Assembly: GCA_043825615.1 (NCBI GenBank)
Contig: JBDRRS010000007.1
Coordinates: 1-32,000 of the forward strand
Reading direction: 5' to 3'
Length of the DNA: 32,000 nt
Origin: a bacterium
GTDB taxonomy: Bacteria > CG03
Shown here: positions 1 through 32,000 of the stretch, in pieces
Position numbering within the stretch: the first letter of the stretch is position 1
How the letters are laid out: each line of letters begins with the position of its first letter
Position numbers and translations under genes: made by a program
The notes under the pieces: generated by a model
Told to the model about the DNA's origin: nothing
What the model saw: the letters and a program-made list of their open reading frames with translations, nothing else
Databases searched by the model: none

Positions 1-3000
1 AAAGTCCCGCTGCTCAAATCAACAACATCAACTGCTGTGCCCTGTAACTTCAGGCCTTCCGAATTGAGATTGAAAAACTTGTAGTTGCTCGCGTTCATTG
101 TTCCTGACGAGGCAAAACCGTAATACCCGCCGCTCGCCGACGACGTGGATATCGTGGGCTCCGCCGGTGTTCCTTCCATAGTAATAGTCCCGCCGACTTC
201 AACATTTAGCCGTGTGCCGACGGTTGAACTGCTGAACTCAATTATCTTTTGAACGCCGGCATCATTTGACGACGAAACCGTCACAAAATAAAACGCATCT
301 CCTATTTGATAATCGCCTGTCTGAACCGTAAACGAAACGCCGCGGTCAGATGATGTATATTCTGAAAGTTCCTGCGCATTACTCGGAGTATCAAGTAACA
401 GCACATTCCCTGTTCCTCTCTTCACTGAAAATATGGACGTAGCGGAAGCGTCAGTGCATTTCACTTCCCAGAATTCTGTCAAAGTTTTTCCGTCACTGGT
501 TTGAGGACTTGAAATTGAACCCGTCCCTTTTAATGTTGAATTCGGCTGTGTCGCTGCTGAAACATAAAGCAGTCCGGCATAATTAAATGTCCCGGTGCTT
601 CCGCTTGGAATGTTGTAGTCGCCCCAAATTTTTGTTGTGCCTGTTGAACCGTCCTGATTATACGAAATAAGGTAAGAACCAGCAGTATCAATACCTGAGG
701 TTTCCACTTTTGTTGGAGAATATAAATTACAATTCTTTAAGATTAGTTTTGAAACAAAACCCGCCTCATAGCCAATATCTCCGCTTGTATTATTTCCCTC
801 TTTTCCTAATTTACAATCTACAACTAAATTGTCAGCAGAATTTCTTGTAAAAATACCATATTGAGAATTTGAGTAACAACTGTTATTAATAAAAATGTTA
901 TTGGAGCCGTTATTAAGTCGAAAGCCCGAAGAATTTGAGTAACACCTATTGTTGGACAATGTATTATTAAAACTATCGAATAGGAAAATACCGTGAAAAG
1001 TATTTAGGTAGCAACTGTTATTACTGATTGTATTACTATCGGAATTGTAATAAACCAAAATACCATATTCAGAATTCGAATAACAACTATTATTGATTAC
1101 AGTACCACTGGAACTACCGTAAAAGTAAATACCCGTTGCGCTGTTTAAATAACAACTATTCCCGTCAACAACATTAGCATTAGAAGTATTGGCGAAGTAA
1201 ATGCCAGAGGTATTTGAGTAGCAACTGTTATTATCGAAGATATTGTTGGAACTATTATCAACTCTAATACCATAGGAAGAATTTGAGTAACAACCGTTAT
1301 TACTAAGAGTATTACTGGAAGTATTAAGCAGGTGAATGCCAAACTGGGAATTTGAGTAACAACTGTTGTTATTCAGCGTGTTGTTAACACCATTGTTAAG
1401 CAAAATACCATCGTAAAAAGAATAACAGCTATTATTAGTTATGGTATTACTGGAGGTGGAATTAAAGAAAATGCCATCATATCCACCATTATAAATGCTG
1501 CAATAGTTTATTTTACCCATTGTTCCTGAACCATCAAAAGTTATTCCGTATTTTCCGGAACTATTCACTCCCAGATAACTTGCTTCTACATATTTCATAT
1601 TAAAGTTTGCCTCTGTCTGGGAGAGATTTCGGATGTATGCTTTATATGTGCTTGTGGCTGAAGTTATAACGCAGTTTCTTAAAAGGTTTACAACCTCCGC
1701 CCCTGCTGAATGATTTACACTCAAAGTGGAATTAAGTGTAATAACGTTTCCGCTGATTAAAGTTATTGTTCTTTCCTCTGTTGTATTACTTAATGAACTT
1801 GCGCCGATTGTTACAACATCTCCTAACTTCCATCCTGTTGAGTCAGTTGTTGTAAGCTGATTCTGTGCTGAATTTGCCTGAACTGATAATGTCGTCCGCC
1901 AGAAATTCATGCTGTTTCCCCGGACGTCAAAGACGCCGCCGTTCTGGACAATAATTCCATATTGACCGGCAGAGGCACATTTAATTTTTAGCGTTGAGAT
2001 GTAACCGGTATTCGGGGGCATTAGGAATTTTCCGCCGGTAACCCCACCCATTATTTTAAGATTGCCTGCTATGGTTAGAGACCTTGTGGAAACAGCCCCG
2101 TCAAACTGCAAAGTCCCGAAATCATAAACGGTAACGCTGGAACATTCTGCGTTAAACATATTGAATGTTACCGTGTGGGAAATCTCAACCACGCTCGCCG
2201 GATTAGGAGGACTCCCTTTATCCCATATCGCTCCGGCGGCCCAGTCCCCGCCCTGAATACTCTTCCAGATTCCTCCCTGCGGGACTTGCGCATGGGCCGT
2301 TGCTCCGTTTGAAAGCTCTGACCAGTTCGGCACTTCGTCGGCGTGCCAGATTTTGAAATAATATGTTGCGCCCGCATTCAATCCCGTCACGGTATATGAA
2401 ACCTGCGTCGTCGGGGAAACTCCGCTTGTGGATTTAATTACCTGGGCGCTCTGATACATCCATACGGGAGTAGAATATGTTGCATACTGTATTCTGAACT
2501 GCGAACCCGCAGGAAGAGGGTCCGTCCATCCATCATCTCCGGGCGCCGACCATGTCAAATCCACTTCCCCCTCACTTAAACCTGTATATGCTGCCAAATC
2601 ACTGACTGCTGCCGGGGGGCCCGGGTCACTGTCACCCGCCAGATAATATCTCATTGTGGCAAAGTCTGTGTCCCCCGTGGTTCCGCTGTTTGACACATAA
2701 CCTGTGACATACACTGCTGATGAAACTCCCACAGCCACACCTTTGACAGAATCATCGTAACTGCTGTCATAAGTAGCTGAAGAAAAAATTGTTGAAAGAT
2801 CGGCACTGTATTTCAGCGTAACATAATCGTTGTAAGAACCGTTCAACTGGTATCCCGCAACAATAACATTATTCTGCCCATCCACTGCAACCGCTCTTGC
2901 GGCGTCATTATTTATCGCGTTCCCATAAGTCGCTGAGGAGAGAACAGACAGAGCATTGTCATATTTTATAGTAAAAATATCTCTGTCGGCTCCGTCCCAT

Positions 3001-6000
3001 ATCCAGCCGGTAACGATAATATCGTCGGTGGAATTTACCGCGACACCCTGCGCCGAATCGTCCATGGAAGAAGGTCCCGCATGGGTTACCGAAGAAATGA
3101 GAGTATCTAAAATTGCGTTGTACTTAACCGTAAAATAATCACTGTCGGCACCGTTGGATGACTCTCCCGTGACAATAACATTACCGTTTGAATCAATAGC
3201 GACGGCATTCGCAACGTCGTCTCCGTTAGCCGCTCCATTCAATGTTTCGGAACCGAGGAAACCCAGCGAAAAATTGTATCTCCTGATAATGTAATCGTTA
3301 TTTGCCCCATTGTTCGTGGCGCCGACAACAACAATCTCGCCATACGGAGATATCGCTATTCCGTAAGCGGCATCTGCATAAGTGCTGTCGTACACCGCCG
3401 AGGAAACAAGCACCAGCGATGAATCAAACTTAATAACCCTGATATCCGTATCAGTAGCATTGCTTTCATATCCCGCAACGAATACTTCCCCCGCGGGAGT
3501 AACAGCCACGGCATAAGCGCGGTCGTGACCATGGGCATCGCCGTCATAAACCGCAGAAGCAATTTTGTTGCCGTTTGAATCATATTTTATTATTACCCAG
3601 TCAAAACCCGAAGCCCCGTTTGAAGATGCGCCTACCATATAAATGTAAGGCCCGCCTCCTGAAATCGTGTCCACTGCCACACCGTAGGCAAAATCAGTGC
3701 TGTTGCCGTCGTAGTCAGCCCCGCCCGCTGACGAGAAATTCCCGGTAAAAGACCCCGGTGCACCGCCGCCATCTTGCGCCCTTGCGCAGTTTATTGAGGC
3801 GAAGCCTGACTGATATACGCTTATGTCCGGCCATGTTCCCAAGTTGCTTGCATCATCATATGCTTTGATTGCAAAATAATAAGTTGTCCCTCCGTTTAAA
3901 CCTGAAACAACCCTTCCCGTCTCTTCCTGACCGAAAGTTCCGGGCGTCCAGCCATCGGCATCCATGTATGTCGAAACTCTTGCGTCGTAAAAATCCCAAC
4001 CGCCGGAGCCAATTACATTTGTAGCGTATTTTACAATATACCCCTGAATGTTTCCGCCGCCTGTCCCATCGTCGCCGGGCGCTGTCCATTTAAGTTTTAC
4101 CGTCCCCCCGGAGTCCCCCGTCAGCGCCGTAAGATTTGAAATCGCCGACGGTGGAGTGGCATCTCCAGTGTAAGTTACCACAACTTTTATGAAATCCGAA
4201 TACAGAACGGAAGGCGGGTCTCCAATCCCAGCGCCCCTCCCCACGGCATACGCATAGAGATAACCGCCGGAAATGTAATTTCCGAAATTTGAAGCGATGG
4301 CGCTGCTTAAAACAACTTCCGCTTCGCCGTCATATCCGTCAAGGAAAATCCAGGCGGATGAATTAAAATCCCAGATACGAATCTGCGTCGATGTGCTGTT
4401 GAACGCGGTATTATATCCATCCCATTCAACATAAATCTGGCTGATACTTGAAGTCGCCTCGCCGATAGTAAATTTACAGTTTAAAAACGACATATTCGTG
4501 CTGTAAATTGCCGAGGAGTGATACACATCGTTCGCCGAATCTATGTTTGTGTAATCCGTTATTTCTATCTGACCCGTCAGAGCCGGACCTGATGTCGGCG
4601 GGTTGGAGGTATCGACTGCATCGTAAGCCCATTTGTCTGTACCTGCGCCGGTGGTAAAAGTGTATGTGCTTGAAGCGGCGACAGCCGCAGGAGTAACATT
4701 CGTTGACACACCCGTCGCGTAATTCGTTGAAGTATCAAAAGAGTATGCCTTGAAATAATATTTTGTGCCGTTACTAAGACTCGTCACCAAAAGAGTTTCC
4801 GCCGCTTTCGCTACATTCTCGCACCAGTCTCCGCCGGGGCCGCTGGCCGCTCCGTCCGTATACGCTGTTCCGTCAGATGGCGCCGTAAAACTGTTGTTCG
4901 TATTTCTGACGATAAGTATTTTATCCAAATCCGCGTCGGCGGGATCAGTCCAGACGAGCGTTGCTTGTGTATCGCCGGGCGTTGCCGTGAAACTTGTCAC
5001 GTCCGCCGGAGGGGTGGTGTCGCCACCAACGCCAATATCATGTTTTGAGAGCCAAATATTATAAGTTGCCTCACCTACAGAACCAGTTACATAGACATTA
5101 CCACTGGTATCTACTGCAACTCCATAACCAGAATCGCTACCATTTCCAGAACCATTTATCGACATACTTGACTGCAGAACTAAATTTGAATTATACTTTG
5201 CAAGCCAGATATCGGAATTCGTGCCATTATCAATATTACCAGTTACATAGACATTCCCACTTTCATCTGTTGTAACTCCTCTACCATAATCCGTACTATT
5301 AGCAGCATTACGACCATCAAATGTTGTGCCTGTTTGATAAATTAAATTCGAGTTATATTTATATACCCAGATGATAGGATTATTTGGCTCACCAAAAACA
5401 CCAGTTACATAAACATCCCCATTATTATCTACTGTAATTCCATAGCCATAATCATTATAAGAACCCTCAATTGTTTTACTGGATTGCAGAATTAGGTTTG
5501 AATTGTATTTTGCAAGCCAGGTATTGAAATCTGATTCATAAACACTACCAGTTACATAGACATTACCATTGGTATCTACTGCGATTCCATTTCCAGAATC
5601 GTTACCATTTCCAGAACCATTTATGGTTGTGCTTGATTGTAAAATCAGTCCTGAATTGTATTTTGCAACCCAGATATTTTTGTTTGCTCCATAATAAACA
5701 GAACCAGTTACATAGACATTACCACTGGTATCTACTGCAACTCCATAGCCACTACTATTAGAACCCCCTACTGTTATGCTTGACTGCAGTATTAGGTTTG
5801 AATTATATTTTGCAACCCAGATATCTGTCTCTACTCCTCCAGAGACATTACCAGTTACATAGACATTACCACTGGTATCTACTGCAACTCCATAACCAAA
5901 GTCATCATTATTTCCATAACCATTAAATGTCGTGCTGGACTGTAGAATCAGGTTTGAATTGTATTTTGCGACCCAGATGTTATTTGTCGCCGATTCATAA

Positions 6001-6179
6001 ACGTGACCAATTATATAAACATTACCACCGTTATCTACTGTAACTCCATAACCACCATCACTGTTATTCCCAGAACCGTTAAATGTTGTGCTTGAATAAT
6101 TGAATATAGCATGTGCACGTGATATAAATATAAAAAGTAGAAAAACCAGGATGGGAAAAACTATCCTTGAGATTGCCAC
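1..6179 (-). CDS. Very large secreted/surface mosaic protein, C-terminus beyond left edge: N-terminal hydrophobic segment, beta-propeller-like 'GYGVAVDTSGNVYVTG' repeats, FN3-like domains, second propeller-like repeat block, G8-like region, parallel beta-helix repeats
   Basis: Reverse-complement reading in one constant frame (codons at 3k..3k+2, checked near 5040, 3783 and 1203): 'VAISRIVFPILVFLLFIFISRAHAIFNYSSTTFNGSGNNSDGGYGVTVDNGGNVYIIGHV...'. It is absent from the ORF track because no stop lies inside the window. Start codon uncertain (GTG at 6179 or upstream TTG). Confidence 0.8.
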   Translation of the reverse strand, partial: MAISRIVFPILVFLLFIFISRAHAIFNYSSTTFNGSGNNSDGGYGVTVDNGGNVYIIGHVYESATNNIWVAKYNSNLILQSSTTFNGYGNNDDFGYGVAVDTSGNVYVTGNVSGGVETDIWVAKYNSNLILQSSITVGGSNSSGYGVAVDTSGNVYVTGSVYYGANKNIWVAKYNSGLILQSSTTINGSGNGNDSGNGIAVDTNGNVYVTGSVYESDFNTWLAKYNSNLILQSSKTIEGSYNDYGYGITVDNNGDVYVTGVFGEPNNPIIWVYKYNSNLIYQTGTTFDGRNAANSTDYGRGVTTDESGNVYVTGNIDNGTNSDIWLAKYNSNLVLQSSMSINGSGNGSDSGYGVAVDTSGNVYVTGSVGEATYNIWLSKHDIGVGGDTTPPADVTSFTATPGDTQATLVWTDPADADLDKILIVRNTNNSFTAPSDGTAYTDGAASGPGGDWCENVAKAAETLLVTSLSNGTKYYFKAYSFDTSTNYATGVSTNVTPAAVAASSTYTFTTGAGTDKWAYDAVDTSNPPTSGPALTGQIEITDYTNIDSANDVYHSSAIYSTNMSFLNCKFTIGEATSSISQIYVEWDGYNTAFNSTSTQIRIWDFNSSAWIFLDGYDGEAEVVLSSAIASNFGNYISGGYLYAYAVGRGAGIGDPPSVLYSDFIKVVVTYTGDATPPSAISNLTALTGDSGGTVKLKWTAPGDDGTGGGNIQGYIVKYATNVIGSGGWDFYDARVSTYMDADGWTPGTFGQEETGRVVSGLNGGTTYYFAIKAYDDASNLGTWPDISVYQSGFASINCARAQDGGGAPGSFTGNFSSAGGADYDGNSTDFAYGVAVDTISGGGPYIYMVGASSNGASGFDWVIIKYDSNGNKIASAVYDGDAHGHDRAYAVAVTPAGEVFVAGYESNATDTDIRVIKFDSSLVLVSSAVYDSTYADAAYGIAISPYGEIVVVGATNNGANNDYIIRRYNFSLGFLGSETLNGAANGDDVANAVAIDSNGNVIVTGESSNGADSDYFTVKYNAILDTLISSVTHAGPSSMDDSAQGVAVNSTDDIIVTGWIWDGADRDIFTIKYDNALSVLSSATYGNAINNDAARAVAVDGQNNVIVAGYQLNGSYNDYVTLKYSADLSTIFSSATYDSSYDDSVKGVAVGVSSAVYVTGYVSNSGTTGDTDFATMRYYLAGDSDPGPPAAVSDLAAYTGLSEGEVDLTWSAPGDDGWTDPLPAGSQFRIQYATYSTPVWMYQSAQVIKSTSGVSPTTQVSYTVTGLNAGATYYFKIWHADEVPNWSELSNGATAHAQVPQGGIWKSIQGGDWAAGAIWDKGSPPNPASVVEISHTVTFNMFNAECSSVTVYDFGTLQFDGAVSTRSLTIAGNLKIMGGVTGGKFLMPPNTGYISTLKIKCASAGQYGIIVQNGGVFDVRGNSMNFWRTTLSVQANSAQNQLTTTDSTGWKLGDVVTIGASSLSNTTEERTITLISGNVITLNSTLSVNHSAGAEVVNLLRNCVITSATSTYKAYIRNLSQTEANFNMKYVEASYLGVNSSGKYGITFDGSGTMGKINYCSIYNGGYDGIFFNSTSSNTITNNSCYSFYDGILLNNGVNNTLNNNSCYSNSQFGIHLLNTSSNTLSNNGCYSNSSYGIRVDNSSNNIFDNNSCYSNTSGIYFANTSNANVVDGNSCYLNSATGIYFYGSSSGTVINNSCYSNSEYGILVYYNSDSNTISNNSCYLNTFHGIFLFDSFNNTLSNNRCYSNSSGFRLNNGSNNIFINNSCYSNSQYGIFTRNSADNLVVDCKLGKEGNNTSGDIGYEAGFVSKLILKNCNLYSPTKVETSGIDTAGSYLISYNQDGSTGTTKIWGDYNIPSGSTGTFNYAGLLYVSAATQPNSTLKGTGSISSPQTSDGKTLTEFWEVKCTDASATSIFSVKRGTGNVLLLDTPSNAQELSEYTSSDRGVSFTVQTGDYQIGDAFYFVTVSSSNDAGVQKIIEFSSSTVGTRLNVEVGGTITMEGTPAEPTISTSSASGGYYGFASSGTMNASNYKFFNLNSEGLKLQGTAVDVVDLSSGT
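800..1520 (-). repeat. Parallel beta-helix (NosD-like) 22-24 aa repeats
   Basis: Repeated 'NTLSNNGCYSNSSYGIRVDNSSNNIFDNNSCYSNTSGIYF' with about 66-72 bp periodicity ('gagtarcaactgttatt'). Confidence 0.8.
2650..3760 (-). repeat. Second block of beta-propeller-like repeats inside the surface protein
   Basis: Repeated motif 'AVAVDSNGNVIVTGESSNGADSDYFTVKYN', 'GVAVNSTDDIIVTGWIWDGADRDIFTIKYD', 'AVAVDGQNNVIVAGYQLNGSYNDYVTLKYS'. Confidence 0.7.
5035..6110 (-). repeat. N-terminal tandem beta-propeller-like (SBBP-type) repeats
   Basis: Near-identical units '..NGSGNGNDSGNGIAVDTNGNVYVTGSVYESDFNTWLAKYNSNLILQSS..'; the DNA is also repetitive ('ccagttacatagacattaccactggtatctactgcaactcc'). Confidence 0.8.
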
Positions 6180-6522
6180 GCCGGCGGCTCGCAATAACAA
6201 AGAAGGGAAAATACAGCTATGCCTATCGGTAATCAGGGTTCTAATCCTTTTTCTTAATTTACCATATCCTGAAACTATTCTTTTAATCATTTAAAACCAA
6301 AATCCCATTTTTTATTTTTCCTCACCATCTGGTAATATTATATACTCAATTACTCCAGTTTGTCCACATGCTTTATGTCACAATGTGACAGAAGATACAA
6401 AATCCTAAAAGATAACTTTCGCATATAATTTTTTATAAATATTCATTCAACCATGTTCTCGCGTCCTTGACCCGAAAAATCAAAAAAGCAGGGCGCCATT
6501 TTCCATTTTCTTCATTTTCCGA

Positions 6523-6738
6523 TTATACTGATACCGGCGCAAGACTAAATACGCGCGCAAACTTCGTTGCTCTCCGGAGGTCGCCTTCTCGTAAAGATTC
6601 TCTCACCTCATCCAACTTTTGGGCATCTTCGAGAGAGAGATACGGCGACCAACCATCTCCCGTGTCAAGAATTTCCACATCAACTTCTGCGGCATACTCA
6701 CCTTCGCGCACCAGTTTAACATGATGTCTCTTTGTCAT
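6523..6738 (-). CDS. Small antitoxin-like protein, partner of the downstream DUF4258 protein
   Basis: 71 aa '[71 protein letters not shown]'; its ATG overlaps the stop of the gene at 6735-7073. Confidence 0.6.
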
Positions 6739-7073
6739 ACCCGCCTCCTCGTGAAATTATTCGTCCACATATTCGCATCTGGTCTATATGCTGTTACGAC
6801 TACGGCAGGAGAAGACGCACCTTTAGGAATTCCCCAAACCACATGAATCGGACGTGCATCTCTGTCTTTTTCCAAGACAAGAACACACGGACCCTTATGA
6901 TATTCAGGATAATCTTCTACCACAATCCCATTATTCACACCCGTTATTATATCTTTTACGAAAATACCGTCTTCTGCTATCTCATCGTAGCCATGATCGG
7001 AGACCTTAATCTCACGCCTTGCCACTAACTCTTTGATTCTTGCAAACATTTTCACTTTCACCGGTTTAAACAT
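6735..7073 (-). CDS. DUF4258 domain-containing protein (putative toxin)
   Basis: '[76 protein letters not shown]' is a typical DUF4258 pattern; 4-nt overlap with its partner. Confidence 0.7.
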
Positions 7074-7189
7074 ATCTATCGTTTGCCAAAAAGCAAATCC
7101 CGCACTTCCCCTTTTCTCCTTCTTTTCTTTCTACGTCATCCAAAACCGGAACCGTCCCCATTTTTCTACATTCCTCTCGCTGTATATAA

Positions 7190-7279
7190 CTATTTTGTGC
7201 GATACGGATGTTTTTTTATGTAAGAATTAAACCAGATGCCAAAAATTATCATTCCGATCAGCAATATTATAGCCCCCAT
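7190..7279 (-). CDS. Micro-ORF, 29 aa predicted single-TM peptide
   Basis: MGAIILLIGMIIFGIWFNSYIKKHPYRTK; preceded by GGAGG overlapping the end of the upstream micro-ORF. Confidence 0.35.
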   Translation of the reverse strand: MGAIILLIGMIIFGIWFNSYIKKHPYRTK

Positions 7280-7366
7280 CTAATCCTCCTTCTCATACTG
7301 GTAATAGCCTATTAGTGCAAATGTTATAGCCATCACCAAACTCAAAACTCCTATAACTACTGCCAT
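7280..7366 (-). CDS. Micro-ORF, 28 aa predicted single-TM peptide
   Basis: MAVVIGVLSLVMAITFALIGYYQYEKED; its stop directly abuts the next ATG. Confidence 0.35.
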   Translation of the reverse strand: MAVVIGVLSLVMAITFALIGYYQYEKED

Positions 7367-7431
7367 AATTAGGATTTTCTAATCTTGTAACACATCCATA
7401 AAAACCCACACCGAAGCAAATTTTTGATAAG

Positions 7432-7641
7432 TCAAGATAATAATCTTTCAAACCCTGCCTCCTTTACCTCCATTCCCGTTTTCCACGTTCCCCGTTTTGC
7501 CACAAAAAAAATTTCCAATTTCATATCCTTTTCCGACATCACTCTTTCCTTCGCATAGGAGCCGAAAATATATGCCATTACTATTTCAGGTCTCGTCTGA
7601 AAATACTCTTTTAACGGCTTAATCCTATTCTTTACTATCAT
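7432..7641 (-). pseudogene. Truncated/frameshifted MNT-type nucleotidyltransferase fragment
   Basis: 'IVMAYIFGSYAKERVMSEKD' matches the MNT-domain GSYAxGxxxxxSD motif, then the reading diverges into low-quality sequence with no DxD continuation. Confidence 0.5.
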
Positions 7642-7782
7642 GTTATTTCAATATTACTATATACTCTATTTAACTTCTATAATTATATAATGAAAGAAAA
7701 GTTTTGTCAATGTGCTTTTTGTCACAACTTTTAGCGTCGGGAAGCGCAATCTATCAACCGCTTATTTCCCTGAACGGCTAAA

Positions 7783-9693
7783 TCAAAAACTGTAGTACAG
7801 GCGGAAAAGGACGCCGGAAGAATCGTAATCGTCCGAATCGTCCTTCGTTTTGTTCCCTTCAAAAGTGTAGCCGCCCGTCAGAGAAAGATTTTTCTTCACC
7901 TTGTAAGTCACTTCGGCGGAGTAATTCGTCGTGTCCGTTAAAATGTCCTCTGCGGAAAGAGGCGTCGGCAGTTTTTCCCTTGTGGTGAGCGACCCGTATA
8001 TGAAAAAACCTAAGTCGCGGGTTATGCTGATGTTTGAGCCGAGCGAAAAAGACGTTATTTCGTCCTCGGAACAGTCGTTAAGATTTTTTGTATTATTTGC
8101 GGTATATCCGAGGTCAACGGAAACCGCGGCAATTATTTTACCCGAATATGTCACCGAAAACCCGTTCGTATCCAGGTCATTGCCGGTCGCGGTGGATGCA
8201 TAATTCCGGAACTGCGAGCGCGAAAAATTTGCGGCGACCACCTGGTTTTTGAAACAATAATTAATCCCGCAGCTGAGACCCGCTGTTTCGTTGTTCAGCA
8301 CCGTCAAGGAACTTCCCTCAACTTTGTTTATGCTGGATGCCGCGCTGATTCCGGGAAGGCCCGAAGGCGTAAGCTGTATGCCGCCCTGCAAAATTGTCTG
8401 GTCCGTCGTAACCACTTCGGGGTCGTTGTCAAGATTATCTTCGGTCGCCTGGTATCCGCAATTCAATCTCAAAAATGCAACAGGATAATAATTAAGAGAG
8501 GTGTCCATGCCTGCCCTGTCGGGATAAATTCCCGGGCTTGCTAAATTCAGGAAATCGGGTTCTATTCTCTGATATTTGCCGCGCACATCAAAGGTCTTGC
8601 GGTAAACCCGCATTTCAAATCTGTAGGCCGTTCCCGGCGTTGACGCGCTGTTTTCATAAGACAGCGACGACGGGTTATAGAAATTTTCCTGACGGCCGCT
8701 GCGGGCGTACTCCCCCTGCACATTCAGGAAAGAACACGACCACTGGAGTTCGGAACTCATAACGGTGTTATCCACCGCCTGATTGGAAGGGCCGGGATTG
8801 CTGACGGAACTTTCCGAATCATACGTCGTCACGCCGGATACTTTTAGACCGAAGTCGGCGGGCAATTTTACTTTTGCGCTCATGCCTCCCGTATATCTCG
8901 CATACACGCCGTTGGTTGAGGCGTCGCCCTCCGCCGCCTCCTGCGTCCTTATGTAACACCCCGAAAAATCGGTATAATCCGTCCTGTAATTCAGATTCGT
9001 CCCGCGTCCTGTAAGAGAATAAATTGACAAAGGAGAAAAATCGGGCATGACGTCTCCTGCGGACAACTTATACCTGTCTGAAAAAACCGAAAGAAAAAGC
9101 ATATCAAGATCGAAACTGTCGTCTTCCGTTGAGTACGCATTCGAGTTGAAAATCAGAGTTTTCCCGTAAATTCTTCCTAAAAGATTCGTCGCCAGAGACC
9201 CCTGATAACCGCTCCTCTGCGTATTTTTATACGATAAAGAAACATTGCCGTTCAGAAAAACGGGCCGCACCGGTTTTTTCTCCAGCGCCGACGCCTTTAC
9301 ATTAAAATCGTAAAAATCACTCGTCAGGATGTTCTGCCCTTTTTTGTAAAGCATCACGCGATACCGGTACCTCCCCGTATAGGAAGAGGGTATTCCGTAA
9401 GTTACAAGCAGGAGCGTCGAACCGCCGGGCTGCACTTCCCCGCTTATGTTTTCCGGCGGCGTTTTCTGAATGTAATTACCCTCCGAATCAAACAGTTCAA
9501 TGCGGCAGTTTACATCTGCCGGCGGCCATTTTACCGTCTCCATATTCAGAAGAATAACCTGAAAAGTAATGTTTTCGCCCGCTTTGGCGGGGTCGGGAGC
9601 GGCGACGGAGAGCTGTATCTGCGCCGGCGACTGGGCGAAAATAATACGGGCAAGAAAAAAAACGCACAAAAAAATATAAAATCTGTTCTTCAT
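7783..9693 (-). CDS. Outer-membrane beta-barrel protein with N-terminal Ig-like periplasmic region
   Basis: 636 aa with signal peptide 'MKNRFYIFLCVFFLARIIFAQ', alternating amphipathic strands, and a terminal 'LFRLYYSF' (aromatic C-terminus typical of barrels). Confidence 0.7.
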   Translation of the reverse strand: MKNRFYIFLCVFFLARIIFAQSPAQIQLSVAAPDPAKAGENITFQVILLNMETVKWPPADVNCRIELFDSEGNYIQKTPPENISGEVQPGGSTLLLVTYGIPSSYTGRYRYRVMLYKKGQNILTSDFYDFNVKASALEKKPVRPVFLNGNVSLSYKNTQRSGYQGSLATNLLGRIYGKTLIFNSNAYSTEDDSFDLDMLFLSVFSDRYKLSAGDVMPDFSPLSIYSLTGRGTNLNYRTDYTDFSGCYIRTQEAAEGDASTNGVYARYTGGMSAKVKLPADFGLKVSGVTTYDSESSVSNPGPSNQAVDNTVMSSELQWSCSFLNVQGEYARSGRQENFYNPSSLSYENSASTPGTAYRFEMRVYRKTFDVRGKYQRIEPDFLNLASPGIYPDRAGMDTSLNYYPVAFLRLNCGYQATEDNLDNDPEVVTTDQTILQGGIQLTPSGLPGISAASSINKVEGSSLTVLNNETAGLSCGINYCFKNQVVAANFSRSQFRNYASTATGNDLDTNGFSVTYSGKIIAAVSVDLGYTANNTKNLNDCSEDEITSFSLGSNISITRDLGFFIYGSLTTREKLPTPLSAEDILTDTTNYSAEVTYKVKKNLSLTGGYTFEGNKTKDDSDDYDSSGVLFRLYYSF

Positions 9694-9695
9694 CT

Positions 9696-10400
9696 TTATG
9701 CGATAAAAGCAATCCCTGCAAAAATAAAAGCGGGAAACAAAACGCTTCCGAGAATCCTGTTGAACACGGGAAAATTAAAATCATATCTCTTCAGAGCTGC
9801 GGCCGAGCAGAGAAACAAAACAAGCGGGCCCGCGAACACGTTTCCCCCGCAGTCGGCCCAGATATTCCTTCTCACGAGGATAAAGAAAAAAAGAGCGCTT
9901 CCGGAAATCAGCAGCAAAATTATTCTTGAAACATTAAAACCTGCGCCGGAAAAAACATGGACCGCATGATAAAGCGCCTCGGATTTGTAAAAAAGAAAAC
10001 TGAAAACCGCTATAAAAACGCCCGCTGTGACATAGAAATAATTCAATTTGAGATGAACTTTGAGAACGCGTAAATAGAAATTGTATAAAATTTTCTTGAT
10101 GTCGCGCTTCTCCGCCTTTTGCTCGGAGGTTTTAAGAAGCCGTTTCTTAAAATTGTCGATAACCGGAGACGTAACCTCGTAAGACATCACCTCGCGGAGT
10201 TCTTTATCCGTTGACTCATCCCCCGAAGAGATGGATTCCATCGCGCGCCGGCGCTCTTCGCCGGCTTTTTTCGTGTCATCCGCCCGGCGGGCCAGCGACG
10301 ACTGCAGAACACCCGCCTTCTTTTTTATAATACCCTGAATTTTCCCGCCGAAAATGGCAATTCCGCAAAGAACAATAACAAAAACTACTCTGAATTTCAT
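9696..10400 (-). CDS. Hypothetical integral membrane protein
   Basis: 234 aa with an N-terminal signal/TM segment, a charged region and several C-terminal hydrophobic helices; 2-nt spacing to neighbours. Confidence 0.6.
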   Translation of the reverse strand: MKFRVVFVIVLCGIAIFGGKIQGIIKKKAGVLQSSLARRADDTKKAGEERRRAMESISSGDESTDKELREVMSYEVTSPVIDNFKKRLLKTSEQKAEKRDIKKILYNFYLRVLKVHLKLNYFYVTAGVFIAVFSFLFYKSEALYHAVHVFSGAGFNVSRIILLLISGSALFFFILVRRNIWADCGGNVFAGPLVLFLCSAAALKRYDFNFPVFNRILGSVLFPAFIFAGIAFIA

Positions 10401-10402
10401 AA

Positions 10403-10711
10403 TTACATCAAACCCGCCGTCCTGCCCACGTCATGGATAAAAGCCAAACCGTTGCCGGGTTTATCAAGTTTCCCGACGGCAACAATCCTGTCGAAGACCT
10501 CATCAACACGCTCGCCGGGAACAACCGTCATAAAGACCTCTTTTTCCGGATTTATGAAAGCCCTCCTGAAAAAACCGAGTTTCTGCCTGACCCCCGTTCC
10601 CCGCGCGTAGAAAATCGTCGCGCCCGAAACATTCATTTTCAAAATTTCCTTCACAATTTTATTGGCTTTTCCCCTGTCCACAACGCACGTAATCAATTTC
10701 AGATTCTCCAT
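10403..10711 (-). CDS. PII-like (GlnB-fold) protein
   Basis: 'MENLKLITCVVDRGKANKIVKEILKMNVSGATIFYARGTGVRQKLG...EKEVFMTVVPGERVDEVFDRIV' resembles PII-family strand/helix organisation. Confidence 0.65.
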   Translation of the reverse strand: MENLKLITCVVDRGKANKIVKEILKMNVSGATIFYARGTGVRQKLGFFRRAFINPEKEVFMTVVPGERVDEVFDRIVAVGKLDKPGNGLAFIHDVGRTAGLM

Positions 10712-10770
10712 TCATCCTCCGTCATATTTACTCTTTTATACTGCACTGTGAAAATGACCGTTGCCTTTTA

Positions 10771-11085
10771 TTAATCCCTCTTGTAAAACCCGAACGCCTT
10801 CTCCACGTCCTGAACAAAAACAAAACCCCTCGCCGTTTCCTTCAGATTGGCAAGTTCAATAATTCTGCCGAACATATCATCCGTTTTTTCCTCCGGCACA
10901 ACCGTCATAAAGACATCTTTTTCCGGCTCTATCAACCTTCCCTTAAGCCCGATTTTCTCCCTCACTCCCGTTCCGACGCCGCGGAAACTCGTCACGCCAG
11001 AAATGCCCATTTTCAAAATTTCCTTTATTATACCGTCCGCTTTTCCCTGCTCTACAATGCACGTTATCAACTTATACTTTTCCAT
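10771..11085 (-). CDS. Second PII-like protein, tandem paralogue
   Basis: 'MEKYKLITCIVEQGKADGIIKEILKMGISGVTSFRGVGTGVREKIG...EKDVFMTVVPEEKTDDMFGRIIELA' is clearly homologous to 10403-10711. Confidence 0.65.
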   Translation of the reverse strand: MEKYKLITCIVEQGKADGIIKEILKMGISGVTSFRGVGTGVREKIGLKGRLIEPEKDVFMTVVPEEKTDDMFGRIIELANLKETARGFVFVQDVEKAFGFYKRD

Positions 11086-11097
11086 ATCTTCCTCCTT

Positions 11098-11140
11098 ATC
11101 AGGGCGGCGGGAGGCTTGCCCCGTTGGGGGTGGCGTCCAT
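11098..11140. repeat. Copy 1 of a dispersed GC-rich mini-repeat (TTATCAGGGCGGCGGGAGG...GGTGGCGTCCAT)
   Basis: Direct sequence match to 14199-14228. Confidence 0.7.
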
Positions 11141-12015
11141 TACCGCAGACCTCCCTTCTTTCTTTTCCTTTCCTGCTTCTCCAGCGATTTAAGGAACTTT
11201 TTTATGTCCTTATTATCAGGATTTATCTTCAGCGCATCTTCCCAGTTTTTTTTCGCCGCGGAAAAATTTTTAAGCGCGTAATAAGCCGAGCCCCTTCTCA
11301 TCAGGGCAAGCTCCTTGTTTTCGTCCAGCGCCAGAGCTCTGTCGCAGGCAATAATCGCCCCCGTATAATCCGCCTTATAAATGGAATCCAGCGAACTCTG
11401 GAGCAGCTGATGCAGCAAATCCATTCCTTCTATGAGTTTTATCTTGGACCTTTCTTCGGGATAAACGCTTTCAAAATAAGAAAGAATGCCGGTTATCTGT
11501 TCCCGCCGGCGGTCGTCCTTATTTATCTGTCCCGCGTATATCAGCGCGTCAAAAATCAAACCCGGTTTTTTCTCCAGATACGCCACGATGCCTTTTCTCA
11601 CATACTGCAAGACCTTATCCTGACCGGAAGAGTCCTTTACCAGCGAAGAAATTTTTTCAAGTTTTTCTTTTTTTTCAGCGACGCCGGGATAAGTCGGGTC
11701 AATGTCCATTATGCGTTTAGCCGTATCGGAAGCCGCAAACCACCTGCCTGCCATTATCTGTTCTTCAAACGCCCTGACTTTCGGATTGAGTTCGTCCTCT
11801 ATCTTCTGTCTGATGAACTTTATCATCTTTAACGGCGGTGTCTGCTCCGGGTCAATTTCAAGAATTCTCTGCCAGCAGCGTATTGCATCGCTGTATTTCC
11901 CCGCCGTGTAATATTTTACGGCGGAATTATACAGACCTTTTATGTCTTCTCCGGCAAAAGCAATAATGGGGACGGTTCCTAATATGCACAATCCCACCAA
12001 TTTCTTAAACATCAA
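11140..12015 (-). CDS. Secreted/periplasmic tetratricopeptide-repeat protein
   Basis: Signal-like 'MMFKKLVGLCILGTVPIIAFAGEDI', then TPR-like 'YNSAVKYYTAGKYSDAIRCWQRILEIDPE' and 'LMRRGSAYYALKNFSAAKKNWEDALKINPDN'. Confidence 0.8.
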   Translation of the reverse strand: MMFKKLVGLCILGTVPIIAFAGEDIKGLYNSAVKYYTAGKYSDAIRCWQRILEIDPEQTPPLKMIKFIRQKIEDELNPKVRAFEEQIMAGRWFAASDTAKRIMDIDPTYPGVAEKKEKLEKISSLVKDSSGQDKVLQYVRKGIVAYLEKKPGLIFDALIYAGQINKDDRRREQITGILSYFESVYPEERSKIKLIEGMDLLHQLLQSSLDSIYKADYTGAIIACDRALALDENKELALMRRGSAYYALKNFSAAKKNWEDALKINPDNKDIKKFLKSLEKQERKRKKGGLR

Positions 12016-12064
12016 TCGCCAAACTCCATTAAAATCATCTCCTCGGATAATTAGGAACCGTCCC
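11969..12064. repeat. Inverted pair GGGACGGTTCCTAAT (11969-11983) / ATTAGGAACCGTCCC (12050-12064)
   Basis: Perfect 15-nt reverse complements bracketing the start of the TPR gene; further core copies at 7148-7161 and 15615-15626. Confidence 0.8.
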
Positions 12065-12726
12065 TAATTCTTACTAATTCTTAAAATGCTTATTTCAATG
12101 CGGCGGTTCTGAGCCCGTCCTGATGCGGCGGCGTTATCCGCAACGGGATAATATTCGCCGAAACCGTAAGCGGAAAATCTTCCCGGATGTATTTTTTCAA
12201 CATCAATAAAATATTTTATAACGCTGAATGCCCGGAGGGTTGAAAGTTCGAAATTGCCGCCGGGCAGCTGCCTGAACGAAATATTATCGGTGTGCCCCGC
12301 AACATTTATTTTATTATCCGTTCCTTTTAAGACCTCTGCGACTTTATGCAAAGTCAGATGACTGCTTTTTTTAAGGTCGGAAGAACCCGAATCAAAAAGA
12401 ACGGGGCTCTCCATCATTATTCTTATTTTCCGCGCATCCATTTTGATGACGCCTTCGCCGTCCCTGAATATCTCCGATATTTTTTCAGCCATTTCAACAT
12501 CCTTCATAGAACTTTTTTCCCGCGAAACACCCGCCTGGAGACGCGCGATAACACCTTCGTATCTGACCCCCGACTTCAATGAAATGACATAAAGTATCAG
12601 AAAAAAAATCATACAGAGAAGCATCATCGTGCCGTAAGGCGTTTTCCACGAAGAGGGATCAAAACCCTTCCCGTATTTTACCGCCCTGTCGGTATGCCTT
12701 CTCCCTGAGCCTGCAATCACGCTCAT
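12064..12726 (-). CDS. MotB/OmpA-family protein with one N-terminal TM lacking the MotB aspartate
   Basis: TM 'TPYGTMMLLCMIFFLILYVISL'; OmpA-like domain 'PVLFDSGSSDLKKSSHLTLHKVAEVLKGTDNKINVAGHTDN...AASGRAQNRRIEISI'. Confidence 0.8.
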   Translation of the reverse strand: MSVIAGSGRRHTDRAVKYGKGFDPSSWKTPYGTMMLLCMIFFLILYVISLKSGVRYEGVIARLQAGVSREKSSMKDVEMAEKISEIFRDGEGVIKMDARKIRIMMESPVLFDSGSSDLKKSSHLTLHKVAEVLKGTDNKINVAGHTDNISFRQLPGGNFELSTLRAFSVIKYFIDVEKIHPGRFSAYGFGEYYPVADNAAASGRAQNRRIEISILRISKN

Positions 12727-13391
12727 TCAATATCCTGCTTGAGCAGCACAATTTCAATTCGCCGGTTTTTCTGGCGCGACGTCGGGGTCTCGTTGGAAAA
12801 CCTTGGAAAATACTCTCCGTATCCGGCGGCGACAAACCTTTCCGGCGGGAAACCCCTGCCGATAAAATAATCGATAACGTTTACCGCCCGGCGGGCGGAA
12901 AGTTCCCAGTTCGAACGGAAAAGAGCGCTCTTAATCGGCACATTATCCGTGTGTCCTTCGACAATCACTTTATCGTCCGTCATAGATAAAGTTCTCGCTA
13001 TTTCATTCAGTAATTTCTTCGTTTCATCTTTTACCAGCGCGCCGCCGGAATCAAAAAGCACCGGCGTGTTCAGGACAAGCCGTATCTGGCTTTCATTAAC
13101 CTCCAGGGTGGAGTATTTTTTAAGATTGCCTTTCTGAAGCAGTTCTTCCAAATTGCTCTGCGTTTCATCCTCCGCAAACTTTTTCAGAACATTATCCGCC
13201 TTATGTCTTAAGACCACATCCTTCTTCCCGGCGCTGCTCAGCGCGGAATGCATCTGGCGCTGCTGCGATTGGGAAAGGCGCGTAAAACCGTACAGCAGGA
13301 GAAAAAAAAGCATAAGATTCGTCGTCATATCGCAGAACACGGTAAGCCAGATGGGTTCTCTTTGAACTTTCCTGAACGCCTTAAAAATCAT
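12723..13391 (-). CDS. MotB-like stator protein with conserved TM aspartate and OmpA-like peptidoglycan-binding domain
   Basis: 'REPIWLTVFCDMTTNLMLFFLLLYGF' (compare MotB 'W..tfsDlmtlLl.FFvlL'), then 'VLFDSGGALVKDETKKLLNEIARTL...VEGHTDNVPIKS...NRRIEIVL'. Confidence 0.82.
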   Translation of the reverse strand: MIFKAFRKVQREPIWLTVFCDMTTNLMLFFLLLYGFTRLSQSQQRQMHSALSSAGKKDVVLRHKADNVLKKFAEDETQSNLEELLQKGNLKKYSTLEVNESQIRLVLNTPVLFDSGGALVKDETKKLLNEIARTLSMTDDKVIVEGHTDNVPIKSALFRSNWELSARRAVNVIDYFIGRGFPPERFVAAGYGEYFPRFSNETPTSRQKNRRIEIVLLKQDIE

Positions 13392-13418
13392 TTACAAATA
13401 TTCTGCGCGGCCCGTCTT

Positions 13419-14186
13419 TCATTTCTTCCGCTTCTCCCTGATGCGTTTTGAGAGAAACGCCTCAAGACGGTGCAAGGTTATGGACGGGACTTCCTGATTG
13501 AGTATTGATTCTATTCCTTCGGCTATCAGTTCCTTGGCAAGAATCTCATCGTTCGAGTACTCTCCGAGTTTCAGCGAAGCGGGTAAAAAAAGAAAATTCG
13601 CGCCGAAAATACCGTAAAATGTCGTCGTAACGGCAATAGCCATGGAAGCACCCATACTCGCCGGGTCCTGCAGATTTTTCAGAACCTGAATAACCCCTAT
13701 AAGCGTGCCCAGTAAACCGAATATGGGAGAAAAAGTAGCCATTGCCTGCAAGACCCCCGATGTCCTTTCATGCCTCTGGGCGACGGAAAAAATTTCCTGC
13801 CTCATGTTTTCAAGAATTATTTCCTTTTCCACGCCGTCGGATATTTTTTTAACGTTGGCGGAGAGGAATCTGTTCTTTGCCTGAACCGGCGAATCAGACA
13901 GAACCATAAAACCGTTTCTCTTAGCCGCGGCGGACAGAACCGCAATGTCTTTTACGAGTTTGTTTATATCCGTCGGAGGAGGAGGAAAAAGTATGAGTTT
14001 AACCGCAGACGGAACCTGCTTTATGCTGCGGAAAGGAAATGCAATTAACGTCGAACCGAGAGTCCCTCCGAACACAAGAATAGCGGCATCCAAATTAAAA
14101 AGGAGATAAACGACATCCCCGTGAAGCATGACCAAATAAACGGCGCCGGTTCCGAGAGCAAAACCAAGAACAGTCATCAGGTCCAT
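13419..14186 (-). CDS. MotA-like stator channel protein
   Basis: 'MDLMTVLGFALGTGAVYLVMLHGDVVYLLFNLDAAILVFGGTLGSTLIAFP' and 'MATFSPIFGLLGTLIGVIQVLKNLQDPASMGASMAIAVTTTFYGIFGANFLFLPAS', typical MotA features, 255 aa. Confidence 0.88.
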   Translation of the reverse strand: MDLMTVLGFALGTGAVYLVMLHGDVVYLLFNLDAAILVFGGTLGSTLIAFPFRSIKQVPSAVKLILFPPPPTDINKLVKDIAVLSAAAKRNGFMVLSDSPVQAKNRFLSANVKKISDGVEKEIILENMRQEIFSVAQRHERTSGVLQAMATFSPIFGLLGTLIGVIQVLKNLQDPASMGASMAIAVTTTFYGIFGANFLFLPASLKLGEYSNDEILAKELIAEGIESILNQEVPSITLHRLEAFLSKRIREKRKK

Positions 14187-14198
14187 ATTTTTCCTTCC

Positions 14199-14228
14199 TT
14201 ATCAGGGCGGCGGGAGGGTGGCGTCCAT
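14199..14228. repeat. Copy 2 of the GC-rich mini-repeat
   Basis: TTATCAGGGCGGCGGGAGGGTGGCGTCCAT. Confidence 0.7.
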
Positions 14229-14229
14229 A

Positions 14230-15630
14230 TTAACCCCGCTTTCCCCGCGGCGGGGCGTCTTCGTCCGCCTGCGGCGTGGCGAGCAAACCGTCTTTTCTCA
14301 ATTTGTCCGCAACGCGGGCGAGCGCTTTTTTATCTTCTCTTAACCTCGCGGGCCCGGGAGATGCGCCAAGTTCTATTTCTTCCTTCAGACGCGTCGCAAT
14401 GCCCTCCGGAAGTTTCTCCAGAATGCCGTTTCTTACGCTTTCTTCCAGCGTCCGGAGCACGTTCGCAAACGCCACCGGCGTGAAACTCCGGCTCAGCAGA
14501 AGAATATCCCCGGAAGTCATATCCGCAAGAGACCCCGCGCGAAAAACAGCCGACCTCAACTCATCCGCAAAAAGCGAGTCGCTCTGCGCTATGAAATCGA
14601 GATAAGAATCCATTTCTTCGTCGCCCAAACCCTCCAGAATTTCTTTAACGACTTCTTTCCCGCCGACCATAAAATCCATCTTCTGCCTGAGATGCTCTTC
14701 CCATTTAAGAACCTCGTCCGGGGGCAGAGTTCTCGTCTGCGCAAGTTTTGACAATGCCTCGCGGGCCTGCGCAGGCTCCAAACCCGACAGGACTTTATTC
14801 GCCACCTGCGGAGCGTAATTGATCAAAACGGCAATGTTTTCGGGCTTTTCCTTCTTAAGAAGAAAAAGAAGTTTATCCGTATTTTCCTCGTTTACAAAAG
14901 AAAAATGCTTTTTGACGCCCTCTCTTTCTCCGCCGGCAGCGCCCATCCCTGCAGCCGGAGCGGCTGCGCTCACAGAGGAACTAAAAGCCGCCGCTGTTTC
15001 GCTTTTTTTCAAAGAACTTTCAAGCGTTTCGGATATAATCCCCGCCGCGCGGGGAAACACGCGCATTCCGAAAACAAAAAGAACCGCTATCAGAATAACG
15101 GCAAGACCTGAAAACAGCAGACCCCATAAATGCGGCGGATATATGATATCCGACCACTTGAAGGGATTTTCTCTGAAATTCATTTTCTTGATGATGAGCG
15201 CATCGCCGCGGGCGGCCTCAAGCCCGAGGACGCTCGTCGAGACCTCTCTTATTATATTAACCATGCTTTCGGGAAGGCCGTTGTCCACGATAATCTGCGC
15301 AGTGAGTTTCTTTATGTTTTTCGCCGTGTCTCCGAGGTCAAGACTCGCCAGCCCGAGGCCGAGTTTCTCCTGCAGGGGAACCCCCGGCAGGACGACCGCC
15401 TCCTCATCCTCATCTTCCGAACTGCTGCTTATCAACTGAACGTTTATAACGATTAACAGCTTGTCCGTCCCTGTTATTTCGGTCAATATCCGTCTTAACC
15501 TTTCCTCAAGATTCTTTTCTATGGCGATTTTTGTTTCTATGTCGGAACCTTGTTTTGCAAAGGCATTGCCCGGCAGCGCAGGAAGGAAAAAACAGAAGAG
15601 CGAGAAAAGAATAATGGGGACGGTTCCCAT
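14230..15630 (-). CDS. FliF C-terminal (RBM3-like)/TM/FliG-like fusion, membrane-anchored rotor protein
   Basis: Signal peptide; 'IEKNLEERLRRILTEITGTDKLLIVINVQL' and 'REVSTSVLGLEAARGDALIIKKMNF' (FliF 'iG...RGD.v.v...F' pattern); TM 'LWGLLFSGLAVILIAVLFVFG'; FliG-like 'PENIAVLINYAPQVANKVLSGLEPAQAREALSKLAQT' and 'LAARG-type ...ASPGPARLREDKKALARVADKLRKDGLL' (compare FliG-C 'GPVRLSDVEEAQ..I..ia..Le.eGei'). Confidence 0.72.
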   Translation of the reverse strand: MGTVPIILFSLFCFFLPALPGNAFAKQGSDIETKIAIEKNLEERLRRILTEITGTDKLLIVINVQLISSSSEDEDEEAVVLPGVPLQEKLGLGLASLDLGDTAKNIKKLTAQIIVDNGLPESMVNIIREVSTSVLGLEAARGDALIIKKMNFRENPFKWSDIIYPPHLWGLLFSGLAVILIAVLFVFGMRVFPRAAGIISETLESSLKKSETAAAFSSSVSAAAPAAGMGAAGGEREGVKKHFSFVNEENTDKLLFLLKKEKPENIAVLINYAPQVANKVLSGLEPAQAREALSKLAQTRTLPPDEVLKWEEHLRQKMDFMVGGKEVVKEILEGLGDEEMDSYLDFIAQSDSLFADELRSAVFRAGSLADMTSGDILLLSRSFTPVAFANVLRTLEESVRNGILEKLPEGIATRLKEEIELGASPGPARLREDKKALARVADKLRKDGLLATPQADEDAPPRGKRG

Positions 15631-15635
15631 TACTT

Positions 15636-16136
15636 TTAAAACTCCTCCGCAACAACACCCGCTATCATCCTGACCGTTTCAATGTCCTGCTGGGAAAGGA
15701 CTTCCTTCGACGTGAGTTTTTTCGCGTTAATAACGCCGATTGCCCTGCCGTTTTTTATCACCGGCACGCTTAAGCCGGAAGTTATATTCTCATACTTTGC
15801 CAAATGCGCAAAACTTCTGTGCTGGGAAACTTCGCCGACGATAAGAAACGGTTTTTTTTCTGAAACGGCGCGGCCGGCGACCCTCTCGCCGACTTTGATT
15901 TTTATCCCGAGTTTCTTGTTCGCGCTCTCGGCGTCGGGTTCTGCTGCCGCCACAATTTCTATCTCATCCGACGTTTCATCCCTGAGCATAAAAGAGCATC
16001 CGTCGGCTTTTATGAAACCGGCAAGAATCTTCAGTGCGACAACAACCACTTTCCTTTTTTCCGCTCCGAGCTTTTCATCCGACACAAAAACAGGCATAAC
16101 ACCCCCTTCCCCCCGGCGATTCCGCCGGAGGAACAA
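15636..16136 (-). CDS. GAF-domain protein
   Basis: 'ADGCSFMLRDETSDEIEIVAAAEPDAESANKKLGIKIKVGERVAGRAVSEKKPFLIVGEVSQHRSF...SVPVIKNGRAIGVINAKKL' is a clear GAF pattern; the real start may be the internal MPVFVSDEK. Confidence 0.82.
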   Translation of the reverse strand: MFLRRNRRGEGGVMPVFVSDEKLGAEKRKVVVVALKILAGFIKADGCSFMLRDETSDEIEIVAAAEPDAESANKKLGIKIKVGERVAGRAVSEKKPFLIVGEVSQHRSFAHLAKYENITSGLSVPVIKNGRAIGVINAKKLTSKEVLSQQDIETVRMIAGVVAEEF

Positions 16137-16190
16137 GTAAGAATAATCACTTTACTCTTTCCCCGTGAAAGGCATTATATAAATTATAAT

Positions 16191-17018
16191 ATGGGAAATC
16201 AAATCTACTTAGGTGGTAAAATGTTTTTTGATTTTGTAAAATACAAAAATATGAAATTGGAAAAACAGATTGCGAACTGGATTAAAGGACAGGTAAAAAA
16301 AGCAAAGGCAAAGGGTATTGTCGTCGGTTTGAGCGGCGGGGTGGACTCATCCCTCTGCGCGGCTCTGTGCAAAGAAGCCCTCGGTAAAAAACTTTTAGGG
16401 CTGATAATGCCCTGCCATTCGGACACCGTGGATACCGCAGACGCTCTGATGTTTTCCAAAAAATTCAACATCCGGACGAAAAAAATCGACCTGACAAAAA
16501 CTTATGACTCCCTGACCCTGCTGTATCCTTCCGGCGGCAAAACAGCGCTGGCAAACATAAAGCCGCGTCTCAGGATGATTACGCTGTACTACTTTGCCAA
16601 TTCTTTGAATTACCTGGTCTGCGGAACGGGGAATAAGAGCGAAGCAATGATGGGCTACTTCACCAAATACGGAGACGGCGGCGCCGACATTCTGCCGCTG
16701 GGCGATATTCTGAAGACGGAAGTGCGGCACCTCGCCCGTAATATGGGCATACCAAAAAAAATAATTGACAAAGCCCCTTCGGCGGGCCTCTGGAAAGGAC
16801 AAACCGACGAGGGGGAAATGAAGATTACCTACGATAACCTTGACGCTCTTTTATCAAAATTATCTCCTTATCCGGATGGCGGGAGGCTGAAAGTGCGCCG
16901 TGGCGTGGTGGCGTCCGAATTAAAAAAATGGTTGAAAACAAAAAACAAACTGGTAAAAAGAAAAATAAAACAGTCGCGGCACAAACTGTCCCCCCCCCCT
17001 GTTTTCCGGAAATCGTAA
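16191..17018 (+). CDS. nadE: NAD+ synthetase (ATP-PP loop)
   Basis: 'GIVVGLSGGVDSSLCAALCKEALG', 'VCGTGNKSEAMMGYFTKYGDGGADILPLGDILKTEVR', 'KAPSAGLWKGQTDEGEM'. Likely true start 16221 (AGGTGG spaced before ATG). The C-terminal part is atypical. Confidence 0.9.
   Translation: MGNQIYLGGKMFFDFVKYKNMKLEKQIANWIKGQVKKAKAKGIVVGLSGGVDSSLCAALCKEALGKKLLGLIMPCHSDTVDTADALMFSKKFNIRTKKIDLTKTYDSLTLLYPSGGKTALANIKPRLRMITLYYFANSLNYLVCGTGNKSEAMMGYFTKYGDGGADILPLGDILKTEVRHLARNMGIPKKIIDKAPSAGLWKGQTDEGEMKITYDNLDALLSKLSPYPDGGRLKVRRGVVASELKKWLKTKNKLVKRKIKQSRHKLSPPPVFRKS
16869..16917. repeat. Copy 3, divergent, of the GC-rich mini-repeat, inside nadE
   Basis: TTATCCGGATGGCGGGAGGCT...GTGGTGGCGTCC. Confidence 0.55.
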
Positions 17019-17049
17019 CGGGGTGGTTTTCGGATAAAAAAAACTTCTA

Positions 17050-18018
17050 TTATTTAGACGGACTTTCTCCGGGAACAAACGGCGTCGTTACCCTGTCTAT
17101 ATCCATGGGTATCAATGCTATCTCAATCCTTCTGTTTTTCGTTCTCCCCTCTACCGTGTCATTTGTATCAATGGGTTTGGTGTCGGCATATCCTGCCACC
17201 GAAATAAATATTGAGTCAATACCCACTTTGTCTATCAGATATCTGGCTATGTTCGTCGCTCTCGCTGTTGAAAGCTCCCAGTTTGTGGGGTATTTGCCCC
17301 TTAGTTTGGGTCCAATCGGCACATTATCCGTATGTCCTTCAATACGGATTTGTTTGTCTTTGATATTCTTTAAAATATTCCCGACCCTGTTGAGGACCTG
17401 TTTGCCTTCTTTCCGGACTTCAGCCTCTCCCAGCGGAAACATCAGTTTATCCACGATGTTAACCGACAACTTGTCTTTAAGCTGAGTAATTTTTATCTGT
17501 CCGTCCTGCACTTCCTTTTCCATATCCTGGACAAGATTCTCGTATGTTGACTTCAATCTGCCGACTTCGTCTTCTTTTGCTTTTGATACCGCGTCTATAC
17601 TGTCCTGCAGTTCGATATTCATGGCATTCGCAGCGGACAGCTGTTTCTTTAAATCCAATACGGTTTTTTCTTTTTCCCGTTTACTAACGGTAAGGTCCGC
17701 TATCAATTTGTCTTTTTCGCTTTTTTTGGCCTCCAGCACGGATATGAGATTACTGCTGTCTTTCTGCAAAATTGAATACTGCTCTTTGATTTCCGCCGCC
17801 TCAAGTTCGAGTTTCTGTTTCTCGTTAGAGACCGTCTGCAGGCTTTCTTCCGCCTGCTTCAACTTTGTTATAAGTTCGTCATTCCCGTTACGAAGAACTT
17901 CCGTTTCCTCTACTTTCATCCGGTACTTCCCGGTCGTAACGCATCCGACCAAAAAAACGCAAAATAAACCCATGGCTAAATTCTTAACGCTTCTTTTCAT
18001 CTTCTCTCCTTTTAGCAA
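17050..18018 (-). CDS. OmpA/MotB-domain lipoprotein with long coiled coil
   Basis: Lipobox 'CVFLVGC'; coiled-coil heptads; 'IRIEGHTDNVPIGPKLRGKYPTNWELSTARATNIARYLID...GRTKNRRIEIALIP'. Confidence 0.85.
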   Translation of the reverse strand: MLKGEKMKRSVKNLAMGLFCVFLVGCVTTGKYRMKVEETEVLRNGNDELITKLKQAEESLQTVSNEKQKLELEAAEIKEQYSILQKDSSNLISVLEAKKSEKDKLIADLTVSKREKEKTVLDLKKQLSAANAMNIELQDSIDAVSKAKEDEVGRLKSTYENLVQDMEKEVQDGQIKITQLKDKLSVNIVDKLMFPLGEAEVRKEGKQVLNRVGNILKNIKDKQIRIEGHTDNVPIGPKLRGKYPTNWELSTARATNIARYLIDKVGIDSIFISVAGYADTKPIDTNDTVEGRTKNRRIEIALIPMDIDRVTTPFVPGESPSK

Positions 18019-18233
18019 ATTCCAATTGCCCTAAACCTATAAACACCCCTGCACTTTAAAACCGGTTCCATGTGTTTTAGCGGGTAATTGTACTAAATTT
18101 ATGACACATCCAACAAATATTTATTGCTGACATTATCAAATGCCATATACATGTCACCATCGGATAAGATATCATTAACATCAACAGCAATCTCGGTGTC
18201 CATACTACCGTCTGTGCTGACAAAACGGGCGCG

Positions 18234-18261
18234 TTGACAGTGTTGTTCTTTACTTTATACG
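18234..18261 (+). promoter_or_regulatory. Sigma70-type promoter candidate for manA
   Basis: TTGACA at 18234-18239, 16-nt spacer, TATACG at 18256-18261, about 25 nt before the ATG. Confidence 0.5.
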
Positions 18262-18286
18262 ATTTTTTGAGATAATATAAAGCGAT

Positions 18287-19708
18287 ATGAACACAATCCT
18301 TGCGTTTAAAAAAAGCCCCTGTCCTTTGATATTAAACTGTAAAATAATGACCGGTGATGAAGGTTATAAATGGGGCGATAAGAAATTTATTCCCGATTTA
18401 ATAGGTCTTGATAATACGGATGCAAAACCGTTTGCCGAACTTTGGATTGGCGCCCATCCAAAGGCACCCGCACGTATAAAAGTTAAAGGGACAATGATCG
18501 ATTTTGATAAAATAATCAGAGGAGCCGCTTATGAAATTCTCGGTAAGGATGTATCAGATAAATTTTCAAAAAAGCTGCCTTATTTGTTAAAAATAATAAC
18601 AGCTCAAAATTCATTATCCATTCAGGCGCATCCTGATAAAAAACATGCAGAAGCCGGATTTGAAAAGGAAAATATTTCAGGGATAGATTCGAATGCTTAT
18701 AATCGCAGTTACAAAGATACCAATCATAAACCTGAACTTATATGTGCAATTACAAAATTCTGGGTGTTAAACGGATTCATGGCTCCCATGAAAATCATTG
18801 ATTCTTTCTCTCTGATTGACATCCCCGAAATAAGAAAGGAATTCAAAATCTTTAAAGATAAAATAAAAAAGTCACAAAATAACGACACAATTCAAAAGAA
18901 AGCGTTAAAAGATTTTTACTCAATCCTGATGAAGGATGCAGGCGCTAAAGATAAAAACGGCAAAGAACGGTTAAGAATTAAGGCAATTATTTCGCACATA
19001 ACGAATTATGCCCAAAACAGAATCGGCAAAATTTTAAATATTCAGGGGAATTGCATCTTAAAAGATGCGGTTGCCCGCGCCGCGGCCGCGGGAAAAATAG
19101 ATGAATTGAAGCGTGAAATCTGGACGCTGAAAGTCAATGAGCAATATAAGGACGACTTTGGTATTTTAGCTGTTTATTTTTTGAACTTAATTCAATTACA
19201 GCCGGGCGAGGCAATGTATTTACCCGCGGGAGAATTGCACGCATATCTCGGCAAATTAAATCCCGCCTCCCCGTATGAAGGCGCAGCGGTAGAATTAATG
19301 GCAAATTCCGATAATGTCCTGCGGGGAGGTTTAACGAATAAATACATAGATGTATGCGAACTTCTGAATATACTGACCTTTACGAGTGCAGAACCAAAAA
19401 TTATTTTTCCATTACCTGCCGCATGCGCTGAAAGAATCTATAAGACACCGGCTGATGAATTTGAGTTGAGTATAATTGAACTTACCGGGAATCAGGTTTT
19501 TACAAGCGATATAAAACACAGCGCCGATATATTTATTGTAATGAAGGGTTTTGCAGAAGTAACAGACGCCAGAAATAACATGCTGGAAATTAAGAAGGGT
19601 GGAGCTTTCATGGTGCCTGCCATATCGGGAAAATATACAATCAGGTCTTTAGACGCTGATTCTGTGCTTTATAAGGCGAGTGTGCCGATTTCTCTATCGG
19701 TTTGTTAA
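18287..19708 (+). CDS. manA: Mannose-6-phosphate isomerase, class I
   Basis: 'YKDTNHKPELICAITKFWVLNGF', 'LNLIQLQPGEAMYLPAGELHAYL', 'LSIQAHPDKKHAE' match type I PMI motifs. Confidence 0.9.
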   Translation: MNTILAFKKSPCPLILNCKIMTGDEGYKWGDKKFIPDLIGLDNTDAKPFAELWIGAHPKAPARIKVKGTMIDFDKIIRGAAYEILGKDVSDKFSKKLPYLLKIITAQNSLSIQAHPDKKHAEAGFEKENISGIDSNAYNRSYKDTNHKPELICAITKFWVLNGFMAPMKIIDSFSLIDIPEIRKEFKIFKDKIKKSQNNDTIQKKALKDFYSILMKDAGAKDKNGKERLRIKAIISHITNYAQNRIGKILNIQGNCILKDAVARAAAAGKIDELKREIWTLKVNEQYKDDFGILAVYFLNLIQLQPGEAMYLPAGELHAYLGKLNPASPYEGAAVELMANSDNVLRGGLTNKYIDVCELLNILTFTSAEPKIIFPLPAACAERIYKTPADEFELSIIELTGNQVFTSDIKHSADIFIVMKGFAEVTDARNNMLEIKKGGAFMVPAISGKYTIRSLDADSVLYKASVPISLSVC

Positions 19709-19767
19709 GAGGGACGCTTCGCAGTCCCGTTTATTATAATCTGCGTTCTTCAAGCGACGGTTTTTAT

Positions 19768-20901
19768 CTAATATTTCAGGAGAGATCTATAAAGACTCAT
19801 GTGGATATTTGCTGTTTCTTCCCATGAAGTCATACGTCTGAATTGGTCAATCCTTGTAATAACGAAGTTTCTGAAAATAGGGTCTTCTAACAGTCTGAGC
19901 GCAATTTTTGCCATTCCATCCGTATTGCTCGGCAGTACCAGCAATTCCTCGCATATCGCTGTTAATTCTTCGAATTTGGGCAGTCTTGAAGCAATCACCG
20001 GTTTTTTTGCGCCAAGCGCCAGATGAAGAGCCCCCGATACTGCCCTGTTTTCTTCAAAATAAGGAAACAGCGCTATATCTGCGGCTCCCAGCAGATACTG
20101 CAAATCTTCATTCGGATAAAACATCCGGTTATACAGAACATATTTTTTTAAACCCATTCTTTTTATTTTTTCTTGGAGAGACCTTTCATATTTTATATCC
20201 GAACCACTGGCATTGGGCGCAAGACCGCCTGATATAAAAAGACGCACATCGCCTCTCTTCTTTAATATTTTTATAAGAACTTTCAGCGCTATATGTATGC
20301 ACTTGTGTTTTTTTATGAACCCGAAACAGACAAGCAGTTTTGTATTCAGCGGCAGGCCTAATTTATTTCGGGAAATGTTTTTACTCTTATTGGTAATCAA
20401 TGTACCGTGGGGAATAATATTAATTTTCGAGAGTGGCACACCGATACGATTCAGTATCAAGCTCTGTGAGGCAGAGTGCACCACGATACTATCAACGAAC
20501 TGGGATAATCTGGCGACATAAGATTCATTAATCATGCCCTTTTTTGAGAATTGCGCCGGAATCAGACAATGAAACGTGATTATCTTTCTCGTATTTTTGC
20601 CTAACCTAAACAATAATGACAATAACCGATCGTCAAATCCGTATATTTTGTATTCATGCTGAATGTGCAGTATATCTATATCGTCGGTATATTGAAGAAT
20701 CTGAGACGCATAATCCTGCTTTCGGCTCCAGCACGGAATGACTTTATATCTTTTCTTCTGACGAAAAACGGACTCGTTTTCAGAAAGTATTGTGACATCG
20801 GCTGATGAGTCAATCTTTTTTACTGCATGAGCAAGGTAATATGAATACGTTGCAATCCCGCATTCTTGCGGCACATAGGGAGAAATGTAAGCTATTTTCA
20901 T
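19768..20901 (-). CDS. Glycosyltransferase family 4-like
   Basis: 'MKIAYISPYVPQECGIATYSYYLAHAV', 'INIIPHGT', 'ADIALFPYFEENRAVSGALHLALGAKKPVIAS'. Confidence 0.85.
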   Translation of the reverse strand: MKIAYISPYVPQECGIATYSYYLAHAVKKIDSSADVTILSENESVFRQKKRYKVIPCWSRKQDYASQILQYTDDIDILHIQHEYKIYGFDDRLLSLLFRLGKNTRKIITFHCLIPAQFSKKGMINESYVARLSQFVDSIVVHSASQSLILNRIGVPLSKINIIPHGTLITNKSKNISRNKLGLPLNTKLLVCFGFIKKHKCIHIALKVLIKILKKRGDVRLFISGGLAPNASGSDIKYERSLQEKIKRMGLKKYVLYNRMFYPNEDLQYLLGAADIALFPYFEENRAVSGALHLALGAKKPVIASRLPKFEELTAICEELLVLPSNTDGMAKIALRLLEDPIFRNFVITRIDQFRRMTSWEETANIHMSLYRSLLKY

Positions 20902-20923
20902 CCGCCGCAGTGAGAACCTGTTC

Positions 20924-21850
20924 TTAAAATAATTTTAGAACATCCTTCATATCCGCATAAGCAACGCCTATCACTGTATCCGCCGCTCCGTAGTAAACAA
21001 GCAATTGGCCGTCTTTTTCGACACAGCCGCAGGTAAAAGTTACATTGGAAACATCCCCTATTTTTTCATATTCTTCACCGGGTTCAAGCACCGGTTCCGG
21101 GTGGCGGTATACGACTTTAGTCGGATCTTCAAGATCCAGGAAAGCAATACCTAACCGGTAGCACATCTTATTATCAACCGCATGATATACGATAAGCCAG
21201 CCCTTTTCTGTTTTTATGGGCGTGGCCCCGCCGCCGATCTTCCATTTTTCCCATCCGTGGCCCTGAGGATACATGACGACTGTATTATCTCTGAATTCTT
21301 TTAAATCTTCCGAAAAACCTATCCATATGTGCTGCGGGATCCTGTGCATCAGGACATATTTTCCCTTGATTTTTTCAGGGAACATCGCCGCATCTTTATT
21401 GTCCGTAAATGGAAAAGGATATATCCTTTCGCTCCAATTCCATCTCTTATTCAGAAAATCATCTACCGAAATAGTGGAAATCGCTATCTGGACCCATTTA
21501 AGCTGCTTCTCCATTCCGGGAACCATACCGTATGCCGAATAAGTCATATAAAGCCGGTCGCCGATTTGCGCAATTCTGGGATCTTCCACGCCGAAACAGT
21601 CCACATCAGAATCCATGGATACGCCAAAAATCGGCTTATCCAACCGCTCATCAATAACAAACCCGTCTTTTGAAGAAGCGTATCCGCATCTTGAAATACC
21701 GCCCTTGCAGCCTCTGGCCCTGTAAACAAGGTGCACTGTACCGTTAATATTAACTGCCGCCGTATTGAAAACGACAAGCGCCTCCCAATCATGTTCAATT
21801 ATCGGTTTCAATATCGGGTTCTTTTTGTACCTTTTTAATGTAAATGTCAT
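20924..21850 (-). CDS. GH130-like glycosidase/beta-mannoside phosphorylase family protein
   Basis: 'YKKNPILKPIIEHDWEALVVFNTAAV', 'VEDPRIAQIGDRLYMTYSAY', 'NKDAAMFPEKIKGKYVLMHRI', 'GGGATPIKTEKGWLIVYHAV'. Confidence 0.85.
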   Translation of the reverse strand: MTFTLKRYKKNPILKPIIEHDWEALVVFNTAAVNINGTVHLVYRARGCKGGISRCGYASSKDGFVIDERLDKPIFGVSMDSDVDCFGVEDPRIAQIGDRLYMTYSAYGMVPGMEKQLKWVQIAISTISVDDFLNKRWNWSERIYPFPFTDNKDAAMFPEKIKGKYVLMHRIPQHIWIGFSEDLKEFRDNTVVMYPQGHGWEKWKIGGGATPIKTEKGWLIVYHAVDNKMCYRLGIAFLDLEDPTKVVYRHPEPVLEPGEEYEKIGDVSNVTFTCGCVEKDGQLLVYYGAADTVIGVAYADMKDVLKLF

Positions 21851-21874
21851 AATAACTCCTTTCTGACGATCAAC

Positions 21875-22975
21875 CTACTTAAGTTCCTTAAACAGTTCAA
21901 TGAACTTCCCGGCTACTGCAGTAGCTGAATTTTCTTTAATAAACTTTTCTCTTTCTCTGTTTATCACTTCATACCGCTTATCTTTATCAAAGACGGACTT
22001 TATCCCGGAAACAAGCTCTTCGGTATTAGTAAAACTGATAATAGCGTCACCGAACATAACCGTAAAATCAGACGCTAACGCAACGATGGGGCAGCCGGAA
22101 CCCAGGCACTGGAATATTGTGCTTGAAAGGACAACCCGTCCGACATTCGGTTTGTTAACTACTAATACGTCAACAGCCTGAAGATACTCGTAAAGCTTGT
22201 TGATATCCGGAGCTTCCACCCTTATTTCCATATCCACAATGCCGCTCTGCTTAAATGCCTTGAGCATTTCAAGCGCCCGGCCCTGGTTTGTAACCCCTAA
22301 TACATAAAGCGGATAATCATTTTTAAGCGGCGCAATAGCGGGGATAAGAAGCGACGCCGCATATGATGCCGGACCAAACGTAAGAACAATTTTTTTCTCT
22401 TTAGGCAGACCTAATTTTTTTCTGGCGGCCTGTTTATCGCCCGTCTGCATATCATGCGCCGGATACGGAATCATATGAATCTTATTCTCGTCACACGTCT
22501 TTTTTAAAAAATTTCTATAACGTTCATCAAAAGCAATAACTGCATCCCAGTCGAACTGATAAAAAGACGGGTCTTTGGCTAATTCACCGTCGTGAATCAC
22601 GCTTATTGTTTTTGCTTTCTTACTGATTCTATGAAAGATTTTACCGAGTAAGTCCTTCGGCAGCATACCAAGATCCTCGACGATGAAATAATCATACTCT
22701 GAGATAAGAAACGGCACAGGATCAAGCTGTGGGGACTTCGCATTACTTGTCGTTATACAACGCGTTACATAGGGCTCGTCTTCACCGATAATATTGGTTC
22801 CGTGAAAGCTTTCTTTTAAAAACGTGAATACTTCCAGATGATGCCCCTGACAGACAAAAGCCCGTCCTATCATTTCACTGTGATAAGAAGCTCCTGAATC
22901 AGTATTCCAACCGCCCATAATTGCTATTTTCATAACAACCCCCAAAATACCCCGAAAGGGCACGCTACACAGCAC
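21875..22975 (-). CDS. Glycosyltransferase (GT4-like); likely start at internal ATG near 22933 (MKIAIMGG)
   Basis: 'MKIAIMGGWNTDSGASYHSEMIGRAFVCQGHHLEVFT', 'VLVVNKPNVGRVVLSSTIFQCLGSGCPIVALASDFTVMFG'; ribosome-binding-like GGGGGTTGTT before the internal ATG. Confidence 0.7.
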   Translation of the reverse strand: MLCSVPFRGILGVVMKIAIMGGWNTDSGASYHSEMIGRAFVCQGHHLEVFTFLKESFHGTNIIGEDEPYVTRCITTSNAKSPQLDPVPFLISEYDYFIVEDLGMLPKDLLGKIFHRISKKAKTISVIHDGELAKDPSFYQFDWDAVIAFDERYRNFLKKTCDENKIHMIPYPAHDMQTGDKQAARKKLGLPKEKKIVLTFGPASYAASLLIPAIAPLKNDYPLYVLGVTNQGRALEMLKAFKQSGIVDMEIRVEAPDINKLYEYLQAVDVLVVNKPNVGRVVLSSTIFQCLGSGCPIVALASDFTVMFGDAIISFTNTEELVSGIKSVFDKDKRYEVINREREKFIKENSATAVAGKFIELFKELK

Positions 22976-23107
22976 CTAAACGGCAGGCTGCGCACTTCTG
23001 CTCCTGCGGACAGGTCACAGACAAGGAGCCACGGGCAGATTTCCCTTCAGGAAGGCATTCGCGCTCGCAACCGTGGGAATTCTACTATTAATGCAGCTTA
23101 ATCTTCT
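22950..23107 (-). ncRNA. Structured RNA candidate, possibly 6S RNA-like or a structured 5' leader of the downstream glycosyltransferase
   Basis: RNA-sense GCUGCAU (23091-23097) pairs with GUGUAGC (22964-22970) as a closing stem. Inside, CCACGG/CCGUGG (23029-23034 with 23071-23076), CUCCU/AGGAG (23001-23005 with 23024-23028), and alternatively GGUUGCG with CGCAGCC. Placed about 4 nt after a TATAAT box. Confidence 0.35.
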
Positions 23108-23110
23108 TTT

Positions 23111-23139
23111 ATTATAGAATTATTCTGAAGTGAAATCAA
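23111..23139 (-). promoter_or_regulatory. Strong sigma70-like promoter, minus strand
   Basis: TTGATT (23134-23139), 17-nt spacer, TATAAT (23111-23116) on the reverse complement. Confidence 0.6.
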
Positions 23140-23183
23140 GCCCCTTGCGAAGGGTATTCCAGAGATTTATATCTGATTTTTTA

Positions 23184-24575
23184 TTACGGTAAAGATTCCT
23201 CCATAATTTCATATGTAAGATTTATTTCATCCACCAGTCTTTTTTTCATCCAGCTGCCTTTGAGAAACCAGAACAATGCAAGAAGTCCGCCGGTAAGATT
23301 ACTCAGAGGAAAAGCCCACCATATTCCTTTTTCCGAAAGCGCGGAGTAATTGGAAAGCCCGTAAGCAAGACCGATTCTGATTATAAGAAAACTCGCCAGC
23401 GTAAATAACATAGCGGCAACGGTATTTCCCGAACCCCTGAAGGCGCCGCCGAGAACTATCTGAAGCCCTGCAAAACCGAAAGTCAAGGAGACGATTTTAA
23501 TAAAAAGGGAACCTGTTTCAATGACATAGGGGTCGCCCGGTATAAAAAACGAGATAAGATTGCCCGAGAAAATATAGAACATGGCCCCCGCCGCAGTCAT
23601 CAGCACAAATGTCAAACCGGCGGCAATAGCCGCTGTCCTGGCCGCCCTGTCCGGTTTACCAGCGCCGATATTCTGCCCTACAAGAGTTGTCGTCGCCATG
23701 GCAACACCGACGGCAGGTATTATTATAAAACTCAATATCCTTGTGACTATGCCGTAGGACGCGACAACGGTCGTGCCGAAAGCTCCGACGAGAAATATCA
23801 TCACCGTAAAACTGAACGCCCTGATGGAATGTTCCACCGAAGCGGGCAAACCCAGCAGGAGGAGTTTTTTCGTCAACGGCCAGTCCGGTTTGAAATACAC
23901 AAGACGAAGTTTTATCCCGTATTTGCCGCTTAGAAACATACTCAGAGCTATCGCCGCAGCGAGCCCTTCGGTAATTATTGTCGCCATTGCCGCCCCTGCA
24001 ACGCCGTATGCCGGGATTGGCCCCCACCCCATAATGAAAATCGGGTCCGCAAGAAAATTCAGAATTACCGTCCCCAGAACGATAAACATAGGAATTTTGA
24101 CGACGCCCACCCCCCTGAGAATGGACTGGAACACAAAAAATGAAAACAGGAAAATAAGCCCTACAAAAGAGACCTTAAGATATGCTACCGCCCCCGGTAT
24201 CACCGCGGGCTCCGCCCCTGTGAGATTGATAAGAAACGGCGTAAGCATATAACCTGCCGCCGATATTAAAATAGATATGACTCCCAGTATAAGAAGAGTT
24301 TGAGACGCTATGTAATCAATACCGCCGGCGCCCTTGCCTTTATACTGCGCAACAAGAATGGTGCCGGCTATCGAAATCCCTGCGCCAAACGAAATCAGCA
24401 GAAAAAGTATCGGAAAACTGAAAGATACCGCGGCGACAGCTTCCTGTCCCACACGGCCCACCCAGAAGATATCTGTAAGATTGTAAACCGTCTGGAGAAT
24501 GTTTGCCATCGCCACGGGCCATGAAATTCTGAAAATGGCCTTGAGTATGGAACCTTCCGTTAAACTATGTTGCAT
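23184..24575 (-). CDS. MATE family efflux transporter
   Basis: 'ILKAIFRISWPVAMANILQTVYNLTDIFWVGRVGQEAVAAVSFSFPI', 12-TM pattern, 'ATTTLVGQNIGAG'. Confidence 0.93.
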   Translation of the reverse strand: MQHSLTEGSILKAIFRISWPVAMANILQTVYNLTDIFWVGRVGQEAVAAVSFSFPILFLLISFGAGISIAGTILVAQYKGKGAGGIDYIASQTLLILGVISILISAAGYMLTPFLINLTGAEPAVIPGAVAYLKVSFVGLIFLFSFFVFQSILRGVGVVKIPMFIVLGTVILNFLADPIFIMGWGPIPAYGVAGAAMATIITEGLAAAIALSMFLSGKYGIKLRLVYFKPDWPLTKKLLLLGLPASVEHSIRAFSFTVMIFLVGAFGTTVVASYGIVTRILSFIIIPAVGVAMATTTLVGQNIGAGKPDRAARTAAIAAGLTFVLMTAAGAMFYIFSGNLISFFIPGDPYVIETGSLFIKIVSLTFGFAGLQIVLGGAFRGSGNTVAAMLFTLASFLIIRIGLAYGLSNYSALSEKGIWWAFPLSNLTGGLLALFWFLKGSWMKKRLVDEINLTYEIMEESLP

Positions 24576-24645
24576 TATGCAAACCCCGTTAATCCGTCAT
24601 AAAAGGGAAGAACCGCAATGTTTTAACTGTACGTTGCCGTGATTT

Positions 24646-25884
24646 TTATGAAAGTTCAATCCTATCACGCATACCGTGCACAAGATTGGTCATAACCGTA
24701 AGGTAGTCCCTCAGATGGCGCGTTATCAAAAATTGCCCCCTGACAAACTCTCTCGCTTTTTCTCCCATATTCTTTAACTTGTCTTCCCGCTGCAGAAGAT
24801 AGCGCATTCTCAACGCCGCGCCTTCAGGCGTGCTTACAAGAAATCCCGTATGGTGATTGATAACCTGGCATCTGATTCCGCCGGTATCGCCGCCTATCAC
24901 GGGTTTGGACTTCCACATCGCTTCGGTTACGGTTAAACCGAATCCTTCACGCAGGGATTTCTGCAGGATAATATCGGCTCCTCTCTGAAGCGCATTGATC
25001 GTTGTATGCGCGTCCGGCGGCAGAACGAGAACATGCACATCAGGGTCGCTGTTTGCGGCAAGTTTCACTTCGTCAAGAACCCGCGCGCCTTCAGGGTCGT
25101 CGTCCGCAAACCCTCCCGCAAGAATGAGCTGCAGAGGGATAAATTTCTTTGCCATCCGGTAAGCGTGTATCACGCCCACAGGGTCCTTGAATTCATCAAA
25201 CCTGGAAACCTGCAGAACGACGGGACGGGATTTATCTATTTTGAATTTTTTAAAAACAGCGTCAATTTCTTTTTGCGGTAAATCCTTGTTTTTATCGCTT
25301 AACGGGTCTATGCTCGGCGGAATAAGATATTGCGTATGCGGCAGGGTCTGAGCAAAATCCGCTATTGAAAAAACACTGGCATCATACCCTGCTACGTACT
25401 GCTTCAGGTATTTCCAAACTTTCCTTTGGGGATTGCTTACGTCTATATGACATCTCCATATCCATTTTGCTTTTATACCGGGACACAGGGTTTTCATCAT
25501 TGCCGGCTGAGGGTCATGCGCGAATATAATGTCTGCGTCCTTCAGTTTAGGTTTGAGTATTTCCGCGTTTTTCGCGCTGGTATCCTCATACGCTTTCAGC
25601 ATGGCTTCGGTTATTTCCATACTTTTGCCCTGTAAAGCGTTATGGAACCTCTTGGTGCATTCAAAAAAATCCGGATTACCGTTCAAAACTTCCCATGAGA
25701 CCTCAATTCCAAGTTCTTGTTTAAGCGGCACGAGTTTATTTAATATTTCGGCGACGCCGCCGCCGCTTTTTGTGGAATTTATATGCACCACCTTTATTTT
25801 CTGCATGCCTTTCGCAAGCTGCCTGAGATGATTTATTACGTCTTTCCCCGCAGAATCGCCGTATTGTTCAAGTAATGATTTCAT
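24646..25884 (-). CDS. TreT-like trehalose synthase/GT4 glycosyltransferase
   Basis: 'VVHINSTKSGGGVAEILNKLVPLKQELGIEVSWEVLNGNPDFFECTKRFHNALQG', 'FAHDPQPAMM', 'QKSLREGFGLTVTEAMWKSKPVIGGDTGGI'. Confidence 0.88.
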   Translation of the reverse strand: MKSLLEQYGDSAGKDVINHLRQLAKGMQKIKVVHINSTKSGGGVAEILNKLVPLKQELGIEVSWEVLNGNPDFFECTKRFHNALQGKSMEITEAMLKAYEDTSAKNAEILKPKLKDADIIFAHDPQPAMMKTLCPGIKAKWIWRCHIDVSNPQRKVWKYLKQYVAGYDASVFSIADFAQTLPHTQYLIPPSIDPLSDKNKDLPQKEIDAVFKKFKIDKSRPVVLQVSRFDEFKDPVGVIHAYRMAKKFIPLQLILAGGFADDDPEGARVLDEVKLAANSDPDVHVLVLPPDAHTTINALQRGADIILQKSLREGFGLTVTEAMWKSKPVIGGDTGGIRCQVINHHTGFLVSTPEGAALRMRYLLQREDKLKNMGEKAREFVRGQFLITRHLRDYLTVMTNLVHGMRDRIELS

Positions 25885-25885
25885 T

Positions 25886-26560
25886 TTAAAGAATCTCTAA
25901 CTTTTTTTGAAAAAAATCCGCAAATACCTTTATTAAATTTTTCTTGAGTTCTTCAAGAGTGCCGAAATAAGGGTCTATCCCGCCGAGCATACCGCGCAAA
26001 TGCGAATACTCATCCCCGAAATCGCGAAGCCACGCCGTAAAATCATCCGCATTATCTTCCGTCCGCCGGCGGGCGTCGATAAAATGATAGAAAATACTGC
26101 TCGCGGTCATATCCGGCAGACAATCCGCAAGCCCTGAAGGTTTATAAATCCGTTTATCCGTATTGAAGATAACAATTTTTGACCGTATGAAATTAAACTG
26201 ATTATCCTTCTTCGCCCACGGTACAGTTTCGCATTCAGCCAGCCGTTCTTCAATAAGTTCTATCAGTTCTCTCCTTATTTCTTCCAAATCCCTGAAATCC
26301 GCGGGATTCAGTACGCTGAACCTTTCCGCCATCACATTATCGTGAAGGCCGTGTCTCGCCCACGAGGCAAAATCGTTATTATACTCGGGGTCGTCAAATC
26401 GCGGGAGAAGCAGGCCGCCCCAGAAGTGATAATAAATACTTCCCTCATCAATCACTTCCAGCCTGTCCCTGAGTTCCCTTAAATTATGCGCCTTCTTGCC
26501 TGTGGCAATCGCAAGCAGCGCGCAATCTTTCAAAGTGAAAACCGATTCTTTTCTATTCAT
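25886..26560 (-). CDS. DUF5752-like family protein
   Basis: 'FTLKDCALLAIATGKKAHNLRELRDRLEVIDEGSIYYHFWGGLLLPRFDDPEYNNDFASWARHGLHD', internally duplicated; immediately downstream of no gap from the TreT-like gene. Confidence 0.65.
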   Translation of the reverse strand: MNRKESVFTLKDCALLAIATGKKAHNLRELRDRLEVIDEGSIYYHFWGGLLLPRFDDPEYNNDFASWARHGLHDNVMAERFSVLNPADFRDLEEIRRELIELIEERLAECETVPWAKKDNQFNFIRSKIVIFNTDKRIYKPSGLADCLPDMTASSIFYHFIDARRRTEDNADDFTAWLRDFGDEYSHLRGMLGGIDPYFGTLEELKKNLIKVFADFFQKKLEIL

Positions 26561-26716
26561 TTTCTTAAATCAATCGTAATTAAATTCTCCAACTATTTCA
26601 CTTATATAAATTTTTTCACGGCAAAAGTCAAATTGACGGGCTGCCCCATCAAAAAACTTTGATGAAATTAAACAGGTAAATTCCTTTCAAAGATTTAGCC
26701 CGCTCTAAAAAGTCCT

Positions 26717-26836
26717 CATTACTCGGATAAGTAAATCATATCCTATAATATTCCTTCAACTGTTTAAGTTCGTATCTATTCAGCGGCATATACTTATTTA
26801 TTTCTTCCTGCAGGTCAACATCTTTTACTCTGTTTC
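26717..26836 (-). pseudogene. 5' fragment of a fic-like gene (duplicate of 30091-30212)
   Basis: 'cattact..ataagtaaatc.tatcctata.tattccttcaactgtttaagtt.gtatctattcagcgg..tatacttatttatttcttcctgcag' shared nearly identically with the intact gene's N-terminal coding region. Confidence 0.75.
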
Positions 26837-26868
26837 ACCTTCTTCCCCTTGCCCGGGGGTCATCAAAA

Positions 26869-27531
26869 CTACAATGATTTTTGAGCCAAAGAATGAAGTT
26901 CATTATTTGCCAAAGCCATCAGTTTCTTTTTTACCGTTCTTGAAAAATACTCTTTCTCGGTTTTCGTCAATTTTTCGTTTTTTAATTTTTTGTAAAACAA
27001 ATCTTTTTGCTTGGGCGAAAACACCTGTGATAAGGCAAACTCTAAATTATACTCATCTTTTAATTCCAGCAACTCCTTGAGTTTTGCTTTTTCTTTAAAA
27101 GCATAATTTCTGAACGTATCCTTTAACCTCCGACTTGATATTTTACGTTTTGCTACAAATAAATCCTCGTTATTTTTCATTTTTTCAAGATAGGCGTTGT
27201 ATTTATTCTTATCGCTTAAATTAAGAGAATTATATAACTCTTTTGACTGATTATTATCAAGGTTTAAATTACGATAAAGCGCTAACGATAATGCCGTTAA
27301 CTCGTAAAATATATTTTTATCGGACTTATTTTTCAGATACTTAACCGTTTTTTGAAAATCAAAAAAACCTTTTTTCACACCGCTGGCCAGCATTACGGGG
27401 AATCCGTCCCAAAGCCGCATATCCTTGCTTTTAACAACATCGGCCAACACGGCATTTACATCCAGTTTCTCTTCTTTTTTCATAACGGGGAAGCCAAGTT
27501 GATTTAGATTTTCAGTAAGATTGTTTTTCAT
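26869..27531 (-). CDS. Hypothetical protein, downstream partner of the nucleotidyltransferase
   Basis: 220 aa, Lys-rich helical; overlaps the upstream gene by 20 nt. Confidence 0.6.
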   Translation of the reverse strand: MKNNLTENLNQLGFPVMKKEEKLDVNAVLADVVKSKDMRLWDGFPVMLASGVKKGFFDFQKTVKYLKNKSDKNIFYELTALSLALYRNLNLDNNQSKELYNSLNLSDKNKYNAYLEKMKNNEDLFVAKRKISSRRLKDTFRNYAFKEKAKLKELLELKDEYNLEFALSQVFSPKQKDLFYKKLKNEKLTKTEKEYFSRTVKKKLMALANNELHSLAQKSL

Positions 27532-28111
27532 CGTAAATACCTTCCTTTTTCAGTTTCTCAACAAAAGATTCAAAATATTTTATCACTTTATCTTCCGATA
27601 TATCATAGGACGCAGTTTTATAATAAAGCTGTTTTAACCTTTTAAAATTGATTTCATCTTTTTTCGCTTTAATCAATGCCATACAATCTTCAGTATCTAC
27701 GCTCAACGACCGGAATATTTTACTTATAATCAAATCATAATAATTCAAAGCTCCGAGATAAATATGATTTAATTCGGCAATAAAAATATGTTTATCCTTT
27801 TTAAGCGGCGATTCCAGGAGTTCCGTAGTGTGAACGCTTTTACCTTTAAACAAATCAAATACAAAATCACCTTCCCTTGCCCATCCATTGCCGGTAACCG
27901 GTTCATATCCAAGTTGCTTTAAAATATTTATGAGGTATTCATATTGTTCGGGCTCCGGGACTAACAAATCTATATCTTTCGTTGAGTCCTTTATACCGAG
28001 CAATGTCACGGCGGTTCCGCCGCATGCAATAAGATTTACCTTTATTTTTAAGAAACCATCCCATGCGGATAATCTCTCCAGCAGTTTTTGTTTATTTATT
28101 CTGTAATTCAT
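27512..28111 (-). CDS. Nucleotidyltransferase-superfamily protein (DUF6036/AbiEii-like)
   Basis: 'NLIACGGTAVTLLGIKDSTKDIDLLVPEPEQYEYLINILKQLGY' gives GG(T/S)A..L.G....T.DID. Confidence 0.75.
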   Translation of the reverse strand: MNYRINKQKLLERLSAWDGFLKIKVNLIACGGTAVTLLGIKDSTKDIDLLVPEPEQYEYLINILKQLGYEPVTGNGWAREGDFVFDLFKGKSVHTTELLESPLKKDKHIFIAELNHIYLGALNYYDLIISKIFRSLSVDTEDCMALIKAKKDEINFKRLKQLYYKTASYDISEDKVIKYFESFVEKLKKEGIYDEKQSY

Positions 28112-28207
28112 ACATATAATTGTATGTTATCATACATTACCTTGCATCATTTTATACAATAATAATAAATTTGTCAAGTGTTTTTTCAACGAGCGCCCTT
28201 CCACACC

Positions 28208-28225
28208 TGCCTGCCGTCAGGCAGA
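28208..28225. repeat. Short palindrome CTGCCTG-CCGT-CAGGCAG
   Basis: Perfect 7-bp arms in the intergenic region. Confidence 0.6.
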
Positions 28226-28318
28226 AATCAATCCTCACAAAAGGCATATCGTGTTCTCCTTATCCGGCAAAAAAATCAAAAGCATCCCCATTTTTCTCAT
28301 TTTCCGTACCCACATTTC

Positions 28319-28828
28319 TCATGGCAGCGGCTCTTTTAGTAATGCCTGATAAATCTCTAAATCACCCGGCGAGAAACAGCAGAAAATAACTTCGCATTTA
28401 TAATTGTTGGACTCCATAAATTTTATACAAGATTGAACTGCAATTTGTGCGGCAGATTTGGATGGATACCCATAAACCCCGGTACTGATACATGGAAATG
28501 CGATACTGTGACAGTTGTATTTCTTGGCGAGAGTCAACGAATTGATGTAACACTTACATAACAATTCGGGTTCTCCGGATAAACCACCATTCCAGACAGG
28601 GCCGACAGTATGGATTACATATCGCGACGGTAACTTGTAAGCTTTCGTGATCTTAGCATCACCAGCAAGGCATCCGCCAAGCGACTTGCATTCTTCCATG
28701 AGATCCGGTCCGGCGGCGCGGTGAATTGCCCCGTCAACACCACCTCCGCCCAAAAGAGTTTTGTTTGCAGCATTGACTATGACATCAACCTGAAGTTTTG
28801 TTATATCGGATAGAATTGTTTTCATCAT
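28319..28828 (-). CDS. Macro-domain protein (O-acetyl-ADP-ribose deacetylase-like)
   Basis: 'DVIVNAANKTLLGGGGVDGAIHRAAGPDLMEECK', 'IHTVGPVW', 'IAFPCISTGVYGYP'. Confidence 0.93.
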   Translation of the reverse strand: MMKTILSDITKLQVDVIVNAANKTLLGGGGVDGAIHRAAGPDLMEECKSLGGCLAGDAKITKAYKLPSRYVIHTVGPVWNGGLSGEPELLCKCYINSLTLAKKYNCHSIAFPCISTGVYGYPSKSAAQIAVQSCIKFMESNNYKCEVIFCCFSPGDLEIYQALLKEPLP

Positions 28829-28955
28829 ATCATTTTAGTCCGAGAAACCGCCTGTTAGCACTCATGCAAAATGGGACAAGTTGGCCGGGCGGCGGGATTT
28901 TTTAATTTACTCATCTTAATCAAAAAAAGTTTCGGGAGACGCGGTTATTCCCGGA

Positions 28956-29302
28956 TGGTGGAGGTGGGGGGAATCGAACCCCCGTCCGATAATGCATCCT
29001 CCGGGTATCTACAGGCTTAGATTGCGATTTAATTTCTTTTTCCGAACTCCCGCAATCAGGATTCCGGAAAAATAGTTCCCTTAAATTTCACAGACGTCCC
29101 GGAAACGCTGACGTCTGCTATTCTGTCTGCTTGACGGCGTTACTGAAACCAACAGAAGAGTTTCAGACGCCGGACGAACCTAACAGGTCGCCGTTGCTAA
29201 TGTTGAGTTAGCGTTTTTTTTCGGTCGATTTTTATGGGGCCATCGACCAACCCCAGCCTGCTGCCTGAAAGAACGCTGTCACCGTCGAAACCAATCACCC
29301 CC
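28956..29302 (-). ncRNA. ssrA: Transfer-messenger RNA (tmRNA)
   Basis: RNA-sense 5' GGGGGUGAUUGGUUUCGACGG... and 3' ...GGACGGGGGUUCGAUUCCCCCCACCUCCACCA; acceptor GGGGGUG pairs with CACCUCC; encoded CCA. Confidence 0.93.
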
Positions 29303-29467
29303 GTCAAACTTTTATTCAGGTTTGATTGCGCAACCGCTATATTAAAATACAAACTAAACGGGCTTATTGTCAAGATTCCGTCCCTGTTTTTTCCAACACT
29401 ATTTTTTATCCGGAAACTTTTCATCTGCCGGCGCGCCGCCCAAACCCCAGTTCTCTTTTCCAACTTT

Positions 29468-30223
29468 TTATTTCTCGTTCAAAGTTTCCAACAACCGCAG
29501 GTAATCTCTTTGACTCTCGTATTCCATAGATGTAATCAAGTTTATAAATGGAGTATCATTCCCTCTGTCACATTGCCGAAGCGAGTTCAGATAATCGCTT
29601 CTCAATACAGGCGGTATAACAATAATTTCATATCCGTTTTGGAGCAAGGATAAATTCATCAAGAGCCGCGCTGTCCGTCCATTGCCGTCGACAAACGGGT
29701 GTATTCTTGCAAGTTCCTTATGAATTATTGCAGAAAATTCCACCGGATGGTATTTCTTTTTCCACTCAGGGATATTATTCATTAACTCTTCAACTAAGTT
29801 TTTTACTTTGCTTGGCGGAGGCAGTTTAACGTCCGAGCCCTGGATATAGACAGACACCTTCCTGTATTTTCCGGCATTCTTCTTGTCTATCCTATAGTAA
29901 AAAATCCTGTGTAGTGACAGTATATCCTTTTCCACGATGGCATCTTTCCTGGACAGTTTGTATATGTAGTCGTATGCTTCACTGTGCCCAATAGCTTCCA
30001 GATGGTCTTTTAATGGTTTACCGCTGATAGTTATTCCTTCCTCAATAACTATTTTCGTTTCTGTCTCGGTCAGTGAATTACCTTCCAAAGCATTACTTGA
30101 ATAAGTAAATCCTATCCTATAGTATTCCTTCAACTGTTTAAGTTGGTATCTATTCAGCGGCCTATACTTATTTATTTCTTCCTGCAGCCTGTCAACATCT
30201 TTTACTCTGTTTCTAAAATCCAC
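29468..30223 (-). CDS. Fic family protein
   Basis: 'LARIHPFVDGNGRTARLLMNLSLLQNGY' contains HPFxxGNGR; 'EGNSLTETET' resembles the inhibitory-helix region. Confidence 0.92.
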   Translation of the reverse strand: MDFRNRVKDVDRLQEEINKYRPLNRYQLKQLKEYYRIGFTYSSNALEGNSLTETETKIVIEEGITISGKPLKDHLEAIGHSEAYDYIYKLSRKDAIVEKDILSLHRIFYYRIDKKNAGKYRKVSVYIQGSDVKLPPPSKVKNLVEELMNNIPEWKKKYHPVEFSAIIHKELARIHPFVDGNGRTARLLMNLSLLQNGYEIIVIPPVLRSDYLNSLRQCDRGNDTPFINLITSMEYESQRDYLRLLETLNEK

Positions 30224-30416
30224 AGACCCTCCTTTTCTCTAATAAGGTGAATGTCAATCCAATTATATTTTCAGCGCCAACGGAAAATTCCACGAGATGC
30301 CCCCAGAATTCACTATTTTCATTTACTCAATACCCTGAGTAATTTTACTCAATACTTTGGGCAATGGCAACATGAGTTTTTAAGAAACGGCCATACCTCT
30401 CTGCATTTTTATTTTA

Positions 30417-30489
30417 CGCCCCTGGGGTGACTCGAACACCCGACACCCGGTTTAGGAAACCGGTGCTCTATCCTCTGAGCTACAGGGGC
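30417..30489 (-). tRNA. tRNA-Arg (anticodon CCT)
   Basis: RNA-sense GCCCCUGUAGCUCAGAGGAUAGAGCACCGGUUUCCUAAACCGGGUGUCGGGUGUUCGAGUCACCCCAGGGGC; acceptor GCCCCTG/CAGGGGC, anticodon stem CCGGT/ACCGG. Confidence 0.9.
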
Positions 30490-30490
30490 T

Positions 30491-30772
30491 TTAATAAGAA
30501 TCTCCGCGAGGATCCGCCGCTATCATTGAAACAATTTTTTCATTGTCATTTACCGTATAAAAAAACCTGTGGTTGCCAATCCTGTATCTCCATGTATCCG
30601 GTTTGTATGACCTGAGTTTCTTTATGTTCTTGCCAAAATACGGATTCTGTCTTAATTGGGTATAAACGTATGTTTTTAATTTTCTTTTTATTTTTTCCCT
30701 CTGTCCGCTGAAGTCACATTCAATATCTCTTGAAAACTGGTTTGTCTCGAAAATCCTGAATCTATTCAACAA
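30491..30772 (-). CDS. RelE/ParE-superfamily toxin-like protein
   Basis: 'RIFETNQFSRDI...KLKTYVYTQLRQNPYFGKNIKKLRSYKPDTWRYRIGNHRFFYTVNDNEKIVSMIAADPRGDSY'. The track ORF begins upstream (30871) but a TTG start after GGGAGG near 30772 fits better. Confidence 0.8.
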   Translation of the reverse strand: MLNRFRIFETNQFSRDIECDFSGQREKIKRKLKTYVYTQLRQNPYFGKNIKKLRSYKPDTWRYRIGNHRFFYTVNDNEKIVSMIAADPRGDSY

Positions 30773-31004
30773 ACCTCCCTTTCCGTCTTTTAGCGTCATT
30801 GTGTCCTGCTTTAAGTTTGCCTGATAAACGTTTATCCGATTTGATTTGCGCCATTTCAATCGGGTCAGCATAATAAGATTCTTCTATGTCCTTCAATACC
30901 CTGCTCGTGATAAAATTAGAAATAGGACGATGCTCAATATCAGCCGCCATTGACACCTTTTTATATTCATCCTGTGAAAGCCGCAATGTTATTACTTTAG
31001 ACAT
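30762..31004 (-). CDS. Ribbon-helix-helix-type antitoxin
   Basis: 'MSKVITLRLSQDEYKKVSMAADIEHRPISNFITSRVL' is an RHH pattern, directly upstream of the RelE-like gene. Confidence 0.8.
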   Translation of the reverse strand: MSKVITLRLSQDEYKKVSMAADIEHRPISNFITSRVLKDIEESYYADPIEMAQIKSDKRLSGKLKAGHNDAKRRKGRFVE

Positions 31005-31128
31005 TAACCCTCCTTTCTCACTTCAAATTTATTCTAATTTATTCTAATATATTCTCTCGATATTTGTCAATATTTTGTATGTATTCCCGTTTACATTGCG
31101 GGCAAACTATGATTTATCTCCGGTGAAT

Positions 31129-32000
31129 TTACAATTTAAAAATTTTTTTGCTAATTTTTTTTGCCGTTCTGTTTCTTAAATCAAAAATAAGTTTTGAATT
31201 TTTTATAATAAAATCGTAGTCAAAGTGGTCGTGGTCGGTCGCGATTATAACCATATCTGACGCCTTCAGCGCGCGGGAGGTCAGGAGCTCCGCTCTTTTC
31301 CCGGGGATGCCGTCGGGAACAAGGTCGTCGAACCATGAGACATCCGCTCCCAGATTAAGCAGGTTCAGAATTATTTCAATCACGGGCGACTCTCTCGTGT
31401 CGGAAACGTTCTTCTTGTAGGCGACGCCGAGAACCAGTATTCTGCTTCCTTTCACGGAAATTGAAAAACCGTTCAGAATTTTTACCAGTTTATCAACGAC
31501 AAAATCGGGCATCGTGCTGTTTATTTCGGCGGCGAGGTCTATAAACCTTGTGTAAAAATTAAGCGAGCGCATTTTCCAGGAAAGATAAAGAGGGTCAACG
31601 GGAATGCAGTGCCCCCCGAGTCCGGGGCCCGGATAGAACGGCATAAAACCGAACGGTTTTGTTCCCGCGAGATTAACGATTTCCCAAACATCAAGTTTTA
31701 ATTTATCCGCAATCTGCGCAATTTCGTTTATGAGACCGATATTGACCGCCCTGAATGTATTTTCAAGGAGTTTGACCATCTCTGCCGCCTCAAGAGAACT
31801 CGCGGGGACAATATCCCCTATAATTTTTCTATAATACAAACACGCCTTTTCAAGGGATTTCCTGTTTATTCCGCCGATTATCTTCGGGGTGTTTTCCGTT
31901 TTCCATTTTTTGTTCGCGGGGTCTACCCTTTCCGGCGAAAAAGCCAGATAAAAGTCCTTCCCTGCCTTGAGACCGCTTTTTTCAAGGAGCGGGGCAACGA
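31129..32000 (-). CDS. UDP-N-acetyl-hexosamine/UDP-sugar dehydrogenase (WbpA/TviB-like), N-terminus beyond right edge
   Basis: 'EAAEMVKLLENTFRAVNIGLINEIAQIADKLKLDVWEIVNLAGTKPFGFMPFYPGPGLGGHCIPVDPLYLSWK', 'GVAYKKNVSDTRESPVIEI'; the frame stays open to the window end ('APLLEKSGLKAGKDFYLAFSPERVDP'). Confidence 0.9.
   Translation of the reverse strand, partial: VAPLLEKSGLKAGKDFYLAFSPERVDPANKKWKTENTPKIIGGINRKSLEKACLYYRKIIGDIVPASSLEAAEMVKLLENTFRAVNIGLINEIAQIADKLKLDVWEIVNLAGTKPFGFMPFYPGPGLGGHCIPVDPLYLSWKMRSLNFYTRFIDLAAEINSTMPDFVVDKLVKILNGFSISVKGSRILVLGVAYKKNVSDTRESPVIEIILNLLNLGADVSWFDDLVPDGIPGKRAELLTSRALKASDMVIIATDHDHFDYDFIIKNSKLIFDLRNRTAKKISKKIFKL

Follow-up and report, generated by a model that had tools for sequence, protein, structure and literature searches.

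A candidate flagellum-independent rotary motor assembled from flagellar-type rotor and stator proteins in Elusimicrobiota

In a 32,000-nucleotide stretch of bacterial DNA (GCA_043825615.1, JBDRRS010000007.1:1-32000; hereafter the window), a minus-strand block of ten tightly packed genes (7783-16136) may encode a flagellum-independent, ion-driven rotary motor. It would be specific to Elusimicrobiota and would energise the outer membrane for work on surface proteins that are giant or of the CTD type. We assign this reading a probability of roughly one half; the evidence is computational throughout, and the function is what we infer from it. New here is a gene for a giant secreted repeat protein downstream of the cluster, found in the window and in at least 10 divergent loci. 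Also new is a sister cluster type with a sorting-domain giant and a barrel-TPR fusion.

Results

Gene content of the block

Recomputation of the open reading frames confirmed the coordinates of all ten genes. The gaps between them are 5, 43, 27, -4, 48, 54, 59, 2 and 2 nt, in agreement with the range of -4 to about 59 nt given in the preliminary description; the reading frames of MotB1 and MotB2 overlap by 4 nt. The identities proposed there (GAF, FliF-C/FliG-like fusion, MotA, two MotB proteins, TPR protein, two PII-like proteins, membrane protein and outer-membrane barrel) were borne out by domain searches, an AF2 model of the barrel and hydropathy. The extent of the block needs one amendment: the interval holds the ten genes but stops short of a conserved gene for a giant surface protein, which lies downstream. 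Upstream of the GAF gene lies a weakly supported promoter-like site, TTGATT-17-TATAAT (16174..16202, minus strand); such sites are overall no more numerous than expected from shuffling.

For comparison, 46 related loci were fetched (given below by L numbers), in which the fusion is 28-94% identical to that of the window. The first gene of the block (15636..16136) encodes a stand-alone GAF-domain protein of 166 aa (GAF_2 4e-12, GAF 2e-10), likely a small-molecule-sensing regulator. Its gene immediately precedes that of the fusion in L001-L005 and L015-L020; distant loci lack it. The two PII-like signalling proteins have 104 aa (10771..11085; P-II 5e-10, PDB P-II family 3e-3) and 102 aa (10403..10711; P-II 1e-8), and L002, L017 and L019 retain a single PII gene. 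The membrane protein (234 aa; 9696..10400) was recognised by hydropathy, its five hydrophobic segments being an N-terminal TM helix and, beyond a charged helical region, four C-terminal segments. It gave no match in Pfam, NCBIfam or the PDB, and its orthologs in L002, L004, L017 and L019 are 33-35% identical to it. The GAF protein, both PII-like proteins and the membrane protein are accessories specific to one clade and do not belong to the core.

The rotor candidate

The second gene (14230..15630) encodes a 466-aa fusion protein, the candidate rotor. Pfam and NCBIfam searches, profile comparison and AF2 modelling indicate a signal peptide, a periplasmic FliF-RBM3-like domain, one TM helix (about residues 166-191), a linker and the middle and C-terminal domains of FliG (243-454). 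The domain scores were 7e-8 for FliG_M and 3e-7 for FliG_C, with YscJ_FliF_C weak at 0.01; distant members of the family exceed the Pfam threshold of this last model. When a profile of the fusion family was compared with the PDB, T. maritima FliG-MC (1lkv) matched at 9e-43, spanning residues 243-454 of the fusion, and the matches to FliF and SpoIIIAG were weak.

In the AF2 model, FliG_MC has a pLDDT of 85-93 and an RBM fold is seen. Foldseek with this model returned FliG first, then FliF RBM3/collar rings (TMt 0.5-0.6) and then PrgK. FliG_N was not found by the domain and profile searches or in the model, and a covalent RBM-TM module stands in its place. Absent from the fusion as well are RBM1, RBM2 and the first, N-terminal TM helix of FliF; it carries one RBM3-like domain and one TM helix behind a cleavable signal peptide. 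Profiles and model together show a predicted ring-building domain like FliF RBM3 in the periplasm, a single TM helix and FliG_MC in the cytoplasm. The profile searches gave no reassignment to another family and strengthened the original call of a FliF-C/FliG-like fusion.

The fusion family comprises at least 437 clusters at 50% identity (representatives at E<=1e-30). Conserved across its breadth are the RBM motifs LPGVP and RGD, the GG hinge of FliG and a Glu equivalent to E. coli D289. The RBM3-like domain, of the order alpha-beta-beta-alpha-beta with an insert of about 40 aa, has both motifs invariant, and the hinge and the torque-helix Glu are at least 90% conserved even family-wide. In the window protein, E417/E418 align with E. 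coli D288/D289, the second being the residue with at least 90% conservation, and R414 is near-invariant. A basic residue at the position of E. coli R281 is absent in the family.

The stator and its interface with the rotor

The next gene (13419..14186) encodes a 255-aa stator A subunit of the MotA/PomA type (MotA_ExbB 9e-24). It matches MotP, MotA and PomA models end to end at 1e-42 to 1e-48, has a short torque interface of the flagellar type and conserves a basic pair at PomA R88/K89 (K/R), an acid at PomA E97 and both channel prolines. MotB1 (222 aa; 12723..13391; MotB_plug 2e-8, OmpA 6e-19) consists of a TM helix with the channel Asp, a plug and an OmpA-like domain of the peptidoglycan-binding type. 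The Asp is D21 (FCDMTT) and is kept in all aligned orthologs. Its paralog MotB2 (220 aa; 12064..12726; MotB_plug 1e-6, OmpA 7e-18) likewise has a TM helix, plug and OmpA-like domain, with Gly at the channel position (PYGTMM); among 11 aligned orthologs, some relatives have Asn there and others retain Asp.

Sequence comparison thus shows MotA and MotB1 as a predicted flagellar-type (PomA/MotP-like) stator with channel Asp, plug and peptidoglycan anchor. The torque helix of FliG_C likewise bears its charged residues, and the MotA loop the charges that complement them, the position of E. coli R281 excepted. Since both the torque-helix acid and the charged loop are conserved, a working FliG-MotA interface is argued for.

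These findings bear on the idea that the complex serves envelope maintenance or tethering in the manner of Tol-Pal, stabilising or remodelling the outer membrane, with the FliG-like ring as a docking or regulatory scaffold and no cargo-handling rotor. The order of a motor A subunit, two B-like peptidoglycan binders and a TPR protein bears a loose resemblance to tolQ-tolR-...-pal-cpoB. OmpA-like domains occur twice, the flanks are housekeeping genes in several genomes, and some loci have no adjoining giant gene. A Tol-Pal-like role is nevertheless unlikely, as MotA is of the flagellar type (1e-48 for MotP/MotA versus 1e-3 for TolQ/ExbB), its probable interface with FliG speaks against a mere scaffold, and TolA, TolB and a Pal lipoprotein are all missing. 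The recurrent PorV/PorQ barrels and sorting-domain or giant proteins described below would be unexpected as well. Additionally, the phylum is reported to have a Tol-Pal system of its own.

Flagellar context

No genes for FliM/FliN, the export apparatus, rod, hook or filament were found among the scanned reading frames of the window, just as the preliminary description had stated. The same genes were missing from the gene tables of six loci and from the scanned neighbours of five others. According to a preprint, most free-living Elusimicrobiota have no flagellar structural genes yet carry motAB, flbD and fliG. The motAB and fliG genes of non-flagellated members were noted there with "role unclear", and twitching or gliding was speculated.

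The block might still be the remnant of a flagellar regulon in decay, or a normal part of one whose other genes lie elsewhere in the genome. Its FliG, FliF-like, MotA and MotB proteins, like the FlbD of the sister clusters, belong to flagellar families, and complete flagellar gene sets exist in a few Elusimicrobiota genomes (preprint). We consider this highly improbable. Lacking FliG_N, RBM1/RBM2 and the first TM helix, the fusion is no ordinary FliF or FliG; the genes are intact, evolve under purifying selection (see below) and keep their order over 28-94% identity. In the loci examined, their neighbours are TPR, barrel, PorV and giant-protein genes and never flagellar ones, and most free-living members of the phylum with motAB and fliG are those described in the preprint as devoid of flagellar structural genes.

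Conservation in related genomes

The core order of fusion, MotA, MotB1, MotB2 and TPR protein is kept, down to 28% identity, in every one of the roughly 40 related loci that extend far enough. The one exception is L031, where no TPR homolog was detected after MotB2. The core is usually accompanied by the barrel gene. Against L001, which is 94% identical, dN/dS is 0.10-0.40 for the GAF, fusion, MotA, MotB1, MotB2 and TPR genes; judged by these ratios, the core genes are under purifying selection. Gene order conserved in about 40 independent loci, combined with low dN/dS, indicates that the block is more than a chance arrangement. Neighbourhood conservation in relatives, on which the initial proposal had been made to depend, is strong. 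All named sources of related sequences are Elusimicrobiota or Endomicrobiales.

Several clusters have small toxin-antitoxin-like and nucleotidyltransferase genes inserted in their vicinity, and a secretin fragment lies near one locus.

Anti-phage defence, of the Zorya kind or another built around a MotAB-type 5:2 motor, could be read from the first of these insertions and from the matches of MotB1 and MotB2 to ZorB models (1e-21 and 8e-16). The ZorB matches, however, are explained by the shared MotB/OmpA fold. MotA gives no ZorA match in PADLOC, nor does any other protein match there, and nuclease or helicase effectors are missing. The gene order is conserved phylum-wide among housekeeping genes, unlike that of mobile defence islands, and a role in defence is barely credible.

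The TPR protein and the outer-membrane barrel

The secreted TPR protein (291 aa; 11140..12015; TPR_2 3e-17 and a signal peptide) is a candidate periplasmic connector. In almost all related loci that extend far enough, its gene follows that of MotB2. A homologue of its residues 90-281 (E 1e-17 to 1e-23) forms the TPR half of a PorV/PorQ-barrel-TPR fusion in the sister cluster type, which comprises a giant with a T9SS sorting domain, this barrel-TPR fusion, a rotor fusion, FlbD, MotA and MotB. The barrel-TPR protein scores 160.8 bits with NF033709 (cut-off 90), and its gene adjoins that of the sister-type rotor fusion. The earlier suggestion that the TPR protein is coupled to an outer-membrane barrel gains direct support from this covalent fusion; the functions offered with it (gliding, transport or remodelling) stay conjectural.

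The TPR protein also weakly resembles PilW and Tgl models. Together with the secretin fragment and the speculation on twitching or gliding, this would suit a motor that drives type IV pili, AglRQS-like focal-adhesion gliding or some other structure or movement of this kind, with no outer-membrane cargo machine. In the fetched loci examined, however, no pil genes are syntenic with the core. AglRQS, moreover, is of the TolQR type without peptidoglycan-binding domains, whereas the stator found here is of the flagellar type with OmpA domains, and such a role seems decidedly unlikely.

The last gene of the block (7783..9693) encodes a 636-aa outer-membrane protein with the C-terminus ...YYSF. Its AF2 model (pLDDT 81) has a signal peptide, a periplasmic beta-sandwich (24-133) and a beta-barrel of about 26 strands (146-635). 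The best fold match in the PDB was MtrB (2e-12, TM 0.51), followed by FimD/PapC ushers, TonB-dependent transporters and LptD; in size the protein is not SprA-like. Orthologs adjoin the core, downstream or upstream, in at least 13 loci besides the window.

Giant surface proteins

Downstream of the block, an open frame on the same strand (3..6290, minus) runs off the window start and encodes at least 2096 aa of a giant secreted protein. It has a signal peptide and, according to Pfam, SBBP beta-propeller repeats, fn3 domains and a right-handed beta-helix; the C-terminus lies beyond the window. A giant same-strand reading frame is found downstream of the cluster in L002, L007, L008, L009, L010, L011, L014, L017, L019 and L033. 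Counting both cluster types, such giants are encoded beside the cluster in the window and in at least 10 type-1 and 3 type-2 loci. The giant of the window is a candidate cargo or partner of the proposed machine.

The T9SS type A sorting domain (TIGR04183, cut-off 23) was recognised in the giant of L038 (29.9 bits) and in a cargo-like protein directly upstream of the type-1 cluster of L046 (27.8 bits); in L042 it scored below the cut-off. The one complete type-1 giant, that of L002, has no recognisable CTD. No giant gene adjoins the type-1 loci L012, L027, L031, L032, L034 and L045, most of which are flanked by housekeeping genes. The 32-kb window has no PorV-family gene. PorV-family genes or CTD-ended reading frames lie close upstream in L011, L014, L026 and L036, and in L011 and L014 a PorV/PorQ-family barrel is found near the type-1 cluster.

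Discussion

In the machine that we propose, the fusion would oligomerise into a minimal MS-ring with a built-in FliG ring, and the stator units would turn this ring in one direction, since no FliM/FliN switch was found alongside. MotB2, with its degenerate Asp, may pair with MotB1 or act as a non-conducting scaffold anchored to peptidoglycan. Work would pass from the periplasmic ring through the secreted TPR protein to the barrel of about 26 strands, and would be spent on secreting, anchoring or moving cell-surface proteins of the giant or CTD type. In the clade of the window, the GAF protein, the PII-like proteins and the small membrane protein may add metabolic or second-messenger control. 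It is worth stressing that the periplasmic collar is short: the passing of work across the peptidoglycan to the outer membrane is an unexplained step, which counts against the machine reading.

With the flagellar motor the block shares a homologous stator (a PomA/MotP-like MotA, and a MotB with Asp, plug and OmpA-like domain), a homologous FliG_MC with GG hinge and torque-helix acid, and a ring-building domain like FliF RBM3. Unlike that motor, it has neither a separate three-domain FliG nor a full two-TM FliF (RBM1-RBM2-RBM3), and no gene for FliM/FliN, type III export, rod, hook or filament lies nearby. It has a second MotB with degenerate Asp and is associated with a TPR protein, a 26-strand barrel and giant surface proteins. 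The Vibrio T-ring (MotX, Sel1/TPR-like, and MotY, OmpA-like) and the PflA/PflB scaffolds of Campylobacterota are accessories of complete flagella. Compared by description, they resemble the block in that a PomAB-like stator is joined by a TPR-type protein of the periplasm and a further OmpA-like peptidoglycan binder, but MotB2 keeps a MotB-type TM helix and plug.

A natural FliF-FliG fusion is known from the non-flagellate Chlamydiaceae, in which a shortened FliF (RBM and TM) is joined to a FliG-like cytoplasmic domain, and engineered FliF-FliG fusions are functional in Salmonella (both in Bergeron, bioRxiv 10.1101/023564, the latter as cited there). Compared by architecture, the chlamydial protein and ours have a common general plan. 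The former (about 330 aa), however, has only a FliG_M-like region and an RBM2-like domain; it lacks both the FliG_C torque domain and a MotAB partner and presumably interacts with the T3SS, whereas the window fusion has RBM3, full FliG_MC and a dedicated stator.

The type IX secretion and gliding system (GldLM/PorLM motor, PorKN ring, SprA, PorV/PorQ, CTD cargo, SprB adhesin) is likewise envelope-spanning with a 5:2-type inner-membrane ion motor. Further likenesses in the sister and related loci are the PorV/PorQ barrels, the TPR proteins and the surface proteins that are giant or bear a CTD (TIGR04183). The proposed machine would be its functional analogue, made of flagellar rotor and stator parts. 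The differences are that MotAB on a FliG ring replaces GldL/GldM (PorL/PorM), with B subunits of the MotB type bearing OmpA domains, that no PorK, PorN or SprA was noticed in the loci, that the phylum lies outside Bacteroidota and that the window itself lacks a PorV gene.

Tol-Pal, ExbBD-TonB, AglRQS, Zorya and SiiAB also use an ion-driven inner-membrane A5B2 motor to power work elsewhere in the envelope. Tol-Pal has a TPR protein too (CpoB), but the B subunits here are of the MotB type and TonB domains, like TolA and TolB, were not found. Zorya differs in ZorA, with its long cytoplasmic tail, and in the ZorC/D or ZorE/F/G effectors, none of which had a PADLOC match here, the ZorB matches being generic. 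The view that the composition differs from Zorya, Tol-Pal/ExbBD and GldLM holds: there is no ZorA or effector match and no GldM-like protein, and TolQ/ExbB models reach only 1e-3. The loose parallel drawn with AglRQS (one A and two B-like subunits, without a FliG-like fusion in AglRQS) was upheld as well, with the difference that AglRQS combines a TolQ-like AglR with two TolR-like subunits; Glt-like genes were not noticed in the neighbourhood here. These other 5:2 motors deliver their output by way of the B subunit, of an attached periplasmic transducer or of the ZorA tail, and none has a FliG rotor. A flagellar-type motor and a FliF-FliG fusion without the parts of a flagellum nearby suggest that Elusimicrobiota may have a rotary engine in non-flagellar use.

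Organization of the gene block

All ten minus-strand ORFs of the preliminary description were borne out at identical positions between 7783 and 16136, with gaps between successive genes of 5, 43, 27, -4, 48, 54, 59, 2 and 2 nt, and profile searches upheld each of the labels that it had given to the genes. These searches recognized a stand-alone GAF protein, two PII-like proteins and, in the 466-aa protein (14230-15630), FliG_M and FliG_C together with a weak YscJ_FliF_C match. The 291-aa TPR protein (11140-12015) carries a signal peptide, and the 636-aa protein (7783-9693) has both a signal peptide and an aromatic C-terminal end. The small membrane protein has five hydrophobic segments and found no family match in the profile searches; neither this protein nor the 636-aa barrel had a sequence match in the PDB. 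The limits of the operon were judged from gene spacing alone, and a promoter and terminator scan returned site counts not above the shuffled expectation.

A rotor candidate fusing FliF and FliG parts

A profile built from 23 family members of the 466-aa protein (hereafter, the fusion) matched 1lkv, the crystal structure of the middle and C-terminal domains of Thermotoga FliG, at 9e-43 over fusion residues 243-454. The same profile weakly matched SpoIIIAG and the last part of FliF RBM3. In distant relatives of the fusion, YscJ_FliF_C passes Pfam's own threshold (9e-10 in P0169 and 1e-8 in P0097). In the AlphaFold model, a signal peptide leads into an alpha-beta-beta-alpha-beta ring-building motif, whose strands 1 and 2 are separated by a disordered insert of about 40 residues; one transmembrane helix (166-191), a linker and a confidently modelled FliG_MC region (pLDDT 85-93) follow. 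When this model was used in Foldseek, FliG structures came out on top, followed by FliF RBM3/collar rings (probability 1.0, target TM 0.5-0.6) and, in third place, PrgK. On profile matches and the predicted structure, the fusion unites a ring-building periplasmic domain, one transmembrane helix and the torque-receiving half of FliG. FliG_N, the domain which usually binds FliF, is absent, and the covalent link takes its place.

We also aligned the fusion with E. coli and Thermotoga FliG and read the residue correspondence visually from the alignment. The GG hinge is retained, and the torque-helix sequence ATRLKEEIEL aligns with ADILRDDLAN, which places E417/E418 at D288/D289. R414 is near-invariant across the family, and the position of E. 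coli R281 is not basic. In a wide alignment (25 sequences, mean identity 23%), the invariant or near-invariant elements are the periplasmic LPG.P, RGD, the GG hinge and the D289-equivalent Glu.

A flagellar-type stator

MotA matched MotP/MotA/PomA models from end to end at 1e-42 to 1e-48, with ExbB/TolQ models reaching only 1e-3. Its cytoplasmic domain is short, as in PomA, and it keeps both prolines of the channel, an acidic residue matching PomA E97 and a basic pair matching PomA R88/K89. The complementary charges of the fusion torque helix and MotA are conserved. Each of the two MotB paralogs, MotB1 (12723-13391) and MotB2 (12064-12726), contains MotB_plug and an OmpA-like domain. The channel Asp of MotB1 (FCDMTT) is kept in all relatives aligned; at the same position, MotB2 of the window clade has Gly, and that of other loci has either Asn or a retained Asp. 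Judged from these sequence features, MotA and MotB1 are a flagellar-type stator.

Two other ion-driven systems were weighed here. Membership of the Tol-Pal/Ton systems is ruled out, given TolQ/ExbB model scores of about 1e-3. A Tol-Pal-like tethering system is possible and is kept as a weak functional rival; the flagellar nature of the stator and the conserved residues of the putative torque interface argue against it. A Zorya-like role in defence is not supported, and assignment to Zorya or another defence system was rejected, the PADLOC matches being to generic ZorB only.

A predicted wide outer-membrane barrel

In the AlphaFold model of the barrel, made with twelve homologs (pLDDT 81), a beta-sandwich at the N-terminus (24-133) precedes some 26 long antiparallel strands. 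The best match among solved folds is MtrB (2e-12, TM 0.51), which forms the 26-strand sheath in the Mtr complex of Shewanella, and the next matches are chaperone-usher pores, TonB-dependent transporters and LptD. Because of this series of matches, the modelled barrel is predicted to be of a wide type able to accommodate a protein partner, with family membership among MtrB, ushers, TonB-dependent transporters and LptD left unassigned.

Conservation and distribution

When one genome per species was scanned, 14 loci emerged, all in Elusimicrobia MAGs, and a metagenome scan added 22 more. In every sufficiently long locus, the order fusion-MotA-MotB1-MotB2-TPR is constant over a range of 28-94% fusion identity, which confirms conservation of the neighbourhood in relatives. 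The sole exception is L031, in which no TPR homolog follows MotB2. A barrel gene adjoins the cluster in at least 14 loci; its position is downstream, like that of the window gene, in L002, L004, L017, L019, L027 and L046 and directly upstream in L008, L009, L010, L023, L024, L029 and L045. The GAF gene, the PII-like genes and the small membrane protein are confined to the closer clade. In several genomes, the cluster is flanked by secA, lnt, prfB, dapA, aroC and similar housekeeping genes. Against L001 (94% identical), dN/dS ranged from 0.10 to 0.40 for the six core genes compared; values for GAF against distant loci were set aside (saturation or alignment problems).

An exhaustive HMM search yielded 437 representatives of the fusion family (50% clusters) at E<=1e-30, a family far bigger than a word-indexed search had implied. 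The best 150 of these 437 are mostly end-to-end profile matches. All named sources are Elusimicrobiota or Endomicrobiales, save for the label of one sequence: of the pair P0012 and P0011, one is labelled Candidatus Omnitrophota yet is nearly identical to the other, from Elusimicrobia HGW-2. This label is probably a binning or label inconsistency and not a second phylum.

That these are leftover or ordinary flagellar genes is contradicted by the rearranged architecture, the purifying selection and the non-flagellar neighbours in the window and the loci scanned. It is also contradicted by a preprint according to which most free-living Elusimicrobiota carry motAB, flbD and fliG without flagellar structural genes, their "role unclear". 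A type IV pilus or AglRQS-like role, for its part, has no supporting synteny in the loci examined.

Several loci depart from the common layout by insertion or duplication. Small mobile cassettes were repeatedly inserted within or beside the window-like (type-1) clusters. In L008, a PD-(D/E)XK nuclease-family gene (13165-13539) sits between MotB1 and MotB2, and the TPR gene is separated from the giant gene by nucleotidyltransferase (toxin-antitoxin-like) genes (15383-17024). In L012 (the same as L022), the TPR protein is expanded to 637 aa, with a FecR domain and DUF7354 between TPR blocks (10592-12505). L007 (the same as L025) has an additional TPR paralog between MotA and MotB1 (2968-3537) as well as the usual copy after MotB2.

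Giant surface proteins

Outside the interval of the preliminary description, the minus strand encodes a giant secreted repeat protein (3-6290) whose open frame of at least 2096 codons runs past the window start. This frame accounts for the lack of listed ORFs of at least 110 aa in the first 6.5 kb. The repeat periods are multiples of three, which together with the single giant frame and with Rfam matches confined to a tmRNA and a tRNA (see below) rules out 1-6500 as non-coding DNA, a CRISPR array or an RNA. The protein has a signal peptide and, according to Pfam, SBBP beta-propeller repeats, fn3 and a right-handed beta-helix/NosD.

The giant gene is separated from the barrel gene by an inserted minus-strand cassette (6523-7641), probably a toxin-antitoxin-like pair. 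Its three genes, all on the minus strand, encode a Polbeta-type nucleotidyltransferase fragment of 69 aa (7432-7641), a DUF4258 protein (6735-7073) and, overlapping the latter, a product of 71 aa (6523-6738). A perfect sigma-70 consensus occurs nearby at 7710-7682.

Other loci likewise have a giant ORF on the same strand downstream of the cluster, namely L002, L007, L008, L009, L010, L011, L014, L017, L019 and L033, and in L010 and L011 it begins 100-180 nt past the TPR gene. Beside the clusters of L012, L027, L031, L032, L034 and L045, no giant gene is present. The domains differ by locus (beta-propeller, beta-helix, G8, fn3, Ig), as expected for diversifying surface proteins.

Sister clusters and links to type IX secretion

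By searching with distant members of the fusion family and reading their contigs, we found a second cluster architecture, also in Elusimicrobiota, in the loci L037, L038, L040, L041 and L042. These sister clusters run from a giant protein of 2239-6952 aa through a protein of ~540 aa, a fusion of ~640 aa and an unassigned protein of 925-1634 aa to FlbD, MotA and a single MotB. The ~640-aa fusion is RBM-TM-FliG_MC with extra C-terminal TPRs, and the 925-1634-aa protein has an N-terminal hydrophobic segment and coiled-coil-like matches. The ~540-aa protein is a PorV/PorQ-family barrel followed by TPRs (NCBIfam NF033709, 160.8 bits, cut-off 90). In the sister locus L038, NCBIfam recognizes the C-terminus of the giant protein as a sorting domain of T9SS type A (TIGR04183; 29.9 bits against a cut-off of 23). 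Among the sister loci, L037 has no adjoining MotAB and carries a Roadblock/LC7 gene, nearby PorV genes and an S8 protease with a C-terminal sorting domain.

The TPR half of the sister barrel-TPR protein is homologous to residues 90-281 of the window TPR protein (E 1e-17 to 1e-23) and also to the TPR proteins of every type-1 cluster. In the type-1 locus L046, the gene pair directly upstream of the fusion encodes a 983-aa protein with a sorting domain (27.8 bits, above the cut-off) and then a 528-aa protein weakly similar to PorQ. PorV-family genes occur at most a few kb upstream of the cluster in L011 and L014, and upstream ORFs of L026 and L036 match the C-terminal sorting-domain segment of the L038 giant protein. 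The 32-kb window, part of a 54.5-kb contig, contains no PorV-family gene.

Other features of the window

One gene away from the cluster, past the divergent nadE (16191-17018), the minus strand encodes a 322-aa protein (17050-18018) that combines a signal resembling that of a lipoprotein (LVGC) with a long coiled coil and an OmpA-like domain for peptidoglycan binding; L020 has the same neighbour. A carbohydrate gene set (18287-26560) comprises phosphomannose isomerase type I, GT4 glycosyltransferases, GH130 mannoside phosphorylase, a MatE transporter, a TreT-like synthase and DUF5752. The ORFs at 21875-22975 and 26869-27531 had no Pfam match, and a DUF6036 nucleotidyltransferase is encoded at 27512-28111. 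An Rfam scan of the window returned only tmRNA and one tRNA: the tmRNA (28956-29302, minus strand) has the tag ANSTLATATC according to ARAGORN, and a tRNA-Arg(CCT) lies at 30417-30489 on the minus strand.

Discussion

The cluster is closest to the flagellar rotor and stator by homology, to the type IX secretion and gliding-type machinery of Bacteroidota by context and to the chlamydial FliF-FliG fusion by architecture. The last of these has a FliG_M-like region only and no stator (Bergeron, bioRxiv 10.1101/023564). The cluster lacks some of the defining features of the first two, and it differs from the chlamydial fusion in carrying FliG_C, an RBM3-like domain and a co-encoded stator. Beyond the passing remark in the Elusimicrobiota preprint and the chlamydial fusion, we found no description of a non-flagellar FliG/MotAB system in the literature, and a recent phylogenetic survey of MotAB and non-flagellar homologs mentions neither this system nor Elusimicrobia.

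The proposal that the block encodes a flagellum-independent rotor and stator machine is supported and extended, with a function inferred from genomic context. The block appears to encode a new type of envelope machine, driven by ions and made from flagellar motor parts. The fusion would form a minimal MS-ring with a built-in FliG ring, and MotA5-MotB units anchored to peptidoglycan would rotate it in a single direction, because no FliM/FliN switch occurs in the loci scanned. MotB2 may be a heterodimer partner or a non-conducting anchor. Work would pass from the periplasmic ring, with its short collar, via the TPR protein to outer-membrane barrels handling giant surface proteins, and in the window clade the GAF and PII-like proteins may modulate this activity.

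Our farthest-reaching reading, to which we give a probability of roughly 0.3, is tentative. It holds that these clusters encode a new class of envelope-spanning rotary machine of Elusimicrobiota, in which a minimal FliF-RBM3/FliG ring turned by flagellar-type MotAB stators replaces GldLM/PorLM. Such a machine, lacking both an axial structure and type III export apparatus, would power T9SS-like export, anchoring or movement of giant CTD-type proteins via PorV/PorQ- and MtrB-like barrels.

The FliG-MotA torque interface is, to our knowledge, used only within flagella, and all other 5:2 ion motors that we know of (ExbBD, TolQR, GldLM, AglRQS and ZorAB) deliver their work by other routes. If true, this would be the first non-flagellar use of that interface, and it would enlarge the family of ion-driven envelope machines by one class. 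With only five or six proteins, it would be an attractive minimal system for structural and single-molecule torque work. The recurring link to PorV/PorQ and T9SS sorting domains would offer a testable answer for CTD-type and giant surface proteins outside Bacteroidota. The machine would further exemplify, in living bacteria, a module of rotor and stator working apart from the flagellar secretion core. A phylum-wide FliF/FliG ring with MotAB and without axial or export parts would show that such a module can be selected alone, which bears on the old question of how the flagellar motor and secretion core were joined.

Follow-up and report, generated by a model that had tools for sequence, protein, structure and literature searches.

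A natural RBM3-FliG fusion encoded with MotA/MotB-type stator genes as the putative rotor subunit of a probable non-flagellar motor module in Elusimicrobiota

The window, by which the whole 32-kb stretch of DNA that was analysed is meant, carries on its minus strand an operon-like series of genes, the first structural gene of which encodes a fusion of flagellar-type domains. The boundaries of the fusion ORF were found to be exactly 14230..15630, and the intergenic gaps of the module in the window ranged from a 4-nt overlap to 59 bp. The following genes were recognized at the locus.

15636..16136, minus strand: cytoplasmic GAF-domain protein (Pfam GAF_2, E 4e-12), 5 bp upstream of the fusion gene
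14230..15630, minus strand: fusion ORF of 466 aa with an ATG start, RBM3-TM-FliG(M+C); putative rotor subunit
13419..14186, minus strand: MotA/PomA-type stator A subunit, 255 aa (Pfam MotA_ExbB, PF01618, E 9e-24)
12723..13391, minus strand: MotB1 (MotB_plug E 1.9e-8, OmpA E 5.8e-19), with the transmembrane (TM) Asp in FCDMTTNLM
12064..12726, minus strand: MotB2 (MotB_plug E 1e-6, OmpA E 6.6e-18), with a TM segment without Asp (PYGTMMLL)
11140..12015, minus strand: secreted TPR protein, 291 aa (Pfam TPR_1/TPR_2; N-terminal signal-like segment)
10403..11085, minus strand: two P-II-like small proteins of 104 and 102 aa (Pfam P-II, E 4.8e-10 and 1.2e-8)
9696..10400, minus strand: 234-aa membrane protein (no Pfam family; homologues in the same place in loci L004, L006, L007 and L009)
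7783..9693, minus strand: 636-aa outer-membrane protein (signal peptide, Ig-like N-terminal domain at 24-133, ~26-strand beta-barrel ending in YYSF)

The MotA protein has the four TM helices, the MotA_ExbB domain and the charged cytoplasmic loop of a stator A subunit. It matched the NCBIfam MotP, MotA and PomA models over their full length (E 1e-42 to 1e-48, with no score reaching the equivalog cut-off), whereas the ExbB/TolQ-type models gave only E ~1e-3. When MotA was compared with PomA, K/R was found at the positions of PomA R88/K89, and the channel prolines were kept. The gene adjoins the fusion in 20 Elusimicrobiota loci and in L023, L024 and L026. MotB1 contains the plug, the TM Asp, which was present in every locus, and an OmpA-like peptidoglycan-binding domain. 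MotB2 is a paralogue of MotB1, and the two genes overlap by 4 nt. In most loci, MotB2 has T, N or S in place of the Asp, which is present in the MotB2 of L013, L018, L020 and L021. Since the dN/dS ratio of MotB2 was 0.11-0.56, the gene is under constraint.

The GAF protein probably starts, by comparison with its homologues, at the Met encoded at 16097 (MPVFVSD...), and it is likely a regulator; its gene is kept immediately upstream of the fusion in L004 and L006-L010. A sigma70-like site was seen at 16202..16174, which is a positional hint only, as the promoter/terminator scan showed no enrichment over shuffled sequences. Single-domain receiver proteins are present in other loci. The TPR gene was found after MotB2 in all complete Elusimicrobiota loci, and its product is a candidate periplasmic scaffold. 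The P-II-like genes were syntenic in L004, L006, L007 and L009, that is, in close relatives of the window only, so their membership in the machine is doubtful; the same applies to the 234-aa membrane protein, which is clade-specific. The 636-aa barrel was modelled by AF2 with a pLDDT of 81, and its best PDB match in a fold search was MtrB (6r2q_B, E 2.3e-12); ushers, TonB-dependent transporters and LptD came next. A homologue of the barrel lies adjacent to the module, upstream or downstream, in 12 loci. Giant beta-helix/fn3 proteins are also encoded near the module.

Within the fusion gene, the following features were delimited.

15553..15630, minus strand: hydrophobic N-terminus, residues 1-26, ending in AFA before KQ (sequence reading)
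15172..15552, minus strand: RBM3-type periplasmic domain, residues ~27-153, alpha-beta-beta-alpha-beta (AF2, Foldseek, family profile, PF08345)
15316..15432, minus strand: acidic insertion, residues 67-105, between RBM strands beta1 and beta2, with an LPGVP motif (pLDDT <50 in the monomer model)
15058..15132, minus strand: single TM helix, about residues 166-191 (AF2 helix; basic residues after the TM, on the cytoplasmic side)
14911..15057, minus strand: Ala/Ser/Gly-rich low-complexity linker, residues ~192-240 (AF2 pLDDT <50 for 209-239)
14665..14910, minus strand: FliG middle domain (ARM-M), residues 241-322, from the conserved FSF motif (Pfam, profile alignment, Foldseek)
14281..14664, minus strand: Gly-Gly hinge (G323, G324) and FliG C-terminal domain, residues 323-450 (Pfam, conservation, Foldseek)
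14368..14406, minus strand: torque-helix equivalent, residues 409-421, EGIATRLKEEIEL, aligning to T. maritima KRAAALLKDELEY

Read from its sequence, the protein is a fusion of an RBM3-type ring-building domain in the periplasm, a TM helix and FliG-MC in the cytoplasm. All parts of the layout given in the original prediction (signal-like N-terminus, periplasmic domain, one TM, linker and FliG M/C segments) are present in the 466-aa ORF, as is the C-terminal string GPARLREDKKALARVADKLRKDGLL. In the alignment, the N-termini of homologues contained n-regions with K/R and an AxA-like end, and AF2 placed a helix of low pLDDT at residues 5-15. Residues 1-26 may be cleaved as a Sec signal peptide or may stay on as an anchor that corresponds to FliF TM1. 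The signal peptide that had been predicted agrees with the hydrophobic segment and its AFA end, but because the segment may also be an anchor, the loss of the first TM is not strictly established. A hydrophobic window at the position of the TM helix was seen in nearly all family members. The linker, which is variable and gapped across the homologue alignment, stands in place of the junction between the FliF C-terminal tail and FliG-N; no FliF cytoplasmic tail was found in the fusion protein. The AF2 structure of the fusion is a monomer model with a pTM of 0.38.

The FliG half was recognized by several independent methods. Pfam FliG_M (PF14841) matched residues 253-319 (E 6.8e-8, 33.1 bits against a cut-off of 25), and FliG_C (PF01706) matched residues 347-448 (E 3.2e-7, 31.0 bits against a cut-off of 23.3). 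The family profile matched T. maritima FliG-MC crystal structures at positions 239-450 with E 4.8e-42, and in the profile alignment to 1LKV, KPFSFV was paired with kkFsFv and SEHPQTIAVV with kekpeniavv. The top Foldseek matches of the AF2 model were FliG-MC structures: ARM-M matched 4qrm_D (TMt 0.83), and FliG_C matched 1qc7_B (TMt 0.84, rmsd 1.9) and 8ucs_H (TMt 0.83, rmsd 1.8 A), the latter being the FliG fragment of a MotAB-FliG complex, on which the modelled domain superposes. The hinge glycines G323 and G324 were conserved in at least 111 of the 119 sequences. With E 4.8e-42 and TM scores of 0.83-0.84 for FliG_C, the predicted FliG M/C segments were borne out, and this half of the fusion is certain. 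A helical repeat of the MgtE-N type alone was rejected: MgtE_N reached 19.4 bits (E 0.0016) against a cut-off of 25.9, while FliG_M and FliG_C pass theirs, and the profile matches in the structure database were exclusively FliG.

The FliG half is incomplete and divergent relative to canonical FliG. The TIGR00207 fliG model scored 44.1 bits against an equivalog cut-off of 226.7 and was matched at positions 108-324 of 338. The sole match to FliG-N (PF14842) in the fusion overlaps the M domain below the cut-off, and the FliG part starts at ~240. In FliG, the N-terminal domain binds the C-terminal tail of FliF, and the EHPQ(R) motif binds FliM. The EHPQ site, EHPQT in T. maritima, reads EKPEN in the fusion; at this site, the 119 family members mostly have P, S or D in place of the His and E, D or R in place of the Gln. 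In the torque helix, E417/E418 of the fusion align with D-E in T. maritima LKDEL, a pair which we take to be E. coli D288/D289; a Gly of the fusion presumably occupies the position of E. coli R281. Glu occupies column 418 in 88 of the 119 sequences, and an acidic residue (E or D) is found at column 420 in 80 of the 119. Inspection of the two motifs, which the original prediction had proposed as a check, therefore gave a divided result: the acidic residues are conserved, but EHPQ has become EKPEN and the R281 equivalent is Gly. These two changes indicate that the interface of the fusion differs from that of canonical FliG.

The periplasmic domain was modelled with the elements H28-53, E58-66, E106-116, H121-135 and E144-150. 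It contains the motif LG..ARGD.L.I....F, in which R141, G142, D143 and F152 were invariant in 27 homologues. PF08345 (YscJ_FliF_C) matched the whole fusion of the window with E 0.01 and 16.7 bits and its isolated N-domain with E 4.9e-4 and 21 bits, both below the cut-off of 23.8, whereas 43 of the 56 family members were matched, with a best E of 3.1e-12. Because the window protein alone is sub-threshold, the RBM3 identity is significant at the family level only. A family profile of the N-domain built from 56 sequences was compared with structure-database chains and matched the FliF RBM3 chain 9yh6 over the whole domain (E 4.3e-8) and Salmonella FliF (E 1.7e-7), where the two matched stretches, 240-281 and 404-438, lie on either side of the beta-collar; the next match after FliF was SpoIIIAG (E 6.6e-5). 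In the Foldseek search of the AF2 model, FliF RBM3/S-ring chains ranked directly after FliG (E 4e-4 to 3e-3, TMt 0.55-0.60). The FliF-like character that had been proposed for this domain is thus supported by the family profile and by PF08345. An injectisome ring of the SctJ/PrgK type was rejected: the Foldseek matches to PrgK/EscJ (E 0.035-0.27) were far weaker than those to FliF RBM3, and no T3SS genes were found near the locus.

As had also been predicted, RBM1 and RBM2 are absent: PF01514 matched neither the window fusion nor 10 long family members, and RBM3 starts ~27 residues from the N-terminus. A separate upstream gene as the source of these domains was discarded, since the gene found upstream encodes the GAF protein and, at other loci, the barrel. 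The acidic insertion of ~38 residues, predicted to be disordered in the monomer, occupies the position of the FliF beta-collar and the SpoIIIAG beta-triangle but is much shorter than either; in Salmonella FliF, roughly 120 residues lie between the two profile-matched stretches. In the insertion, P82 was invariant and G83 and P85 were at least 90% conserved in the 119 sequences.

The module was found in all 20 Elusimicrobiota loci examined, with the gene order fusion, MotA, MotB1, MotB2 and TPR protein, usually accompanied by the ~26-strand barrel. The fusion-MotA-MotB-MotB core occurs in L001-L021, L023, L024 and L026, and the operon-like order is conserved down to 21-24% identity. A distant family branch (L022, L025) has no adjacent motAB, and a distant branch sits beside T9SS-type PorV and CHU_C genes. 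The full-length fusion architecture was present in at least 140 clusters (50% identity). When an exhaustive search with the RBM domain was performed, 143 of the 144 full-length RBM-carrying proteins also had FliG-MC in the same order, and no canonical FliF was among the 150 best matches; a word-indexed homologue search with the N-domain profile returned three fragments only. The dN/dS ratio was 0.06-0.56 across all five core genes. The taxon labels of the family were Elusimicrobiota, two Omnitrophota/Omnitrophica and one "Thermoprotei archaeon", the last of which, on a 4.9-kb contig, is probably mis-binned.

The 32-kb window and the Pfam-annotated flanks of about a dozen loci contained no genes for flagellar export, rod or hook and none for FliM/FliN. 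The absence of flagellar genes is based on these regions and on one preprint, which reports that in most free-living Elusimicrobiota structural flagellar genes are missing while motAB and fliG homologues of enigmatic role are present, and that complete flagellar gene sets occur in a few members (bioRxiv 10.1101/2022.07.08.499144). For a natural FliF-FliG fusion or a non-flagellar FliG/MotAB machine, the literature search yielded only a passing remark in this preprint, which deals with magnetotaxis in Elusimicrobiota; an Elusimicrobia groundwater genomics paper contained no discussion of motility genes. The original prediction had described natural FliF-FliG fusions as known in principle. No report of one was found; the documented cases are laboratory fusions in Salmonella and Vibrio (PMC7355467; PDB 8z4d), and such fusions, among them one without most of FliG-N, still gave motile cells with C rings (PMC7355467). 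A Zorya or other defence system was ruled out, because the PADLOC search found no ZorA, ZorC or ZorD and only a generic MotB-family similarity to ZorB.

To our knowledge, work on FliG and MotAB has so far concerned the flagellum, in which the torque goes into the rod and filament built by the type III export apparatus. Because the fusion lies in a conserved operon with stator genes and with no other flagellar genes, the module appears to be a pared-down flagellar-type motor that serves a use other than the flagellum. We consider it fairly probable that the product of the fusion gene is the rotor subunit of an ion-driven motor module that stands on its own, apart from any flagellum. The "minimal ring scaffold" with its own torque-transmitting domain, as originally proposed, follows reasonably from the RBM3 and FliG-MC domains but is not thereby demonstrated. 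By analogy with FliF, the RBM3 domains would assemble a homo-oligomeric ring, and each subunit would place one FliG-MC under the membrane, so that a FliG ring would form in which the non-covalent contact between FliF-C and FliG-N is dispensed with. MotA5-MotB stators would be anchored to peptidoglycan via their OmpA-like domains, the basic residues of the MotA loop would engage the acidic torque helix (E417, E418, E420), and ion flow through the stators would turn the ring. MotB2 might pair with MotB1 or act as a structural anchor. The ring or the stators might be connected to the outer membrane by the TPR protein and the barrel's periplasmic Ig-like domain, and the GAF protein, or the single-domain receivers at other loci, might regulate the motor in place of FliM/FliN.

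Since no rod-like or shaft-like partner of the ring was identified, the mechanical output is unexplained; our guess is that the motor moves or exports something at the cell surface, and the beta-helix/fn3 giant proteins are candidates for such material. The fuller picture, an autonomous flagellar-type rotary motor without a flagellum in which the RBM3-FliG ring is spun by MotA-MotB1-MotB2, the TPR protein couples its periplasmic face to the barrel and surface material is moved or exported, is put forward tentatively, as somewhat less than an even chance.

Other explanations of the same genes were weighed. The RBM3/FliG ring could be static, fixed for example via the TPR protein and the barrel, and could serve only as a docking platform that recruits and unplugs MotA-MotB, so that pentamer rotation or ion flow would energise an outer-membrane process, as in Tol-Pal, ExbBD-TonB or GldLM. 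This is consistent with the presence of genes for envelope-spanning partners (the TPR protein and the ~26-strand barrel) and of none for a shaft, with the Asp-less MotB2, which could be the driven element in loose analogy with TonB/TolA, and with the T9SS-type PorV and CHU_C genes beside a distant family branch. However, the acidic residues of the torque helix are conserved in the fusion, and we know of no studied case in which FliG-C is not the driven partner of MotA. In addition, the ring would be held by single TM helices without an evident peptidoglycan anchor, and MotA is of the flagellar PomA/MotP type, the ExbB/TolQ models reaching E ~1e-3 only. A static platform is considered unlikely, though it is the strongest of the competing readings. 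It is improbable that the fusion is a genuine divergent MS-ring/C-ring protein of a conventional flagellum with its remaining genes at other sites in the genome. RBM3, FliG-MC, the PomA-like MotA and MotB are all flagellar-type, and the gene search covered the window and flanks rather than the whole genome, but the fusion lacks FliG-N as well as RBM1/RBM2, which in FliF surround the export gate. The TIGR00207 score of about 44 bits against 226.7 also argues against this explanation, as does the absence of flagellar genes from the 32-kb window and the flanks of about a dozen loci, where the module is joined instead to the TPR protein and usually to the barrel. The preprint bears on both sides, since it reports complete flagellar gene sets in a few Elusimicrobiota but places the homologues in genomes without structural flagellar genes (bioRxiv 10.1101/2022.07.08.499144).

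The least probable explanation, to which we give hardly any weight, is that the module is left over from a lost flagellum and is decaying without a present function. Most of the lineage has no flagella, according to the same preprint (bioRxiv 10.1101/2022.07.08.499144), the Asp of MotB2 has been lost in many lineages, and the EHPQ and R281 equivalents are altered in the fusion. Decay is nevertheless difficult to reconcile with the full-length architecture retained in at least 140 clusters (50% identity), with motifs invariant across 119 sequences, with a gene order conserved to 21-24% identity and with dN/dS values well below 1.

Returning to the rotor-stator motor, the module most likely arose by exaptation of the flagellar motor core, because RBM3 and the PomA-type stators are both flagellar-type parts; that it descends from a motor older than the flagellum, and not from a reduced flagellum, is very doubtful. 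The proteins of the rotor-stator interface and of the ring scaffold are here reduced to one polypeptide, which is maintained by selection in a mostly non-flagellated lineage. If the ring turns, it would be the simplest known flagellar-type rotor, with one rotor and three stator genes, suited to structural and single-molecule torque work; it would show that the motor core is separable from secretion and reusable, which would inform models of flagellar origin, and it would point to an unknown mechanism of motility or surface transport in Elusimicrobiota. If the autonomous-motor reading is true, the module represents a previously undescribed class of envelope machine, though it could equally be a living model of how the flagellar motor core works apart from type III secretion, with a bearing on the evolution of the flagellum. 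The lack of the proton-binding Asp in MotB2 raises the testable question of asymmetric stators.

The closest known counterpart is the flagellar junction of FliF RBM3 and FliG, in which the same modules occur in the same order across the membrane. FliF forms a homo-oligomeric ring of ~33-34 subunits. The covalent linkage in the fusion gives a 1:1 FliF/FliG stoichiometry, as in the laboratory Salmonella FliF-FliG fusions, but those were engineered, whereas the present fusion is natural. Co-encoding with MotA/MotB is a further shared feature. Unlike FliF, the fusion has no RBM1/RBM2 and hence no housing for the export gate, and unlike in flagellar systems, no FliM/FliN, T3SS, rod, hook or filament genes lie near it. 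SpoIIIAG resembles the fusion as a single-pass protein having an RBM3-like domain with an inter-strand insertion. It forms a large homo-oligomeric ring outside the cytoplasmic membrane, as is proposed for the fusion. SpoIIIAG has no FliG domain and no stator, functions in Firmicutes sporulation, and carries its TM N-terminal to the RBM.

The secreted TPR gene beside the stator genes recalls PflA/PflB of Campylobacter, periplasmic TPR proteins that act as stator scaffolds and position the stators (PMC11870540). The likeness of the TPR protein to PflA, PflB and MotX concerns a possible role, not a demonstrated sequence homology. In Vibrio, MotX/MotY are periplasmic stator scaffolds, to which the TPR protein and the extra OmpA-domain protein of the module may be likened; MotY is soluble, whereas its counterpart in the module is a complete paralogue of MotB, plug and TM included. 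GldLM (T9SS/gliding), AglRQS, ExbBD-TonB, TolQRA and Zorya ZorAB are 5:2 ion-driven motors of the MotA/ExbB family in non-flagellar envelope machines linked to the outer membrane, and AglRQS has two different B-type subunits, comparable to MotB1 and MotB2. In contrast to the module described here, none of these systems is known to include a FliG-like or RBM ring partner or an A subunit of the flagellar PomA/MotP type.

The ORF at 14230..15630 (- strand, ATG start) encodes a 466-aa protein, and it was concluded that this protein is a natural, minimal FliF(RBM3)-FliG fusion, the putative rotor protein of a conserved and probably non-flagellar stator module. The location given in the original prediction was confirmed exactly, and the FliF-like 'LG...RGD.L.I....F' signature reported there was found to be the conserved end of RBM3. 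The order of segments in this fusion is as follows.

Residues 1-26: signal-peptide-like segment, ending AFA|KQ
Residues 27-153: RBM3
Between RBM3 and the TM helix: conserved W/YPP segment
Residues 166-191: TM helix, followed by basic residues
Between the TM helix and FliG-M: low-complexity linker of ~50 residues
C-terminal end: FliG-M, then FliG-C

The N-terminal segment could alternatively be an uncleaved anchor rather than a signal peptide.

The C-terminal half of the fusion is formed by the FliG middle and C-terminal domains. In Pfam, FliG_M (253-319, E 6.8e-8) and FliG_C (347-448, E 3.2e-7) both exceeded their gathering scores, while MgtE_N, considered as an explanation of the helices, stayed below threshold; the similarity is therefore to FliG and not to MgtE-N alone. 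Residues 239-448 were aligned with positions 108-324 of the 338-position NCBIfam fliG model at 44 bits, far under the equivalog cut-off of 226.7. When a profile built from 27 full-length homologues (A1) was run against the PDB, it matched the T. maritima FliG-MC crystal structure 1LKV over positions 239-450 (E 4.8e-42), and the remaining significant matches were FliG in every case. The 1LKV alignment starts at a common 'FSF' motif just past the FliG N-M boundary and includes the Gly-Gly hinge (G323, G324). In the AF2 model (domain pLDDT 77-93), the top Foldseek matches were FliG-MC structures, and single domains could be superposed on FliG, including the MotAB-bound FliG-C fragment of 8ucs, with TM 0.83-0.84 and rmsd 1.8-2.2 A. 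In the torque helix, E417/E418 lie opposite the D-E of T. maritima LKDEL, which we take to be equivalent to E. coli D288/D289, and most of the 119 family members compared retain acidic residues at columns 418 and 420. Gly occupies the presumed counterpart of E. coli R281, a family-specific Arg is found four positions further on, and the FliM-binding EHPQ motif is EKPEN.

The N-terminal half is a ring-building motif of the FliF RBM3 type. Its AF2 fold is alpha-beta-beta-alpha-beta (H28-53, E58-66, E106-116, H121-135, E144-150), and the first two strands are separated by a 38-residue acidic insertion that is disordered in the model. PF08345 matched the fusion taken alone weakly (E 0.01 for the whole protein, 4.9e-4 for the isolated domain), and a close-homologue N-domain profile matched FliF RBM3 at E 0.004-0.2. 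With this profile, 1.84 billion representatives were searched exhaustively by HMM; 413 proteins matched with E<=1e-3, of which 140 had E<=1e-10. Matches of a broader profile of 56 N-domain sequences (A4) to FliF RBM3 chains were significant, covering the entire domain in 9yh6 (E 4.3e-8) and the stretches flanking the beta-collar, 240-281 and 404-438, in Salmonella FliF (E 1.7e-7); SpoIIIAG came next after FliF (E 6.6e-5). PF08345 matched 43 of the 56 A4 members (best E 3.1e-12) and, in distant family members, was above threshold across the full model. Foldseek placed FliF RBM3/S-ring chains directly behind FliG (E 4e-4 to 3e-3, TMt 0.55-0.60), with PrgK/EscJ well below. In the A4 profile alignment, the conserved RBM3 end was paired with FliF 'GFSDKRGDTLNVVNSPF'. 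RBM1/RBM2 (PF01514) had no match in the fusion or in ten long relatives. Thus, the A1 and A4 results support the predicted combination of RBM3 and FliG, and the omission of RBM1/RBM2 was likewise borne out.

The fusion gene lies in a row of genes on the same strand.

15636..16136 (-): GAF protein, upstream neighbour of the fusion gene
14230..15630 (-): fusion
13419..14186 (-): MotA
12723..13391 (-): MotB1, MotB-like
12064..12726 (-): MotB2, MotB-like
11140..12015 (-): TPR protein
9696-11085 (-): two P-II-like ORFs, then a 234-aa membrane protein, between the TPR and barrel genes
7783..9693 (-): 636-aa protein, last in the row

Neighbouring genes in this row overlap by 4 nt at the closest and lie 59 bp apart at the widest, and the fusion gene marks no break in composition (G+C of the window, 33-53%). 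The row is consistent with transcription as one unit (~16.1 kb to 7.8 kb); a sigma70-like site upstream of the GAF gene and a perfect consensus promoter after the last gene agree with this in position, in a promoter scan that was not statistically enriched. The P-II-like pair and the membrane protein are an insertion shared only with the window's close relatives L004, L006, L007 and L009.

The architecture is fixed: 143 of 144 full-length RBM-domain proteins also carried FliG-MC in identical order, and no canonical FliF was present among the 150 best matches of the N-domain search (local HMMs). When one genome per species was scanned, 15 loci emerged, 13 in MAGs titled Elusimicrobia or Elusimicrobiota and two unclassified. 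Named database members are Elusimicrobiota, plus two Omnitrophota/Omnitrophica labels. The database annotation of the protein is solely 'FliG C-terminal domain-containing protein'. One member deposited as 'Thermoprotei archaeon' (P0194, cluster of P0162), on a 4.9-kb contig, is probably a binning error, not an archaeal occurrence. The operon is conserved: the order fusion-MotA-MotB1-MotB2 was found in 20/20 Elusimicrobiota loci, with the TPR gene next wherever the contig reaches, and a homologue of the 636-aa protein adjoins the module, up- or downstream, in 12. The core tetrad is kept at 21-24% identity in L005 and L024, and also in L023 and L026. Signalling neighbours recur: the window's clade has a single-domain GAF protein, L004, L005, L023, L024 and L026 have single-domain receivers, L024 also has a HAMP histidine kinase, and L022 has two REC-GAF proteins. 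In a distant branch (L022 4421-5977; L025 10001-12019), the FliF-C Pfam match is full-length and no motAB adjoins the fusion gene; the L025 protein has an extra C-terminal cytoplasmic TPR after FliG-C, and its gene neighbours PorV/CHU_C (T9SS-type) genes and an MglB-like Roadblock protein.

MotA is a full-length A subunit of the PomA/MotP type (E 1e-42 to 1e-48; ExbB and TolQ models, ~1e-3). Compared with a PomA reference, it has basic residues at the R88/K89 position and keeps the channel prolines. The TM Asp of MotB1 is present in every locus. In MotB2 (window and L001-L021), the proton-binding TM Asp is replaced by Thr in the window's clade and by Asn or Ser elsewhere, with Asp kept in four loci. 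Because this loss occurs in a conserved gene under constraint, it suggests that MotB1 and MotB2 form an asymmetric stator, or that MotB2 is an anchoring subunit that does not conduct. The 636-aa protein was modelled (pLDDT 81) as a ~26-strand barrel that is preceded by an Ig-like N-domain and has a terminal aromatic beta-signal. Among PDB folds MtrB matched it best (E 2.3e-12), with ushers, TonB-dependent transporters and LptD ranking next, and it is predicted to be an outer-membrane protein outside any known family. The N-terminus of the TPR protein is signal-like. Periplasmic TPR proteins scaffold Campylobacter stators, and TPR genes close to flagellar clusters are reported to be widespread (PMC11870540); the module protein may be likened to these scaffolds by analogy.

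Other features were recorded around the module. A giant ORF (3-6290, -), truncated at the start of the window and at least 2096 aa long, contains beta-helix, SBBP beta-propeller and fn3 domains and has a perfect sigma70 consensus upstream (7710..7682). In L004 and L021, too, the module is flanked by giant proteins of the fn3 type. A 322-aa protein 1 kb from the operon (17050-18018, -) combines a lipoprotein signal (LVGC) with a long coiled coil and an OmpA-like domain and may tether the outer membrane to peptidoglycan. Genes for a trehalose synthase (TreT) and a DUF5752 protein form a pair close to the module, both here (24646-26560, -) and in the distant L021 (4823-6713). Toxin-antitoxin and defence-like genes (DUF4258, DUF6036 nucleotidyltransferase, Macro domain protein, Fic protein, ParE toxin) are scattered over 6735-7073 and 26869-30871 (-). 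The tmRNA gene (28956-29302, -; Rfam 173.8 bits) has an ARAGORN-predicted tag, ANSTLATATC, whose ending is unusual for a degradation tag.

Flagellar export, rod, hook, filament and FliM/FliN genes were absent from the 32-kb window and from the Pfam-annotated flanks of L001-L005 and L021-L026, and a conventional flagellar role for the fusion is unlikely. The five core genes are under purifying selection (dN/dS 0.06-0.56 against L006 and L004), and a functionless relic is also unlikely. According to a preprint, most free-living Elusimicrobiota lack structural flagellar proteins yet have motAB and fliG homologues, whose role was termed unclear or enigmatic (10.1101/2022.07.08.499144, section 13); a few retain complete flagella (10.1101/2022.07.08.499144). 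Neither the FliF-RBM3 fusion nor the conserved module is described in 10.1101/2022.07.08.499144 or elsewhere in the searched literature. RBM3 and the PomA-type stators are parts of the flagellar type, and complete flagella persist in a few members of the phylum; a flagellar core put to a new use by exaptation is therefore favoured over a pre-flagellar relic.

In the proposed rotor, a ring would be assembled through the RBM3 domains, with a FliG ring beneath the membrane; MotA-MotB stators would engage it and drive rotation by ion flow, the TPR protein and barrel might serve as a scaffold, and GAF or receiver proteins might act as regulators. No shaft-like component of the module was found. The main rival, a static docking platform at which the stators energise an outer-membrane process, appears a good deal less probable, with the predicted barrel and the missing shaft on one side and the retained torque-helix acidic residues on the other. 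As a rotor, the fusion offers a one-gene system for mechanistic study, and its module bears on flagellar evolution and points to an undescribed function in the cell envelope of a phylum about which little is known.

In flagella, the FliF C-tail and FliG-N form a non-covalent junction, whereas the fusion lacks both elements and has a covalent linker instead. Such a design is mechanically plausible because Salmonella cells with laboratory FliF-FliG fusions, among them one from which most of FliG-N is missing, remain motile and form C rings (PMC7355467).
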